Below, one piece after another: positions 1 to 64,000 of a stretch of DNA of 64,000 nt (position 1 is the first letter of the stretch; each line of letters opens with the position of its first letter). The position numbers were made by a program, and so were the translations under genes. The DNA lies in assembly GCA_963714975.1 (NCBI GenBank), contig CAVQQD010000002.1:1088001-1152000 (forward strand). Direction: 5' to 3'. A model generated the notes under the pieces. The model was not told the DNA's origin. It made no database searches and was given only the letters and a program-made list of their open reading frames with translations. The DNA is from an uncultured Gammaproteobacteria bacterium (GTDB lineage Bacteria; Pseudomonadota; Gammaproteobacteria; JAURND01).

Positions 1-742
1 AAGGGGAAGTTAGCCCCTCACGATAAAAAATCGTCACCCGACTCGCCGTAGCAAAAATACGCGCAGTTGGAATGATCGATAAATGAGTATCCAAAATATA
101 CACCGGTTTCTGATAAACCTCGTTCCCTAAGCGGACATTAAGTTGTGGATTATCATGATTAATAGTTTTTGCAGTAGTCAAAATAGCGTCTGACCGATAG
201 CGCCATTGATGGGTAAAAAGCTGCAATTCTGCACCTGTAATGGCAACCGGCTCACCCTTCGGACCAGCAATTTTGCCATCTAAACTCAAGGCAATTTTAG
301 CCGTAACCCGAGGACGACGCTGCAAAGTCCAATGATGATAACTGGAATAGAAAGCCTCTATTTCTGGCACCAAAATTTGCTGACAAGTAATTCCAGCCTC
401 TTTGAGTTGCTGCTCCCCTTTACCCGCCACTACAGGATTAGGATCTTGATAAGCATAGAATACTTCCTTTACTTGACGCTGAATCAATAAATTAGTGCAT
501 GGCGGTGTTCTGCCAAAATGGCAGCAAGGCTCTAGGCTGAGGTAGACAGTGGATTGACGAGACTGCTCGAGAGTTAATTTTTGCAAGGCCTCTACTTCAG
601 CATGAGGACGCCCTGCAGCCCAGTGAAAACCTTCTGATAAAATAGCCCCGTCCTTAACGACTACCGCCCCTACCGCTGGATTGGGAGCACAAAATCCACG
701 CCTTTGTTCCGCAAGCGACAAAACCCGCTCGAAATAACTCAA
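1..742 (-). CDS. ribD: Riboflavin biosynthesis deaminase/reductase RibD (5' part; runs off the window's left edge)
   Basis: Not in the ORF track. Manual translation from TTG at 742 (TTGA overlap with the lpxA stop) gives [29 protein letters not shown]..., with the HAE and LEPCCHFGRTPPC Zn motifs and the reductase segment KIALSLDGKIA. Confidence 0.9.
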   Translation of the reverse strand, partial: MSYFERVLSLAEQRRGFCAPNPAVGAVVVKDGAILSEGFHWAAGRPHAEVEALQKLTLEQSRQSTVYLSLEPCCHFGRTPPCTNLLIQRQVKEVFYAYQDPNPVVAGKGEQQLKEAGITCQQILVPEIEAFYSSYHHWTLQRRPRVTAKIALSLDGKIAGPKGEPVAITGAELQLFTHQWRYRSDAILTTAKTINHDNPQLNVRLGNEVYQKPVYILDTHLSIIPTARIFATASRVTIFYREGLTSP

Positions 743-1509
743 CGTGCAATACCTCGCTTCGAATTTCGGATAGCTTCTACAAAAGACTTAACCTCGGGAT
801 ATTCCAGTGACATTCTTTCCAGCTCTATAAGCGCCTCTTGCAATCGCAGGTCTTGTCGATAAGTTAATGAGTAAGCGCGCTTAAAAGCACGGATGCTTTG
901 ATCGCTAAAGCCATGGCGCTTTAACCCCACCAAGTTAATTCCTCTGGGCGCTCCAGGTATTCCAGTCACCAACATATAGGGCGGAATATCTTGACCCACT
1001 TTAGTGGCCCGACCCAAAAAACTATAAGCACCGATGGAGACAAATTGATGCACTGCACAAAATGCACCAAACCAGGCAAAATCTTCTACTTGCACATGGC
1101 CTGCTAAGCTGGCGTTATTCGCCAAAGTTACCTCATTGCCGACAATGCAGTCATGAGCAACATGAACATAGGCCATAAAAAAATTTCGACTACCAATGCG
1201 GGTAACACCTCCTCCTTGTACAGTACCCCGATGAAAGGTACAAAATTCACGAATAATATTATCATCGCCTATTTCCAAAAAAGTAGGCTCACCCTGATAG
1301 CCACTATGTTGAGGATCCCCGCCTAAAGCCGCAAAAGCCTCAATTTTGTTGTTACAACCAATTTTAGTATTGGAATGAATATAGACATTAGGACCAATGT
1401 AAGTTCCAGAACCTATTTCCACATTGGGACCAATAATAGCAAACGGCGAAATGCGAACATCACTGGCAATTATAGCGCTCGGATCGACTATAGCACGGGG
1501 ATCAATCAC
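739..1509 (-). CDS. lpxA: UDP-N-acetylglucosamine O-acyltransferase
   Basis: Hexapeptide repeats, [11 protein letters not shown] and HVAHDC. The likely start is GTG at 1509 (GTGA overlap with the fabZ stop) rather than 1548. Confidence 0.95.
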
Positions 1510-1946
1510 TTTTTCCGTCTCCGCGTTTGCATCAATTCTGCCACACATGCCACTTCGCCATTCACCGTAGCAGTACCCTGAAATTTATATAAATCTTGTT
1601 TCGCACGTACCAATTCCACACGGAGCAATAATTGATCACCCGGTAACACCATGCGTTTAAAACGCGCATTATCAACACCTACGAATAAAAACAGATTGTC
1701 TTTATGAGACAAAGAAGGATTCGAGGTTAAGATGATAATGCCTGCGGCTTGGGCTAATGCTTCGAGAATAATGACTCCGGGCAGTACCGGTTGCTCAGGA
1801 AAATGTCCAGTAAAGAATGGCTCATTCACAGTTACATTTTTCAATGCTAATACTGACTTCTCATCCAACTCTAACACGCGATCGATCAATAAAAAAGGAT
1901 ATCGATGAGGCAAATATGCCATTATGTCTTGTATATCCATTGTCAC
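1506..1946 (-). CDS. fabZ: 3-hydroxyacyl-ACP dehydratase
   Basis: [13 protein letters not shown] and [21 protein letters not shown] motifs; lies between lpxD and lpxA. Confidence 0.97.
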
Positions 1947-2980
1947 GATAAGATTCCCTCTCTCTTTTCTAATTTCCGCAATCGACGCGCCATATCATCT
2001 AACTTGGTAAAACGGACCGCATTTTTTCTCCATTCCAGATTAGGATGAGCTGGGATACCCGAAGAATAAATTCCTGGATTTAAAATAGAGGAATGTACGT
2101 GGGTTCCAGCAGTTAAAATGACACGATCAGCAATTTCAAGATGTCCTGCAATACCCACTTTACCGCCAACCATGACATTTTTACCAATACGAACTCCTCC
2201 GGCAATTGCCACACAACCAGCAATGATAGAATGCGCCCCTATAATGACATTGTGCCCAATCTGAATCTGATTATCTAATTTAACCCCTGATTCGATTACA
2301 GTATCATTGAGAGCGCCTCGATCAATGGTGGTATTGGCGCCAATTTCCACATCATCGCCAACTTGCACCCCTCCTAACTGAGGAATTTTATACCAAGTTC
2401 CATTCTCATTTTCGAAACCAAAACCATCACTACCTAATACAGCTCCACTATGGATAATGACTCGATCACCTATTTTTACATCATGATACAAGGTGGCATT
2501 AGGCCACAACCAACAAACATCCCCGATCGTAACTGACTCTCCCAAAACGCAACCTGGACCAAGCACAGTACCTTCCCCGATGTGGGCATGATCTCCAATG
2601 ACACAATGTGGACCAATACTGGCTGTACTGGAAATGCTACAACATTCCCCTATCACCGCAGTAGGATGGATGCCAGGAGCTATAAAAGAGGGAGCTTGAA
2701 ATAAAACAGCAATCTTGGCAAAAGCCAAACGAGGATTTTGGGCAATGATTAAATTTCGATGAACTCCTGCATATTCAAGATCTTTGTGCGACAAAATAAT
2801 AGCAGAAGCATGTGTAGAAGCTAAAACATCCCGATAGCGTGGGTCATAAAAAAAAACCACATCCCCCTTTTCTGCGGCGTCTAATGAGGCTACTCCCTGA
2901 ATAAGACACTCAGGGTCACCTTGAAATTCAGCTTTTAAATACTGGGCTAATTCAGCTAATGTTACGTGTTTTTTCGACAT
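1943..2980 (-). CDS. lpxD: UDP-3-O-acyl-glucosamine N-acyltransferase
   Basis: Hexapeptide repeats, [17 protein letters not shown] and [11 protein letters not shown]. Confidence 0.97.
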
Positions 2981-3003
2981 TTAATTTATACCTCGGGATT
3001 AAT

Positions 3004-3034
3004 CCCTAACCCCTTCTCCCACAAGGGGAGAAGG
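3004..3034. repeat. Palindromic repeat, family A/B (CCTTCTCCC-ACAAG-GGGAGAAGG core)
   Basis: Same hairpin core as more than 20 other copies in the window; intergenic between skp and lpxD. Confidence 0.85.
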
Positions 3035-3074
3035 AATAATGCCGCGGGTTTATGTAGAGGGGATGGATTATAAA

Positions 3075-3578
3075 TTACTTCTGCCCAAATGCACTACGCA
3101 CAGCACCTGTTATATCTGTGCCATCAGGAGCATAAGGAGCGACTTCAGCTAGAAGCACATAATCGTAACCGCTTGATTTAGCCACTTGGGCTACCTTAGC
3201 TTTGACCTTATCTAACAAGACATTAACTTGTTTACTTTGAGCAGCCACGTAGTCACGTTGAAAACCCATTTGCAGTTGCTTTAAATTTTGTTCTTCCTGG
3301 ACTAACCTTTGGGTAGCTGCCTGCTTACCTTTCTCTGTAATGGTAGCTACATTACGATTAAAGTCTTCATAGTCTTTCTTAAAAGCAGCTTGAGCTGACT
3401 TTATCTTGCTCTCTTTATCGGCAAAGTCTTTTTTCAAATTATCGCCAATAGCTTTCATTTCCGGCAAATTTTGCAATAAATCCTGCATATTCAAAATTCC
3501 GATTTTAACGTCAGCCCATGCTGTAGAAAATACAGTTAAGCAAATTCCTGCAAAACAGGTTATCAAAATTTTTTTCAT
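3075..3578 (-). CDS. skp: Periplasmic chaperone Skp/OmpH
   Basis: Signal peptide (AWA), KIGILNMQ, coiled-coil body and DITGAV end; lies between bamA and lpxD. Confidence 0.88.
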   Translation of the reverse strand: MKKILITCFAGICLTVFSTAWADVKIGILNMQDLLQNLPEMKAIGDNLKKDFADKESKIKSAQAAFKKDYEDFNRNVATITEKGKQAATQRLVQEEQNLKQLQMGFQRDYVAAQSKQVNVLLDKVKAKVAQVAKSSGYDYVLLAEVAPYAPDGTDITGAVRSAFGQK

Positions 3579-3635
3579 CAATTTCTCCTAATGTTAATTG
3601 TTTAGACTACGCCCGCGGCATAGCCGCTGGCTTGC

Positions 3636-3667
3636 CCAAGGGGGAGAACTGCATCTCTCCCCCTTGG
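3636..3667. terminator. Stem-loop between bamA and skp (possible terminator or RNA stabiliser)
   Basis: 12-bp perfect arms CCAAGGGGGAGA / TCTCCCCCTTGG; no clear U-tract. Confidence 0.35.
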
Positions 3668-3776
3668 TAATCCCCCATGACTTTGTCCATGGCTAATGGG
3701 TTTAAATTAAAATCCATCTTTGCAGTTCCAGATGAACAGCCCAGATGAAGGTTGTAGAGTATATATAAATATCAGA

Positions 3777-6068
3777 TTAAAAACTAGTTCCTACAGAAAA
3801 TTGAAACGCCTCTAATTGATCGTCGTCTCGAGAATTGATAGCCTTAGCCAAACTAAGCCGTAACAAACCCATAGGAGAAGCCCAATCTACTTCTATACCC
3901 GTTGAACAACGTAACTTACGGAAACTAAACTCATCGTGATACACATTACCCGCATCAAAAAATACCGAAGTACGTACCCGCTCACTAATTGGGTTAGGGA
4001 TAATTAAATTAAAACTTCCCACTGCTAAGACATTACCCCCAATAGGATTGTTATTAGAATCCCTGGGACCTAAACTGTTTCCTTCATAACCTCGAACCGT
4101 TCCCATGCCACCTGCATAGTAATTTTTAAAGAATGGCAACTGACTTAGATTACCGTAACCATTGCCATAACCCAAACCAGCATTTAATAACAAAATAACG
4201 CCCTTCCAAATCGGTTGATACAGGGTCGCATCATAATTCAATTTATAATAGTCCAGGGGGTGAGGGAGTAACGGGACACCCAGTTCAGCACCTACCCATT
4301 GGTTAAAGCCTTTGGTCGGAAATACGGCACGATCATAAGTATTGTGCATCCACCCCAGAAGGAATTTCACATTATTAAAATGATTACCATTATCCTCAAT
4401 AAATTCGGTGATCTGCTTTGACGGTGTTCCAGTTTTTACATGCAAATACTCATAACCATAGGAAAAATTAATCCGATCAAATTCGCTCATAGGTATCTGA
4501 TAAGTCATGGCAGTTCCTATAGAATCTAAGGTGTAAGGAGCAATATCCGTTGCAGCGCCTGGTGTGGTTTGTTGGTAAAACATGCTAAAACCACGACTTA
4601 TGCCAGAAAGAGTATAATAAGGATCAAAATAACTAAAGCTGTAGGTTTGTGCGTATTGGCTGTTATTAAATCCTAAAGAAACTGATTTACCAGTGCCCCT
4701 AAAGTTCTTTTGCACAATGCTAGCACCATAGAGAATTCCATAAGTATCTGAATACCCTACTTGCGCACTCGCCGTTGTAGAGGAAGCTTCCTTGACATTG
4801 TAATTGACATCCACCTGATCGAGCTTTCCTGGTACAGGTTGCATCGTCACTTGGATATTCTCCAAATACCCCAAGTTATTGAGGCGACGATTGGTTTCAT
4901 CTAATTTCGATACCGAATAAACCGCACCTTCCATTTGTCGGGTTTCTCGTCTCATCACATAATCGGCTGTTTTAGTATTCCCGGTATAATTGATATTTCT
5001 CACATAAATACGTTCTTTTAAACTGACAATAAAAGTTAAAAAGACTTGTTTGTGTATTTCATCAATGGTGGGTTCAGCATTTACCATGGCATTGGCATAG
5101 CCCTGATCACCATAATAACGGCCTATTGCACTATTAATGGCCAATACTTTTCTACGATCAAATACTTGATTAGGTTTAATGATCACTAATTTACTTACAG
5201 CTTGCTCTTGGCCTAACAAGTTACCGCCTAACGCAAACCCTTTGATCCGGTACACATCTCCTTCACTAACATGAATGGTAATATAAACGTCTTTTCGATT
5301 TGGAGTAATAGTGACTTGGCTGGAATCAATTTTAAATTTGATATAGCCCCGATCAAAATAAAATGAACGCAAATCATCTAAATCTTGTTGGAGTTTCTCT
5401 TGAGAATATTCGTCACGATCGCTAAAAAATTGCCACCAAGAAGTAGGAGTCATTGTCAGTTGACTTATTAACTTCTTACTGCTAAATACTTTGTTACCTA
5501 CAATATTAATTTCTTTAACTTTAGCAATATGCCCTTCATAAATATGGATGTTTAATTCCACGCGATTGCGGCTTTGCGGCTGTAGAGAAGTTTCCACAGT
5601 CGCATCATAACGACCCAATGCATAATATTGCTCAAGTAATGCCCGCTTCATTGCTTCTACGGTAGATTGGTCGAGCACTTCTCCTTCCTGGATGCCACCG
5701 CGTTTTAAAGCATCTTGTAAATCTTTGGTCTTAACCTTTTTATTTCCGGTAATCGTTATCAGACCAATCGTAGCACGCTCCATGACGTGAATGACTAAAG
5801 TGTTCCCCCGCCGCGATAAGCTAACATCGCTAAAAAAACCAGTCTTATATAGAGCATTAATAATTTCGCCAGTGTCCTCAGCATTGATAGTCTGCCCTTC
5901 ATGGATAGGCAAATATTCTAGGACAGTCTGAGAATTGATTCTTTGCAGGCCAACAACTTCAATCTTCTCCACTAAAAAACCGTCTGCGGCATAAGCGGAA
6001 AAAACCAGCAACCCAAACAACAACAATAATATAGCAGAGACTATATTCTTAATTTTATTTAGAAACAT
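3777..6068 (-). CDS. bamA: Outer membrane protein assembly factor BamA
   Basis: POTRA repeats, VRGY motif, W.SPMG.L and C-terminal FQFSVGTSF. Confidence 0.97.
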   Translation of the reverse strand: MFLNKIKNIVSAILLLLFGLLVFSAYAADGFLVEKIEVVGLQRINSQTVLEYLPIHEGQTINAEDTGEIINALYKTGFFSDVSLSRRGNTLVIHVMERATIGLITITGNKKVKTKDLQDALKRGGIQEGEVLDQSTVEAMKRALLEQYYALGRYDATVETSLQPQSRNRVELNIHIYEGHIAKVKEINIVGNKVFSSKKLISQLTMTPTSWWQFFSDRDEYSQEKLQQDLDDLRSFYFDRGYIKFKIDSSQVTITPNRKDVYITIHVSEGDVYRIKGFALGGNLLGQEQAVSKLVIIKPNQVFDRRKVLAINSAIGRYYGDQGYANAMVNAEPTIDEIHKQVFLTFIVSLKERIYVRNINYTGNTKTADYVMRRETRQMEGAVYSVSKLDETNRRLNNLGYLENIQVTMQPVPGKLDQVDVNYNVKEASSTTASAQVGYSDTYGILYGASIVQKNFRGTGKSVSLGFNNSQYAQTYSFSYFDPYYTLSGISRGFSMFYQQTTPGAATDIAPYTLDSIGTAMTYQIPMSEFDRINFSYGYEYLHVKTGTPSKQITEFIEDNGNHFNNVKFLLGWMHNTYDRAVFPTKGFNQWVGAELGVPLLPHPLDYYKLNYDATLYQPIWKGVILLLNAGLGYGNGYGNLSQLPFFKNYYAGGMGTVRGYEGNSLGPRDSNNNPIGGNVLAVGSFNLIIPNPISERVRTSVFFDAGNVYHDEFSFRKLRCSTGIEVDWASPMGLLRLSLAKAINSRDDDQLEAFQFSVGTSF

Positions 6069-6083
6069 GTTAATTGCCTATTA

Positions 6084-7388
6084 TTAGTATTCTTCAACTG
6101 CAGTTCCACCAACTACACTTCCTAAAGAAGCGCGAGTATACCTCAAGTTTTGCTTCGCTTCTACACGAGCTATAGCATCAGCTGCCAAAATAGCTTCTAA
6201 ATTTTTAGCAGCGTTTACCGAAACATTACTCAATACCTGCTCCACAATCACGGGAATATCCATAAAACCTATTTTTCGCTCTAAAAAGGCTTGTACTGCC
6301 ACCTCATTTGCAGCATTCAAGATGGTAGTGGCTGTCCCGCCTCTTTGCAAAGCCTGCAATGCCAACGCAAAGCAAGGGTAACGCTCCAACGACAGCGGCC
6401 TAAATTCAAAAGGCTGCGTTGTTAACAAATCTAAACTGCTTACACCGGAAACCATACGTTTTGGCCAGGCTAATGTTTGCGCAATGGGGGTACGCATATC
6501 CGGTTGCCCCAATTGCGCCAGCATGGAACCATCTACATATTCCACTAGAGAGTGAATAACACTTTGGGGATGTAATACTACATGGATATCGGGTTGCTTC
6601 ATCCCAAATAACCAACTGGCTTCAATCACTTCTAAGCCCTTATTCATCATCGTGGCGCAATCTACGGTGATTTTTTTTCCCATCAGCCAATTGGGGTGCT
6701 GACAGGCTTGTTCTGGTGTTGCTTCGGCTAAACGATCCAACGGCCAATCGCGAAATACCCCGCCAGAGGCAGTTAAAATGATCCGTTTGACTCCAGCACA
6801 AGGATAGCCAGGGTTAAAATCAGTCGGCAAACATTGAAAAATAGCATTATGTTCACTGTCCACAGGCAATAAAATAGCGCCACTGTTATGGACCGCCTCT
6901 ATCAATAATGCGCCTGACATCACCAAGGCCTCTTTATTAGCCAGGAGAACTCGCTTGCCTGCATTCGCTGCCGCTAAGGTGGGTAATAACCCTGCAGCTC
7001 CCACGATACAAGCCATAACAGTGTCCACCTCAGCATCACTAGCCACCCGGACTAAAGCATCTTCTCCTACTAATACTTGGGTTTCTTGCCCCTGTTGGTT
7101 AAGTTGCTTTTCAAGCACGGCAGCCGCATTTTCATCACGCAGTACGACATAGCGAGGATTAAATTCACGACATTGCTTTAATAGACATTCGATATTATTG
7201 TTGGCTGTTAGGGCAAATACCCGGAATTGCTCTGGATGTAATGCAATAACTTTTAAGGTATTGACTCCAATTGAACCTGTAGAGCCCAAAATAGTAATGT
7301 TGCTCGTGCCAGAAAAAACAAAGTCGCTTTGGCTTCCTGCGCCATGGACCCCTACTTCCTGCAGAGACGACGTGAGAGTAGTATTCAT
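6084..7388 (-). CDS. dxr: 1-deoxy-D-xylulose 5-phosphate reductoisomerase
   Basis: ILGSTGSIG, LANKE, PVDSEH, HPNW.MG.KIT and NAANE motifs. Probable start is ATG 7388 (ATGA overlap with the cdsA stop). Confidence 0.96.
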   Translation of the reverse strand: MNTTLTSSLQEVGVHGAGSQSDFVFSGTSNITILGSTGSIGVNTLKVIALHPEQFRVFALTANNNIECLLKQCREFNPRYVVLRDENAAAVLEKQLNQQGQETQVLVGEDALVRVASDAEVDTVMACIVGAAGLLPTLAAANAGKRVLLANKEALVMSGALLIEAVHNSGAILLPVDSEHNAIFQCLPTDFNPGYPCAGVKRIILTASGGVFRDWPLDRLAEATPEQACQHPNWLMGKKITVDCATMMNKGLEVIEASWLFGMKQPDIHVVLHPQSVIHSLVEYVDGSMLAQLGQPDMRTPIAQTLAWPKRMVSGVSSLDLLTTQPFEFRPLSLERYPCFALALQALQRGGTATTILNAANEVAVQAFLERKIGFMDIPVIVEQVLSNVSVNAAKNLEAILAADAIARVEAKQNLRYTRASLGSVVGGTAVEEY

Positions 7389-8203
7389 TTTAAATGATAT
7401 TCTAACAACCAAACTCCAATAGCAAAAAATGGGGAGGCACTAATGAGGCTATCGAGACGATCTAAAACGCCTCCGTGGCCAGGCAATAAATTTCCGCTGT
7501 CTTTGACTCGGGCTTGCCTTTTTACCATACTTTCAAAGAGATCACCGGCAACAGTTACAAAAGAAATTAGTGCGGCAAGGAATAAAAAACCAACATATTG
7601 TTTTAAGCCAAAAGGAAAAAATAATCCCACAACTGCTGCAACAATCAAGGTAAGGCCAACGCCTCCAACCATCCCTTCAACTGTTTTACCAGGACTAATT
7701 GTAGGAGCCAACTTCTGTCGACCAAAAGAGCGACCAATAAAATAAGCTCCAGTATCAGCGCTCCAAACATAGATCAGTAAAATAATAAGATAAGCAGGAC
7801 CTAAATAGGAATCTTGAGAACGAATATAATTAATTGAATACCAGGCAATGCTGAGCAGCAATAACCCAAGCACCGATCTCAGCGGCCTATTAACCGACCA
7901 AATTTCGCCAAACATAGCGTAATTAAAAATAAAATAGCTGAGTATTAGCCAAAGTAATATTCCCACCAGCAACACCACCGGGGCTTGTATCTGATATATG
8001 ACACAAAAACCAAGAAACATGATTACTAAATAGGAACCTTGGGCTTTAATTGTTTCAAAGCCAATTAACTTGGCCCACTCCCAAGCAGCTACTAAAAAAA
8101 CGACTCCCACCATGGCCACAAACCAATACTGAGGCAAAAGCAAAATAGCTAGTAGTACTAGTGGGATTATTATGATTGAAGTGATAACTCGTTTGAGTAA
8201 CAT
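7385..8203 (-). CDS. cdsA: Phosphatidate cytidylyltransferase
   Basis: Multi-TM protein with SPGKTVEG and KDSGNLLPGHGGVLDRLDS. Confidence 0.96.
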   Translation of the reverse strand: MLLKRVITSIIIIPLVLLAILLLPQYWFVAMVGVVFLVAAWEWAKLIGFETIKAQGSYLVIMFLGFCVIYQIQAPVVLLVGILLWLILSYFIFNYAMFGEIWSVNRPLRSVLGLLLLSIAWYSINYIRSQDSYLGPAYLIILLIYVWSADTGAYFIGRSFGRQKLAPTISPGKTVEGMVGGVGLTLIVAAVVGLFFPFGLKQYVGFLFLAALISFVTVAGDLFESMVKRQARVKDSGNLLPGHGGVLDRLDSLISASPFFAIGVWLLEYHLK

Positions 8204-8229
8204 TGCCCCTCCTTGAAATCTCCCCTAAC

Positions 8230-8964
8230 CTAGGGGGGATTTGTTGTTTTAACTAATCCATAACGCCGCTGCCGTAAAGAAAATTCATATAATGCTTGTT
8301 CAAACTCTACCTCATTAAAATCTGGCCATAAAATCTCAGTAAAATACAGTTCAGTATAAGCCAACTGCCAAAGCAGAAAATTACTGATTCTTTGCTCACC
8401 ACTAGTGCGAATGAATAAATCAGGCAAGGGCAAATCCGCTAAGCATAAAAAATTCTGAATGTGCTGATAAGTAATTTCAACTGCTGTTAATGCTTTTTTG
8501 GCTATTTTCGCACCTAGTTTCTGTGTAGCCTGTAGTATGTCCCATTGACCGCTATAATTAAAAGCAATCACTAATGTCAGACCGGTATTAGCCTCAGTCA
8601 GTGTTTGCACATGTTCAATTTTGGCTAATAATTCCGAGCTAATTCTGGCGCGGTCTCCTATTACGCGAAATTGAATATTATTTTTTAAAAACTGTGCCGA
8701 TTGCTCATGTAAATTTGTTAAAAATAGATCCATTAAAAAATTAATTTCTTCCTCAGGTCTACCCCAATTTTCAATTCCAAAGGCAAATAACGTCAGCACT
8801 GAAATTTGTTTTTCCACTGCCACCTTAAGAATTTTTTCAATGCTCTTAACACCTGCTTCATGGCCAGCAACACGAGGTAAGTTGCGCGACTCTGCCCATC
8901 GTCCATTACCATCCATCACAATGGCGATATGTTTTGGCAAATTGTCAGTTGGAGTAGAATTCAT
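8230..8964 (-). CDS. uppS: Undecaprenyl diphosphate synthase
   Basis: HIAIVMDGNGRWA and IRTSGEQRISNFLLWQ. Confidence 0.97.
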   Translation of the reverse strand: MNSTPTDNLPKHIAIVMDGNGRWAESRNLPRVAGHEAGVKSIEKILKVAVEKQISVLTLFAFGIENWGRPEEEINFLMDLFLTNLHEQSAQFLKNNIQFRVIGDRARISSELLAKIEHVQTLTEANTGLTLVIAFNYSGQWDILQATQKLGAKIAKKALTAVEITYQHIQNFLCLADLPLPDLFIRTSGEQRISNFLLWQLAYTELYFTEILWPDFNEVEFEQALYEFSLRQRRYGLVKTTNPP

Positions 8965-8971
8965 GAGGAAT

Positions 8972-9526
8972 CTAAACCTCCATTAATTCTGCTTCCTTAG
9001 CCGCCAATATCTTATCTAATTCAGCAACAAATTTATCGGTTAGCTTTTGCATTTCCGATTCTGCCCGCCGTGCTTCGTCCTCATTCACTTGTTTTTCTTT
9101 CAATAAATCTTTAACACTTTGATTCGCATCTCGGCGAATATTTCGTACCGCGACCCGTGCTCCTTCCGCTGCTTCTCGCACTATTTTCACCAATTCTCTG
9201 CGCCGCTCTTCACTTAAAGGTGGTAGAGGAACTCGTATCAGGGTACCAGCCGGCATAGGATTGAGACCTAATTCAGAAGCTGCGATAGCTTTCTCAATGG
9301 CCTGGACTTGCGATTTATCCCACGGCGTTACTAATAACATCCGTGCACTTTCTACAGAAATGCTAGCAACCTGATTTAAAGGAGTATCCGTCCCATAAAA
9401 AGAAACTTTAATATGATCCAACAAAGCGGGGTTCGCTCTTCCAGTACGTATTTTGGTTAGATCCTGACCCAACGCCTCAACGCTTTTCTGCATTCGCGTA
9501 TTGGCTTCTTTAATAATTGATTGCAT
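8972..9526 (-). CDS. frr: Ribosome recycling factor
   Basis: [19 protein letters not shown] and VRNIRRDAN. Confidence 0.97.
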
Positions 9527-9571
9527 AGTTATTACCTCAATATAAATCTGAGAGTGCTAGAACCTTAGCTT

Positions 9572-9636
9572 ACCCCTCATCCGCCAGCCTCCCCTGAGCC
9601 TGTCGAAGGGGCGCCTTCTCCCACAAAGGGAGAAGG
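9572..9636. repeat. Palindromic repeat family A with nested CCTGAGCCTGTCGAAGGG module
   Basis: ACCCCTCATCCG...CCTTCTCCCACAAAGGGAGAAGG; near reverse complement of the copies at 29357 and 43005. Confidence 0.85.
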
Positions 9637-9658
9637 AATAATGTCAAAAGAGGGGGGG

Positions 9659-10381
9659 TTACTTTACTAAAGTACCTTCCTCTTTCCCCAAAACAATCCG
9701 TAAGATTGCTCCTTCCTTATTAATATTAAAAATGCGCAGAATCATGCCATGATCGCGACATTGGCAAAAGGAAGCTAAATCCATCACTGCCAATTCTTTT
9801 TCCAGGGCTTCTTTATAAGTTAATTGGTGGTAGAGCTCTGCATCAGGATTTTTTAAAGGGTCGGCAGAATAGACACCATCTACTTGAGTTGCTTTCAAAA
9901 TGATGTCGGCTTCAATTTCAATGCCACGCAAACTAGCAGCGGAATCAGTAGTCACTAATGGATTGCCTGTCCCACCGGCAAACAACACCACCCGGCCTTT
10001 TTGCAAATGATGAATGGCCTTGCGGCGATCATAATGATCAACCACTCCAGACATGGGAATTGCTGATAAAATACGCGTCGGCAAACTAGCACGTTCAAAA
10101 GCATCACGTAAGGCTAAAGCATTCATGAGGGTGGCTAACATACCCATATAATCACTAGTCACCCGCCCAATTCCAGCTTTGGCTAATGTAGCTCCTCTAA
10201 ATAAATTACCTCCTCCAATCACCACAGCCACTTGCACCCCTAATTTAACCACCTGACAAATTTCTGCTGCCATGCGATCTAATACAGCTGGATCAATGCT
10301 ATTTTTTGTATGGCCTAGCAATGCTTCGCCACTCATCTTCAGCAAAATGCGTCGATAAACCGGCTCAGGTACTTCTTGCAT
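9659..10381 (-). CDS. pyrH: Uridylate kinase
   Basis: [27 protein letters not shown] and TTDSAA. Confidence 0.97.
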
Positions 10382-11274
10382 CAATGACCTCCACCCACTT
10401 GCGTCATGACTTCTTTCGCAAAGTCTTCGGTCGGTTTTTCAATGCCTTCCCCTAATTCAAAACGTGCAAATGCCGTTACTTCCGCTTTGGCTTCACTCAA
10501 TAAAACCCCGACTGTTTTTGAGGAATCTTTCACGAAAGGCTGGCCAAGCAAACTAACTTCACTTAAATATTTATTAATTCGGCCCGCAATCATTTTTTCA
10601 ACAATTTCAGCAGGCTTATCGCTCTGGGCAGACTGGGCCGCAAATATTTCCTTTTCTTTGGCAATTAACTCTGCCGGAACATCTTTCTCAGCAATAGCAA
10701 TAGGATTGGCGGCTGCAATGTGCATCGCCAGATCTTTTGCTAACTCAGGATTAGCCACGGTGATTGCCGCTAGCGCACCAATTCGGCCCCCATGGACATA
10801 ACTGCCGATGATGCCACTTGCCTTAATAAGCGCTACCCGACGAATTTGAATGTTTTCTCCCAATTTACTAATAAGTTGTTGGCGGGCATGTTCAATGCTT
10901 TCTTGACTCGTCGTTGAGAGAGTTTGTTCTAACAAACGCGCAGGATCAGCCGCTTGCGTTTCTAAAGCGCGTCGCGCTACTTTGTCAACAAATTCGCCAA
11001 ATGAAGCATCGCGACCAACAAAATCAGTTTCGCAGTTAACTTCCACCAGTGCAGCCAAGTGACCATCGCTAGCAACATACGAGGCGATTCGTCCTTCTGC
11101 CGCAATGCGGCCCGCTTTTTTAGCCGCTTTAGCTGTCCCTTTTATTTTCATGGCTTCAATAGCTTCTTCGATATTACCATTGGCTTCTAATAATGCTGTT
11201 TTGCAATCCATGAACCCTGCCCCAGTCCTTTCCCGGAGCTCTTGTACCTGCGCTGCTGTAATATTAGCACTCAT
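10381..11274 (-). CDS. tsf: Elongation factor Ts
   Basis: [22 protein letters not shown] and RFELGEG. Confidence 0.97.
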
Positions 11275-12182
11275 GACTTTTCCTCTTTAATTACGCTCTT
11301 CGCGGCATTTTTTGTCTCTGCAGAAGCTTGAGGTTGCTTTACCTCTGCTGCCGATTCTGCTTGCGGTTGTGCTTCTGCCTTTTCTTCACTGGTTCGCTTC
11401 TTTTCAACCTTTTTCACGACTACTTTTCTTTTTTCGCCTTCCTCAGCTTTGGGGGCAGCTTCAGCTTCCCCTTTACTTTGGGCGGCATTTTCTTCTGCGA
11501 TTTGTTGCTGCGCTTCCAAAATAGCATCAGCAAAAACCTGGCAATATAAACGAATAGCACGGGCAGAATCATCATTACCAGGAATGACATAATCCACATC
11601 ATCCGGACTATTGTTGGTGTCAACTATTCCGATGACTGGAATCCCAAGACGCCTGGCCTCAGCCACAGCGGTTTTTTCTTGGCCAACATCCACCACGAAA
11701 ATGCTATCCGGCAAAGCACCCATATTTTTAATACCGCCTAAACTAGCTTCTAGCTTGGTAAGCTCTCGCAACAGGTTCAAGCCTTCTTTTTTAGTGAGTT
11801 TTTCCAGGCTACCGTCATCGCGCATGGTTTCTAAATCACGTAAGCGTTTGATGGATTGACGAATGGTTTTGTAATTGGTTAACATCCCGCCCAACCAACG
11901 ACGATCAACAAAGGGCATCCCGCAGCGAAGAGCCTCTTCACGCACAATTGCTTGCGCTGCTGGCTTGGTGCCAACAAACAGGACCTTGCCACGACTTGCC
12001 GCAACACGATGAACTGCAGTTGTCGCTTCACGGAGCAAAGGCAGGGTTTTTTCTAAATTAACGATATGAATTCGATGACGTATACCAAAAATATACTCAG
12101 CCATCTTAGGGTTCCAGAAGCGTGTTTGGTGGCCAAAATGCACACCAGCTTCCAGCATTTGCCGCATAGTAATTGTAGTCAT
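11271..12182 (-). CDS. rpsB: 30S ribosomal protein S2, with charged C-terminal tail
   Basis: [28 protein letters not shown] and PGNDD. Confidence 0.98.
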
Positions 12183-12194
12183 AATTTCTCCAAT

Positions 12195-12281
12195 GGGTTA
12201 AGCCTCCACATACCCCATATTTGAATCCTGCTGCACGAGGCAGGCAGAACACCCCAAATATGTGACGGCATGTGTGTGTTA
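12195..12281 (-). ncRNA. t44: rpsB leader / t44 cis-regulatory RNA (S2 autoregulation)
   Basis: Minus strand ACACACACATGCCGTCACATATTTGGGGTG...AATATGGGGTATGTGGAGGCTTAACCC follows the gammaproteobacterial rpsB leader pattern. Confidence 0.8.
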
Positions 12282-12337
12282 AGCGTCGTCTCCGCAAGGG
12301 ACGACACAATTAATAGATTGCACTTTAAGCGGGTGTT

Positions 12338-12347
12338 TTATACCATA
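12338..12347 (-). promoter_or_regulatory. Extended -10 promoter of rpsB-tsf
   Basis: Minus strand TGGTATAAA followed by a GC-rich discriminator upstream of the leader. Confidence 0.55.
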
Positions 12348-12381
12348 GAAAAACCCTCGCTAACAAGTGATTGCAAATACT

Positions 12382-13164
12382 ATGCCCATCAGCCTCAAAA
12401 CTCCAGAAGAAATTGTTAAAATGCGTACAGCTGGCCGGTTGGCCGCTGAGGTGCTAACCATGATTGGGCCTTATATTAAGGTCGGCGTCACCACCGATGA
12501 GTTAGATCGCATTTGTCATGAGTATATTGTCAACCAACAGCAAGCCATCCCAGCACCGCTTAATTACCGTGGTTTTCCTAAATCAATCTGTACTTCAGTC
12601 AATCATGTGGTTTGTCATGGCATTCCCGGTAATAAAAAATTAAAAGAAGGGGATATTATTAACGTCGATGTGACCGTCATTAAGGACGGTTACCATGGCG
12701 ATACCAGCAAGATGTTTTTTGTCGGCAAACCCGCAATTTTGGCGCAACGCTTAGTCAAAATCACTCAGGAATGCCTGTATTTAGGTATCCAACAAGTTAA
12801 ACCAGGCGCGCATTTAGGCGATATTGGCGCTGCTATCCAACAACATGCTGAAGCTCAGCATTTTTCCGTGGTCCACGAATATTGTGGCCACGGTATTGGA
12901 CAAATTTTTCATGATGAACCGCAAATACTGCATTATGGTACCGCGGGCACTGGCGAAGAGTTGAAAGCAGGTATGACTTTCACCATCGAACCCATGATCA
13001 ATACGGGTAAGCGTTTTGTTAAGTTACTGCCCGACCGGTGGACAGTTGTCACCAAAGACCATTCCCTATCAGCACAGTGGGAACATACCCTGTTGGTCAC
13101 AGAAACAGGGTACGAAATCCTCACTTGGCGACCTGAAGAAGAAATTCCTGCCATTTTCTGCTGA
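12382..13164 (+). CDS. map: Methionine aminopeptidase type I
   Basis: CTSVNHVVCHGIP, DGYHGD, GHGIG..FH, FTIEPM and SAQWEHT; divergent from rpsB. Confidence 0.97.
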   Translation: MPISLKTPEEIVKMRTAGRLAAEVLTMIGPYIKVGVTTDELDRICHEYIVNQQQAIPAPLNYRGFPKSICTSVNHVVCHGIPGNKKLKEGDIINVDVTVIKDGYHGDTSKMFFVGKPAILAQRLVKITQECLYLGIQQVKPGAHLGDIGAAIQQHAEAQHFSVVHEYCGHGIGQIFHDEPQILHYGTAGTGEELKAGMTFTIEPMINTGKRFVKLLPDRWTVVTKDHSLSAQWEHTLLVTETGYEILTWRPEEEIPAIFC

Positions 13165-13188
13165 GGCCTTGGCGACACTATCTCCCTC

Positions 13189-13218
13189 GCAGTAGGTTTC
13201 TACTGCCGAATCTAGGTT
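13189..13218. repeat. Partial palindromic repeat, family E (GCAGTAG-GTTT-CTACTGCCGAATCTAGG)
   Basis: Truncated copy of the perfect palindrome at 30739-30776. Confidence 0.75.
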
Positions 13219-13281
13219 TAATACTGCATTAAGTTTTAAAGTTTAAAATAAGCATATTCATTCATACTCATAGAGAATACT

Positions 13282-14223
13282 ATGGTTGATAAAGACAAGC
13301 GGCCTTTCGGGAAAAAGCCGTTCATTAAATTTCTCATTAATGTCCTCCTCCCCCCATTAGGAGCACTGTCTTCTTTACACGATTACGCGGAGGATGATCC
13401 AAATGGAGAGCATGAAAAGTATCGTGATAGATACGCTGCACTTATGTTCTACCTGCTTGGGACCACCCTATTGACAGCCATAGGAATGTATATGTGGAAT
13501 GAATATAGTTTTCAGCTTGGTACACAATCTATAACAGAGGCCCTTGGCTTGCCAATTTGGGATATTGGGATGAGTTTCGTTTATGCCATGGCTGCTTGTA
13601 CTGTAGTCAGGCTAATTGCCGGCATTCATTATTATGCGATCGACAACAGCACCCTCAAAGGGATTGCTAAAGGCGTTGGTAGAGGAGTTTTATTTGGACT
13701 CATTGGAAGTTCAGACAGCGACGTATATGATCTCTTTTTAAAAAAAGATGGCACTCCAGTAAATAACACAAATCGGCAAGTAAAAGTACGTAATCCAAAG
13801 CAACACAGAAATGATGTTCTAGAGGCTATGGGTGTTCCAGTTGCTGCTTCAGTGGAAGAAAGGCCTGTCAATTCTATCTATTCTTGGCTTGACCGACTTC
13901 GGTCTCCACATCAGCAACAGCCTCGATATCTACCTTTGAATCAGAGTACTGAAGAAAATATCACTACTGTAGAGCAAAATAGTATCTCCATTTCATCGCA
14001 AGGAACATCACAAATAGAAGAAGACATGCCTTCATTAAGCCGAAGCTTTGTGACAACTGCTTCTAAATTTGACTCTCCCATTTATTCCTCCAATAATCCT
14101 GACGTTACGATAGATATTGAATCCACCAAGAATTATCTCAATAATGATCCAGAAGTGGATCCTGATCCTGATCCTGAGGACAATTCAAAACATCCTCTTG
14201 TAGATATGCCCTATCAATCATAG
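13282..14223 (+). CDS. Hypothetical membrane protein with Ser/acidic disordered C-terminus (effector-like)
   Basis: 313-aa ORF with GAGA RBS, 2-3 hydrophobic helices and a DPEVDPDPDPED tail; no family recognised. Confidence 0.7.
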   Translation: MVDKDKRPFGKKPFIKFLINVLLPPLGALSSLHDYAEDDPNGEHEKYRDRYAALMFYLLGTTLLTAIGMYMWNEYSFQLGTQSITEALGLPIWDIGMSFVYAMAACTVVRLIAGIHYYAIDNSTLKGIAKGVGRGVLFGLIGSSDSDVYDLFLKKDGTPVNNTNRQVKVRNPKQHRNDVLEAMGVPVAASVEERPVNSIYSWLDRLRSPHQQQPRYLPLNQSTEENITTVEQNSISISSQGTSQIEEDMPSLSRSFVTTASKFDSPIYSSNNPDVTIDIESTKNYLNNDPEVDPDPDPEDNSKHPLVDMPYQS

Positions 14224-14301
14224 CTATCCGTGCACACAACTTCATTGGATAACAGAGCAGCCTTCCCACAAAAGCATGGGGAAATATGTGCATCGGATAG
14301 C
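14224..14301. repeat. MITE-like element family D (TIR TATCCGATGCACACA)
   Basis: CTATCCGTGCACACAAC...ATGTGCATCGGATAG; highly similar to the copy at 63520-63609. Confidence 0.8.
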
Positions 14302-14343
14302 TGGGCAACATCCGCTGCACGGTGTGAGCTTCGATCCAAACAG

Positions 14344-15555
14344 CTAATACAAAAAACCAAAATAAAACAAAGGGATTGTAGTTTCATTCCCCATTAAAAT
14401 ATCATCTTTTACCACAATACAAGGCAATTGGGTTTTATTTGCCTGATTTATATTTTTATTTTTACCGCCAATTTCAAATAAATAGTTTGCTACCTGAAAA
14501 TCAGCATAATCATTACTAAACAGCTGTAATCCTGCATCCATCACAGATTGAGCAAAAAACAATTCTCGTTTAGTGCCTTTTTCAGCACTAATTCCCAAAT
14601 AATTATCTAGGGCGCAATGCAAGCTAGTATTATTCAAAAATACCTTTGATGGCTTATGCAACGCTTGTTTCCCCTTGGCATAAGGGGGGATAAAACGCAA
14701 TAATCCGGTATCCCGCAAGATAACCAAATAATTAAAAGTTGTTTTATCGTCAATTCCCAACTGTTTCGCAATACTATGCGTATTGATCGTACCAGGCGGA
14801 ATCGTAACTAAGTAATTTAAGATCGTTTTAAAATAATGTAAATTATTGGTTTTAAGCTGATAAAAATTAGCAATGTCTTCAAATATAGTTTTTTCAACCA
14901 CCCGACCTATTTTTTCATAATAAGAAACTTCGTTTTCAAACAAGAAAGGATAATAGCCATAACGAATATAATCTTTAAAGTGCCCAAGGATTTTAGTTAC
15001 TTGCGACAATTGTTGGCCTACCTCATAGCGGTTCTTCATTAAATCTTCCCACTGGATAGGTTGCAATTGGCTGCCCGTAGTAAAATTAAGATATTCTCGA
15101 AAGGATAGACCGTGCAAGTGGTATAGCCGAGCGCGTCGACTCAAATCACTACTGCCTTTCACTAAATCAATACTCGAGCTACCTGAAAAAACAATTTTTA
15201 CATCGGGAAACGAATCATAAATGTTTTTTAATTCCTGACTCCAATTGAGATATTTATGAATTTCATCAATAAAAAAAAATCGCACCCCATCAACTAAATA
15301 ACTATGGTTAATAAATTCTAATAATGAACCACTGCTAAAATAGAAATTATCGGCAGAAAAATATAAGACTGCCTTATTGGGGTAAAGATTGGCCTTGATG
15401 TATTGCAGCAATAAGGTAGTCTTGCCCACGCCGCGAGCACCAATTAGGCCAGTAAGACGGTCATCCAAGTTAAATAAAGGATATAAATATCGATGGGTGG
15501 TAAAGGATAACGCCTGAATTAACCGATGAAAGCTAGCTTGAATAAAATCGATCAT
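14344..15555 (-). CDS. AAA+ ATPase (AAA_14/DUF4143 type) with wHTH and C-terminal PD-(D/E)XK-like segment
   Basis: Walker A GARGVGKT, Walker B FFIDEIHKY, SGSS, HGLSFREY, GYYP and ADF..FEIGGK. Start ATG 15555 has an AGGAG RBS. Confidence 0.85.
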   Translation of the reverse strand: MIDFIQASFHRLIQALSFTTHRYLYPLFNLDDRLTGLIGARGVGKTTLLLQYIKANLYPNKAVLYFSADNFYFSSGSLLEFINHSYLVDGVRFFFIDEIHKYLNWSQELKNIYDSFPDVKIVFSGSSSIDLVKGSSDLSRRARLYHLHGLSFREYLNFTTGSQLQPIQWEDLMKNRYEVGQQLSQVTKILGHFKDYIRYGYYPFLFENEVSYYEKIGRVVEKTIFEDIANFYQLKTNNLHYFKTILNYLVTIPPGTINTHSIAKQLGIDDKTTFNYLVILRDTGLLRFIPPYAKGKQALHKPSKVFLNNTSLHCALDNYLGISAEKGTKRELFFAQSVMDAGLQLFSNDYADFQVANYLFEIGGKNKNINQANKTQLPCIVVKDDILMGNETTIPLFYFGFLY

Positions 15556-15604
15556 TTGGAGTACACTCCTAATTTCAGCGAGAATATCAGGAGTGTACTC
15601 CAAA
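15555..15604. promoter_or_regulatory. 16-bp perfect inverted repeat over the ATPase RBS (putative operator or translational hairpin)
   Basis: TTTGGAGTACACTCCT (15555-15570) and AGGAGTGTACTCCAAA (15589-15604); each arm contains GGAGT-N2-ACTCC. Confidence 0.6.
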
Positions 15605-15771
15605 ATTGACGAAAATCCTAATGTTCCAAATCCTCTCTCCCGCTTGCGGGAGCTTCTGCCGTCATTGCGGAGGCAATGTGTGCATCGGATAGCTTGCAAA
15701 AAACTTAATTACCACTATAATGCTCTATAGTTTGAGCATTAACTCTTTCATTGATCAATTTATTGACTGTT

Positions 15772-16125
15772 ATGGCTAGAAAAAAGAGTGTAATTTTACC
15801 CTCCCTGCAGCGAATTTTAACTGAGGTAGGGGAAAATATTCGTCTTGCGCGCTTGCGCAGAAAAATTTCTGCAGTCTTGTTAGCGGAGCGTGCAGGGATA
15901 TCTCGCAATACCTTAAGAGCCATAGAGCAAGGGGACCCCAAAGTAACATTTGGTGCTTATGCTAATGTTTTACTGTGCTTACGCTTAGAAAAGGATTTGA
16001 AATTACTAGCACGCGATGACGAGCTAGGGCGCAAACTACAAGATTTGGGTTTAGCTACTAAAGTACGGGCACCCAAACTAAAATCGAGAAATAAAGATGA
16101 ATACAACACAAAAGCGATCGATTGA
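15772..16125 (+). CDS. XRE-family HTH protein, putative HipB-like antitoxin
   Basis: GENIRLARLRR..LAERAGISRNTLRAIEQG helix-turn-helix; overlaps the start of the HipA-like gene. Confidence 0.85.
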   Translation: MARKKSVILPSLQRILTEVGENIRLARLRRKISAVLLAERAGISRNTLRAIEQGDPKVTFGAYANVLLCLRLEKDLKLLARDDELGRKLQDLGLATKVRAPKLKSRNKDEYNTKAID

Positions 16126-17374
16126 AGTCTGTGTCCACTGGCGAGGTTTACCTCAGCCTAGCTTGCTGGGAATGCTTTATATTACTCCTTCCCGAGGTAA
16201 GGAAATTTTTTCATTTGAATATAACCCTGATTGGCTGAGTAAAAATCAGGGTTATACTTTAGATCCTGCATTGCAATTATACTCAGGAATACAGTATACG
16301 CCCCAGGGCCAGGATAATTTTGGTATTTTCCTTGATTCCGCCCCTGATCGTTGGGGACGCTTTCTCATGAATCGTAGAGAAGCGCAGTTAGCTCGAGAGG
16401 CAGGACGCAAAGAACGAAGATTGCTCGAATCAGATTATCTCTTAGGGGTATATGATGAGAACCGTATAGGCGCAATTCGATTTCGCACAGATTCTAATAG
16501 CCCCTTTCTTTATTATAATAAAGCTTATGCTTCACCCCCTTGGACTTCTTTACGTGAATTGGAGTACGCCAGTTTAAATCTTGAAAATGCGGATGCAGAA
16601 AACAATCCAAATTATTCCAAGTGGTTGCAGATGCTAATTGCCCCAGGCGGTTCTTTAGGTGGTGCGCGCCCAAAAGCCAGCGTTATTGATGAAAATAAAC
16701 ATCTGTGGATTGCCAAATTTCCAAGCGCAAATGATGAACATGATATTGGTGCCTGGGAAATGGTTGCATATAAACTTGCGCAGCGCGCTCAAATTATTAT
16801 GCCTGAAGCAAAAGTAGAAAAATTTAATAGTCGTCATCACACTTTTCTTAGCAAACGTTTTGATCGAACCGGATCGGATGAGCGAATCCATTTTGCTTCC
16901 GCAATGACTTTATTGCAGCGTTTAGATGGTGAAGATTTTTCTGCTGGCGCGAGCTATTTGGAACTTGCAGAATTTATTGCCCAACAAAGTGCGCAACCTA
17001 ACCAAGATTTAGAGCAATTATGGCGCAGGATAGTGTTTTATATTTGCATATCCAATGTGGACGATCACCTGAGAAACCATGGTTTTATTCTGCAAGAAAA
17101 TGGTTGGATATTATCACCGGCATTTGATATTAATCCAGTAGCCAGCGGAAATGGTCTTAAACTGAATATTTCTGAGACCGATAACTCACAAAGTTTAACG
17201 CTTGCAAAAGAAGTTGCAGAATTTTTTCGAATAAAACCGAACCAGGCAGACAAAATTATTCAAGAAATTACCACTGCAGTGAAATACTGGCGAAAGGAAG
17301 CCAATAACTTGCATATTCCAGTCAGAGAACAAAACAATATGGAGCGAGCGTTCCAGCCTAGAGGGAGCCATTGA
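16097..17374 (+). CDS. hipA: HipA-family Ser/Thr kinase toxin (type II TA)
   Basis: [39 protein letters not shown] and LSPAFDINP. Confidence 0.88.
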
Positions 17375-18029
17375 GCAAGGTATAAGTTCGCTGCATCTTA
17401 GCCGCCAACGCCAAATCATGAGTAACAATAACAAAACTCGTCTTTAATCGTTCGTTTAAATCGAACATTAAATCGATCACATGCCCCGCCGTCACTTGAT
17501 CCAAATTTCCGGTCGGTTCATCGGCCAAAACACAGACTGGGCGGTTCACTAAAGCCCGAGCAATAGCAACTCGTTGCCGCTCTCCTCCCGATAACTCTCC
17601 CAAACGATGCGACAAACGATGGCTTAAGCCCACCTGCTCTAACATTTCTGTGGCTCTTTCTGCCGCTTGTTTAGCCGTCACGTCGGCAATTAATAACGGC
17701 ATGGCCACATTTTCTAGGGCGTTAAACTCAGGCAATAAATGGTGAAATTGGTAGATAAACCCTAAATCAGCATTGCGTAATTGACTTTTTTTGCCTTCCG
17801 ATAAGCCATGAATATCAACTCCAGCGACTAATACTCGGCCAGCAGTGGGCCGGTCTAGACCACCTAACAAATGCAGCAAGGTACTTTTCCCAGTTCCAGA
17901 AGCACCTACAATCGCGATACGCTCACCCGCTGGCACCGCCAAGTTGATATCGACTAAAACTTCAACTTTTAACTTCCCATCTTTGAAAGTTTTGGCCACA
18001 TGCTCGGCTTGCAAAACAATTTCACTCAT
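17358..18029 (-). CDS. lolD: Lipoprotein-releasing ABC transporter ATP-binding protein
   Basis: [27 protein letters not shown] and DEPTGNLD. Confidence 0.95.
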
Positions 18030-19272
18030 AACGCAGGGCCTCCGCTGGCTGTGTACGAGAAGCCTGCCATGCCGGATATAACGTAGCTAACAAACTCAAG
18101 CCTAACGCAATCACGCAAACCTGCCAAACATCGGACACTTGAATGCGCGAAGGCAGATAGTCCACTACATAAATCGAGGAAGAAATAAACGAAACATGAA
18201 ACACGTGCTGCAGAAAAGCCACTACTTCGGTGACATTATGCGCCAAAAGAATGCCACCAATTAAACCCAACAAGGTACCGACGCAGCCTACCACCAGTCC
18301 TTGCACAATAAAAGTCGCCATAATGGTCCGAGGCGTAGCGCCAAAAGTGCGAAGAATGGCAATTTCCGCTCGTTTATCATTCACAACCATCACTAAGGTC
18401 GAAACTAAGTTAAAGGCAGCTATCGCGATGATCAGTAATAAAATAAGGAAGATCATAGTTTTTTCCATGCGGATCGCCTTAAAATAAGTGCCTAATTCTC
18501 GGGTCCAATCGGTAATTAGATATTCCGCTGGCAGAACCTGTTGTAACTGCTCGGCCACCACCGGGGCAATATACAAATCACTCACCCTTAACCGCAGACC
18601 ACTGACCGCACCCCCCATTTGATATAACAATTGAGCATCGCGTAAATTAATAAAGGCCATGCCACGATCCATTTCTTGCCGACCATCCACATGAAAAATC
18701 CCTGCTACGGTAAATTGCTTAAACCGGGGGATGATCCCTAACGGAGAGGCATTAGCCTGCGGAGTGAATAAAATCACTTTATCCCCCAAACCTAATCCTA
18801 AATTTTCGGCAATGCCTTCCCCAATCACGATGCCAAATGCCTGGGGCTGCAACGCATCAAAGCTCCCTTGCACCAAATGCGCTGCCAGTTGCGATACCCG
18901 CGCTTCTTCCTGCGGTAATATCCCAGTGACCAATACCGGCGCAGAACTACCTAAATGGGAAAGCATTCCCTGCGCGCTAACAAAAGGAGCAGCCGCTTTG
19001 ACATGCGGTTGCTTTTCAACTAATTGTTGCAGTTGACTCCAATTGGCCAACCGACCCTCCACATCACTTACGGTGACATGATTAGCTAAATTAAATAATC
19101 GATTGCGAATCTCGAAATCAAAACCATTCATCACCGACAATACAGTGATCAGCACGGCCACTCCCAAGGCAATGCCGATCATCGAAGCTAATGAAATAAA
19201 CGAGACAAATTGATTGCGACGCTTGGCGCGGGTATAACGCAAGCCAATATAAAGTGCTAATGGTTTAAACAT
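18022..19272 (-). CDS. lolE: Lipoprotein-releasing ABC transporter permease (LolC/LolE/LolF)
   Basis: [27 protein letters not shown] and [18 protein letters not shown]; a single permease gene. Confidence 0.9.
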
Positions 19273-19473
19273 AAGTCCCTGTGCCGCTGGTGGAATATTT
19301 ATTTCAGCTACTGCTACTATTCATACTACTACTGCTCTGCTTGAATTTTTCTGCTTATTTTTTCTTCTAACTATTCAATATCAGGGCACATTCTAACTCA
19401 AATGGTTCGGATAATGCCAGCACCCAATCCAGGTCAGTGCGATATAATCTAGCCTGATCTCAGGGATCTATAT

Positions 19474-21486
19474 TCATTTCTTCAGAAAACAATCCAACAC
19501 CTCGCGCGCCACCTCCTCAGTCAAAGGCTTTTCTAGCACCCCATTAATACCCGCAGCCGCACATTCTGCTTGCACTTTTTCAACATTATGGGCCGTCAGA
19601 GCCACAATCGGCACTGGATTTTTTCGGCCTTTTTCTAGGGTGCGAATATGCTTTGCCACTGCCAATCCACTCATATCTGTTAGCCCAATATCAGTAATAA
19701 TCAGCACATATTTATCCAATTCAAAAATTTCTAAAGCTTTCTCACCTGTATCCACAATATCAACTGTATAACCTAAGTGCGTGAGAATCGATTCCACGCC
19801 TTTTTGAGCCATCCGATTATCCTCAACCAACAAAATACGCGGACCTATCTTCTCTTCCTCGCTGGCAGCATCCCCAAGCGGTGCTAGCTTGGTAAACTTA
19901 GGCTTCACTGCTCTCGGTTTCAGGAATGCCTTGGCGGGTAGAAAAGGAAAGGTGATGGTGAAGCAACTGCCCTTACCCACTTCGCTGTCCACATCAATTT
20001 TTCCTCCCATCAAAGTGACAAATTTATGCACAATATACAGCCCAATCCCATGACCCTCAAATTTGCCTTCATAAGAAGGCGTCAAACGCGTAAAGCGCTC
20101 GAAAATGCTAGCGATTTTTTCTTGGGGAATGCCCATGCCGGTATCACGAACTTTTAAACAAAGTTCCTCTTTTTCTTTGCCAGTGTCTTCATCGCGAGTT
20201 TTCTGTAAGAGAATGTCCATGCTTATCGAGCCTTCCTCAGTAAATTTAATCGCATTGCCTAGTAAATTTAAAATTATCCGATAAAATCCCGGCGCGCTGG
20301 CATACACCATTTCAGGAATAGCGGGATCATAAGTGGAATAAAATCCTAAGCCTTTTTGTTTCATGGAAGGGGTCAACATCTCGACAAGCTGATCCGTTAT
20401 GGTTTGGGGATTGAAATTTTCATTGCTAAGTGCCACCCCTTCGGTTTCAATCCGCCCCATCTCTAAACAATTCATAAAAAATTCTATCAATTGCTTGCCC
20501 GAATTTTTAATCATCTGCACATTTTCATAATTATCTTCGAGAGCATCGGGCTCCTCGAGTTGCGTGCCGATCCTGTGCGCCATGGAAATAATACCCGCCA
20601 GCGGCGTTTTGACATCGTGACTCATGTTTTGGATAAAATCCGTTTTAGCACGATCGGAAGCTTCGGCGGCTTCTAAGGCTTCTTTTAATTCCTTCTCCAT
20701 TGCTTTGCGTTCAGTAATATCAGTGGCATTTCCAATAATGCCAATAATTTTTTCTTTATTTTCGTCATATAGGGGGGCTTTGTGGGAGAGAAATATTCTA
20801 ATTTCGTTGTTTAATATACCTGTTTCTTCTACGACCATGGGAATTCCAGATTGCATAACCTCTAGATCATTTTGTCGTAATCTATTAGTTACCTCATCAT
20901 CCCAACCCAATATTTTTGCAAAATCAAAAATACTTTTTCCAATCATTTCCTTGCCAGTTTTAAGTCCATATAATTGAGCTTCAGCATCATTTGCACCTAA
21001 GGTGACGGAATTTTTGTCTAACCAATAAATAGGGTCGGGTAGATTAGTCAGGATATTTTCCAAATATACATTTGTTAACCGAAATTTCTCCAGTGCATCT
21101 GATTTGGCTGTATCTAATGCAAGCTCTAAACGTTTCCTATCGCTAATATTTATTAAGGTGCCCACCACCCCAACCACCTCATCTTCTGGAGTACATAATG
21201 GTCGCTCAGTGACCAAATAACAAATTAATAATCCATTATGTAAAAATTCTAGCTCAAAACTATTTTCAGTCCTTGTCTCTATAATGCTTCTAGTGAAGGA
21301 TTCTAACTCTTGTGCTTTCGAACACCAAGGTAATTCATAGTCAGTTCTGCCAACTAATTCATCCAAATTGTCAAAATTAACCATTTCCAACATTTTTTGA
21401 TTTCCACCCTGATATATGTTACCCATATCTTTCCAATAGGCAGATATAGGTAAAGAAAGAAGCAAATCAAAATTAGAAAATTTCAT
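19474..21486 (-). CDS. Cytoplasmic hybrid sensor histidine kinase (PAS-PAS-HisKA-HATPase-REC)
   Basis: Two PAS-like repeats ending NISDRK and DITERK; H-box NMSHDVKTPL, N-box NLLGNAIKFT, DTGMGI, GHGIGL; receiver ILLVEDN..D..ALTA..KP. No TM helix seen. Confidence 0.92.
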   Translation of the reverse strand: MKFSNFDLLLSLPISAYWKDMGNIYQGGNQKMLEMVNFDNLDELVGRTDYELPWCSKAQELESFTRSIIETRTENSFELEFLHNGLLICYLVTERPLCTPEDEVVGVVGTLINISDRKRLELALDTAKSDALEKFRLTNVYLENILTNLPDPIYWLDKNSVTLGANDAEAQLYGLKTGKEMIGKSIFDFAKILGWDDEVTNRLRQNDLEVMQSGIPMVVEETGILNNEIRIFLSHKAPLYDENKEKIIGIIGNATDITERKAMEKELKEALEAAEASDRAKTDFIQNMSHDVKTPLAGIISMAHRIGTQLEEPDALEDNYENVQMIKNSGKQLIEFFMNCLEMGRIETEGVALSNENFNPQTITDQLVEMLTPSMKQKGLGFYSTYDPAIPEMVYASAPGFYRIILNLLGNAIKFTEEGSISMDILLQKTRDEDTGKEKEELCLKVRDTGMGIPQEKIASIFERFTRLTPSYEGKFEGHGIGLYIVHKFVTLMGGKIDVDSEVGKGSCFTITFPFLPAKAFLKPRAVKPKFTKLAPLGDAASEEEKIGPRILLVEDNRMAQKGVESILTHLGYTVDIVDTGEKALEIFELDKYVLIITDIGLTDMSGLAVAKHIRTLEKGRKNPVPIVALTAHNVEKVQAECAAAGINGVLEKPLTEEVAREVLDCFLKK

Positions 21487-24400
21487 GTTAAAACCTCACT
21501 GGAATAGGTGGAAGGGGATAAATAGTAATATTTAGCACATTCAGCAAAGTCAGCGTGCTTTTGAGAAAAATTTTGGCCATGCTCTAATGAAGATAAACAT
21601 TCGTCCATAACTTTAGCCAAAAATTTCACGTTTGGTTCCTGAAACATACTTTCATGACCTCCAGGGACTAAATAAAGCTCTATTGGAAATGGGGAATATT
21701 GTTCCCAATGATTATATAGTCCGTCAATATTCTTAAATATTTCTACTGTAACAGTTGCTTTAAATAGGGTCAATTTCGTATTTAAGAAAGGTGTTTTATA
21801 AGCTCTAAACATTTGAGACCTATGCCACTGTAAAGCAAGTAAATGTTCGGCATTTGAAATTCCTTTGGCCTGAAATTTATTTTTCATTGCATTATACTGA
21901 CGTCGCATATTAGCCTCAAAAAAAGCGCGCTCTTCTAACATTTGAGGGAAAGCTGCCCAGCCATCTAACAAACCAACAAAACCCACTTCCTCTCCTAATA
22001 TTTGCAATTGTTTTGCAATTTCTACACTGATATTGGCGCCACCCGAAGCTCCAGCAATTAAATAAGGCCCATGTTTTTGGACAGAACGAATAATACTAAT
22101 ATAATAAGTAGCCATTTCCTCAACGGTATTAAATATTATATTTTTTGTATCAATGCTTGGGTCTTGAATGGCATATATTGGACGACCTTGCTGCATATAA
22201 TGAGAAAGAGAAATATACCAAAATACAGTTCCACCCACTGGGTGAATTAGAAACAATGGATTATTATTCTCTCCTGATCGCAGTGAAATTAAGCATCTGT
22301 GTTTTTGGTCTAAATCTTGATGAAGCACTTTTTCAAGAAGTTTTCTTTCTTGGGATGCGGTGCTGATTAATTCCGCCATACGAATAACTGTTGGCTCAAT
22401 CAAAAAATCCCGTATTACCAATTCCACATTAAAAATTTTTTGAATCCAGGATAAAATCTGCAATATCGACAGTGAATTTCCTCCCAATTCAAAAAAATTA
22501 TCACGAATGCCAATAGGTTTCTTTGTTTGGAGTACCTTTTTCCATAGATGAATAATATTCTTTTCCTCTTTCGATCGCGGGGGTTCAAAGACTCTATGAC
22601 ACCGATCTCCATGAACATGACTAGGTAACCCTTCTTTGTCAATTTTCCCATTTTTAGTTAATGGAAATTTTTCTATAAAAACAAATAACTTAGGAGTCAT
22701 GTACTCAGGCAAACATCGATTCATTGATCTGTACAACTCTTGTGCATTTAATGTTTTATTCTTCTTAATAACATAAGCAACTAACTGTTTATATTTGTAG
22801 ATATTTTTTACTAGTACCACAGCATTAACAACGAATGGATGAGATTTTATCATTCGCTCCACTTCTCCTAACTCAATACGAAAACCTCGGATTTTGACTT
22901 GACTATCCACACGCCCCATAAATTCTAACATGCCACCTGGAGACCAACGAACCAAATCACCTGTCTTATATAATTTCAGAACATTATTTTGTATTTTGAC
23001 AAAATTAAAATATTTTTTCGAAAGAGCGCCATTATTTAAATAACCTCGCGCCAATCCATAACCACCTATATATAATTCACCAATCACTCCAATAGGGACA
23101 GGTTGTAAATGTTGATTCAAAACATAAAGTGAAACGTTGTTTATTGCTTTACCAATAAAACAACGCTCATCCTGAAAATCACAAAAAGCCATTGTGGCAC
23201 AAACCGAAGCCTCTGTGGGACCATAAGCATTAACTAGATGATGTCTTTTTTTGGACCATTGTTTCATTAATTGTATTGAACAAGCTTCTCCAGCAACAAT
23301 TATAGTCTTTAGATAAGGATAATCTATAAATGAAACTGTTTCTAAGATAGAAGGTGGCAGGGTTACAACAGAAATTTCATTTTCCTTGATAGTGTTACTT
23401 AAGATATTTCCAGGTAATAACTGGTTTTTTTCTGTCATAACTAAATTAGCACCAATTAATAATGCAGTGTAAATTTCCCATACAGAAGCGTCAAAACCAC
23501 ACGAAGCAAATTGCAAAATTTTATCATGTTCTGTTAGGTCAAGTTGTTTGATGGCTGAGCTTATGGTGTTAGTGATACCTAAGTGAGATATCATTACCCC
23601 TTTTGGATTGCCAGTTGATCCAGAGGTATAAACAACGTACGCTAAGTCGTTTTTGTTTATCGTGGTAAGCAAATTATTCTTGCATTTTGTTTCAATATCA
23701 GGTTGCACTAAGTTGATACTAATGCAGACTGGTTTAAAGATTAATTTATTAAAAATTGGCTTTATCCTATTGATTAAATGATTTTGAGTGATTAAAAACT
23801 TAGTTTTACAATCATTTAAAATATATTCAATTCTTTGTAATGGATTAGAAGAATCTATTGGTAAATATGCCGCGCCTATTTTAATTACTGCTAACATGGC
23901 AATGACAATTTCAAATCCGGGGTCAATAGTTAGAGCGAATAAAGTATCAGCAACATTCTCTGTGTGATAATGAATTCTAAGTTGCTCTTGCAGATAATGC
24001 GCAAGCTGATTCGCTTTAGAGTTTAGTGTTGAATAAGTCATACTCTTACTCTGAAAAAAAATGGCATTATTATCAGGTGTTTGTTGAACTTGATATTCAA
24101 ACCAATCTTTTATGTTTTCATACTTTAATATCTCACGATTTTGGTTCCATTTAATTAAAATCTGGTTTTGCTCTTCGGCAGATAAAATATTTAAATTAAA
24201 AACAGACTCATGAGGCTTTATTAAACCTTCCTCAATTAGGTTCTGGAAATGTTCAACAAGTTGAGTTAACATAGTATGATTAATGCGACTAGCATCATAC
24301 GCAAATTTAAGAGAAATTTTTTCCTGAGGGATTACCGCTAAAGTAAGCGCGTAGTGGGTAGGGTCATAAATTTCAATTTCATCGAAAGATGTGCCTAAAC

Positions 24401-27400
24401 CAGATAAATTTCCTATAGGATAATTTTCAACAACAAGTAACGTTTCAAATAGTTCGTGGGAAGCTGACTTCGGTTTATTGGCAATCCATTCCTGAATATC
24501 ACTGAGCGAAGCATAGCTATGATCTAATATACCAAACATGTTTTTTTGCGCAGTCTGCAAGTATTCCAATACACTCATCTCCTTGGTGTAGTTAAGTCTA
24601 ACGGGCAAGGTATTAATGAGCAACCCTAACATCTTATTTACATCATTTATTTCGGCAGGTCGCAAGGAAATTGTGGTGCCGAATAGAATGTCATCCGCCT
24701 GTGTATATCGGTGTAACAATAATCCCCAAATTGATTGGAAAAATGCGCTTAAAGTAAGCTTGTATGTTTTTAAAAAACTTCTAATGGAATGAGATAATGA
24801 ATTCCCAAGATCAACTTCCTTGAGACAATACTTGATGGAATGAGATTGGTTTTGAGGAAATAATATTCCCACCTGACTTAACAATCCTGGATTAATACTA
24901 ATATTCTTTAAATAATCCTGCCAAAATTGCCGGGCTTTAAACCGATTTTGTCGTTGCAGCCAATGGACATAATCTAAGTATTTGGGTGATGGTTCCCATG
25001 TCAAAATTTTATTGTCCCCCAGAGCAGAATAACGAGCGGCAAGCTCATTCAGTAACAGTGACATGGACCAACCATCCAGAATACAATGATGAAAAGTGAA
25101 AACAAGTATTGAACTTTCAGGAGAGGTTCGAATTAAAACAGCACGCAATAAAGGCAATTTATCCAGGGAAAAAGAAGCTTCTCTGTCGGCTTGGAGAAAA
25201 TCATGGAGACGCTTTTGGTGTTCCTGCTCAGGAACCTCGGTCCAATCATATTCTTGCCACAGAAAATTACAGTGCTGTTCTACCACTTGTAACGCTTCGC
25301 TAACATTTTCCCATACAAAGCGAGTTCGTAAACTCTCGTGCCGAGCAATGATCTCAGATAATGTTTTCTGCAAGAAGGGTGTATTAATAAGCTGGTTGAT
25401 TTTCCAACTGTATTGGGCGATATAGGCTCCTGAATCCTGCGAAGAAATTGATTGGAAAAGTATGCCTTTTTGTAGAGGAGTTAATGGGAAAGAAAAGTTT
25501 TCTGGTTGCTTGCGGGGGAAATTGGCTATAAAACGTGTAATTTCATCACGATAACTTGTGGCCATTCCATGTATTGTTTTTGCACTGTGTAAATTGTTGC
25601 TGTATTCCCAATAAACATGCAATCGCTGGTGTTTTATCATAGCTTCAATACTAATAACATGTGTCCGTAAATTTTTGGCATAAGAAACAGGCTTAATCCA
25701 TTGTAATTGCAGCGGACTGCCTTGAGCAAAGACTTGATCAAACCTCCCCCAATAATTAAAACTGATCTCCTGAGAGTATTTTTTTGGTTTCCTTTTTTTA
25801 TTTAGATAGCGGAAAACTCCATAATCAATTCCATCATTGGGGATAGAGCCTAGCTCTTGTTTAATCTCTTCAAGATTCTTCATAAAATCATGTGATTGAT
25901 CATAATGCAGTTTTACTGGAAACAAACTGGTAAACCATCCCATAGTTTGTGAGTAATTTGAACCAAGGACTTCGGATCGTCCATGAGACTCCAGGTCGAT
26001 TGAAAATTCTATTGCTCCAATCCATTCTGAAACCACTTTAGCTAAAGCGGTCAATAATATTTCATGAACACGAGTATTATTCTGCTGGGCAATTTGAGTC
26101 AGTAGCTTGGTTTCTGCACTGGTAAAGCTGATTTCAACGCAACAGGTAGTATCGTACAGGTTTTCTCCAAGGTTAAAATCTTTTGGGATTGTGACTTGCT
26201 GATCCTCTATAGCCTTCCAATAGGACCCTAATTTATGGTTTTTATTTTGATAAACATATCCTTGTAATGATTGAGACCAAGATTTAAAACTTGAACCCAG
26301 CAAGCCTTGAACTGTACTCTTGGTTACATGGGCCGAATAAATTTTCTCCATATCTTCCAGAAGAACCCGCCAAGAGACGCCATCAATCAGTAAATGGTGG
26401 ATCACGATCAATAGATAGGATTCCAACGCAGGGTTATTCTTGATTAAGTAAAACTTAGCTAAAGGGCCTTTGCGTAAATCAAAACCCAAATGGGCTTGAC
26501 GGATTAAGCCATCAACCACCTTGTCCCATTGCGCTTTATCAGCATTTTTGGCTTTGACCATTTCTATTAAATCCTCTGCTTGCAGGGGATGGTCGTCATA
26601 ATATTGAGTCCAGTGACTGCCAATTTTTTCAAAGCGCAATCTAAGCGTATGGTAGGTAGAAATTAATAGTTCGATCGATTTTCGTATTTTACTTAGATCT
26701 AGGTGGGGCGATAACTTTAGCAAACAGGCTTGACTAAATTGCTCTTTTTTTGCTAGTGGTAAATTAAAAAACCAATGCTGGATTGGGGTCAATGCTACCC
26801 GACCTTCGGGTTTGACGTCATGAATGGATTGTGCGGATAATTGCACCTTATCGGCCAACATCTCGATGCTAGAGTTTTCAAAAATTTGTCTTACTTGAAT
26901 CGTAATACCGTATTTCCTGGCCGCCGCACAAAGTTGCATCGCTACAATAGAGTCCCCACCCAAAGCAAAAAAGTCATCGGTGATTTTCACGGGGGTTTTA
27001 AATGTTTCCTCAAATATCTGTTTTAATAACGATAAAACTCCAGGTTGCAATGATTCTTGAAAATGCTTATCGCGTGAATAGGCTGGAGCATCCATTTTAT
27101 AGAAATATTCCGCCCATCGCGCAAGCTGTTTTTTATCTATTTTCCCATTTTTATTAAGTGGAATTTTATTGAGGGTATAAATTCGCTGCGGAATCATGTA
27201 AGAAGACAACCAGCTTTTTAGGGTGATTTTGAGTGATTCTGCATCATTAGTGTGATTAGGATCTTGGCTCAACACGACAAAGGCGATTAATTGCGTCTGG
27301 TTAAACGGGGTGTTATAGGTGATAACGACAGCTTGCTGGACGCCCTTGACCTTCGTTAACGATTTTTCGATTTCTCCTAACTCAATTCGAAAGCCACGAA

Positions 27401-29438
27401 GTTTAATTTGATCATCGATTCTGCCAATATATTCTAAATTGCCATCAGGCAACCATCTCACTAAGTCACCGGTTTTATATACATTGACCAGCTCAGAATG
27501 AATCGATAGGTTTAAAAATCGTTGCTGAGTTTCTTCGGGTAAATTTAAATAGCCACGCGCAATGCCCGACCCGCTCAGATACAATTCACCGACAGCGCCC
27601 AGAGGAATAGGCTTTTGAGTGTGATCTAAAACATAGACAGCACGGCTAGCTAAAGGCTTTCCAATATTAGAGCAGAGTAAATTCCAGGGCTCTTTTTCGG
27701 TACTCTTTAGAAACGTGGCATGGATCGTCGATTCGGTGATGCCGTACATATTGACTAGACAAGGCGTATCAAAACCATGGCGCGCAAACCAGCTGGACAG
27801 CGCTGGAAATGAAAGCTTTTCTCCACCAAAAATGACATAGCGTAATGCAAGTTTTTCCTGCTTCACTCGATCTATTTCAGCAAATTGATAAAATGCCGTA
27901 GGTGTTTGACTGAAGACGGTAATGCCTCGGCTAATCACCACCTCGTACAATGTTTCAGCAGATTGAATTACTTCCTTGGGCAGGATAATTAACGAGCCCC
28001 CGTGCAATAAAGCTCCAAAAATTTCCCACACGGAGAAATCGAAATTAAAGGCGTGGACACAACTCCAGACATCAGACTCATTAAATCCATAAATTTTCTG
28101 ACTTGAATGAAAAGTTGCAACAAGATTACCATGCTCCACTAAGACCCCTTTGGGCTTGCCCGTAGAACCGGAAGTGTAGATGACATTAGCAAGATCATGC
28201 TCAGCAATATCAAGGCTTACATTACTTACATTATTTTCAGTAATCGCAAAAATCTCTTCAATATTAATGACGTTATTATGCAGGCCTGAAAGTTCATTTC
28301 CCAATTGCACCGCAAATCGACAGCCAGTATCTTGCAGTATCCATTCGATTCTGGCGGAAGGAGACTCAGGATCAATCGGCACATAAGCACCCCCCGCTTT
28401 TAAAATCCCCAAAATCCCAATAATCATTTCGATACTGCGCTCCATGCAAATCGCGACTAAAGTTTCAGCTACCACCCCTTGCTGACGTAAGTAATGCGCG
28501 AGTTGATTGGCTTGTTGATTAAGCTCGCGATAGGTGAGTGATTGATTTTCAAAGCACACGGCGATTTTATTGGGATGTTTTTGAACTTGTTCTTCGAATA
28601 ATTGCGGAATGGTTTTATCGCGTGGATAGTCGATGTCAGTTTGATTCCAATCAATTAAGATTTGCTGCTGTTCTTGAGGTGTAAGTAGCGCTAAATCGGC
28701 AATGGAAGTTTCTGGTTGCGTGGTAATGGCGGTTAATAGAGTTTCTAAATGGCCAGGCATTTGTTGCAGGATGGTTTTTAAGTAGGGTTCTTGTGCTAAG
28801 CATTTTTGATCGACGTGCCAAGATAAACTACGATCTTTGGCAGATATCATCAACACCAAAGCAGCATGAGATTTTTGTAGCTGCTCGACTTCTCCCATAA
28901 CAACGGCAGTAAATACCGCTTGTTTGACTTCGGTTAAAGTTGGATAACGATAAAATATATCGGGTAAATAACTGCTTTTTTGCTGCATGGCCAGTAACTC
29001 AGCTTGTAATTGGGACACTACTTGGCCGAAGTGTAATCCGTCTTGTAAGGCAGTGAAATACGGTAGTTCTAAACTCGTCCTGGCATGGATGCCAGGATCC
29101 AGATCACTAGGATGTGAAGCCTTTTGACAAGGTAATTGCAGCAACACCCCTACTTTGGGTTGATTACCGAGACGATAGAGGTAGACGAGCCAGAGGGCTA
29201 ACAGCAAGGTGTTGAAATCATGAGTAGGGTAATGTTGGTGTAATAATTTTTGTAAAGGGGTGGGGAGGGATCCATTGTTGTAAATACCCCCTCTCCCTAA
29301 CCCTCTCCCACCTTCCCTCGCTAACGCTCGGGCGGGGGAGAGGGGACTGGAGACTTCCTTCTCCCCTTGTGGGAGAAGGTGCCCCTTCGACAGGCTCAGG
29401 GTAGGCTGGCGGATGAGGGGTGGGTTCTGCAAGTTCAC
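21483..29438 (-). CDS. Two-module NRPS: partial C-like - A(Thr-like) - T - E - C - A(Phe-like) - T - TE
   Basis: A cores YTSGSTGKPKG and YTSGSTGNPKG; T motifs LGGDS and LGGNS; E domain HHLLIDGVSW, ESHGR, GWFT; C domain HHCILDGWS; TE HPVGG and GASGG. The first ~52 codons are repeat-derived and the true start is uncertain. Confidence 0.9.
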   Translation of the reverse strand: MNLQNPPLIRQPTLSLSKGHLLPQGEKEVSSPLSPARALAREGGRGLGRGGIYNNGSLPTPLQKLLHQHYPTHDFNTLLLALWLVYLYRLGNQPKVGVLLQLPCQKASHPSDLDPGIHARTSLELPYFTALQDGLHFGQVVSQLQAELLAMQQKSSYLPDIFYRYPTLTEVKQAVFTAVVMGEVEQLQKSHAALVLMISAKDRSLSWHVDQKCLAQEPYLKTILQQMPGHLETLLTAITTQPETSIADLALLTPQEQQQILIDWNQTDIDYPRDKTIPQLFEEQVQKHPNKIAVCFENQSLTYRELNQQANQLAHYLRQQGVVAETLVAICMERSIEMIIGILGILKAGGAYVPIDPESPSARIEWILQDTGCRFAVQLGNELSGLHNNVINIEEIFAITENNVSNVSLDIAEHDLANVIYTSGSTGKPKGVLVEHGNLVATFHSSQKIYGFNESDVWSCVHAFNFDFSVWEIFGALLHGGSLIILPKEVIQSAETLYEVVISRGITVFSQTPTAFYQFAEIDRVKQEKLALRYVIFGGEKLSFPALSSWFARHGFDTPCLVNMYGITESTIHATFLKSTEKEPWNLLCSNIGKPLASRAVYVLDHTQKPIPLGAVGELYLSGSGIARGYLNLPEETQQRFLNLSIHSELVNVYKTGDLVRWLPDGNLEYIGRIDDQIKLRGFRIELGEIEKSLTKVKGVQQAVVITYNTPFNQTQLIAFVVLSQDPNHTNDAESLKITLKSWLSSYMIPQRIYTLNKIPLNKNGKIDKKQLARWAEYFYKMDAPAYSRDKHFQESLQPGVLSLLKQIFEETFKTPVKITDDFFALGGDSIVAMQLCAAARKYGITIQVRQIFENSSIEMLADKVQLSAQSIHDVKPEGRVALTPIQHWFFNLPLAKKEQFSQACLLKLSPHLDLSKIRKSIELLISTYHTLRLRFEKIGSHWTQYYDDHPLQAEDLIEMVKAKNADKAQWDKVVDGLIRQAHLGFDLRKGPLAKFYLIKNNPALESYLLIVIHHLLIDGVSWRVLLEDMEKIYSAHVTKSTVQGLLGSSFKSWSQSLQGYVYQNKNHKLGSYWKAIEDQQVTIPKDFNLGENLYDTTCCVEISFTSAETKLLTQIAQQNNTRVHEILLTALAKVVSEWIGAIEFSIDLESHGRSEVLGSNYSQTMGWFTSLFPVKLHYDQSHDFMKNLEEIKQELGSIPNDGIDYGVFRYLNKKRKPKKYSQEISFNYWGRFDQVFAQGSPLQLQWIKPVSYAKNLRTHVISIEAMIKHQRLHVYWEYSNNLHSAKTIHGMATSYRDEITRFIANFPRKQPENFSFPLTPLQKGILFQSISSQDSGAYIAQYSWKINQLINTPFLQKTLSEIIARHESLRTRFVWENVSEALQVVEQHCNFLWQEYDWTEVPEQEHQKRLHDFLQADREASFSLDKLPLLRAVLIRTSPESSILVFTFHHCILDGWSMSLLLNELAARYSALGDNKILTWEPSPKYLDYVHWLQRQNRFKARQFWQDYLKNISINPGLLSQVGILFPQNQSHSIKYCLKEVDLGNSLSHSIRSFLKTYKLTLSAFFQSIWGLLLHRYTQADDILFGTTISLRPAEINDVNKMLGLLINTLPVRLNYTKEMSVLEYLQTAQKNMFGILDHSYASLSDIQEWIANKPKSASHELFETLLVVENYPIGNLSGLGTSFDEIEIYDPTHYALTLAVIPQEKISLKFAYDASRINHTMLTQLVEHFQNLIEEGLIKPHESVFNLNILSAEEQNQILIKWNQNREILKYENIKDWFEYQVQQTPDNNAIFFQSKSMTYSTLNSKANQLAHYLQEQLRIHYHTENVADTLFALTIDPGFEIVIAMLAVIKIGAAYLPIDSSNPLQRIEYILNDCKTKFLITQNHLINRIKPIFNKLIFKPVCISINLVQPDIETKCKNNLLTTINKNDLAYVVYTSGSTGNPKGVMISHLGITNTISSAIKQLDLTEHDKILQFASCGFDASVWEIYTALLIGANLVMTEKNQLLPGNILSNTIKENEISVVTLPPSILETVSFIDYPYLKTIIVAGEACSIQLMKQWSKKRHHLVNAYGPTEASVCATMAFCDFQDERCFIGKAINNVSLYVLNQHLQPVPIGVIGELYIGGYGLARGYLNNGALSKKYFNFVKIQNNVLKLYKTGDLVRWSPGGMLEFMGRVDSQVKIRGFRIELGEVERMIKSHPFVVNAVVLVKNIYKYKQLVAYVIKKNKTLNAQELYRSMNRCLPEYMTPKLFVFIEKFPLTKNGKIDKEGLPSHVHGDRCHRVFEPPRSKEEKNIIHLWKKVLQTKKPIGIRDNFFELGGNSLSILQILSWIQKIFNVELVIRDFLIEPTVIRMAELISTASQERKLLEKVLHQDLDQKHRCLISLRSGENNNPLFLIHPVGGTVFWYISLSHYMQQGRPIYAIQDPSIDTKNIIFNTVEEMATYYISIIRSVQKHGPYLIAGASGGANISVEIAKQLQILGEEVGFVGLLDGWAAFPQMLEERAFFEANMRRQYNAMKNKFQAKGISNAEHLLALQWHRSQMFRAYKTPFLNTKLTLFKATVTVEIFKNIDGLYNHWEQYSPFPIELYLVPGGHESMFQEPNVKFLAKVMDECLSSLEHGQNFSQKHADFAECAKYYYLSPSTYSSEVLT
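29076..29118. repeat. Palindromic element in frame within the NRPS (encodes SHPSDLDPGIHART)
   Basis: Hairpin TCCTGGC-ATGGAT-GCCAGGA followed by TCCAGATCACTAGGATGTGAA; the CATGGATG loop core also occurs at ~41445. Confidence 0.55.
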
Positions 29439-29729
29439 CCCTCATCCGGCCTGCGGCCACCTTCTCCCACAAGGGGAGAAGGAATGAGGACTTATTTTCG
29501 CGGTGATTAAAATTCAGGAAGGGAATTTTGGCAGGCTCTATGGATTGCCATTGGGAAACCCAGTAGGCTTCATCGCCTCCTTCGCTCCAGCATAATCCTT
29601 CGACCTTATTCCTTCTCCCCTTGTGGGAGAAGGTGGCCGCAGGCCGGATGAGGGGTGAACCATCCAAGCTCCCCCTCTCCCTAACCCTCTCCCACCTTCC
29701 CTCGCTGACGCTCGGGCGGGGAGAGGGGA
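29287..29729. repeat. Cluster of five palindromic repeats (B, A-rev, A-fwd, A-rev, B) at the formyltransferase/NRPS junction
   Basis: Copies at ~29287-29346, 29357-29420, 29436-29482, 29611-29657 and 29671-29729. Confidence 0.9.
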
Positions 29730-30635
29730 TAAAGACACTGCATCACCTTCTAAGGTACAAATCTGCCGAATGGCAATGTCGTAACTAGCAGTTGCAACGC
29801 GCCAATAATCCGCAGTAGCAGCAACGATTGTTCCAGGAGCTGCAGTCGATGGCTCGGGTAATAGTTCTAATTGAGTGATAATAAATTCATCTTCCCAGCT
29901 TCTTTGCTGGGATGACAACTTAAATTTCGGACAAGTAAAACGATTAGGATAAGAGCCAAATTGAGTAGCACGAAATAATCGCTCAATAGCTTCGGCACTG
30001 GCATTCCAATCAATCCAGCCATCGCCAGCAGGTTTTTGATGCAGGCCAAAATAGCTACGTTGACTTAAATCTTGAGGCTGGCATTGGTAACTGTGCTTCG
30101 CCAAAAATTGCACTAAATCCGGGAAGCTTTGCAGCGCGGCTTCGTAGCATTTGAGGTTTAAACTCAATGCGGTTTCATCTTCAGTAATCGGCACCATTAC
30201 TTGCTGCAAAATATCACCGGCATCGACAGTTTCAGTAGCTACATGCCAAGTAATGCCATGGGTCTGTTCTTGATTTAAGATCGCCCAAGAAGTGGCATGA
30301 ACTCCGGCATAACGGGGTAACGGTGCATCATGAAAATTAATCGCCAATTGCCGAGGCAGATTGAGTATCGCCGCAGGCAAAATCTGCGCATTGACGATGC
30401 TAAATAAATAATCAAAGGGAGTTTTGTTGAGTGCTTCCTCGGCGGCTGCTAGAGAGACATAGTGAGGAATTCTCTGTTGCAAGGCCCATAGTTCTGCGGT
30501 TTCATACGCAGAAATAATACCTAGTATTTGCTGTCCTTGTTGTTGGATAATTTTGGCACATTCCAGATGGAGATTATCCTCTCCAATGATAAAACAAGTG
30601 AAAGTATCGGGAGACATAGAATTGAATGACTTCAC
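29538..30635 (-). CDS. Formyltransferase (NRPS formylation-domain type), separated from the downstream NRPS
   Basis: INFHDAPLPRYAG and HGITWH...VDAGDI give the N/H/D catalytic motifs; FMT C-terminal-like IDWNASA segment. The last ~60 aa are repeat-derived or out of frame. Confidence 0.88.
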   Translation of the reverse strand: MKSFNSMSPDTFTCFIIGEDNLHLECAKIIQQQGQQILGIISAYETAELWALQQRIPHYVSLAAAEEALNKTPFDYLFSIVNAQILPAAILNLPRQLAINFHDAPLPRYAGVHATSWAILNQEQTHGITWHVATETVDAGDILQQVMVPITEDETALSLNLKCYEAALQSFPDLVQFLAKHSYQCQPQDLSQRSYFGLHQKPAGDGWIDWNASAEAIERLFRATQFGSYPNRFTCPKFKLSSQQRSWEDEFIITQLELLPEPSTAAPGTIVAATADYWRVATASYDIAIRQICTLEGDAVSLSPLPARASAREGGRGLGRGGAWMVHPSSGLRPPSPTRGEGIRSKDYAGAKEAMKPTGFPNGNP

Positions 30636-30678
30636 GTTGGGGTTTTAAATTTTCCCTCCTTATTAAATTCCTAAAATT

Positions 30679-30839
30679 GTCATTCGAAGCAAGGCGAAGA
30701 ACCTCCCCTGGGCAAAATACCTGAATTTCAGGTATAAACCTAGATTCGGCAGTAGAAACCTACTGCCGAATCTAGGATAAAAAACTTCCCTGCTATGCTG
30801 CCACTTACAAAGGAGGCCCTTCAATTCGCTCAGAATAAC
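30679..30839. repeat. Nested repeat: outer GTCATTCGAAGC..GAAGAACCTCC / GGAGGCCCTTC..GCTCAGAATAAC element containing a 17-bp-arm perfect palindrome (30739-30776)
   Basis: CCTAGATTCGGCAGTAG-AAAC-CTACTGCCGAATCTAGG and ATACCTGAATTTCAGGTAT lie inside imperfect outer arms. Confidence 0.7.
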
Positions 30840-30999
30840 GATCGGTGGGCCGGTTGCACTTGCACCCTTACCTATCTAGGTCGACAGTTTACTAGCTTAA
30901 GGAAAAATTAACAAGTGTAGCAAAAGATTTATAAAAATATCCTCACAATGCTGCGTTAATGGGAAAGGATAGCCAATAGTAGCTCAAAAACCACTGCGG

Positions 31000-32289
31000 C
31001 TAAGCCCCCCTATCAATAACTTTCGCTGAGCTGCCATTTTCACAAGCAGTAATTAATTCATTTTGCAGGGGCATCAAATCTTGGCGATTTTTTTCACCCA
31101 GGGGAGCTGTTTGGTTGACTTCACTCAATGAGGTGGTGCTAGAGCAACTAGATCCAAAGAAAGCCGATTGACTGGCATGGAGAGAAGGAGGAGTGCTAAT
31201 CGATGATGGTATTGTAACTAGGGTTTGCTGTGTCTCCAGGCTAGATTGTGGCATAAGGTGGGTGCTTTCCTTTTTTTCTGGTTCCTTAGGCGTCTTAATA
31301 TCGGTGGGTCGCGTAGAGACAAATTGGCTGCCATCGTTTAGCTTTTTTCCAGTAGAAGAGTTAGGGCTAATACTAGGTTGCGCCGTTTTTTCTTTTACTT
31401 CACTCTCTTGGACGACTTGCCATAATTGATCGAGCTGCTTGACCAATAATTCAGCCTCAGGACGTTTTTCAGGTGCTTGCCAACACTCTTGAACAATCGT
31501 TTTAAATCCTGCAGGTGTATCAGGTGGAAAAGTTTCTTTCTTTCCACCTATAATCAAATCGACAAGCATACCTGTCACTTCTTTATAGGGTGCTTTACGG
31601 CTGGCTAACTCCCACAGTATCATACCTGCGCTATACACATCCGATTTTTTTGTGGACGGGTTACGTTGGAGAATTTCAGGAGCAGCCCACAATATACTGC
31701 CTTGAAAATCACTGCCTTGAAAATCTTCTTCAGGGATCGCTGCAGAGCTGGTTTTAAACTTTGCTGAGCCAAAGTCAGCTAATTTAGCACGACCATTACT
31801 ATTGAGCAGAACATTGGGGCTTTTTAAATCACAATGCAAAATATCTTTATTGTGTAAATCACGTAGACCAATACTGATATCTAAGCCAATACGATAACGG
31901 GTATCCCAAGAGATATTTTGTCTACTGTGTAATAAATCATATAAGTTACCTCCCGGCATATATTCCATCACCAAGCAATAATGTGGTTTTTCTAAGCTGA
32001 TACCTTTGAATTGCACTAAATGCTTAGAATAGGTGCTAGCTAGCACCATCACAGCCGCTTCGTTGCAAATTTCTTTTTCAATTTCTTCGTGAGTGAAGTA
32101 TTTTTTAATGGCTACAGTTTCAGAATTCCATTTTCCTCGGAACACTGCAGCAGAACCGCCTTTAGCTAAAGGCTCATCTTCATAATCGTATACTAAATCC
32201 CCATGGCGAATCCTAAAAAATTCTCCATACGACTGGATGAGTGGTTTGGAAGATTGGAGTTTGGTTTCAATGAGTTGGTCTTGTGCCAA
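31000..32289 (-). CDS. Eukaryote-like (TKL/MLK-type) Ser/Thr protein kinase, candidate effector, possibly a fragment
   Basis: VFRGKW..VAIKK, VMEYMPGGNL, LHCDLKSPNVLL, ADFG, WAAPE and SDVYSAG.ILWEL; Ser/Thr/Pro-rich tail; TTG start with AGGAG RBS. Confidence 0.88.
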   Translation of the reverse strand: MAQDQLIETKLQSSKPLIQSYGEFFRIRHGDLVYDYEDEPLAKGGSAAVFRGKWNSETVAIKKYFTHEEIEKEICNEAAVMVLASTYSKHLVQFKGISLEKPHYCLVMEYMPGGNLYDLLHSRQNISWDTRYRIGLDISIGLRDLHNKDILHCDLKSPNVLLNSNGRAKLADFGSAKFKTSSAAIPEEDFQGSDFQGSILWAAPEILQRNPSTKKSDVYSAGMILWELASRKAPYKEVTGMLVDLIIGGKKETFPPDTPAGFKTIVQECWQAPEKRPEAELLVKQLDQLWQVVQESEVKEKTAQPSISPNSSTGKKLNDGSQFVSTRPTDIKTPKEPEKKESTHLMPQSSLETQQTLVTIPSSISTPPSLHASQSAFFGSSCSSTTSLSEVNQTAPLGEKNRQDLMPLQNELITACENGSSAKVIDRGA

Positions 32290-32372
32290 GGATGTGCTCT
32301 CCTTTTTGTTATCGTGTTCTTGGATTGGAGTCGCAGCAGATAAACTAATCTAGGGATTAAGAATGAAACTTA

Positions 32373-32460
32373 TGGTGCCCGAGGCCGGAGTCGAACCGGC
32401 ACGGGATAAACTCCCGAGGGATTTTAAGTCCCTTGCGTCTACCTATTCCGCCACCCGGGC
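32373..32460 (-). tRNA. tRNA-Leu(TAA)
   Basis: GCCCGGGTGGCGGAATAGGTAGACGCAAGGGAC-TTAAAA-TCCC...GGTTCGACTCCGGCCTCGGGCACCA, with long variable arm and encoded CCA. Confidence 0.96.
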
Positions 32461-32475
32461 TATGCATTGCTATTA

Positions 32476-32546
32476 AGGCTGGGGTCGGAATCGAACCGGC
32501 GTCCACGGCTTTGCAGGCCGCTGCATAACCACTCTGCCACCCAGCC
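32476..32546 (-). tRNA. tRNA-Cys(GCA)
   Basis: GGCTGGGTGGCAGAGTGGTTATGCAGCGGCCT-GCA-AAGCCG...GGTTCGATTCCGACCCCAGCCT; CCA not encoded. Confidence 0.96.
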
Positions 32547-32601
32547 AAGGTCGCAAATCATCGCACATTTTTTTCGAAGCGCAAAGAAGATTATGGATTT
32601 T

Positions 32602-32716
32602 TCCCTCCCCCGCTTGCGGGTGAGGGTGAGGGTGCTCAAAATAGCTTAAAGCTACAAAGAGCTTTCTCATCCGGCCTTCGACCACCTTCTCCCTCAAAAA
32701 AGCATTGTGGGAGAAG
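32602..32716. repeat. Two degenerate family A/B repeats between the tRNAs and fumC
   Basis: CCCTCCCCCGCTTGCGGGTGAGGG and CTCATCCGGCCTTCGACCACCTTCTCCC...GGGAGAAG. Confidence 0.7.
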
Positions 32717-32773
32717 AAGTTTTCTGGTTTATTATGGTCGCATCCTAAGCTCATTCTAATTGGAGAATACAAC

Positions 32774-34162
32774 ATGGCACAGACGAGAATAGAAAGCGAT
32801 AGTATGGGGAAGATCACCGTACCGGCAGATCATTATTGGGGAGCGCAAACGGAGCGTTCACTCCATCATTTCAATATCGGCAATGACCTCATGCCCCAAG
32901 AAATCATAGAGGCTTTTGCTATCTTAAAAAAGGCCGCTGCTTTGGCTAATCAATCTTTAGGACAGCTATCGAGTGAGCATGCCGGTCTGATCGTGCAAGC
33001 CGCAGATGAGATCCTCGCCGGGAAATGGAACGACGAATTTCCCCTGCGGGTTTGGCAAACGGGCAGCGGTACTCAAACTAATATGAATGTCAATGAAGTC
33101 ATTGCCAATCGTGCCATTGAACTGGCGGGGGGGCAGATTGGCAGTAAAACTCCAATTCATCCCAATGACCATGTGAATCAATCCCAATCTTCGAATGACA
33201 CCTTTCCCACGGCCATGCACATTGCCGCCGCCTGCGCCATCGTGCGACGCCTATTACCTGCCCTCGTAGATCTTAGAAACGCTTTACATGAAAAAATGTT
33301 GGCTTTTGATGACCTAGTAAAAATTGGTCGCACGCATTTGCAAGATGCTGTTCCGATGACCCTAGGCCAAGAATTTTCCGGCTATGTGGCGCAACTTGAG
33401 GCCGATATTCAGCGTATTGAGTCTACCTTGCCTGGACTCCACGAACTAGCCATTGGTGGAACAGCTGTTGGCACTGGCCTGAATGCTCCTCCCGAATTTG
33501 GATCACGCACTGCCCAAGAAATTTCCCAAATCACGGGTTTGCCCTTTGTAAGCGCTTCCAATAAATTCGCCGCGCTCGCTGCCCATGATGCCATAGTGAT
33601 GACCAGCGGTGCCTTAAAAACTCTAGCCTGCTCTTTGATGAAAATTGCTAATGATATTCGTTGGTTAGCCTCCGGCCCGCGCGCTGGCCTGGGCGAATTA
33701 ATTTTACCGGAAAATGAACCCGGTTCTTCCATTATGCCCGGTAAAGTCAACCCTACCCAATGCGAGGCTATGACGATGGTGTGTGTGCAAGTGATGGGAA
33801 ATGATGTGACCATTGGCTTTGCAGGTTCACAAGGTAATTTCGAGTTGAATGTGTTCAAACCAGTGATGATTTTCAATTTATTGAATTCAATTCGACTGCT
33901 TACTGATGCTTCTCATTCTTTCACTGAATTTGCCATTAAGGGTCTAAAAGCCGATGAGAAAAAAATCAAAGAAAACGTAGACCGCTCCTTGATGTTAGTC
34001 ACAGCCTTAAGTCCCTTCATTGGCTATGATAAAGCCGCAAAAATTGCCCTCACTGCCCACCATGATGGCACAAGCCTTAAAGAAGCTGCCCTCAAACTGG
34101 GGTATCTTACCGCTGAAGAATTCGATCGAATGCTGCAACCAGAAACCATGTGTGGGCCTTAA
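32774..34162 (+). CDS. fumC: Class II fumarate hydratase
   Basis: [21 protein letters not shown] and [15 protein letters not shown]; start ATG 32774 after GGAG. Confidence 0.97.
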
Positions 34163-34221
34163 TTCAATTTTAAGACTTATGCTATATAATCTGGGATAAA
34201 TGCAAAAGCATAGGTGGCTAC

Positions 34222-35565
34222 ATGCAAAGTAAAGAGCAATATAGAAACCTAGATAAAGCGTTGGTAGTTGCGGCAGAAACAGGCAATACAACGCTTGTCA
34301 TTGAACTTCTTAAGGCGGGGGCAAACATTAATGCCGGATACCCATGGCCTAATGACACAGCACTTTCATGGGCGGCCTTTCACGGCCACGCACAGCTGGT
34401 AGAATTCTTCATTACAAAGAAAGCCAAACTGCCTGGTGCACTTGATAGAGCTTTTGGGAACAAGCAAATTCCTAGAAAAACCCGGCTTGCCATCGCGCAG
34501 TTATTGCTAGATGCAGGAGCTACATTTGATCCTCATTCTGATTATTATCACCATAGTGGGGCACTACGCAACTTCATCGCAGATTGGAACAACGAATTAA
34601 TTGATGCTGCAGCAAAGAATCAAGTTACGCGGTTAAACACTATAATTCAAGATATTCAAAACTCCTGCATTGCAAAATGCATCCAAATTTATAACAGAAT
34701 TACTTACGTACCTATAAAAATCCCCGGCATTGAGAATGCACGAAATCCCAATGGCGAAACGCCACTTCTAGTGGCGGCAAAGAACGGCCATGTAGAGATG
34801 GTACAGGCCCTTGTCGAAGTAAAAGAAACAATTAATGACTCCAGAGAAGCGGCACTTTTGTGGGCAGCTTTTCGTGGCCACAAAGAGGTTGTAAAAATCC
34901 TCATTCTCAACAAGACCAGCATTACCAGAAAAAACGCAGAGGGATTCACTATCCTCGATCTGGTTTTCCTGAACAACACAACTCCCGTTGAACCTAAGCT
35001 TGCTACCGCGGAGCTATTGATAAATGCGGGAGCTATTTTTATCAAGCGCGAAAAAGAAGTGCTCAATTTTCTCCAAAGCTGTAATCAAGCAGATAAGAGG
35101 GTTTACAAAATTCTAAACCATTTTTGCGAGAATTTTCCACAGAATGAAGCAGCACAAAATTATTTAAAAAGATTAGAAAAAACTATTCATCGTGAAAAGG
35201 TATTGCCAATTTTGGAAGGTCTTAATTTCTTGCCAACAGATTTATTACGTATAATTCAAGCGTATGATCACTATGACAACACTTCGCGACCTGAGATCAG
35301 CCTGGCAGAAATTGAGAACTTATTGCCAAAAGGAGTAAAGACAACTAGCAACAACACTTCATATCGGTTAGGGATTAAAAGCTTGTGTACTTTGCTTGCT
35401 CTAACTGCCACCATTACCACCTCTTTATTAACCACGGATTTATTGCCACTAGCAGCTTATTGGTCCATCATCGCCATTGAAATTTTAGCGACACTTATTT
35501 TAAGTACAGTGACAGGTACAGCTTTTTATAGGGCTTTTAATGCACCTCCTAAGATTTCTCAATGA
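34222..35565 (+). CDS. Ankyrin-repeat protein with F-box-like motif and two C-terminal TM helices (candidate effector)
   Basis: Ankyrin repeats (DTALSWAAFHGH, GETPLLVAAKNGH, ALLWAAFRGH), LNFLPTDLLRIIQAY and a hydrophobic C-terminus. Confidence 0.82.
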   Translation: MQSKEQYRNLDKALVVAAETGNTTLVIELLKAGANINAGYPWPNDTALSWAAFHGHAQLVEFFITKKAKLPGALDRAFGNKQIPRKTRLAIAQLLLDAGATFDPHSDYYHHSGALRNFIADWNNELIDAAAKNQVTRLNTIIQDIQNSCIAKCIQIYNRITYVPIKIPGIENARNPNGETPLLVAAKNGHVEMVQALVEVKETINDSREAALLWAAFRGHKEVVKILILNKTSITRKNAEGFTILDLVFLNNTTPVEPKLATAELLINAGAIFIKREKEVLNFLQSCNQADKRVYKILNHFCENFPQNEAAQNYLKRLEKTIHREKVLPILEGLNFLPTDLLRIIQAYDHYDNTSRPEISLAEIENLLPKGVKTTSNNTSYRLGIKSLCTLLALTATITTSLLTTDLLPLAAYWSIIAIEILATLILSTVTGTAFYRAFNAPPKISQ

Positions 35566-35642
35566 TTGCCATAATCTTAATTCGGCTGCTGCGTTGGTTT
35601 CTTCTTAACTGTTTTTGGAAAGTTTTTAGCATGAATCTTGTT

Positions 35643-35717
35643 ACCCCTCATCCGCCTTCGGCACCTTCTCCCACAAGGGGAGAAGGAAAATCTACCCACT
35701 CGATTCTACATAGAACC
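35643..35717. repeat. Family A repeat with shared 3' flank (CGATTCTACATAGAACC)
   Basis: ACCCCTCATCCGCCTTCGGCACCTTCTCCCACAAGGGGAGAAGG, core identical to 52292-52335; flank shared with ~41269-41285. Confidence 0.88.
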
Positions 35718-35822
35718 ATAATTCTTTACGCTTAATTTTATTTTAAGAAAGGCCATGTATACTCCTCAGAAATAACCAATTGATAACTGATAAACTGATA
35801 GCCAACACGAAAGGAGGTAAAT

Positions 35823-36422
35823 ATGCAAGATCCAGACTCACCAAATACTGCTACCAAAAACATAAAATTTCAACCAGGAAGCATGATAGGTTGGGCAGGT
35901 ATTAGTATGTTTTCCATTATGTCCATAGCATCAGCTGTTGTCTATTTTTCTCCAATAGCTGGAGTACCCATGCCTCTACTAGAATGGGAACCTGGGACTT
36001 TCTGGGGTAACTTTAATATCGCCTCAACCATTTTAATAGGTATAAGCGTCCTATTAGCTCTTGGCTATACCGCATTAGAGAAACGAGTTGATCCAAATAA
36101 ATTAGAAGAAACACAACTCCAGGATGAAAAATTGCGTTCAGATATGAAAAAATGTTTAGGTCCCTTAAGTTTCTCCATAGGCACAGGATCAGCAGTGATT
36201 GGAGGTATGATGTTTTTATCATTCGTAGCTACAACACCTATAGCTCTTGCGGGTAACAATCCCGCTCCGATAACAAACTGGGATCCAAGTGAATTTTGGG
36301 GCAGATTTAATATCACAGCCATAATTTTGTTGATAGCTGGTCTGCTAGTAGCTAAGGCAGGGAAAGGTTTGATGGGAAAGAACGACAATGTCGTTCACCC
36401 TGCGAAGCTATTTTGGAATTGA
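35823..36422 (+). CDS. Hypothetical 4-TM membrane protein with internal duplication
   Basis: Strong AGGAGG RBS; the motif W[ED]P..FWG.FNI occurs twice. Confidence 0.75.
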   Translation: MQDPDSPNTATKNIKFQPGSMIGWAGISMFSIMSIASAVVYFSPIAGVPMPLLEWEPGTFWGNFNIASTILIGISVLLALGYTALEKRVDPNKLEETQLQDEKLRSDMKKCLGPLSFSIGTGSAVIGGMMFLSFVATTPIALAGNNPAPITNWDPSEFWGRFNITAIILLIAGLLVAKAGKGLMGKNDNVVHPAKLFWN

Positions 36423-36447
36423 TTAAATCTTAAGGAAAGGATATAGT
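36419..36447 (+). promoter_or_regulatory. Sigma70 promoter of ffs-dnaX (copy 1)
   Basis: TTGATT-17 bp-TATAGT. Confidence 0.6.
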
Positions 36448-36466
36448 CTTGATTCTTTTATGAACA

Positions 36467-36576
36467 TGGGCGGCTCTTGGTCCCTGTGCAACGCTATATT
36501 GTGAACCCCGTCAGGCCCGGAAGGGAGCAGCGGCAGCAGTAAATTCGGGTGCGCAGTAGGGCTAATGAGCCGCCCA
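36467..36576 (+). ncRNA. ffs: SRP 4.5S RNA, copy 1
   Basis: Domain IV GTCAGGCCCGGAAGGGAGCAGC; terminal stem TGGGCGGCTC/GAGCCGCCCA; upstream of dnaX. Confidence 0.93.
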
Positions 36577-36602
36577 CCCTGTAATATATGTAAGTAATCT
36601 GA

Positions 36603-38258
36603 ATGTCCTATCAAGTTCTAGCGCGCAAATGGCGCCCCCAGAGTTTTCAAGAAATTGTTGGTCAGTCCATTGTAGTGCGCACCTTAATCAATGCATTGGA
36701 CCAGCAGCGCCTGCATCATGCCTATTTATTTACGGGGACGCGAGGGGTCGGCAAAACCACGCTGGCGCGAATATTAGCCAAGTGTTTTAACTGCGAACAA
36801 GGCGTTACCTCCCAACCTTGCAATCAATGTGCCACTTGCCAAGCGATTACCCAGGGGAAATTTTTTGACCTATTTGAAATTGACGCTGCTTCACGCACCA
36901 AAGTAGAAGATACCAGAGACTTACTCTACGATGTGCAATGCGCCCCTACCCAAGGGCGCTATAAAATTTACATCATCGATGAAGTGCATATGCTCTCTAA
37001 TCATAGTTTTAATGCGCTACTCAAAACTTTAGAAGAGCCACCCCAACATGCGAAATTTTTCCTAGCTACTACTGATCCACAACGTCTACCCCTGACCATT
37101 TTGTCTCGTTGCCTGCAATTTCAGCTTAAAAATTTATCATCGGCGCAAATCAGCAAGCATTTGAGCACTATCTTGGAGCAAGAACAAATTGATTATGACA
37201 GCGATGCCTTACACTATTTATCCCAAGCCGCTCAAGGCAGCGTTCGAGATGCCCTAAGTTTGCTGGATCAAGCCATTGCTTATGGGAATGGTCAAGTGAG
37301 AACAGCTGAAGTAAAAGCTTTATTAGGCGCCACAGAGCTAGACTTACTCACTGATTTACTCCTAGCCTTGGCCAATAAAAATGGACACCAATTAATCCAA
37401 CTTATTGGCAAACTCGCAGATTCTGGCACTGATTTTGCGGCAGCCCTGGAAGATCTTTTAGCCTTAATCCATCAAATTGCCGTGCAGCAAGCCGTCCCCG
37501 ACCTATGCACCGATGTCATCTCAACCAAAGATATCACCAAAACTACAGATACTATCTCAACTACAGATGTCATCCCGAGCGCAGCGAGGGATCTCGCTAA
37601 TACTCTCAGTGCAGAAGAAGTCCAGTTATACTACCAAATTGGCATCATGGGGCGCCGGGACTTACCATTAGCTCCTACCCCTCGTAGCGGCTTTGAAATG
37701 ATTATGCTACGGATGCTTGCATTTCGCCCCCAAGCCTTGCCAGCAACCCGCAGCGAAGAAAGTACTAAATATTATAATACCGCACAGGTGGAAAATACCG
37801 CGCCTACGGCCCCACTACAAAAACCCGTGCTACAAAAACCCGCGCTACAAAAAGAAGATCGCCAAGATCATTGGCAACAACTTCTATCACAACTTAATTT
37901 ACAAGGCGTCGCTTATGTACTGGCCTCACACTGCGTACAAACTAAGCAGAACATTGAAGAAATCGAGTTACTGTTAGATAGTGCTCATGCCGCCCTCTTA
38001 AACAAAACAGCGGAACAGCGCATCGAAGCAGCACTACAAGCTTATTTACAGCATCCCATTCGGCTACAAATTAAAATCGGTTCATCACAACAGATAACAC
38101 CCGCATTACTTGACAAAGCACAGCAAGAAAAACAACAATCAGAAGCCGTTAAAGCGATTACCGAAGATGATCACGTACGTACTTTCATCAATCAATTTAA
38201 CGCACAAATCATACCGAATTCCATTAAAATCAGGAATGATGAGGCCTCTAAGTTATGA
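36603..38258 (+). CDS. dnaX: DNA polymerase III subunit gamma/tau
   Basis: MSYQVLARKWRP, GTRGVGKTT, Zn-binding cysteines, IIDEVHML and SRC; C-terminal tau domain present. Confidence 0.97.
   Translation: MSYQVLARKWRPQSFQEIVGQSIVVRTLINALDQQRLHHAYLFTGTRGVGKTTLARILAKCFNCEQGVTSQPCNQCATCQAITQGKFFDLFEIDAASRTKVEDTRDLLYDVQCAPTQGRYKIYIIDEVHMLSNHSFNALLKTLEEPPQHAKFFLATTDPQRLPLTILSRCLQFQLKNLSSAQISKHLSTILEQEQIDYDSDALHYLSQAAQGSVRDALSLLDQAIAYGNGQVRTAEVKALLGATELDLLTDLLLALANKNGHQLIQLIGKLADSGTDFAAALEDLLALIHQIAVQQAVPDLCTDVISTKDITKTTDTISTTDVIPSAARDLANTLSAEEVQLYYQIGIMGRRDLPLAPTPRSGFEMIMLRMLAFRPQALPATRSEESTKYYNTAQVENTAPTAPLQKPVLQKPALQKEDRQDHWQQLLSQLNLQGVAYVLASHCVQTKQNIEEIELLLDSAHAALLNKTAEQRIEAALQAYLQHPIRLQIKIGSSQQITPALLDKAQQEKQQSEAVKAITEDDHVRTFINQFNAQIIPNSIKIRNDEASKL
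37509..37595 (+). repeat. In-frame repeat-derived insert in dnaX: four degenerate 18-nt units ending in GTCATCCCGAGCGCAGCGAGGGATCTC (family C)
   Basis: Encodes TDVIST-KDITKT-TDTIST-TDVIPS-AARDL; the reverse complement of the family C end occurs intergenically at 57178-57205. Confidence 0.75.
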
Positions 38259-38291
38259 GGGAAACAGAGGAGTTTTTTTATTTATAACCAA

Positions 38292-38433
38292 TGACGATCC
38301 CAAGGTCGCTGGCAATCTTACTCGTGCTGCTTTCAATGATGCAACTACCAAGCTCAAAGCAGTGAGGCAACAAGAAGTGGTATCTGTGTACGAAAAATCC
38401 GGTTTACCATTGACGGGTGAAGGAGAAGAGTAA
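38292..38433 (+). pseudogene. 5'-deleted ybaB remnant (duplicate copy)
   Basis: Matches the 3' end of 39109-39474 (TRAAFNDATTKLKAV..YEKSGLPLTGE); the start and N-terminal two-thirds are deleted. Confidence 0.85.
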
Positions 38434-38443
38434 CTACAGTAAA

Positions 38444-38544
38444 GTGAGTAATCGTATGTTCACCCCCCCCTGGTGCAACAATTAATCGATCACTTACGTT
38501 GTTTAGCTGGCGTTGGGCCAAAGTCTACCCGACGCATTGCTTTT
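38444..38544 (+). pseudogene. recR 5' fragment (frameshifted, truncated duplicate)
   Basis: Near-identical to the first ~100 nt of 39485-; expanded C-run at 38463-38470; ends at a degenerate repeat. Confidence 0.85.
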
Positions 38545-38550
38545 TGAAAT

Positions 38551-38579
38551 ACCCTTATCCGCCTTCGGCAGGGGGAGGG
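38551..38579. repeat. Degenerate family A repeat at the duplication junction
   Basis: ACCCTTATCCGCCTTCGGCA-GGGGGAGGG (internally deleted A element). Confidence 0.7.
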
Positions 38580-38590
38580 CTGGTTCAAAT

Positions 38591-38619
38591 TTGATTAAAT
38601 CTTAAGAAAAGGGTATAAT
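38591..38619 (+). promoter_or_regulatory. Sigma70 promoter of ffs-(mini-dnaX)-ybaB-recR (copy 2)
   Basis: TTGATT-17 bp-TATAAT. Confidence 0.7.
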
Positions 38620-38638
38620 GTAGGCTCTTTTGTGAACA

Positions 38639-38748
38639 TGGGCGGCTCTTGGTCCCTGCGCAACGCTATATTGTGAACCCCGTCAGGCCCGGAAGGGAGC
38701 AGCGGCAGCAGTAAATTCGGGTGCGCAGTAGGGCTAATGAGCTGCCCA
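38639..38748 (+). ncRNA. ffs: SRP 4.5S RNA, copy 2
   Basis: Same 110-nt sequence as copy 1 with two substitutions, both compatible with base pairing. Confidence 0.93.
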
Positions 38749-38785
38749 CCCTGTAATGTATGTGATTATATTGTAAGTAAGCTGA

Positions 38786-39058
38786 ATGTCCTATCAAGTT
38801 CTAGCGCGCAAATGGCGCCCCCAGAGTTTTCAAGAAGCGGAACAGCGCATCGGAGCAGCACTACAAGAAATTAAAATTGGTTCATCACAACAGATAACAC
38901 CAGTATTACTTGACAAAGCACAGCAAGAAAAACAACAATCAGAAGCCGTTAAAGCGATCACTGAAGATGACCATGTACGTACTTTCATCAATCAATTTAA
39001 CGCACAAATCATACCGAACTCCATCAAAATTAGGAATGATGAGGCCTCTAAGTTATGA
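38786..39058 (+). pseudogene. Internally deleted dnaX duplicate (in-frame 90-aa mini-tau; may be expressed)
   Basis: First 17 codons of dnaX fused to the C-terminal region through in-frame deletions of 1356 nt and 27 nt. Confidence 0.8.
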
Positions 39059-39108
39059 GGGAAACAGAGGAATTTTTTTTATTTATAACCAACTATGAGG
39101 GTTTTACC

Positions 39109-39474
39109 ATGGCAAATAATATACCAGGCGCTTTAAGCAAAGAAGTTCTCGAATTCTTTCAACACAAAGGTCAAGATATGGTGCAGCATTTCCAAAAAAT
39201 GCAGACAGATCTTGAAAACAAACGTGTAGTAGGTCTCGGGGGCGTAGAAGATGAGGATGGTATCTTTGTTAAAACGACTTTAAACGGCTTGCAAGAATGC
39301 ATTAATGTTACTTATGGCAGCAGTGCATTTGACGATACCAAGGTCGCAGCTGACCTAACCCGTGCTGCTTTTAATGATGCAACCACCAAGCTCAAAGCAG
39401 TGATGCAGCAAGAAGTGGTATCTGTGTACGAAAAATCCGGTTTACCATTGACGGGTGAAGAAGGAGAAGAGTAA
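39109..39474 (+). CDS. ybaB: Nucleoid-associated protein YbaB/EbfC family (divergent)
   Basis: Lies between dnaX and recR; FQKMQTDLENKRVVG, TLNG and DLTRAAFNDA. Start ATG 39109 after GAGG. Confidence 0.8.
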   Translation: MANNIPGALSKEVLEFFQHKGQDMVQHFQKMQTDLENKRVVGLGGVEDEDGIFVKTTLNGLQECINVTYGSSAFDDTKVAADLTRAAFNDATTKLKAVMQQEVVSVYEKSGLPLTGEEGEE

Positions 39475-39484
39475 AGCGTAATAA

Positions 39485-40093
39485 GTGAGTAATCGTATGT
39501 TCACCCCATTGGTGCAACAATTAATCGATCACTTACGTTGTTTAGCTGGCGTTGGGCCAAAGTCTGCCCAACGCATTGCTTTGCAATTACTCGAACGCAA
39601 TCGACCCATGGGTTTAGCCTTGGCTAATACTATCACGCAAGCGCTAACGACCGTCGGGCATTGCCAACTTTGTCGCACTTATAGTGAACAATCCTTATGC
39701 AACCTTTGCAGTGATTCTTCACGAATAGCGACGCAACTCTGTGTCGTAGAAACTCCTGCTGAGGTATGGGCCATTGAACAAAGCCGCAGCTTCAATGGAC
39801 TCTATTTCGTACTTATGGGGCGCTTATCCCCTTTAGATGGCATCGGTCCAGAAGAAATTCATATTCCAGCTTTAAAAAATCGCATTCAAACTCATGCAAT
39901 CCAAGAATTAATTTTAGCCACTAATCCGACTGTAGAAGGTGAAGCCACGGCGCACTACATTGCCAATCTGCTACAAGAGACAACCGTGCGTTGCACTCGC
40001 ATCGCCCATGGCGTACCTCTTGATGGAGAACTGGGTTATCTCGATATGGGAACCCTAGCCCGTGCTATGACCCGGAGAACAGTACTTGAATGA
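39485..40093 (+). CDS. recR: Recombination mediator RecR
   Basis: [10 protein letters not shown]4 zinc finger, LCVVE and [17 protein letters not shown]. Confidence 0.97.
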
Positions 40094-40866
40094 ACAATTT
40101 TATTTGCGATCTTAACGATTTTAAATTTATCCAGCTTACCGGTGAAAAAACCGCCCCCTTTTTGCAAGGACAACTCACTTGCGACATTCGCGAAGTGACT
40201 GAGCAACAAAGCCGACTCGCTGCCCACTGCAATCGTAAAGGCAAGGTCCAAGCCATCATGCGCGTAATGCAATTAAATGGCCATTTTTATTTAGAACTTC
40301 CCAACAGCCTGCTTGATTCAACCTTGCAACACTTGTTATCCATCGCTCTACTTTCACGAGTTCGTCTCACTAGCGCAGAATTAATTAGTTTAGGATGCTA
40401 TGGTGAGGAATTGAGTCATTCTCTCCAACAAATGTTAATCCCAACCGAATGCACAAAGATACGAATTTCTGACATCCGCTTTGAAGTGATTGGCCCTCCC
40501 GATACAATTGAAACTATTCGCAGTACTTTAAAACAACAATTTCCACTGCTATCCGAAGATTATTGGCAATGGCTGGATATCAAAGCGGGTATTCCCTGGA
40601 TTTATCCCGAAACCCAAAATTTGTTTACTCCTCACATGCTGGATTTACCTAAATTAGCTGCCGTGAGTTTTAAAAAGGGATGCTATGTCGGACAAGAGGT
40701 TATTGCACGGACTCACTATTTAGGCAAAACCAAACGTCAATTACAGAAAATTACGATAACTTCCCCAGACCTTCCAGCGCCTGGTACCCAGTGGGAAGAT
40801 GGTATTGTAATTAATGCTGCAGTGAATCCCATTACTAGGCAAGGCACTGCGTTGATAGTTGTTTAG
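40090..40866 (+). CDS. ygfZ: Folate-binding Fe/S cluster repair protein YgfZ
   Basis: FLQGQLTCD and the signature [12 protein letters not shown]. Confidence 0.92.
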
Positions 40867-40875
40867 GAATGTCTT

Positions 40876-41151
40876 TCAACATGCCTGCGCGGCTTTTGTC
40901 GAGACATTTGATTCAATTTCTTCTCCCTCTTCTGCGCGTTTGTCCCTTATAGGTGCGTATCCTAGATAGAAACATAACCCAAATAAAAATGCTCCTAATG
41001 CGGCACTTCCAAAGAGAACACCTAAGAACTGACTCTCGCTTAGAAGGTCTTCATTGAGCAACCCTATAAATGCTCCCACTAATAGTCCCGCCGCAAATCC
41101 CAGTGAAGAAGATTCTACTGTTTCGTTGATTCTCTGATTCTGATTCGGCAT
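40876..41151 (-). CDS. Small hypothetical 2-TM protein
   Basis: ATG 41151 with GAGGAG RBS; two Gly-rich hydrophobic helices. Confidence 0.65.
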   Translation of the reverse strand: MPNQNQRINETVESSSLGFAAGLLVGAFIGLLNEDLLSESQFLGVLFGSAALGAFLFGLCFYLGYAPIRDKRAEEGEEIESNVSTKAAQAC

Positions 41152-41217
41152 ATTTTCACTCCTCAATAATAAATGTTACTGTTAATACTTGCTTTTCTCA
41201 TTATGAAGTTTTGAGTG

Positions 41218-41266
41218 GTGGGTAATATATCCTTCTCCCCTTGTGGGAGAAGGATATATTACCCAC
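41218..41266. repeat. Family A core extended into a perfect 22-bp-arm hairpin
   Basis: GTGGGTAATATATCCTTCTCCC-CTTGT-GGGAGAAGGATATATTACCCAC. Confidence 0.88.
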
Positions 41267-41404
41267 TACGATTCTACATAGAACCGCAAATTTGTTCCAC
41301 CCCACCTCTTGAGGTAAACTCAGCCTTTTAGGTAGAGAACGTTGGAATCCGTTTAACTAGTTTCTTGCTTCCGTATCGAGTACGAGGTAGGCTCTGCAAG
41401 GATC

Positions 41405-41487
41405 TTATCCGATGCACACAACTCATTTAAGGTTCGCGTCCCGACATGGATGACGCGGCTATAAGATGTGTGGCCAACGATGGGATA
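41405..41487. repeat. Family D element (left TIR intact, right degenerate) upstream of lysS
   Basis: TTATCCGATGCACACAACT...CGCGTC-CCGACATGGAT-GACGCG...ATGTGTG..GGATA. Confidence 0.6.
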
Positions 41488-41506
41488 TTGAGTAAAAGGA
41501 GTAATA

Positions 41507-43051
41507 ATGCAAGAAAGTACTACTTTAGATCTGAACGAGCAAACTGCTCAGCGAAAAATGAAATTACGTGAGTTACGCGAAAAGGGTAATCCTTTTCCAA
41601 ATCAATTTCGTCGCAATGATTTTGTGGGAGATTTGTTACAATCTTATGAGAACGAAACAGAGCAGAGACTCGAGGAACAACCTGTCTCTGTTAAGTTAGC
41701 GGGGCGTATCATGACGCGCCGCGTTATGGGAAAGGCAAGCTTTGCTCACGTACAAGATATGACTGGAAAAATTCAGTTATATTTCAAGCAAGAATTGTTA
41801 GGGAATGAGGCCTATGCTCAATTTAAACATTGGGACTTAGGCGACATTATTGGGATCGAGGGAGTATTGTTTAAAACTAAAACCGGTGAACTCAGCGTCA
41901 AAGCCATTCATCTTTGTTTATTAACCAAAGCCTTGCAACCTTTACCGGATAAATTTCACGGCTTAGCCGATCAGGAAACACGCTATCGTCAGCGGTATTT
42001 AGATTTAATTGCCAATGAAGAAACACGACAAGTTTTTAAAACTCGTTCTGCAGTGGTCAGTGCTGTTCGGGAATTTCTCACCACTCGCAGGTTTTTAGAA
42101 GTTGAAACGCCGATGATGCATTCCATTCCAGGTGGTGCCGCAGCCCGTCCTTTTGTGACACAACATAATGCGTTAAACATGCGGCTATATTTGCGGATTG
42201 CACCGGAATTGTATTTGAAACGCTTAGTAGTCGGCGGCTTTGAACGTGTATTTGAAATTAATCGTAATTTTCGCAATGAAGGTTTGTCGACGCGGCATAA
42301 TCCAGAATTTACCATGTTGGAATTTTATTTAGCCTATGCGGATTATCATGATTTGATGGACTTGACTGAAGCAATGCTTCGCGAATTGTGCATGAAGGTT
42401 TTGGGAAGCACTCAACTAAGCTATCAAAGTGAGGTTTATGATTTTGCTCAGCCGATTCGGCGCCTGACATTAAAACAATCTTTGTTGCATTTTAATCCAA
42501 ATTTTACAACCGCAGATTTGGAAGATTTATCTAAACTCCGTGCGATTGCACAGTCGTTGGAAATCGCCGTGCGTGAGCACGATGGGATTGGTAAAATCCA
42601 ATATGAGCTCTTTGAAAAGACAGTAGAAGGAAATTTATTACAACCTACTTTTATTACAGAATTTCCTACTGAGGTTTCTCCCTTGGCACGAAAAAATGAC
42701 CAGAATCCTGAGGTGGTGGATCGATTTGAATTTTTTGTGGGTGGGCGTGAAATTGCCAATGGATTTTCTGAGCTGAATGATCCTGAAGATCAAGCAGAGC
42801 GGTTTCGTGACCAGGTGAAACATCGCGATGCGGGTGATTTAGAGGCGATGTTGTTTGATGCGGATTATATTTGTGCTCTGGAATATGGCTTACCCCCTAC
42901 TGCTGGGGAAGGAATTGGCATTGATCGTTTGGTGATGCTATTTACTGACTCGCCTTCCATTCGAGATGTGATTTTGTTTCCGCAGATGCGGCCTGCCTCT
43001 ATTACCCCTCCCCTTGTGGGAGAAGGTGCCCCTTCGACAGGCTCAGGGTAG
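41507..43051 (+). CDS. lysS: Lysyl-tRNA synthetase class II (C-terminal ~15 aa repeat-derived)
   Basis: [28 protein letters not shown] and [15 protein letters not shown]. Confidence 0.97.
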
Positions 43052-43093
43052 GCTGAAGGAATAATGCTGAGGCTTATTCCGGGGGAGAGGGGA
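43005..43093. repeat. Family A repeat supplying the lysS stop, plus a family B fragment at the prfB 3' end
   Basis: CCCCTCCCCTTGTGGGAGAAGGTGCCCCTTCGACAGGCTCAGGGTAG (same as 29361-29404); GGGGGAGAGGGGA encodes prfB IPSPP. Confidence 0.8.
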
Positions 43094-44193
43094 TTTGTAA
43101 TTGTTTCAAACTGGCCTCAATAAATTGATCTAAATCCCCATCTAATACTGCCTGCGTATTAGACGTTTCTACACCGGTGCGTAAATCTTTAATGCGCGAA
43201 GTATCTAACACATAAGAACGAATCTGGCTTCCCCAAGATATTTCCGATTTACTTGCTTCGACTGCTTGCTGCTCTTCTTGTTTTTTCTGCAGTTCAAGCT
43301 CATATAATTTAGCGCGCAATTGCTTTAAAGCTTGAGCGCGATTTTTATGTTGAGATCGTTCGTTTTGACACTGTACTACAATACCCGTCGACAAGTGGGT
43401 AATGCGCACTGCAGAATCGGTACGGTTGACATGCTGCCCGCCTGCCCCACTAGCACGATAGGTATCTACCCGTAAATCCGCGGGATTAATATCCACCTCA
43501 ATATCTTCATCAATTTCAGGCGAGACAAATACCGAGGCAAATGAAGTATGGCGCCGATTCCCCGAGTCAAAGGGTGATTTACGCACTAAACGATGCACCC
43601 CGGTTTCAGTTCTTAACCAACCATAGGCATAAGGCCCTGCAAAGCGCACAGAAACACTTTTAATGCCAGCAACCTCTCCTGCTGAAACTTCTAATAATTC
43701 CGTTTTAAACTGATGTTTATCCCCCCAACGTAAGTACATGCGCAATAGCATTTCTGCCCAATCTTGGGCCTCAGTGCCCCCTGAACCTGAATTAATATCC
43801 AGATAGGCATTGTTGGCGTCCAGGTTACCGGAAAACATGCGAGCAAACTCCAACTGCTCTACTTTTTGGGTCAAGCCCTCGACATCTTGTTTAATAGCAG
43901 CAAATGCCTGGGCATCATGTTCTTCGGCAGCTAATTCCAGCAAATATTCACTGTCTTGAATGCCTTGTTCTAATTGTTGCAAACTGTCAACTAAGCCCTC
44001 TAACTGCACCCGCTCCCGCCCTAAAGCTTGAGCATTTTCGGGATTATTCCACAATCGCGGATCCTCTAGATTGCGCACCACTTCTTCTAAACGTTCTCGT
44101 TTTCTATCCAGTTCAAAGATACCTCCCCAGCGCCATCACACGCTGTTTAAGATCTTTGAGCTGATCCACTAATGGATTAATTTCTAAAGTCAT
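43074..44193 (-). CDS. prfB: Peptide chain release factor 2, with programmed +1 frameshift at codon 26 (CTT TGA, 44118-44113)
   Basis: Frame 0 reads MTLEINPL...LGRYL* with internal SD GGGAGG; the +1 frame continues [12 protein letters not shown] and contains SPF and GGQ. Confidence 0.96.
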
Positions 44194-44265
44194 ATTAACC
44201 TACGCCTCATTTCGGGAAATGTTGTATCATACACCACTTTAAATACTCGATGGAGACATACACTC

Positions 44266-44853
44266 ATGAAAAAATCCCACTTTTCTCAGGAATCTTTAGA
44301 TGAAGAAAATAACATAGCCGAGGAAGAAGCTCCAGCCAAAGCATTAGACCGCCCTCTTTCCTATGAAGAGTTAGAAGGCAACTTAAATGAAGCCGAGGCT
44401 CAACTCAATGAGGCTATAACACGCGCCGAGGAATACAAAAATCAGGTCTTGCGTGCGCAAGCAGATGCTGAAAATGTCAAAAAGCGGGCCGAAAAAGACG
44501 CTGCAAGCCAAATTAAGTCGTCCTTAACACGCTTTATCAACGAATTACTACCCATCATTGATGGTATCGAAAGAGGTTTAAGTATAGAAGTTGGCGATAA
44601 TGAATTTGCCAAACATATGCATGAGGGCTTGGAAATGACGCTAAAATTATTTAATGAAGCCTTGGTCAAGTTCGATGTAAAACCAATTGACCCAATCAAC
44701 CAGGCATTTAACCCAGAACTTCATCAAGCGGTTTCTACCCTACCGAACCCTGAAGTACCTGAAAACACCATCATTCAAGTACTGCAAAAAGGCTACCAGC
44801 TTGGCGAGCGATTAATCCGCCCCGCCTTAGTGATTGTGGCAAAAAAATCTTGA
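44266..44853 (+). CDS. grpE: Nucleotide exchange factor GrpE
   Basis: LRAQADAEN, FNPELHQA and QKGYQL..RLIRPALV. Confidence 0.95.
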   Translation: MKKSHFSQESLDEENNIAEEEAPAKALDRPLSYEELEGNLNEAEAQLNEAITRAEEYKNQVLRAQADAENVKKRAEKDAASQIKSSLTRFINELLPIIDGIERGLSIEVGDNEFAKHMHEGLEMTLKLFNEALVKFDVKPIDPINQAFNPELHQAVSTLPNPEVPENTIIQVLQKGYQLGERLIRPALVIVAKKS

Positions 44854-44877
44854 AATTCAGAAGAGACACCCCCAACT
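44849..44877 (+). promoter_or_regulatory. Sigma32 (RpoH) promoter of dnaK
   Basis: CTTGAAA-13/14 bp-CCCCAACT matches the heat-shock consensus. Confidence 0.75.
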
Positions 44878-44895
44878 ACAAGACTATCAGACAAG

Positions 44896-44934
44896 AATCC
44901 CGTCTCCCACAAAAACATAGTGGGAGAAGGGATT
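44896..44934. repeat. Family A-related hairpin in the dnaK leader
   Basis: AATCCCGTCTCCCAC-AAAAACATA-GTGGGAGAAGGGATT. Confidence 0.6.
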
Positions 44935-44970
44935 TAAACAACTTTACTTAGTATTCGGAGAATTAACAAT

Positions 44971-46950
44971 ATGGCTACTTCTGCATCATCCATTATCGGC
45001 ATTGACTTAGGCACCACGAACTCTTGCGTCGCTGTATTAGAAGCCGGAGGAAAAGTACGCGTTATCGAAAATAGTGAAGGAGATCGCACTACCCCTTCTA
45101 TCATTGCCTATACTAAAGATGGTGAAGTCCTCGTAGGTCAGTCTGCCAAACGGCAAGCTGTCACCAATCCTCACAATACCTTGTATGCAATTAAGCGATT
45201 GATTGGACGAAAGTTCAAAGATGATGTTGTACAAAGCGATATCAAAATGGTGCCCTACAAAATTATTGAAGCAGATAATGGCGATGCTTGGGTTCAAGCT
45301 GAAGACCGAAAATTAGCTCCCCCGCAGATTTCTGCCCAAGTGTTGATGAAGATGAAAAAGACTGCTGAGGATTATCTGGGTCATCCCGTCACTGAAGCAG
45401 TGATTACCGTGCCTGCTTATTTTAATGATTCACAACGTCAAGCCACCAAAGATGCCGGACGCATTGCCGGTCTAGAAGTTAAGCGCATTATCAATGAACC
45501 AACCGCTGCTGCTCTAGCCTATGGTTTAGACAAAAAACCTGGAGATCGTAAGATTGCGGTTTATGATCTAGGTGGTGGTACCTTTGATATCTCCATCATT
45601 GAAATTGCAGCAGTCGAGGGGGAAAAGCAATTCGAGGTATTATCGACCAATGGTGATACCTTCTTAGGTGGTGAAGATTTTGACCAGCGCATTATTGAGT
45701 TTATTGTCACCGAATTTAAAAAGGAACAAGGGATCGACTTACGTAATGATCCTCTGGCATTACAAAGACTTAAAGAAGCTGCAGAAAAGGCCAAAATTGA
45801 GCTTTCTTCCTCGATGCAAACCGATATTAACTTGCCTTATATCACGGCAGACAGCACCGGACCCAAACATCTCAACATTCGCCTAACTCGCGCCAAATTG
45901 GAATCACTAGTTGAAAATTTGGTTGATCGCACCATTGATCCTTGCAAAATAGCGCTTAAAGATGCCAACTTGAAAGCCTCTGACATTGATGAAGTGATCC
46001 TAGTGGGTGGTCAAACCCGAATGCCCAAAGTGCAAGAAGCTGTACGAAAATTCTTCGAGAAAGATGCGCGGCATGATGTTAACCCCGATGAGGCAGTCGC
46101 AATGGGCGCAGCAATCCAAGCGGGTGTTTTATCCGGTCATGTAAAAGATATTTTATTGCTAGACGTCACCCCCTTATCTTTGGGTATCGAAACTCTAGGT
46201 GGGGTCATGACCAAGTTAATTGAGAAAAATACTACAATACCGACCAAGGCGACTCAGACATTTTCAACTGCCGACGACAATCAAACTGCGGTGACCGTCC
46301 ATGTGTTACAAGGGGAACGCGAAATAGCCTCGGCCAATAAATCGTTAGGTCGTTTTGATCTTTCTGACATTCCTCCGGCACGCCGAGGTATGCCACAAAT
46401 CGAAGTCATCTTTGATATTGATGCGAATGGTATCCTACATGTTTCAGCCAAAGATAAAGCCACTGGTAAGCAACAATCGATTGTAATTAAAGCTTCTAGT
46501 GGTTTATCCGAAGATGAAATTAATCGTATGCTGCATGATGCTGAAGAACACCGCGAAGCAGACAAGAAGTTTCATGAACTCGTAGAAATATGTAATAAAG
46601 CGGACAGTTTGATTCATGCGACGACTAAATCGTTACAAGATCTGGGCAGCAAGGTCACCAGTGAAGAAAAAGCCAGTATTGAATCAGCCATTGATGCTTT
46701 AAAAGAAGCCATGAAGTCTGATGACAAAGAAGCTATCGAACAACGAACCCAAGCGCTCACAGACGCATCAAGTAAAGTAGTACAACGTGCCTATGAAGAA
46801 AAAGGCACTGCTGCTGACGACGCAGCAGGAGCAGGCAGTGCTGGTGCTGGCGGTGGCGGTAGTGAAGAAGGGGCACAAAAACCCAAGGGCGATAATGTGG
46901 TTGATGCCGAGTTTGAAGAGGTTAAGGATAATAAAGAAGATAAACAATAA
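44971..46950 (+). CDS. dnaK: Chaperone DnaK (Hsp70)
   Basis: [27 protein letters not shown] and VVDAEFEEV. Confidence 0.98.
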
Positions 46951-47017
46951 TAGTTAACTATTCAGCAGCTGCCTGTTTTGCCAACTGTGGCAATATTGGG
47001 GCGAGACAACAACGCTT

Positions 47018-48130
47018 ATGACTAATAAAAGAGACTATTACGAAGTATTGGGAGTTTCTCAATCAGCTTCGAATGAAGAAATTAAAAAAGCCTTTCGTGG
47101 TTTAGCGATGAAATATCACCCGGATCGCTATTCGGGTGATAAAGGCGAACAGTTCAAAGAAATAAAAGAAGCTTACGAAGTCTTAAGCGATAGCAAAAAA
47201 CGCGGGCTTTACGACCAATTCGGTCATGCTGGAGTTGCCGGAGCAGGCGGTGGCGCTGGCGCTCATGGTTTTGACTTTGGTGACATCAGTGACATCTTTG
47301 GGAATATCTTCGGTGACGCCTTTGGTGGCGGACGAAGAAGGCAAGCACAACGCGGGGCGGACTTAGTCTATAATTTGGAACTGAGTCTAGAAAATGCCGT
47401 ACATGGCACCGCGGTGCAAATTCAAGTGCCTACCTGGGTAGTCTGTACGGAATGCCATGGCTCAGGAGCTAAAAAAGGCAGTACACCTATCACTTGTTCT
47501 ACCTGCGGGGGACAAGGTCAAGTCTACATGCAGCAAGGTTTCTTCTCGGTCAGCCAAACTTGTCCCGATTGTCGTGGTGAAGGAAAAATTATCCGCGATC
47601 CCTGCCATCATTGTCGAGGGCATGGTCGAGTAGAACAAATTAAAACATTATCAGTTAAAATTCCCGCGGGCATTGATACCGGGGATAGAATTCGTCTCCA
47701 AGGCGAAGGCGAGGCGGGAATGCATGGATCACCTGCCGGTGATTTGTATGTGCAAATTAAAATCAAACCCCATCCTATTTTCACCCGCGAAGAAACCGAT
47801 TTACATTGTGAGGTTCCTATTAGCTTTAGCTGTGCTTGTCTAGGCGGCGAGATCGACATCCCTACTCTTGATGGGAAGGTGATGTTAAAAATCCCCGCAG
47901 AAACCCAAAGTGGTAAACTATTTCGCTTACGCGGCAAAGGCGTCAAATCGATTCGCAGTGGACGCGCCGGTGAGTTATTTTGCCGCGTTGTGGTAGAAAC
48001 GCCGGTAAATCTTACCCGCGAACAAAAAGATTGGCTCAAACAACTTGAAGAATCCTTAGAGAAAGGCGGTGAGAAACACAGTCCTAAATCTAAAACTTGG
48101 TTTGATAGCGTGAAACAGTTTTTTTCGTAG
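47018..48130 (+). CDS. dnaJ: Chaperone DnaJ
   Basis: J domain HPD, G/F region and four CxxCxGxG motifs. Confidence 0.98.
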
Positions 48131-48136
48131 ATTTTA

Positions 48137-48288
48137 CCTCTCCCCTTGTGGGGGAGGCCGCCGCGCCGTAAGGCGCGCGGGTGAGGGGTAAGCAGCAGTG
48201 AGCATTTAGCTAATAAAATGCTCCTTACTGGCTTTAAGTTTACCCCTCATCCGCCCTTTCGGGCACCTTCTCCCACAAGGGGAGAAGG
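48137..48288. repeat. Inverted doublet of family A repeats (REPIN-like) after dnaJ
   Basis: Reverse copy 48137-48190 and forward copy 48241-48288, with a ~50-nt spacer. Confidence 0.8.
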
Positions 48289-48329
48289 ATTTTTACGCAC
48301 AAAGATGGAGGTCCATATATTGCGAATAG

Positions 48330-48632
48330 TTACTTATTATTTGAAGTGGAAACGGAAGATGACTCACCGCTAGGCTGTTCTTTATCAGCTTGAGAACGTA
48401 GGCACCACAATGACGCGATTATTGCAAGCATTCCCACTAACATTAAAATAAATCCGCTAGTAGCTGTTTTATTTATTGCGGAATCAAAACCTAAATCTGC
48501 ATGAGCATCCAGTACACTCTGACTCCCAACCGAAGCTATTAGTGTCCAGAAACCCACACCAAAGGTTACCGGACCAAAGCATACAGCACCTATTAAGCCT
48601 ACTTCGGATAATGTTTGTTTATAATTGACCAT
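48330..48632 (-). CDS. Small hypothetical 2-TM protein
   Basis: 100-aa ORF with GAGG RBS, two hydrophobic helices and a Ser-rich tail. Confidence 0.6.
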   Translation of the reverse strand: MVNYKQTLSEVGLIGAVCFGPVTFGVGFWTLIASVGSQSVLDAHADLGFDSAINKTATSGFILMLVGMLAIIASLWCLRSQADKEQPSGESSSVSTSNNK

Positions 48633-48644
48633 AGCTTTATATCC

Positions 48645-50336
48645 TCATTGATTGCTGGCAATTCTAACTTTTTTATGGTAAAACGCGAGCCCGATTTGTA
48701 AAACCTGAACGATTCCATGACTTTTTAAAGTAGCAGCATAGCGTCGATCGATGATTTGCTGCAGCGCCTCCTCTGCAGCTTCTTCTAAAGACTGCGCAGC
48801 ATTCCGGATTGTTTTAAATTCCATCACAATACCTAATTGAGTAGGATCTTTTGGAATTAGCATCACATCATAACGCCCGTCACCACTTTCCTTATTGGAT
48901 TGAACTTCATGAGTAGCTTGTAAGCTGACGATAAGACCTAAGACAAAACCGTGATAAAATTTTTCTGGATGCCTACCTGTCACATCAAATAAGCTGAAAG
49001 TGATTTCAAGACAATCTTGTAACCCCAGACCAAAAGCCTCAACATGCCCTTCCGTGAGATGTTTTAAAAAACTTTGATAAGTGCTATTGCCTAATTTATC
49101 AGAAAACCAGCCATAAATAATACCTCGATATAAAAGGAGAACCTCATGATTAGGCGCTATCAATTGTACATTAATACAAGTATCAAATTCTCTGCGCTCT
49201 CTATCAGTCGCTTTTAAATAACCACTAAACAGTAGCAAACTCCAGACAGCATCATTATTATTATCCAGATCACCAAAGACCGTATTTTCCTCGATGATCG
49301 CTGAAACAGGCTCATTCCGTAGCAGCTTTGCTAGATTTTCCTTGAGAGCCACATCCCCCTTGGCGAGTTGTCGTTTGATTAACTCATTACCGCTGGTATT
49401 AACCCAATAGGGCTGCACTTCTCCTTGGTTTTTAATGCAACTTACAATAGACCAGGGATTATAAATAACGGTATTACCGCATTGATAGCCATTGTACCAT
49501 CCACGAATACGGACAGAATCATACTCTAAATTAGCCTGCTGCAATAAAGAAACGACTTCTGATTCAGTAAATCCGAAATATTCACTATAACCTGAATGTA
49601 ATAGAGTATAGACCTGGACATTATTTAATCCAGAAAATAAGCTTTCTTTAGCAATACGTAAAATTCCAGTGATTACTACCTTTTCTAAATAAGGATTAGT
49701 TTTTAATACCGCACTTAAAACCCCGCGCATTAAACTAATCATTTCTAGATAATAGTCATGCACAAAGGCCGATTGAATTGGCGCATCATATTCATCAATC
49801 AATAACCAGACTCGTTGCGTCGTATGGCGAAATATATATTCGGTTAAATTCCGTAAAGAGGCATGTATTTCAGATTCACTGGCTTGTTTGGCTAAGATTT
49901 TATGATAGACCACTTTTTCTTCTACATCTAAACTGCCCCCATCCAAGACATAACGATGTTCCCGATAAGTACGGCGAATCAGCTCATGCAAGTTTCCAGT
50001 AGCTACCTGAAGATTATGGTCTTTGACGTCTTTGAGAGTAAGAAAAATAACCGGGTGTTTTCCTTGATACTGCATATACTGCTCGCCCAAAGAAGCAATT
50101 TTGAAACGATCAAATAATCCTTGAGTTTTGCGACCATAGACATCCGCTGCAAAAAAATGCTGCAACATTGATAGATTCAGGGTCTTGCCAAAACGCCGAG
50201 GGCGAGTGATGACCATAACGCTGCTCGGGTCATCGATAATTTCTTGAATCAACAAAGTTTTATCAACGAAATCTAATCCTTTCTCAAGGATTTCACCAAA
50301 ATTATCCTGACCTATTGGTAGTCGTAATTTAGACAT
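48645..50336 (-). CDS. AAA-ATPase-like protein with C-terminal PD-(D/E)XK nuclease domain
   Basis: LPIG..F, DKT, RPRRFGKTLNLSML, LIDEYD, WYNGY, YNPWS and SNKESGDGRYD...MEFK. Confidence 0.9.
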   Translation of the reverse strand: MSKLRLPIGQDNFGEILEKGLDFVDKTLLIQEIIDDPSSVMVITRPRRFGKTLNLSMLQHFFAADVYGRKTQGLFDRFKIASLGEQYMQYQGKHPVIFLTLKDVKDHNLQVATGNLHELIRRTYREHRYVLDGGSLDVEEKVVYHKILAKQASESEIHASLRNLTEYIFRHTTQRVWLLIDEYDAPIQSAFVHDYYLEMISLMRGVLSAVLKTNPYLEKVVITGILRIAKESLFSGLNNVQVYTLLHSGYSEYFGFTESEVVSLLQQANLEYDSVRIRGWYNGYQCGNTVIYNPWSIVSCIKNQGEVQPYWVNTSGNELIKRQLAKGDVALKENLAKLLRNEPVSAIIEENTVFGDLDNNNDAVWSLLLFSGYLKATDRERREFDTCINVQLIAPNHEVLLLYRGIIYGWFSDKLGNSTYQSFLKHLTEGHVEAFGLGLQDCLEITFSLFDVTGRHPEKFYHGFVLGLIVSLQATHEVQSNKESGDGRYDVMLIPKDPTQLGIVMEFKTIRNAAQSLEEAAEEALQQIIDRRYAATLKSHGIVQVLQIGLAFYHKKVRIASNQ

Positions 50337-50339
50337 TTT

Positions 50340-51113
50340 TCAATCTAACAAACGTTTTGCGGCAGCGAATAATAATTCACTGTCACTAACAGGCATATCG
50401 GTATTTTTTTCACGCCAGACATCGTATTTTCTAGCGGTATCTTTAATAGCTGCGTCACTCGCCATTTTTATTTTGCCACCCATTGACATTGTTAACACCT
50501 GAATTTTGCAAGCATATTCTAAGTAATAATAATACCAAAACGCGTCGAAAATATTTTTTCCCACCGCTAACAATCCATGATTACGCAAAATTAGACATTG
50601 CTTGCCTTTTAGATCACGCATCAACTCTGCTTGGGTATCATCGTTAATAAATAAGGTTTCGAATTCATGATAGCCTACCTTGCCATAAAACATCATACCA
50701 ATCTGGTCGAGTAATAGTAATTCCGTATCTAAACTCGAAATGGCAACGCCATTGTGCGAATGGGTATGTAAAACGCAATTTATTTCAGGATAGGCTCGAT
50801 AAATCGCACGATGCACCGTAGTGCCGTTTTTATTATTAGAAAAGCCCAAGCGACTTTCGATAATATTGCCATCAAAATCTACTTTCACTAAATTTTCGGC
50901 AGTGACCTCTCTAAACGTCAAACCAAATGGATTAATCAGCAAAGCATCTTCGTTGGGAACACGCACCGACAAATGAGTGACAATTAAATCGCACCATTGA
51001 TAGTAATCAAAGATGCGATATAAATAAGCCAGCTGAGTGCGCAAATTAGCTTCTGAAGGATCACGCGCTTGTTCCACACTGGCAATTAAAGCTTTTTGAT
51101 CAAGTCGAGTCAT
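50340..51113 (-). CDS. Class II aldolase/adducin family protein
   Basis: THLSVRVP, LINPFG, HRAIY..CVLHTHS and LILRNHGLL. Confidence 0.9.
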   Translation of the reverse strand: MTRLDQKALIASVEQARDPSEANLRTQLAYLYRIFDYYQWCDLIVTHLSVRVPNEDALLINPFGLTFREVTAENLVKVDFDGNIIESRLGFSNNKNGTTVHRAIYRAYPEINCVLHTHSHNGVAISSLDTELLLLDQIGMMFYGKVGYHEFETLFINDDTQAELMRDLKGKQCLILRNHGLLAVGKNIFDAFWYYYYLEYACKIQVLTMSMGGKIKMASDAAIKDTARKYDVWREKNTDMPVSDSELLFAAAKRLLD

Positions 51114-52288
51114 AATTTAAGTTCCTTTGAAGGTGAACGTGAAACCACAGCATCATTTAATTCAATGCCCAAGCCTGGTTGCTCTGAAACCTGAAAAACC
51201 CCATCGACCGGCTGCGGATCTTGTAGGCAAAGTTCGCGATTCCAAGATTTAGTCGCGTAAGTATGATGTTCATGAATCAAAAAGTTAGGGATGGCCGTTT
51301 CCAAATGCAGCGCCACCATGGTGGCTACCGGGCCCCCACAGACATGCGCTTGAATTCTAACATCATAAATATCCGCATAATCACAAACTTTCTTCGCTTC
51401 GGTTAAACCACCACATAAACCCACATCCGGCTGCAAAACATCAACACTTTGGTCTTCTAAATAAGCGCGCACCCCATAACGCGTGTAAAGCCGTTCACCA
51501 GCAGCCAGGGGCACTCGCACTTTATCTGCTACTTTTTTCTGCAATTTTGCATTTAAATAATTCACTGGCTCTTCATAAAACATGCAGCGAAATTCCTCAG
51601 CAATTTCGCCTAACTGAATCGCCGTGGTGGCGCCCGCTAAGCTATGACATTCTAAAATAATATCCACCGAGGGCCCAATCGCTGCGCGAATTGCTTGCAT
51701 ACGTTGGCGGAACAATTGCATTTCATCATGGGTGAAAATTTTCGTCCGATCAAAATAGGTATTACCTGCCGCATCATATAAAATAGGATCGACTTTAACA
51801 CAATCATAGCCCTCAGCCACGGCTTTTTCTGCGGCTTTGCCATAATCAACTGGCTGAAACAATTTATTGACTTCAGGTCCCCAATCAAATTGTAATTGGC
51901 TAGCATAAGTGCGCAGCTTGGTATTGACCCTACCCCCTAACAGCTGATAAACCGGCAACTTAAGCGCCTTGCCTTTAATATCCCAGAGAGCTGTATCAAT
52001 CGCACTCATTGCGGCATAAATTACTGGACCCCCACCTAAGCCCCAAAAACTTTCGCGCAGCATCCGCGACCAAAGCAATTCAGTTTGAAAAGGATCCCAA
52101 CCTAACAAGACTGCATTGCTAATTTCTTCGATCATACTGGCTGCAGCACTATGCCCCCAATCGTAGGCTAGCCCTGCTTCCCCCACCCCGCTAATGCCTT
52201 CATCGGTATGCACGCGCACAAATACCGGATGCCACACCGGCCGTAAGGGACAATGAATATCAAAAATTTCAACTCGGATTACTTTCAT
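51110..52288 (-). CDS. Mandelate racemase/muconate lactonizing enzyme family dehydratase (enolase superfamily)
   Basis: TDEGISGVGE, SAIDTALWDIKGK, EEP, GERL, QPD and PGLGIE. Start ATG 52288; the ORF-track extension overlaps ccmF. Confidence 0.9.
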   Translation of the reverse strand: MKVIRVEIFDIHCPLRPVWHPVFVRVHTDEGISGVGEAGLAYDWGHSAAASMIEEISNAVLLGWDPFQTELLWSRMLRESFWGLGGGPVIYAAMSAIDTALWDIKGKALKLPVYQLLGGRVNTKLRTYASQLQFDWGPEVNKLFQPVDYGKAAEKAVAEGYDCVKVDPILYDAAGNTYFDRTKIFTHDEMQLFRQRMQAIRAAIGPSVDIILECHSLAGATTAIQLGEIAEEFRCMFYEEPVNYLNAKLQKKVADKVRVPLAAGERLYTRYGVRAYLEDQSVDVLQPDVGLCGGLTEAKKVCDYADIYDVRIQAHVCGGPVATMVALHLETAIPNFLIHEHHTYATKSWNRELCLQDPQPVDGVFQVSEQPGLGIELNDAVVSRSPSKELKL

Positions 52289-52290
52289 CT

Positions 52291-52336
52291 CACCCCTCAT
52301 CCGCCTTCGGCACCTTCTCCCACAAGGGGAGAAGGG
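52291..52336. repeat. Family A repeat forming the ccmF 3' end and stop and the RBS of the next gene
   Basis: Minus strand TTCCCTTCTCCCCTTGTGGGAGAAGGTGCCGAAGGCGGA-TGA-GGGGTGAG-ATG. Confidence 0.88.
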
Positions 52337-54276
52337 AATTTTCTCTGGGGAATGGCTAACAACCCGCCCAGTATCATCAATAAGCCCCCATACCAAATCC
52401 AGCGTACAAAAGGCTTGTAATACAAGCGTAGTGACCAGGCATTTTGAGGCAAGGGCTCGCCCAATGCTACATATAAATCCCGAAACCAACCTGCATCAAT
52501 CGCTGTTTTCGCCAAAGCTGCATGTTGCACATTATAAATGCGTTGCTCTGGCCTTAACAATGTAATTATGTGGTTATTTTTACGGACTAACACTCCCGCT
52601 TCGATCCCCCGATAATTAGGCCCTGTAATTTCTCGGGTCCCTAACAATTGAAATTGATAAGGGCCAATCATGGCAATATCCTGCGGCTGCATTCGCACTT
52701 CCCGTTGTTCACTATAATACGAGCTTAACACGATGCCTAACCCACATACCGCCACCCCCAGATGGGCGACTACCATCCCCCATTGACTACGAGTTAATTT
52801 TCGCAACATTAATGGTGCAGTGGTTACCATCACCCAAAATAGCAAACTGAGGCCGAGGATTACCTGCCAATGCCATTGCTGTGCCAATAAGGGGGGTAAT
52901 ATTATCGCCAAGACTACAGCGACCACTAAACTCATCAAGGCTCGCCGACGAATCAATTTAAATTCCGTAGCGTACCAACGCGAAAAAGTGGCTCCTCCCA
53001 TAAAAAACAAAATACCTGCAGCAAACGGGATGAACACCAGATTAAAATAAGGCGGTCCTACCGATAATTTTTCCAACCCCAAACTATCGATAATTAACGG
53101 ATAAAGTGTACCCAATAAAATGGTCAGCATGGCTCCGGTCAGCAACAAATTATTAACCAATATAAAACTTTCTCGCGACAACCAGCCAAAATTGACCTCA
53201 TGGCGCAAACTTTGCGCTCGCAAGGCATACAATAATAAAGAAGAACCAATAACAAAGACCAAAAATCCTAAAATAAATACGCCACGCCAAGGATCCACGG
53301 CAAAGGCGTGTACAGAAATTAATACTCCAGAACGCACAATAAACGTGCCAATTAAACTTAAAGAAAAAGTGAAGATTGCCAATAATGCCGTCCAGGCTTT
53401 AAACGCATCTCGTTTGGCGGTGACTACCAAAGAATGAATTAATGCTGTACCGCTTAGCCAGGGAAGCAACGAGGCATTTTCCACTGGATCCCAAAACCAC
53501 CAGCCACCCCAACCCAGTTCCCGATAAGCCCACCAACTGCCTAAAATAATCCCTAAGGTTAAAAAGCACCAAGCCAGTAATGTCCAGGGTTTGGCCCAAC
53601 GCGCCCAAGCTGCATCTAAGCGGCCGCTGATTAATGCCGCAATCGCAAAAGCAAACGCAACAGAAAAACCCACATAGCCCATATAAAGCATGGGCGGGTG
53701 ACTGACTAAACCAGGATCTTGCAATAGTGGATTTAAATCTCGGCCATCTTGCGGAAAATTTGGTAGATAACGCAGAAAAGGGTTAGAGGTCACGAGCATA
53801 AACAGCAAGAACCCGCTGCTGATCATCCCCAATACTGCCAAGACCCGAGCGACGATCAGCGGAGGCAGACGACGACTACATAGAGCCACCCCAACAGTCC
53901 AGAAGCTAAGCAACAGTACCCATAACAGCAATGAGCCCTCATGCGCGCCCCAAATGGCGCAAAAACGGTAAATCCAAGGTAATTGGCTGTTGGAGTTGAG
54001 AGCGACATAGGCCACTGAGAAATCATTACGCAAAAAGCTGTAGGCCAGTGCCAAAAAAGCTAAGGTGATAAAAAAGCATTGGCCGTAGGCGGTGGGGCGG
54101 ATTAAATCCCCCTTTTGGCCCCCTCTCCCCAACCCTCTCCCACCTTCCCTCGCTGACGCTCGGGTGGGGGAGAGGGGGCCAAAAGGGAGGGGATTTTTAA
54201 CAACAAGAAGTACTACCTGAGCAATGGCAAAACACAAAGCGAGGATCAGGGCATAATGACCAAGTTCAGGAATCAT
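52297..54276 (-). CDS. ccmF: Cytochrome c heme lyase subunit CcmF (with repeat-derived insert and tail)
   Basis: MIPELGHYAL, WGAHEGS, LNPLLQ, HPPMLYMGY, WGGWWFWDPVENAS and SVHAF. Confidence 0.96.
   Translation of the reverse strand: MIPELGHYALILALCFAIAQVVLLVVKNPLPFGPLSPTRASAREGGRGLGRGGQKGDLIRPTAYGQCFFITLAFLALAYSFLRNDFSVAYVALNSNSQLPWIYRFCAIWGAHEGSLLLWVLLLSFWTVGVALCSRRLPPLIVARVLAVLGMISSGFLLFMLVTSNPFLRYLPNFPQDGRDLNPLLQDPGLVSHPPMLYMGYVGFSVAFAFAIAALISGRLDAAWARWAKPWTLLAWCFLTLGIILGSWWAYRELGWGGWWFWDPVENASLLPWLSGTALIHSLVVTAKRDAFKAWTALLAIFTFSLSLIGTFIVRSGVLISVHAFAVDPWRGVFILGFLVFVIGSSLLLYALRAQSLRHEVNFGWLSRESFILVNNLLLTGAMLTILLGTLYPLIIDSLGLEKLSVGPPYFNLVFIPFAAGILFFMGGATFSRWYATEFKLIRRRALMSLVVAVVLAIILPPLLAQQWHWQVILGLSLLFWVMVTTAPLMLRKLTRSQWGMVVAHLGVAVCGLGIVLSSYYSEQREVRMQPQDIAMIGPYQFQLLGTREITGPNYRGIEAGVLVRKNNHIITLLRPEQRIYNVQHAALAKTAIDAGWFRDLYVALGEPLPQNAWSLRLYYKPFVRWIWYGGLLMILGGLLAIPQRKFPSPLVGEGAEGG
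54110..54187. repeat. Family B palindrome in frame within ccmF
   Basis: 21-bp perfect arms; encodes PFGPLSPTRASAREGGRGLGRGGQKG, nearly the same peptide as at 29287 and 29671. Confidence 0.9.
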
Positions 54277-54686
54277 CAGGTTTTCGCCAGTCCAGGTGGC
54301 ATATAGTTTTCATCATGTTTTGCAAGCACTTGGTCAGCAATAAAAACGCCCGCATTATTTAATTTACCCTGAACTACAATACCCTGCCCTTCACGAAATA
54401 AAGCCGGTAAGATTCCAATAAATTGCACTGGGATTTCATTATGGTAGTCTGTTAACACAAAGTGTACTTTAAGGCTATTCTCTTCACGTTGAAAGCTCCC
54501 CTCTTTGACCATCCCACCCAGGCGAAATGCTCGCACTAAAGCTGCTGTTTGGGCCGTTACTTGGCTTGGCGTAACATATAAGTTCACATTTTGCCCCAGT
54601 GCATAAATAACTAAGCCGGTGGCAATACTCACCCCAAACAAAATCACTACGATAGTATAAATTCTTTTTTTTCGATGCAGCTTCAT
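54276..54686 (-). CDS. ccmE: Heme chaperone CcmE
   Basis: RLGGMV, LPALFREGQG and VLAKHDENYMPP. Confidence 0.96.
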   Translation of the reverse strand: MKLHRKKRIYTIVVILFGVSIATGLVIYALGQNVNLYVTPSQVTAQTAALVRAFRLGGMVKEGSFQREENSLKVHFVLTDYHNEIPVQFIGILPALFREGQGIVVQGKLNNAGVFIADQVLAKHDENYMPPGLAKT

Positions 54687-54796
54687 TACTTTTTAAGTAC
54701 CTGTACCACCAATACCACCAACGCAATACCATAGGCAGACCAGACATAAGCCCCATAACCACCCATAGAAATAAATTCCGAGAAAGACCCTAACAT
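54686..54796 (-). CDS. ccmD: Heme exporter protein CcmD (36 aa)
   Basis: Below the ORF-track cutoff. Manual translation MLGSFSEFISMGGYGAYVWSAYGIALVVLVVQVLKK, between ccmC and ccmE. Confidence 0.9.
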   Translation of the reverse strand: MLGSFSEFISMGGYGAYVWSAYGIALVVLVVQVLKK

Positions 54797-55521
54797 AGCT
54801 TTATTTCTTTCACCCACCCGGTATTTCGTTCCCGACGTAAAATTTCTCGTCTTGCTCGCAACAATAAAATGCTTAAATAATACATAAAAAACCCTAACAA
54901 CATGGATAATAATGGGTAAAGCATACTAAGTTCAATACTTGGTTTTGCCAATTGTAAAAAGCTGGCTTTTTGATGCAAGGTATTCCACCAATTGACTGAA
55001 TAATGGATGATCGGCACGTCAATGACACCAATTAAGGTCAAAATGGCTGTGGCTCGCCCCGCAATATCTGGGTTTGACATCGCAGAACGCAAGCCTATCA
55101 CCCCAAAATATAAAAATAACAAAATTAGCTCAGAAGTCAGACGCGCATCCCAAATCCACCAAGTGCCCCACATCGGTTTACCCCATAAAGCACCCGTGAC
55201 TAAAGCCAGGAAAGTAAACCAGGCACCGATAGGGGCACTAGCAGCAGCCAAAACATCGGCTAATTTAATTCTCCAGATTAAATAAATACTGGAAAGTATT
55301 GCCATTACCACAAATACCAGCAGTGACAACGCGGCAGCCGGAACATGAATGTAGATGATCCGAAAGGCATTTCCTTGTTGATAATCCGCCGGCGCGAGCC
55401 ACAAGCCACCAAGCAAGCCATAACCCAAGGCGAGCAAGCAAATGGCCCAAACCCAAGGCAGTAATTGCCCGGTGCGATGATAAAAGTTTTTAGGTGATGC
55501 TAATTGATATAAGAATTGCAT
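54790..55521 (-). CDS. ccmC: Heme exporter CcmC
   Basis: IYIHVP, WGKPMWGTWWIWDARLT and WWNTLHQ. Confidence 0.96.
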   Translation of the reverse strand: MQFLYQLASPKNFYHRTGQLLPWVWAICLLALGYGLLGGLWLAPADYQQGNAFRIIYIHVPAAALSLLVFVVMAILSSIYLIWRIKLADVLAAASAPIGAWFTFLALVTGALWGKPMWGTWWIWDARLTSELILLFLYFGVIGLRSAMSNPDIAGRATAILTLIGVIDVPIIHYSVNWWNTLHQKASFLQLAKPSIELSMLYPLLSMLLGFFMYYLSILLLRARREILRRERNTGWVKEIKLC

Positions 55522-55549
55522 AATACCCCCTCTCATAAACTCTCGACAT

Positions 55550-55596
55550 CACCCCTCATCCGGACTGCGGCCACCTTCTCCCACAAGGGGAGAAGG
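55550..55596. repeat. Family A repeat between ccmB and ccmC
   Basis: CACCCCTCATCCGGACTGCGGCCACCTTCTCCCACAAGGGGAGAAGG. Confidence 0.88.
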
Positions 55597-55624
55597 AATG
55601 ATGCCGAAGGTTTATTGAGGAAAG

Positions 55625-56305
55625 TTATAACTCTGCACTCAAACGCAACGCTGCACTAGCAGCCAAGGGAGCCAAAGTAAGCGCCAATACCAACAAAGCG
55701 CCTAAGATGGCAAAAGCCCCACGGCTAGGCAATCCAGCGCCCACATCAATCACAGCCCCAGTCCCAAAAATCAACACCGGCACTGCTAAGGGTAAAAATA
55801 ATAAAGCCAATAAAATGCTCTGCTGGCGTAATCCTACCGTCAAAGCCATCACAATACTAGCCAACAAACAAAGAGCTGGGGTGCCTAATAATAAGCTCAG
55901 GATTAAACTGACCAGCTCAGCACGCGACAGCGATAAACTCAGAGCCAAAATTGGGGTAATCAGAATCAAGGGGAATACGCTGATCATCCAATGTGCCATT
56001 ATTTTAGCGCATAACAGCAACGGCAACGGGCATGGGCTCAATAACCATAAATTTAAACTGCCATCTTCATAATCAGGGCGCAAAAAATGCTGAAAGGACA
56101 GTAAAATCGCTAATAACGCTGCCACCCAAATTAACCCTGGGCCCAGGGTGTGCAGTAAATTCCGCTCCGGGATTATAGCTAAAGGAAATAAACTGACGAT
56201 AATAATAAAAAATAACCAGACATTAACCCAATCCGCCTTATTACGATAGGCCATGCGAAAATCGTGGCGAATTAGGGTGGCTAATGGAAAAATCCAGCTC
56301 TTCAT
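55625..56305 (-). CDS. ccmB: Heme exporter permease CcmB
   Basis: PGLIWVAALLA, DYEDGSL, LLLGTP and PVLIFG. Confidence 0.95.
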   Translation of the reverse strand: MKSWIFPLATLIRHDFRMAYRNKADWVNVWLFFIIIVSLFPLAIIPERNLLHTLGPGLIWVAALLAILLSFQHFLRPDYEDGSLNLWLLSPCPLPLLLCAKIMAHWMISVFPLILITPILALSLSLSRAELVSLILSLLLGTPALCLLASIVMALTVGLRQQSILLALLFLPLAVPVLIFGTGAVIDVGAGLPSRGAFAILGALLVLALTLAPLAASAALRLSAEL

Positions 56306-56913
56306 AAATTCAATTGCTTAATCATCATCTGCCCCAATGAAAATGGCTGGTGACTCGTTAATACGATCATGCCCTCCGCCCTCAGGTGTTCAAACATTAG
56401 TTTTTCCATCAACGCAATACTTCCGGTATCGAGAGCCGTAAAAGGTTCATCTAAGAGCCACAATTTCGCTGGCAAAATAAGTAACCTAGCCAAAGCCACC
56501 CGTTGCCGCTGCCCAGCAGAAAGACGATGGCAAAGAGTATCCTGGTAAGGCAATAAATCCAACTGCGTTAAAGCTGCTAATAACAGGGACATTTTGGGCC
56601 GAGCCTGGCTCAAGCTGGCAGCAAAAGCTAAATTTTCCAGCACCGTCAACTGCGCCTTAACTCCAGTTTTATGGCCCAAATACAGCAACTGACGTTGGTA
56701 AGCTTGCTGGATTTGAGCGAGAGGAGTGCCGCACCAACCCACCTGCCCCTGCTGAGGGCTAGCTAAACCCGCTAAAATCTGTAATAAGCTCGACTTGCCC
56801 GAGCCATTAATGCCCCTAATATGTAAAATTTCCTGGGACATTAAATTAAAGTTCAGGTTTGAAAAAAGCAATTGATCACTACGAACACATGTCAGCTTAT
56901 CAGCAGTTAGCAT
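56302..56913 (-). CDS. ccmA: Heme exporter ATP-binding protein CcmA
   Basis: GINGSGKSS, LSAGQRQRVALARL, LWLLDEPFTALD and TSHQ. Confidence 0.95.
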   Translation of the reverse strand: MLTADKLTCVRSDQLLFSNLNFNLMSQEILHIRGINGSGKSSLLQILAGLASPQQGQVGWCGTPLAQIQQAYQRQLLYLGHKTGVKAQLTVLENLAFAASLSQARPKMSLLLAALTQLDLLPYQDTLCHRLSAGQRQRVALARLLILPAKLWLLDEPFTALDTGSIALMEKLMFEHLRAEGMIVLTSHQPFSLGQMMIKQLNL

Positions 56914-56998
56914 AATACCTCAGGCAAAAAAAATCTGGCTAATTGTACCCTAAAAGCGATTTTTTTCTACCCCGTCATCGCGCCTCCCCGTCGGGGCA

Positions 56999-57143
56999 CT
57001 TAGGGAGAGGGGGGATGGGGCAGACGCAACGCCTTCGGGGTCCTGCCGCTCGGTCACCCACCGTGCTCGCACGCTGCGCGCGGCGTGGTTTCCCCACGCG
57101 TCACCCCTACGGCTGCGTCTGCCATCCACCCCACACCTATGGA
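56999..57143 (+). mobile_element. GC-rich ~145-bp MITE-like structured element, copy 1
   Basis: Imperfect terminal inverted repeats (..GGATGGGGCAGACGCA / TGCGTCTGCCATCC..); near-identical inverted copy at 58799-58941. Confidence 0.75.
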
Positions 57144-57177
57144 GTGAAATTAGCATGTTCACCGACTTGGACGGTCA

Positions 57178-57205
57178 AGAGATCCCTCGCTTTGCTCGGG
57201 ATGAC
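57178..57205. repeat. Family C repeat end (GAGATCCCTCGCTTTGCTCGGGATGAC)
   Basis: Reverse complement matches the dnaX insert at 37569-37595. Confidence 0.75.
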
Positions 57206-57212
57206 AAGGGAT

Positions 57213-57695
57213 TTATGATCTAAGACGCGTTAAATTCTCTTTGTTGTTTTCTTGATTAGTAGGGGTTTGCACAAATTTAGTGCGGCGGATGCCATCAAAA
57301 CTATAGCGCCCGGCGCCAAAGCTCATGATGTAGAGTGTGCCACCCACGATAGTGATGTTTTTGAAAAAATTAATCATTTGAATTTGCACATCCGCTGTAG
57401 GATAAGTCCAAAAGTGGTGAATGAAAAAATTGACCGCAAGACAAAAAACAAAAAGTAAAAATGCTCCCAGTCGTGCATGCCAGCCGACTAAGATCATCAA
57501 GCCGCCTCCAAGCTCAAAAATAATGGCGCCAATAGCCAATTGCTGGACATAAAAATCCATCCCAGCTTGAGTCATATAGACAACTGTGCTGTCAAGGTTA
57601 AAAACTTTATTGAACCCAGAGAGAATAAAAATTACAGAAAAAAGAATGCGGCCTACTAATAAGGCTAGATTCTGCGAAGTTTTGTAGTTTGACAT
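57213..57695 (-). CDS. DoxX family membrane protein
   Basis: LVGRILFSVIFILSGFNK, ELGGGLMILVG, FFKN...GG and GAGRYSFD. Confidence 0.9.
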   Translation of the reverse strand: MSNYKTSQNLALLVGRILFSVIFILSGFNKVFNLDSTVVYMTQAGMDFYVQQLAIGAIIFELGGGLMILVGWHARLGAFLLFVFCLAVNFFIHHFWTYPTADVQIQMINFFKNITIVGGTLYIMSFGAGRYSFDGIRRTKFVQTPTNQENNKENLTRLRS

Positions 57696-57759
57696 AGTTA
57701 AGTCCTTTTAAATTATGAAAAAATCTTTATTACTTTTTCTCCCCTTGTAGGAGAAAGAA

Positions 57760-58320
57760 TTACTTAAGGAGAGGGAATTTCGTGGCGCACCCCCCAGTTT
57801 TTATGAATTGTTTTGAATATCCTAATAGAAGGTAAAGTGGGGCTGCATGTTGATTTGCTGCAGCCAATCGCTTTAATTCTGGTGAATCTATTTTTAGTAA
57901 ATAAGCAGTTTCATCAATGGGTTGGTTATTTTTCTTGCTTAATTTTTTCCTTTGGTAAACGCCAGTGATGGTAAATGAATGCATTTGTTGCGCAAACATT
58001 TGTGATTCGCTGGCTTGGTAAAGAAAAATTTGATTGGCATTTTCCTGTGAGTTTGGAACGAGACATTTTTTATTTTTTTCATTCAATCTAGTTAGTAAGA
58101 TCGGGTAGAGCTTCGTGACATAATCATCAAATAATTTGAGGTAAACCTTATGATTTTGCTCCTGAGTAATTGATCCTTGGTTTTCCATGGCTTGTGCTGC
58201 TTGAATAAGTGCAGGATTTTGTAACAAAGTGGGGCTCGTTGCCGGTGTTGCCAGGGCAGCGTGGCATAGAAATAATAGGCTGCTTAGAATTGTATTGAAT
58301 AATAAAATTTGTTTTTTCAT
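57760..58320 (-). CDS. Hypothetical secreted protein
   Basis: Signal peptide ending ALA; two Cys in the mature part; no family recognised. Confidence 0.7.
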   Translation of the reverse strand: MKKQILLFNTILSSLLFLCHAALATPATSPTLLQNPALIQAAQAMENQGSITQEQNHKVYLKLFDDYVTKLYPILLTRLNEKNKKCLVPNSQENANQIFLYQASESQMFAQQMHSFTITGVYQRKKLSKKNNQPIDETAYLLKIDSPELKRLAAANQHAAPLYLLLGYSKQFIKTGGCATKFPLLK

Positions 58321-58343
58321 TTTTGTCTCTTGGTATATCCCGC

Positions 58344-58404
58344 ATAACCGCTTGATATTATTCCTTCTCCCCTTGTGGGAGAAGGAATAATATCAAGCGG
58401 TTAT
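58344..58404. repeat. Family A core extended into a perfect 28-bp-arm hairpin
   Basis: ATAACCGCTTGATATTATTCCTTCTCCC-CTTGT-GGGAGAAGGAATAATATCAAGCGGTTAT. Confidence 0.88.
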
Positions 58405-58417
58405 TGAGGGAGCGGCT

Positions 58418-58714
58418 CTAGTTGTCCTTTAGTGCATCGGGGTTGCTAGGAGCTGAACCGCCTAAGCGCTTGCAGTTTTCTGGTGTCTTCCAAATAACGC
58501 CCTTACCTCTGCAAGTATTTTGCCCCTTGCACTCATGCAGCACTCGGCAAGTACTGGTGACTAATCGACATTGGCTAGTACCAGCACATTTATTAATTCC
58601 GTAGCATTTGACAAAAGCTGGCTTTTCAGCGAGCGTGGGGGTTGGTAAGGAAATAAAAGTTAATGCGACTGCAGCAGAAAGCGATGCACCAATTAATTTT
58701 TGCTTTCTATTCAT
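58418..58714 (-). CDS. Secreted Cys-rich peptide, bufferin BufA2-like
   Basis: ATG 58714 with AGGAGG RBS; signal peptide; VKCYGINKCAGTSQC...CKGQNTCRGKG...C..LGG pattern. Confidence 0.72.
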   Translation of the reverse strand: MNRKQKLIGASLSAAVALTFISLPTPTLAEKPAFVKCYGINKCAGTSQCRLVTSTCRVLHECKGQNTCRGKGVIWKTPENCKRLGGSAPSNPDALKDN

Positions 58715-58798
58715 ACGTAACCTCCTTGTTAGCGAATAGAATGAACTACTATCAATAGTTAAGCACGAGATTGCCAAACTTGCCAGTGAAACTCTCCT

Positions 58799-58941
58799 TC
58801 CATAGGTGTGGGGTGGATGGCAGACGCAGCCGTAGGGGTGACGCGTGGGGAAACCACGCCGGGCGCAGCGTGCGAGCACGGCGGGTGACCGCGCGGCAGG
58901 ACCCCGAAGGCGTTGCGTCTGCCCCATCCCCCTCTCCCTAA
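58799..58941 (-). mobile_element. GC-rich MITE-like structured element, copy 2 (inverted)
   Basis: Reverse complement of 56999-57143 with about three substitutions and one G-run indel. Confidence 0.75.
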
Positions 58942-59057
58942 GGAAATTTGGAGCTGTTCACCGACTTGGCCGGCCCTGGCAGAGTTGTCCTCAGCATGTT
59001 AATGAGGCTGCCCTGCTTAACTTAATGGCAGTGGGCCGTAGGCCGGATGAGGGTGCA

Positions 59058-60110
59058 TCATTGGCGTAAAGTCCACCCACACAGCTTATACAACAACCGA
59101 GCACCCACATTAGCATCCCATTCTGCTGCAGGGTCCAGAGCTACTGGCGCCCCTGCAACGACTCTCCCCCCTAAAGAAACTTCATTCAAATCAAAACCTA
59201 TAATCGACCTGCCCGATTGACACACCATTTTGATTAACAATAAAGCCTCATAAAAATCTAAACCTCCAGGTACCGGCGTGCCAGTATGGGGGCAAAAACG
59301 TGGATCAAGGCCATCGATATCAAAGGAAACATAAACTTCCTCAGGCAGCTCTTGCACAATTTCTTCACACAATGCAGCCCAAGACCGCCCTTGTAATTTT
59401 TGCTCGGCCAATTGTGCATCGTAAAAACAACGAACCCGAGCTGCATGACTGCGAATAAACGCAAATTCCTCCTGACAAAAATCCCGAATCCCCACTTGCA
59501 CCAGCCGTGTCAACGGAGTTTGGGTTAAGACATTGTACATAATAGAAGCATGGGAATATTCAAACCCTTCAAATGCAGCGCGTAGATCGGCATGAGCATC
59601 AAAATGTAAAATCCCCATCTTGGGATAACGCTCTAAAAAAGCCCGCATTGCGCCAAAGGGCGTAGAATGATCACCTCCCACGATGCCTATTTTCCTACCC
59701 TCAGCCAAGAAACGTTTGCTCTCTTGATAAACAAAATCGTTTAACAGCGCGCTATAACGATTTACCGTAACGACGGCCTGTTGTAATTCAGCGGTATCCG
59801 CCGCCCCTCCCGCCGCAATAACTTGAGCAGCTGCCTTGCGCCCTTCTTCATTCCATAAACGGACTTGCGGGGATTCCTCCGTCATTGCAATGCCTCGCTG
59901 ATAGAAAGATCCAAGCTCTAAGTCAAATAAATCTATCTGCTTACTGGCATTTAAAATGGCACGTGGCGCACCCGCCGTACCTGCGCCATAGGAAGTGGTA
60001 ACCTCCCAAGGAACAGGTAATAAAACCAATTCAGCCTCTTCAGTTCGAAAAGGAAGCCCAAATATTCCAGACTCTGCAGCCGCCGCCGCATTGGGATCAA
60101 AACTTGTCAT
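59058..60110 (-). CDS. speB: Agmatinase / ureohydrolase family
   Basis: GGDHS, HFDAHADLR, SFDIDGLDP, TGTPVPGG and DLNEV. Confidence 0.85.
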   Translation of the reverse strand: MTSFDPNAAAAAESGIFGLPFRTEEAELVLLPVPWEVTTSYGAGTAGAPRAILNASKQIDLFDLELGSFYQRGIAMTEESPQVRLWNEEGRKAAAQVIAAGGAADTAELQQAVVTVNRYSALLNDFVYQESKRFLAEGRKIGIVGGDHSTPFGAMRAFLERYPKMGILHFDAHADLRAAFEGFEYSHASIMYNVLTQTPLTRLVQVGIRDFCQEEFAFIRSHAARVRCFYDAQLAEQKLQGRSWAALCEEIVQELPEEVYVSFDIDGLDPRFCPHTGTPVPGGLDFYEALLLIKMVCQSGRSIIGFDLNEVSLGGRVVAGAPVALDPAAEWDANVGARLLYKLCGWTLRQ

Positions 60111-60243
60111 TGTGTAGCATAACCTTATGTGTTTATTAAATATGCATAAAAGTTTATCTTTTTATAGTTAAATTTCTTGACTCTAACGGCGATCCAACAA
60201 ATAATAGCATTAGCTTAATACCCCAACGTGTGGGAGCTTAGTT

Positions 60244-61341
60244 ATGGCTGAAGTAAAACTTTTTAAAGCAGTATTCGATACTCTCAAAAAAATTGTCGAC
60301 ACAGCCGATGATATCTGGATGTCTATGAGAAAAGCCGCCCTTTTCTCCAAAATAGAAACCGGAAAATTTCATCGCATCAGCTCTGTTCTAATAGGTAGCT
60401 TAGGTTTCACAGTTCACTTCCTTGAGGCATTTTTTGCGGTCGATGATCTCCGCGAAACCTATCAATCTTTAAATGATAAGAACCAAAGTGAAGATCGAAG
60501 TAAACCTCGTAAAGGCCAACTCAAATCACGCATTCTGGTAAGCAGCCTCACTATTTTGCTCGCAATGGCAGGTATGGCTCTCAGCGCCATGCTAATTGCC
60601 AGTGCTAAGGGAGCGGTCATACCTTTTACCGGCCTTTATCCTTTTCTGATTTCTGGATTGCTCTTTGCCATGTACTCGATGGCATTGGTACGAAAAGGAT
60701 ATTCTTATAGTGAATTTTCTCAACAGTACCAAGCTTCAAGTGTTGAAGTTCAGAAAAAGCAATTACGCGAAGCTAAATATGAATTCGGCTTTGGCTTCCT
60801 TGAAGTCGCTTTTTCCGGTGTGGGCTTGTTTGGTCTTGCCATGACCATCGAAGACTATTTTCGCGTCGCTAACATTCCCTTTGCAGAAAATGCAATCTGG
60901 TTTTTAGTAGCTGGTGCTGCTGCTGGCCTCCTAAATAAGGCGATAGAAGCCGTCTTTAAAGAGCATGATTATTCTCCAGCTAAGGTGTGGGATTATATTA
61001 AAAATCTTATTCGTTGTGGAAATGCTCCAGGGCCAGCGCGGAATGCACATACTAATTCGGATAATCTAACGGACAATGATTCTTCTATTCCGAAGAGTCC
61101 AAGTGGCTCATTTGATTTAATTAGTGGTACCTTATTAAATCAGCAAGCACTTCAATCTACTGCTACAGCCACTGACCTAAACCAAAGCCAAACTATACCC
61201 CCTACACCATCTGCTTTTGCGAGTCCGATAACTTATTTTTTCCCACCGAACCCATCCCAAACAGGTAATAATCTCCCTCTACCAAATGGAAACATTACTA
61301 GCGGATCACCCACTCTAACCTCAGAGCCTGCCACAAGCTAA
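60244..61341 (+). CDS. Hypothetical multi-TM protein with Ser/Thr/Pro-rich tail (effector-like)
   Basis: 365-aa ORF with GGAG RBS, ~5 hydrophobic helices and a low-complexity C-terminus. Confidence 0.7.
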   Translation: MAEVKLFKAVFDTLKKIVDTADDIWMSMRKAALFSKIETGKFHRISSVLIGSLGFTVHFLEAFFAVDDLRETYQSLNDKNQSEDRSKPRKGQLKSRILVSSLTILLAMAGMALSAMLIASAKGAVIPFTGLYPFLISGLLFAMYSMALVRKGYSYSEFSQQYQASSVEVQKKQLREAKYEFGFGFLEVAFSGVGLFGLAMTIEDYFRVANIPFAENAIWFLVAGAAAGLLNKAIEAVFKEHDYSPAKVWDYIKNLIRCGNAPGPARNAHTNSDNLTDNDSSIPKSPSGSFDLISGTLLNQQALQSTATATDLNQSQTIPPTPSAFASPITYFFPPNPSQTGNNLPLPNGNITSGSPTLTSEPATS

Positions 61342-61721
61342 ACCACCTCAGCTACAAATTTTTCCAGCACCAGGCTGATATTTTCCACAGTTAAAGGTTT
61401 AGCAATAAACTCATCCACTCCGACATCAACACTGCTCATGCGCACATCATCATCAGCCAAGGCTGTCAAGGCAATGATGGGAGTTTTGTGCTCAGTTTCT
61501 CGTTCACGAATAATTTCTGCGACTGTTAAACCATCAATATCAGGCAAACCTAAATCAAGCAAGACCAGCCAATAACGATTAGAATCAAATAATTCCAAAG
61601 CCCGGGCACCATTTTCTGCGATGTCCACTTGGCAATTTAATTGCTGTAAAATAGCAATTGCTGCTTCTTGGGCCACTTTCTCATCTTCTACCAATAAAAT
61701 TTTGAAGTTGATATTTTCCAT
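61338..61721 (-). CDS. Single-domain response regulator (REC)
   Basis: ILLVEDE, LLDLGLPDIDG, IIALTA and AKP; ATG 61721 after GGAG. Confidence 0.9.
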   Translation of the reverse strand: MENINFKILLVEDEKVAQEAAIAILQQLNCQVDIAENGARALELFDSNRYWLVLLDLGLPDIDGLTVAEIIRERETEHKTPIIALTALADDDVRMSSVDVGVDEFIAKPLTVENISLVLEKFVAEVV

Positions 61722-61959
61722 AGATTTTACTCTCCAGTTCAATATGTAAACTGCGCCCGTTTCATGACTCTACGGGCTTAATAATCTCCCAATCAGGGAG
61801 GCAGCAGTATAACTTCTGTACAAAAATATACAAGCTCAAAAGAAGCAAATCGGCAGTATTCCTTCTCCCCTAGCGGAAATTGGGAAGCGCAAAAAAAACC
61901 TTCCAAAAAATATAAAAAACAAGTATAATTCAGCCTTAAATATAACTTATTGAGATATT

Positions 61960-62622
61960 ATGAAACCATTAACGAAAACATTAGCTTTTATTGGCGGCGC
62001 CTTAGGTATTGCAGCTTTAGGGGGTGCTTCAGCTTTGGGCGTGCAGTCTTTATTGGCTCAAAAGACCGAAATTCAGGCTCCCTTACCGGTGCCTGCTGCC
62101 CCAGTAACTCAAGTAGCTCAGGCTCCCCTGCCCACCACCCCAGTGGCGCAAGTGGAAGTGGCTCAGGCGCCAGCGCCAATTCCTCCTCCAGCACCACTAC
62201 CCGCTGTACCGGTTGCTCACATAGTGAACGTTAAACCGTACTACATCACGGTGAAAAACCCCGTGCGGGAATGCTATCGTGAAAGACATGTCTTCTATGC
62301 ACAATCCCAACCCAATGTTCCTGGGGCAGGAGCGGTATTGGGAGGTATTGCGGGAGGATTAGCAGGCTCTGCTATCCATGGTAAAAATCATACCGCAGCG
62401 GTGATTGCGGGTACTGCTATTGGTGCCGTAAGCGGGAATGCAATGCAACAAAACATGAACCAGCCCATCCCCCAATATGCCTATACTCGCCATTGCGAGA
62501 CCCATTATGTCTCGTCGAAGGTGAAGCAAGGCTACGAGGTCACCTATTTTTATAATGGGCAACAAGGAACTTTGCTGATGGCAAATCCACCCATCGGAAA
62601 CACAATCCCTGCGCCTTATTAA
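61960..62622 (+). CDS. Glycine-zipper (YcfJ-like) protein with Pro/Ala-rich linker
   Basis: RECY..., GAVLGGIAGGLAGSAIHG..IAGTAIGAVSG, RHCET and GYEVTYFYNG. Confidence 0.8.
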   Translation: MKPLTKTLAFIGGALGIAALGGASALGVQSLLAQKTEIQAPLPVPAAPVTQVAQAPLPTTPVAQVEVAQAPAPIPPPAPLPAVPVAHIVNVKPYYITVKNPVRECYRERHVFYAQSQPNVPGAGAVLGGIAGGLAGSAIHGKNHTAAVIAGTAIGAVSGNAMQQNMNQPIPQYAYTRHCETHYVSSKVKQGYEVTYFYNGQQGTLLMANPPIGNTIPAPY

Positions 62623-62669
62623 TCAGCGGCTGTCCTTCTCCCTCAAAGTTAAGGCTGTCTCCTTTAATG

Positions 62670-63443
62670 CTAGCTACTATGCCCCTTTTTTCCATTTGTT
62701 TCCAAGCCTAATCGAGCCTGCAGGACTCTATCATAATGAGTACTCGCCCCTTTAGTAGTACGGAAATAATCCCTAACACCCCAAACTAGCAACGCCAGCG
62801 CCACTACCACCCCAACCAGCCCATAAATTCCCTCTGCGGTCTTAAATCCTGCTGAGGGTGAATTAGCATCCCAAATGCGATTACTGAGAAAAAAATTAGC
62901 AGCCTCAGTTCCATGCTGAAGATCATAAAGGTAGGTGCCTAATAAGCTAAAACCAAGTGAAGTCACCATTGCCAGCAAGGCGCCCAAAGCCACGGTTCTC
63001 TTTGGGTGCTTGTGCTTTTTAGCATACTCTTCAGCCGCTATAAAAAATCTTGACCCACAAGTGGGAGTGATAGGCAATTGCTCGGTAACTTCGGAGGATT
63101 CATGTTCCTCTCCATAGTCTTCATCTAAGAGCTCATCTAGTTGGCGGATCATAGGGTCAAAGGCATCATATAAATTCGAAAGAGCCTCAGGACGAATTTC
63201 ATCAGGTTGATATAATTTAGCTACGGCATCACAAAATTGCCGTGCCAACTTTTCTGAAACAAGATCCTTTTCACTGTCAGTATTTTGCTCTAAAGCATTA
63301 TAAAGCTGTTGTACTATTTTGATCTTGGGGTTAGAAAATTTACCTGGCGCAATCTGTTTATAGAGTTCTTTTACCAACGCGTACTTTATAGTTTTTTCGT
63401 CAGAAAGAACCATAAAAGATTCAGATCGGTCTTCCATATCCAT
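62670..63443 (-). CDS. Hypothetical protein with two C-terminal TM helices (paralog 1)
   Basis: GGAGG RBS; shares CGSRFF and LLGTYLYDL.HGTEA.NFF..RIWDA.SP with the neighbouring gene. Confidence 0.75.
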   Translation of the reverse strand: MDMEDRSESFMVLSDEKTIKYALVKELYKQIAPGKFSNPKIKIVQQLYNALEQNTDSEKDLVSEKLARQFCDAVAKLYQPDEIRPEALSNLYDAFDPMIRQLDELLDEDYGEEHESSEVTEQLPITPTCGSRFFIAAEEYAKKHKHPKRTVALGALLAMVTSLGFSLLGTYLYDLQHGTEAANFFLSNRIWDANSPSAGFKTAEGIYGLVGVVVALALLVWGVRDYFRTTKGASTHYDRVLQARLGLETNGKKGHSS

Positions 63444-63519
63444 AACTGCCTCCCCTAAAACCAGACGGTAAGAAGCAGTATATTAGCAGATAATTCTTAA
63501 TTAGGGTCTGTCCTTCAAG

Positions 63520-63609
63520 TTATCCGATGCACACAACTTTATTGGATAACAGAGCAGCCTTCTCTGTGGCCCATCCCACAAAAACATGTGGAAATATTGC
63601 ATCGGATAG
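63520..63609. repeat. MITE-like element family D
   Basis: TTATCCGATGCACACAACTT...TGCATCGGATAG, near-identical to 14224-14301. Confidence 0.8.
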
Positions 63610-63627
63610 GTCCTTAGAGACGGGATC

Positions 63628-64000
63628 TTAGCGACGTGTTCCATCTAAGCTGTTAAACATGGCCGAAGAACCTATCTGGGTATCTGGGCCATGGTTTTTT
63701 GCCCTTAAATGAGCTTTAATAGCCCATACTAACAACAGTAGTCCCAAGATCCCAACACCAACTGAACCATAAATTCCTTCTATGGTTTTAATTTTTTCCT
63801 GTGGAGAAGTGGCATCCCAAATGCGGTGGTTGAAGAAAAAATTAGAGGCCTCCGTTCCATGCCGAAGATCATAAAGATAGGTGCCCAATAGCGGAACTCC
63901 CATTGCCACACCTAAGAGGCCCAAAATGCCAAAAGCTTTCGTGACCTTAGGATAGTTTTTAGGAAATTCTTTGACGGGTGTAAAAAATCTTGACCCACAG
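63628..64000 (-). CDS. Hypothetical 2-TM protein (paralog 2; 5' end beyond the window)
   Basis: The frame stays open to the window edge (CGSRFFTPVKEFPKNYPK...) and aligns with 62670-63443. Confidence 0.75.
   Translation of the reverse strand, partial: CGSRFFTPVKEFPKNYPKVTKAFGILGLLGVAMGVPLLGTYLYDLRHGTEASNFFFNHRIWDATSPQEKIKTIEGIYGSVGVGILGLLLLVWAIKAHLRAKNHGPDTQIGSSAMFNSLDGTRR

Follow-up and report, generated by a model that had tools for sequence, protein, structure and literature searches.

A formylation-start nonribosomal peptide synthetase beside a VqmA-type PAS hybrid kinase: a candidate synthase and sensor pair in an uncultured gammaproteobacterium

Introduction

In several bacterial signalling systems, including LqsA/LqsS of Legionella and CqsA/CqsS of Vibrio, a synthase gene stands beside the gene for its sensor kinase, and parallel hybrid kinases feed LuxU. 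In agr of Staphylococcus and comQXP of Bacillus, an uninterrupted hypervariable stretch encodes both signal production and the sensor part of the receptor, with conserved flanks that include the kinase domain. To our knowledge, no autoinducer system other than Lqs has been characterised in the intracellular, Legionella-like group. ApdA-type NRPSs begin F-A-T, F being a formylation domain. LgrA of linear gramicidin (PDB 5ES5, 6MFZ) likewise carries its formyltransferase domain N-terminal to A-T, as does the system described here.

Clusters C, G and I of Legionella encode one-module F-start NRPSs that open, like this locus, with F, a C-domain remnant and A (30-38% identity across residues 6-608) and stand next to a neighbour gene of similar kind. 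Tobias et al. 2016 (PMC5126622) predicted N-formyl amino aldehydes, alcohols or acids as products of one-module F-start NRPSs, placed NRPS clusters B-D next to a 'transcriptional regulator', and suggested signalling; the main text of that paper contains neither the word 'kinase' nor the word 'sensor', and the PAS-to-A-code link and mosaic structure presented below do not appear in it. It was the only report on the pairing of F-NRPS and PAS kinase found in a literature search covering sources other than subscription journals. Small NRPSs making amino-acid-derived autoinducers are represented by ham/pvf/mgo-type systems (valdiazen, PMC5878181; Pvf, PMC10194917), which, unlike the present locus and as far as these two sources describe them, carry no formylation domain, rely on other tailoring, and lack a neighbouring PAS kinase. 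VqmA (structures 6UGL, 6IDE and 6KJU; PMC8284805) binds the autoinducer DPO and its linear precursor N-alanyl-aminoacetone in the cytoplasm, with homologues confined to Vibrio and phage VP882 according to bioRxiv 10.1101/2019.12.19.881847.

Against this background, the locus differs from clusters C, G and I in having two modules with an E domain (dipeptide), five paralogous copies in the genome, and a kinase without HPt. Compared with LgrA, its F domain is closer to ArnA/FDH/Fmt, keeps Formyl_trans_C, and is encoded by a separate ORF, with a C-domain remnant between F and A. The VqmA-DPO receptor of Vibrio cholerae offers a cytoplasmic PAS of the same sequence family, whereas at this locus output passes through a hybrid histidine kinase rather than an HTH domain, and the VqmA signal arises from Tdh chemistry where this locus has an NRPS. 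An analogy with LqsA/LqsS and CqsA/CqsS, drawn in an earlier note on this DNA, is sound in its logic of a synthase beside a sensor but not in synthase family or receptor type, the synthase being an NRPS instead of a CqsA-type PLP enzyme and the receptor a soluble PAS-containing protein instead of a membrane protein. As in agr and comQXP, a variable synthesis and sensor block lies between conserved flanks; the variants compared here, however, sit side by side as paralogues in a single genome or belong to relatives from other families, where those systems vary among strains, and the signal is predicted to be non-ribosomal. New in this work are the paralogous copies, the mosaic make-up of the cassettes, the pairing kept across genomes, the match of PAS to A code, and the VqmA-type PAS.

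Locus organization

The window, meaning the whole 64,000-nucleotide stretch that was analysed, carries the formyltransferase, NRPS (A-T-E-C-A-T-TE) and hybrid kinase genes on one strand, as the earlier note had read them, with ORFs and Pfam in agreement on the minus strand. The following features are referred to throughout.

19474-21486, minus strand: kinase ORF, soluble hybrid histidine kinase of 670 aa
21483-21486, minus strand: ATGA overlap of NRPS stop and kinase start, with GAGGT 7 nt 5' of the ATG, read directly
21483-29438, minus strand: NRPS ORF, 2651 aa
20722-28359, minus strand: variable 'specificity core', from A1 after core motif A2 to TE, plus PAS1-PAS2
29285-29731, no strand: small palindromic repeats, dispersed in the genome, clustered in the F-NRPS linker
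29538-30635, minus strand: formyltransferase ORF, 365 aa
30636-30936, minus strand: leader/promoter region kept among cassettes (blastn blocks 84-86%, six-copy alignment)
31000-32289, minus strand: eukaryote-like Ser/Thr kinase gene upstream of the F ORF (Pfam)

Direct reading likewise bore out the proposed ATGA overlap at 21483-21486 and its GAGGT. The statement that neither a transporter nor a PPTase is adjacent was right for the PPTase, the single Sfp-size PPTase of the genome being located away from the locus at C2:871904-872227, but an ABC transporter is encoded 202 nt downstream. Its genes match LolCE and LolD above NCBIfam cut-offs (493 vs 362 bits and 321 vs 308 bits) and, as LolCE is also single-copy in the genome, are regarded as housekeeping; the idea of a linked transporter for the peptide was rejected for this reason.

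Residues 1-300 of the formyltransferase ORF constitute the F domain, and the final ~60 residues are translated repeat sequence. Pfam identifies Formyl_trans_N (3e-18) and Formyl_trans_C, the motifs NFH, PRYAG and DAGDI are all found, and the Asn-His...Asp catalytic motifs of the formyltransferase fold are present. Solved relatives are ArnA, FDH and Fmt (E 4e-18 to 1e-12), together with the LgrA F domain (E ~1e-6). The F and NRPS ORFs share a reading frame, separated by a ~440-bp repeat cluster that carries stops, with repeat elements having 50-190 genomic matches each and a linker centre out of frame relative to paralogues c2 and c3. F is fused to the NRPS in both of these paralogues (3030 and 3006 aa), placing F and the first A-T in one polypeptide, which is not so in this copy. 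The suggested formylation start thus keeps an F domain with its catalytic motifs, but since that domain is split off the NRPS, formylation is uncertain in this copy and, F being a separate ORF, would need to occur in trans.

Synthetase domains and predicted product

Pfam matches in the NRPS ORF comprise two AMP-binding, two Condensation and two PP-binding domains and a Thioesterase, arranged as follows.

28629-29276, minus strand: X domain (NRPS domain map)
27069-28598, minus strand: A1 domain (Pfam, domain map)
26814-27053, minus strand: T1 domain (Pfam, domain map)
25524-26798, minus strand: E domain (Pfam, domain map)
24144-25508, minus strand: C domain (Pfam, domain map)
22584-24113, minus strand: A2 domain (Pfam, domain map)
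22344-22568, minus strand: T2 domain (Pfam, domain map)
21609-22283, minus strand: TE domain (Pfam, domain map)

The X domain at the NRPS start, a ~215-aa remainder of a condensation domain's C-terminal half, matches Pfam Condensation positions 250-456 with an E value of 2.3e-6, under the gathering score. The motifs GGDS, GGNS, both HHxxxDG, GASGG and GGHESM are intact. The A-domain codes reported earlier, DFWSIGMIHK for A1 and DAWTIAAVCK for A2, were recovered by alignment anchored on core motifs, at positions that we take from the Stachelhaus/GrsA scheme rather than from a specificity predictor. The top solved relatives of A2 are LgrA, TycA and GrsA, LgrA being the best at E 3.7e-162. With a Thr-like A1, a T1 carrying GGDS, and an E domain, the first module would yield D-allo-Thr, which the C domain would couple to Phe activated by A2, and the TE would free a dipeptide, approximately N-formyl-D-allo-Thr-L-Phe.

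Hybrid kinase and its PAS domains

Three segments, all encoded on the minus strand, make up the kinase.

20692-21486, minus strand: PAS1-PAS2
~19927-20691, minus strand: HisKA-HATPase
19477-19851, minus strand: receiver

Pfam places two PAS_4 domains, HisKA, HATPase_c and Response_reg in the kinase, and no 19-residue window reaches a hydropathy of 1.6, in keeping with the membrane-free, two-PAS sensor described in the earlier note. The H, N and G boxes and the receiver Asp are all present. Pfam detects no HPt domain in the kinase, and a separate REC-HPt protein of 280 aa is encoded elsewhere in the genome. A profile of the PAS family (19 sequences) ranks the VqmA entries 6UGL, 6IDE and 6KJU first, with an E value of 8e-14; alone, PAS1 of this kinase matches VqmA at E 3.5e-4 and PAS2 matches weakly at E 0.05. 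By these comparisons the kinase PAS belongs to a VqmA-type sequence family, VqmA being the closest solved PAS. Among the VqmA residues contacting DPO, F67, F99 and K101 correspond to L, V and E in PAS1, and only K23 is kept.

Paralogous cassettes and mosaic structure

The genome contains at least five paralogous cassettes, with five F-X-A-T-E-C-A-T-TE genes, and in four of the five F-NRPS cassettes the gene directly downstream encodes a kinase from one and the same paralogue family. Six loci encode kinases with 68-90% identity to the one here, and the F ORF, one of six F copies, is 86-92% identical to the five others. The NRPS and kinase genes overlap by 14 nt in c2, with AGGAGG, and are separated by ~50 nt in c3, with GGAG. 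The duplicated unit extends over 16-20 kb and takes in Ser/Thr kinase genes as well as a further kinase that has a receiver; the Ser/Thr kinase gene is counted as part of it because paralogues (54-64% identical, tblastn) stand upstream of other cassettes.

Conservation along the cassette is sharply partitioned. At 30936-28360 and 20721-19478 the sequence aligns to paralogues with 84-93% nucleotide identity (blastn); for the intervening 7.6 kb no nucleotide match to paralogues was obtained. At the protein level, identity to paralogues is 91-92% for F, 87-88% for X, 94-98% for the first 80 residues of A1, and 87-93% for the kinase core, against 28-49% for the rest of the NRPS and 30-37% for the PAS region. 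GC content is 0.36-0.40 in the variable cores (0.37 in this copy) compared with 0.44-0.46 in the flanks, and GC3 is 0.28 in the PAS region compared with 0.44 in the kinase core. By cassette, the A1/A2 codes are Thr-like/Phe, Phe/Gly, Phe/DVQFYAEVVK, DVLQLAIIYK/Thr-like, and Phe/Thr, which predicts a different product for each. Cassettes c2 and c3 are alike in module 1 (A1 96%, T1 81%, E 75%) and diverge from the C domain on (32-40%), their PAS regions being 30% identical.

This copy looks eroded, with its split F domain, a repeat in the leader, and absent accessory genes: HK465, RR131 and U267 genes lie beside c2, c3, c4 and c6, and as fragments beside c5, but are absent here. Erosion has gone further elsewhere in the genome, c4 and c5 being plainly broken and c6 reduced to an F stub and a truncated kinase, and all of this would suit a decaying cassette that emits no signal or an altered one, in a family that may otherwise work. 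Such a reading is unlikely, though it deserves serious weight, given that the 2651-aa and 670-aa frames are open with every catalytic motif intact and that c2 and c3, both intact and fused, also have the repeat-derived linker and read through it in frame, which indicates that repeats are tolerated in the linker.

Distribution among related genomes

A survey of Legionellaceae yielded 80 F-X matches in 51 of 203 genomes, all of which were examined. The earlier note had counted it as a refutation of its pairing if NRPS homologues never adjoin this kinase; the result was the opposite, an adjacent PAS hybrid kinase being found at 65 of the 80 Legionellaceae matches, alongside the four of five cassettes in the genome itself. 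The other 15 matches consist of seven loci without a kinase, which have other architectures, five F-only fragments, and three loci ended by contig ends. Among the first 61 loci, the kinase is downstream on the same strand in 38 and divergent in 22. No third gene family, exporters and resistance genes included, is conserved in the first 41 Legionellaceae loci checked.

Beyond these pairs, kinases with a PAS-PAS region 33-40% identical to this one stood apart from any NRPS at all 12 Legionellaceae loci retrieved, and some NRPS-free relatives with similar PAS sit near aldehyde dehydrogenase and CoA transferase genes. A kinase was present at none of five F-X loci outside Legionella-like bacteria. 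An order-level search of nine genomes gave one F-NRPS, in a member of the same family as this genome, without a kinase, and a metagenome contig scan with the kinase core returned a best relative 35% identical, so that close relatives were absent from those contigs. No NRPS-kinase fusion occurred among the open frames of the Legionellaceae survey loci or in the best 120 of 7998 scored longer proteins; those 120 were generic multi-PAS kinases that swamped the search, so the latter negative counts for little.

The order of F, C-domain remnant and A at the NRPS start matches the Legionella-type module; that type otherwise has one module closed by R or TE and a kinase with a terminal HPt, neither of which arrangements is seen here. 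The dimodular gene of one Legionellaceae locus, L072, has both A codes equal to those of c4. Its NRPS pieces are 44-58% identical to c4 compared with 34-37% to other cassettes, and its PAS is 54% identical to the c4 PAS, the two being sisters in the PAS tree, whereas its F-X (34%) and kinase core (32%) have no special kinship to c4.

Correspondence of PAS domains with A-domain codes

In the trees compared here, the PAS tree tracks the A-domain code and the kinase-core tree does not. The correlation with the code is 0.85 for PAS and 0.20 for the core, with a partial r of 0.86 that was reached by 0 of 2000 permutations, a count that is not a probability as related sequences are not independent. 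On the PAS tree the 12 code labels can be accounted for by 11 changes, as few as is possible. The core alignment rejects Gln-code and Val-code kinase clades (AU p 5e-38 and 5e-81), and the PAS alignment rejects a clade of the four PAS domains from this genome (AU p 4.5e-4), in AU tests whose groups were set by A code and which followed a first view of the core tree.

The same correspondence would be expected if the kinase sensed one or more NRPS substrates or another metabolic cue, acting as a cluster-situated regulator of production or of an unrelated output, as PAS-code agreement fits a substrate as well as a product and relatives with similar PAS occupy metabolic neighbourhoods (aldehyde dehydrogenase, CoA transferase) without an NRPS. 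We consider this rather unlikely. Cassettes c2 and c3 share a Phe module 1 with PAS regions only 30% identical, indicating that the first substrate alone does not fix the PAS; a kinase gene that follows the NRPS on the same strand, the arrangement at 38 of the first 61 loci in Legionellaceae, would be expressed together with the enzyme instead of before it; and the nearest solved PAS, that of VqmA, binds an autoinducer.

Proposed mechanism and significance

Because of the conserved adjacency, the PAS tracking of the A code, and the VqmA-like PAS, a functionally coupled synthase and sensor has good comparative support. The locus is read as one copy of a two-gene module, comprising a small, self-contained F-start NRPS and a soluble VqmA-type PAS hybrid kinase, and the chances seem about even that the NRPS product is sensed by the neighbouring kinase. 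From sequence we infer the ligand identity, the diffusibility of the signal, and the output. Several considerations weigh against product sensing: the NRPS modules and PAS are contiguous, so that linkage and gene conversion of the flanks could yield both the mosaic and the PAS-code agreement, and sensing of substrate amino acids would give equal co-variation. Free-acid dipeptides pass membranes poorly, and no exporter or importer is linked to the pair. The eroded state of this copy, the similar kinases that lack an NRPS, the F-X loci that lack a kinase, the VqmA contact residues replaced in PAS1 and the weak match of PAS2 also count on this side.

If the product-sensing reading is followed, the kinase would bind the NRPS product, the PAS domains engaging the dipeptide or a derivative in the cytoplasm, and binding may determine how a transmitter and receiver, near-identical across paralogues, are poised between kinase and phosphatase activity. 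As the transmitter is without an HPt domain, all copies probably feed one common phosphorelay, and the several HPt-less hybrid kinases could join on one HPt protein in a convergence of the LuxU type. Each cassette would then form a private signal-and-receptor channel, with specificity held in one contiguous block of NRPS modules and PAS, inherited or exchanged as a unit between conserved flanks. More broadly, and with somewhat less assurance than for the locus itself, we tentatively propose that Legionella-like bacteria possess a widespread, uncharacterised signalling class in which signals from F-start NRPSs (an N-formyl amino acid or dipeptide) are detected within the cytoplasm by an adjacent VqmA-type PAS hybrid kinase, several parallel channels running here into one phosphorelay and the specificity block being swapped between flanks and lineages in a pherotype-like manner.

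The product might instead be aimed outward, for example with amoebal or animal hosts or competitors as its targets, and the kinase would then monitor or limit production, as feedback or self-protection, with no role in communication. N-formyl peptides are host-recognised molecules, and eukaryote-like Ser/Thr kinase and ankyrin genes adjoin the cassettes, but this alternative is improbable in view of the 41 loci checked, where neither exporters nor resistance genes accompany the pair as a conserved feature, and of the many parallel specificities with matched PAS, which resemble recognition more than a single bioactivity. That adjacency is a by-product of segmental duplication without functional meaning is very hard to credit, for although an entire 16-20 kb unit is duplicated here, the pair is kept at 65 of 80 Legionellaceae F-X loci, in unrelated neighbourhoods and two gene orientations.

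Should the product-sensing reading prove true, a synthase and a receptor would be in hand for an NRPS-made signal in intracellular bacteria, and the VqmA-type autoinducer-binding PAS would extend beyond Vibrio and its phage. The family would provide natural matched pairs for co-change of signal and sensor specificity (Val-like, Gln, Phe, several dipeptides), and the product of each, guessable from its A codes, could be checked against its own and foreign PAS domains.

Leader region and flanking genes

A consensus promoter and terminator scan of 19200-31100 gave counts no higher than shuffles, with none called in the leader, and Rfam at the gathering threshold had no match within the locus region. 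A look for public sequencing runs covering 20701-30700, RNA data included, brought up no entry. The leader holds a 45-nt invariant block in the alignment of six copies, and its fold has a z-score of -5.6. A palindromic repeat at ~30700-30776 is an insertion unique to this copy among the cassettes, and the leader hairpin is a dispersed repeat with matches at many sites on all three contigs. Eukaryote-like genes, encoding Ser/Thr kinases and ankyrin proteins, are abundant beside the cassettes.

Organization of the window cassette

The earlier note had placed a formyltransferase, a nonribosomal peptide synthetase (NRPS) and a hybrid histidine kinase on one strand, and three minus-strand ORFs with the corresponding Pfam and NCBIfam domains bear this out. 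They form the window's cassette, c1:

19474-21486, minus strand, hybrid histidine kinase ORF, 670 aa
21483-29438, minus strand, NRPS ORF, 2651 aa
29538-30635, minus strand, formyltransferase (F) ORF, 365 aa

The proposed overlap of NRPS stop and kinase start was likewise found, the two sharing ATGA with GAGGT 7 nt upstream. Every catalytic motif of the F, A, T, E, C and TE domains and of the kinase is present, and the first ~215 residues past the linker between F and NRPS are a remnant (X) of a condensation domain's C-terminal half. Motif-anchored alignment reproduced the pocket codes claimed for the two A domains, DFWSIGMIHK and DAWTIAAVCK, which we take to be Thr-like and Phe type, respectively, residue positions and assignments being Stachelhaus conventions and not predictor output. 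The kinase contains two PAS stretches, and a search of the protein for a hydrophobic segment found none. The claim that neither a transporter nor a PPTase is adjacent holds for the PPTase, an Sfp-type enzyme of 241 aa encoded elsewhere in the genome, as is a REC-HPt protein of 280 aa (G000 C2:270849-271691). It fails for the transporter, with ABC genes 202 nt downstream of c1 scoring above the NCBIfam equivalog cut-offs for LolCE and LolD; LolCE occurs once in the genome, and no transporter is linked to the F-NRPS/kinase pair itself.

Cassette family in the genome

The genome (G000; 2.56 Mb, 3 contigs) contains six F copies (86-92% identity), five F-X-A-T-E-C-A-T-TE genes or gene wrecks, and six kinase loci at 68-90% identity to the c1 kinase. 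The kinase lies directly downstream of the NRPS in c1 and its paralogous loci c2, c3 and c4, the last being fragmented; c5 is truncated and without a kinase, c6 is reduced to an F stub, its truncated kinase lying 20 kb off, and in c7 the kinase precedes an A-T-TE-like gene.

The duplicated unit exceeds the NRPS/kinase pair. Eukaryote-like Ser/Thr kinase paralogues (54-64% identical), sometimes in tandem, lie upstream of c1, c2, c3, c4 and c6, and none was seen beside c5. Divergent genes at c2, c3, c4 and c6 encode a 465-aa PAS kinase, whose copies share 93-96% identity, and a 250-267-aa protein whose sole family match is a weak one to TetR_C (E 0.05), accompanied in c2, c3 and c4 by a 131-aa receiver gene. 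The flanks of c5 retain fragments of the 465-aa kinase and the 250-267-aa protein, the latter interrupted by a transposase gene, and all three genes are absent from c1. In c2 and c6 the next gene after the kinase encodes 972 aa combining UvrD-like helicase and ankyrin parts (96% identical), and a 98-aa remnant of it lies after c3. The locations, by contig of G000 (C2, C3) except for the first, are:

Window 31000-32289, minus strand, Ser/Thr kinase gene
C2:8708-9988 and C3:794346-797869, examples of Ser/Thr kinase paralogues
C2:11328-13934, C3:799485-802041 and C2:1227454-1230048, 465-aa PAS kinase gene set
C2:388556-390737, the same set, partial
C2:1177489-1181176, fragments of the same set
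C2:25922-28840 and C2:417415-420252, 972-aa UvrD-like/ankyrin protein

Mosaic structure of the cassettes

Nucleotide identity of 84-93% between c1 and its paralogues is confined to two blocks. One, 30936-28360, covers the leader, F, the linker, X and 80 aa at the start of A1; the other, 20721-19478, spans the kinase from where PAS2 ends to its stop. The 7.6 kb between them have no nucleotide match in the paralogues. Among c1, c2 and c3, protein identity is 91-92% for F, 87-88% for X, 92-98% for the start of A1 and 87-93% for the kinase core, against 28-49% for the remaining NRPS and 30-37% for the PAS region when c1 is compared with c2 and c3. GC content is 0.36-0.40 in the variable cores, below that of the flanks (0.44-0.46) and of the genome (0.431), and GC3 within the c1 kinase rises from 0.28 in the PAS region to 0.44 in the core. 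The substrates predicted from the A codes differ from cassette to cassette; the predicted product is N-formyl-D-Phe-Gly for c2, and D-allo-Thr-L-Phe, formylated or not, for c1. Module 1 is common to c2 and c3 (A1 96%, T1 81%, E 75%), which diverge from the C domain on, with PAS regions 30% identical.

Agreement between sensor and A code

For 33 one-module loci, the correlation with A-code distance is r 0.85 for PAS distance and r 0.20 for kinase-core distance; the partial r for PAS is 0.86, reached by none of 2000 permutations of a set of related, hence not independent, sequences. Identity between loci sharing a code is 55% in PAS and 49% in core, compared with 33% and 44% between loci of different code. 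Twelve code labels require 11 changes on the PAS tree, the minimum. The core tree interleaves Gln-code and Val-code kinases with high support, and AU tests on the core, run after the core tree had been seen, reject a Gln-code group (p 5e-38) and a Val-code group (p 5e-81). The cores of the four G000 sensors form one clade with full support, and the PAS alignment rejects a clade of these four (p 4.5e-4). L072, a dimodular Legionellaceae locus, has both A codes of c4 and is nearest to c4 in NRPS core (44-58%) and in PAS (54%), where the two are tree sisters; in F-X (34%) and kinase core (32%) it is not especially close to c4. Because the NRPS modules adjoin the PAS region, much of the agreement between PAS and code could stem from linkage together with flank conversion.

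In several Legionellaceae lineages (L068/L086, L056/L065-type and L079/L088-type loci), kinase cores from differing code classes group with high support; L068 and L086, from one genome, are 67% identical in core and 36% in PAS. These groupings suggest that the transmitter part has been repeatedly exchanged or converted, as in G000.

Recurrence of the pair in relatives

Among nine genomes of the G000 order, one contains an F-NRPS, which lacks a kinase partner. It lies at locus L030 of the family relative G002 (C4:268000-287999) and encodes an F-A-T-C-A-T-E protein of 3083 aa; genes for MFS transporters flank it, and an AfsA-like hotdog protein is encoded close by. When species genomes were scanned by pattern, full-length F-X-A starts turned up in cyanobacteria, alphaproteobacterial MAGs, Pelosinus and two Legionella-type MAGs; outside Legionella-like bacteria a kinase lay within 10 kb at none of five loci, and in one Legionella MAG the start is flanked by PAS hybrid kinases on both sides.

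The conserved F-NRPS plus PAS-kinase neighbourhood sought in related genomes emerged in Legionellaceae, where 203 of 206 genomes were scored and all 80 F-X matches, from 51 genomes, were examined. A PAS-HisKA-HATPase(-REC-HPt) gene directly adjoins 65 of the 80; the kinase is absent from the stretch fetched in seven (three are longer assembly lines, and in four an F-X-A gene faces a distinct C-A-T-R gene), five are F-only fragments, and three are interrupted by contig ends. In the first 61 loci the kinase is downstream on the same strand in 38 (frame gaps -95 to +184 nt) and divergent in 22, nearly all of the latter belonging to code class DLPE[LM]GEVSK. The F-NRPS and the kinase are the only gene families that recur in the first 41 loci. 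Therefore, the pair accompanies small F-NRPSs with their own R or TE release, in varied neighbourhoods and two orientations.

Loci L094, L095, L110 and L112-L129 are F-X-A-T-TE with code DLPE[LM]GEVSK, and the kinase is divergent at every locus whose sequence includes the relevant flank (20 of 21). L134-L137 encode an F-X-A protein of ~850 aa without carrier domain, with a separate C-A-T-R gene opposite at 1-3 kb and no kinase, a different use of the same F-X starter. Many Legionellaceae genomes also encode kinases whose PAS-PAS regions share 33-40% identity with that of c1, and none of the 12 loci fetched (L096-L107) has an NRPS nearby; these are orphan PAS-PAS-HK-REC-HPt kinases, adjoined by an aldehyde dehydrogenase gene in the Pfam-checked loci, and the L096-type arrangement also has CoA-transferase, aldolase and hydratase genes upstream. 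An NRPS-kinase fusion was not found among the best 120 of 7998 candidates scored (longer proteins, kinase query), all of the 120 being generic multi-PAS kinases.

Sensor type and alternative readings

A profile of 19 family PAS-PAS regions, compared with solved structures, ranks three VqmA entries first (E 8e-14) and the BvgS PAS domain second (E 3e-13), the remainder being far weaker. Taken alone, c1 PAS1 matches VqmA at E 3.5e-4, and PAS2 weakly at E 0.05. The matched entries are of VqmA with its autoinducer DPO (available text of PMC8284805), and VqmA acts in the cytoplasm as a receptor, with linear N-alanyl-aminoacetone as a further ligand bound via F67, F99 and K101 (available text of bioRxiv 10.1101/2019.12.19.881847). 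By alignment reading, c1 PAS1 retains VqmA K23 and replaces F67, F99 and K101 with L, V and E; a ligand other than VqmA's is therefore expected.

Of the signal synthase/receptor pair proposed earlier, the coupling stands: the comparative sequence evidence strongly supports a functional link between NRPS and kinase. Ligand binding we infer, and we hold the chances evenly balanced that the kinase would sense the product of the neighbouring NRPS.

A reading that overlaps with sensing of either product or substrate, and that we consider rather doubtful, is that the c1 copy no longer works. Its F and NRPS ORFs share a frame but are separated by ~440 bp of small palindromic repeats, each occurring 50-190 times in G000. 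In two paralogues F and NRPS form one fused protein (3030 and 3006 aa), with a like repeat-derived linker translated in frame, whereas the middle of the c1 linker is in another frame and contains stops. A palindromic repeat is also inserted in the conserved leader upstream of F, in c1 alone among the copies. The split-off F, the leader repeat and the missing accessory genes are three signs of erosion, counted against product sensing, as are the lack of a linked transporter, the similar kinases standing apart from any NRPS at 12 of 12 loci, the negative search for NRPS-kinase fusions and a look-up of public sequencing runs for 20701-30700 that listed neither RNA nor DNA runs; on the other side stand the intact catalytic motifs. 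Slightly less probable still is that the kinase senses a substrate or something else, a reading that the agreement between PAS and A codes would fit as well as it fits product sensing.

The available text of Tobias et al. 2016 (PMC5126622) describes one-module Legionella clusters with predicted N-formyl products and a 'transcriptional regulator' beside NRPS clusters B-D, and proposes signalling; kinase, sensor and histidine have zero occurrences in its main text. The literature searched yielded nothing further on an NRPS/PAS-kinase pairing. New here are the dipeptide variant with five paralogous copies, the sharp mosaic, with NRPS modules and PAS together in a single specificity block, the disagreement of the PAS tree with the kinase-core tree, the pairing of c4 with L072, the full tally of 80 loci and the VqmA link.

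Other features in the window

Further genes and RNA matches in the window are:

12197-12294, minus strand, t44 RNA match, 56.6 bits
15751-16125, 124-aa ORF upstream of the HipA-like gene and overlapping its start
16097-17374, plus strand, HipA-like kinase gene (HipA_C E 9e-51)
32376-32546, minus strand, two tRNA genes between the Ser/Thr kinase and fumarase genes
36475-36570 and 38647-38742, plus strand, small SRP RNA, two copies ~2.2 kb apart

The 124-aa ORF and the HipA-like gene are possibly a hipBA-type toxin-antitoxin pair. The small SRP RNA usually occurs in one copy in bacteria, and the two copies here, at 69 and 71 bits, both exceed the Rfam gathering score.
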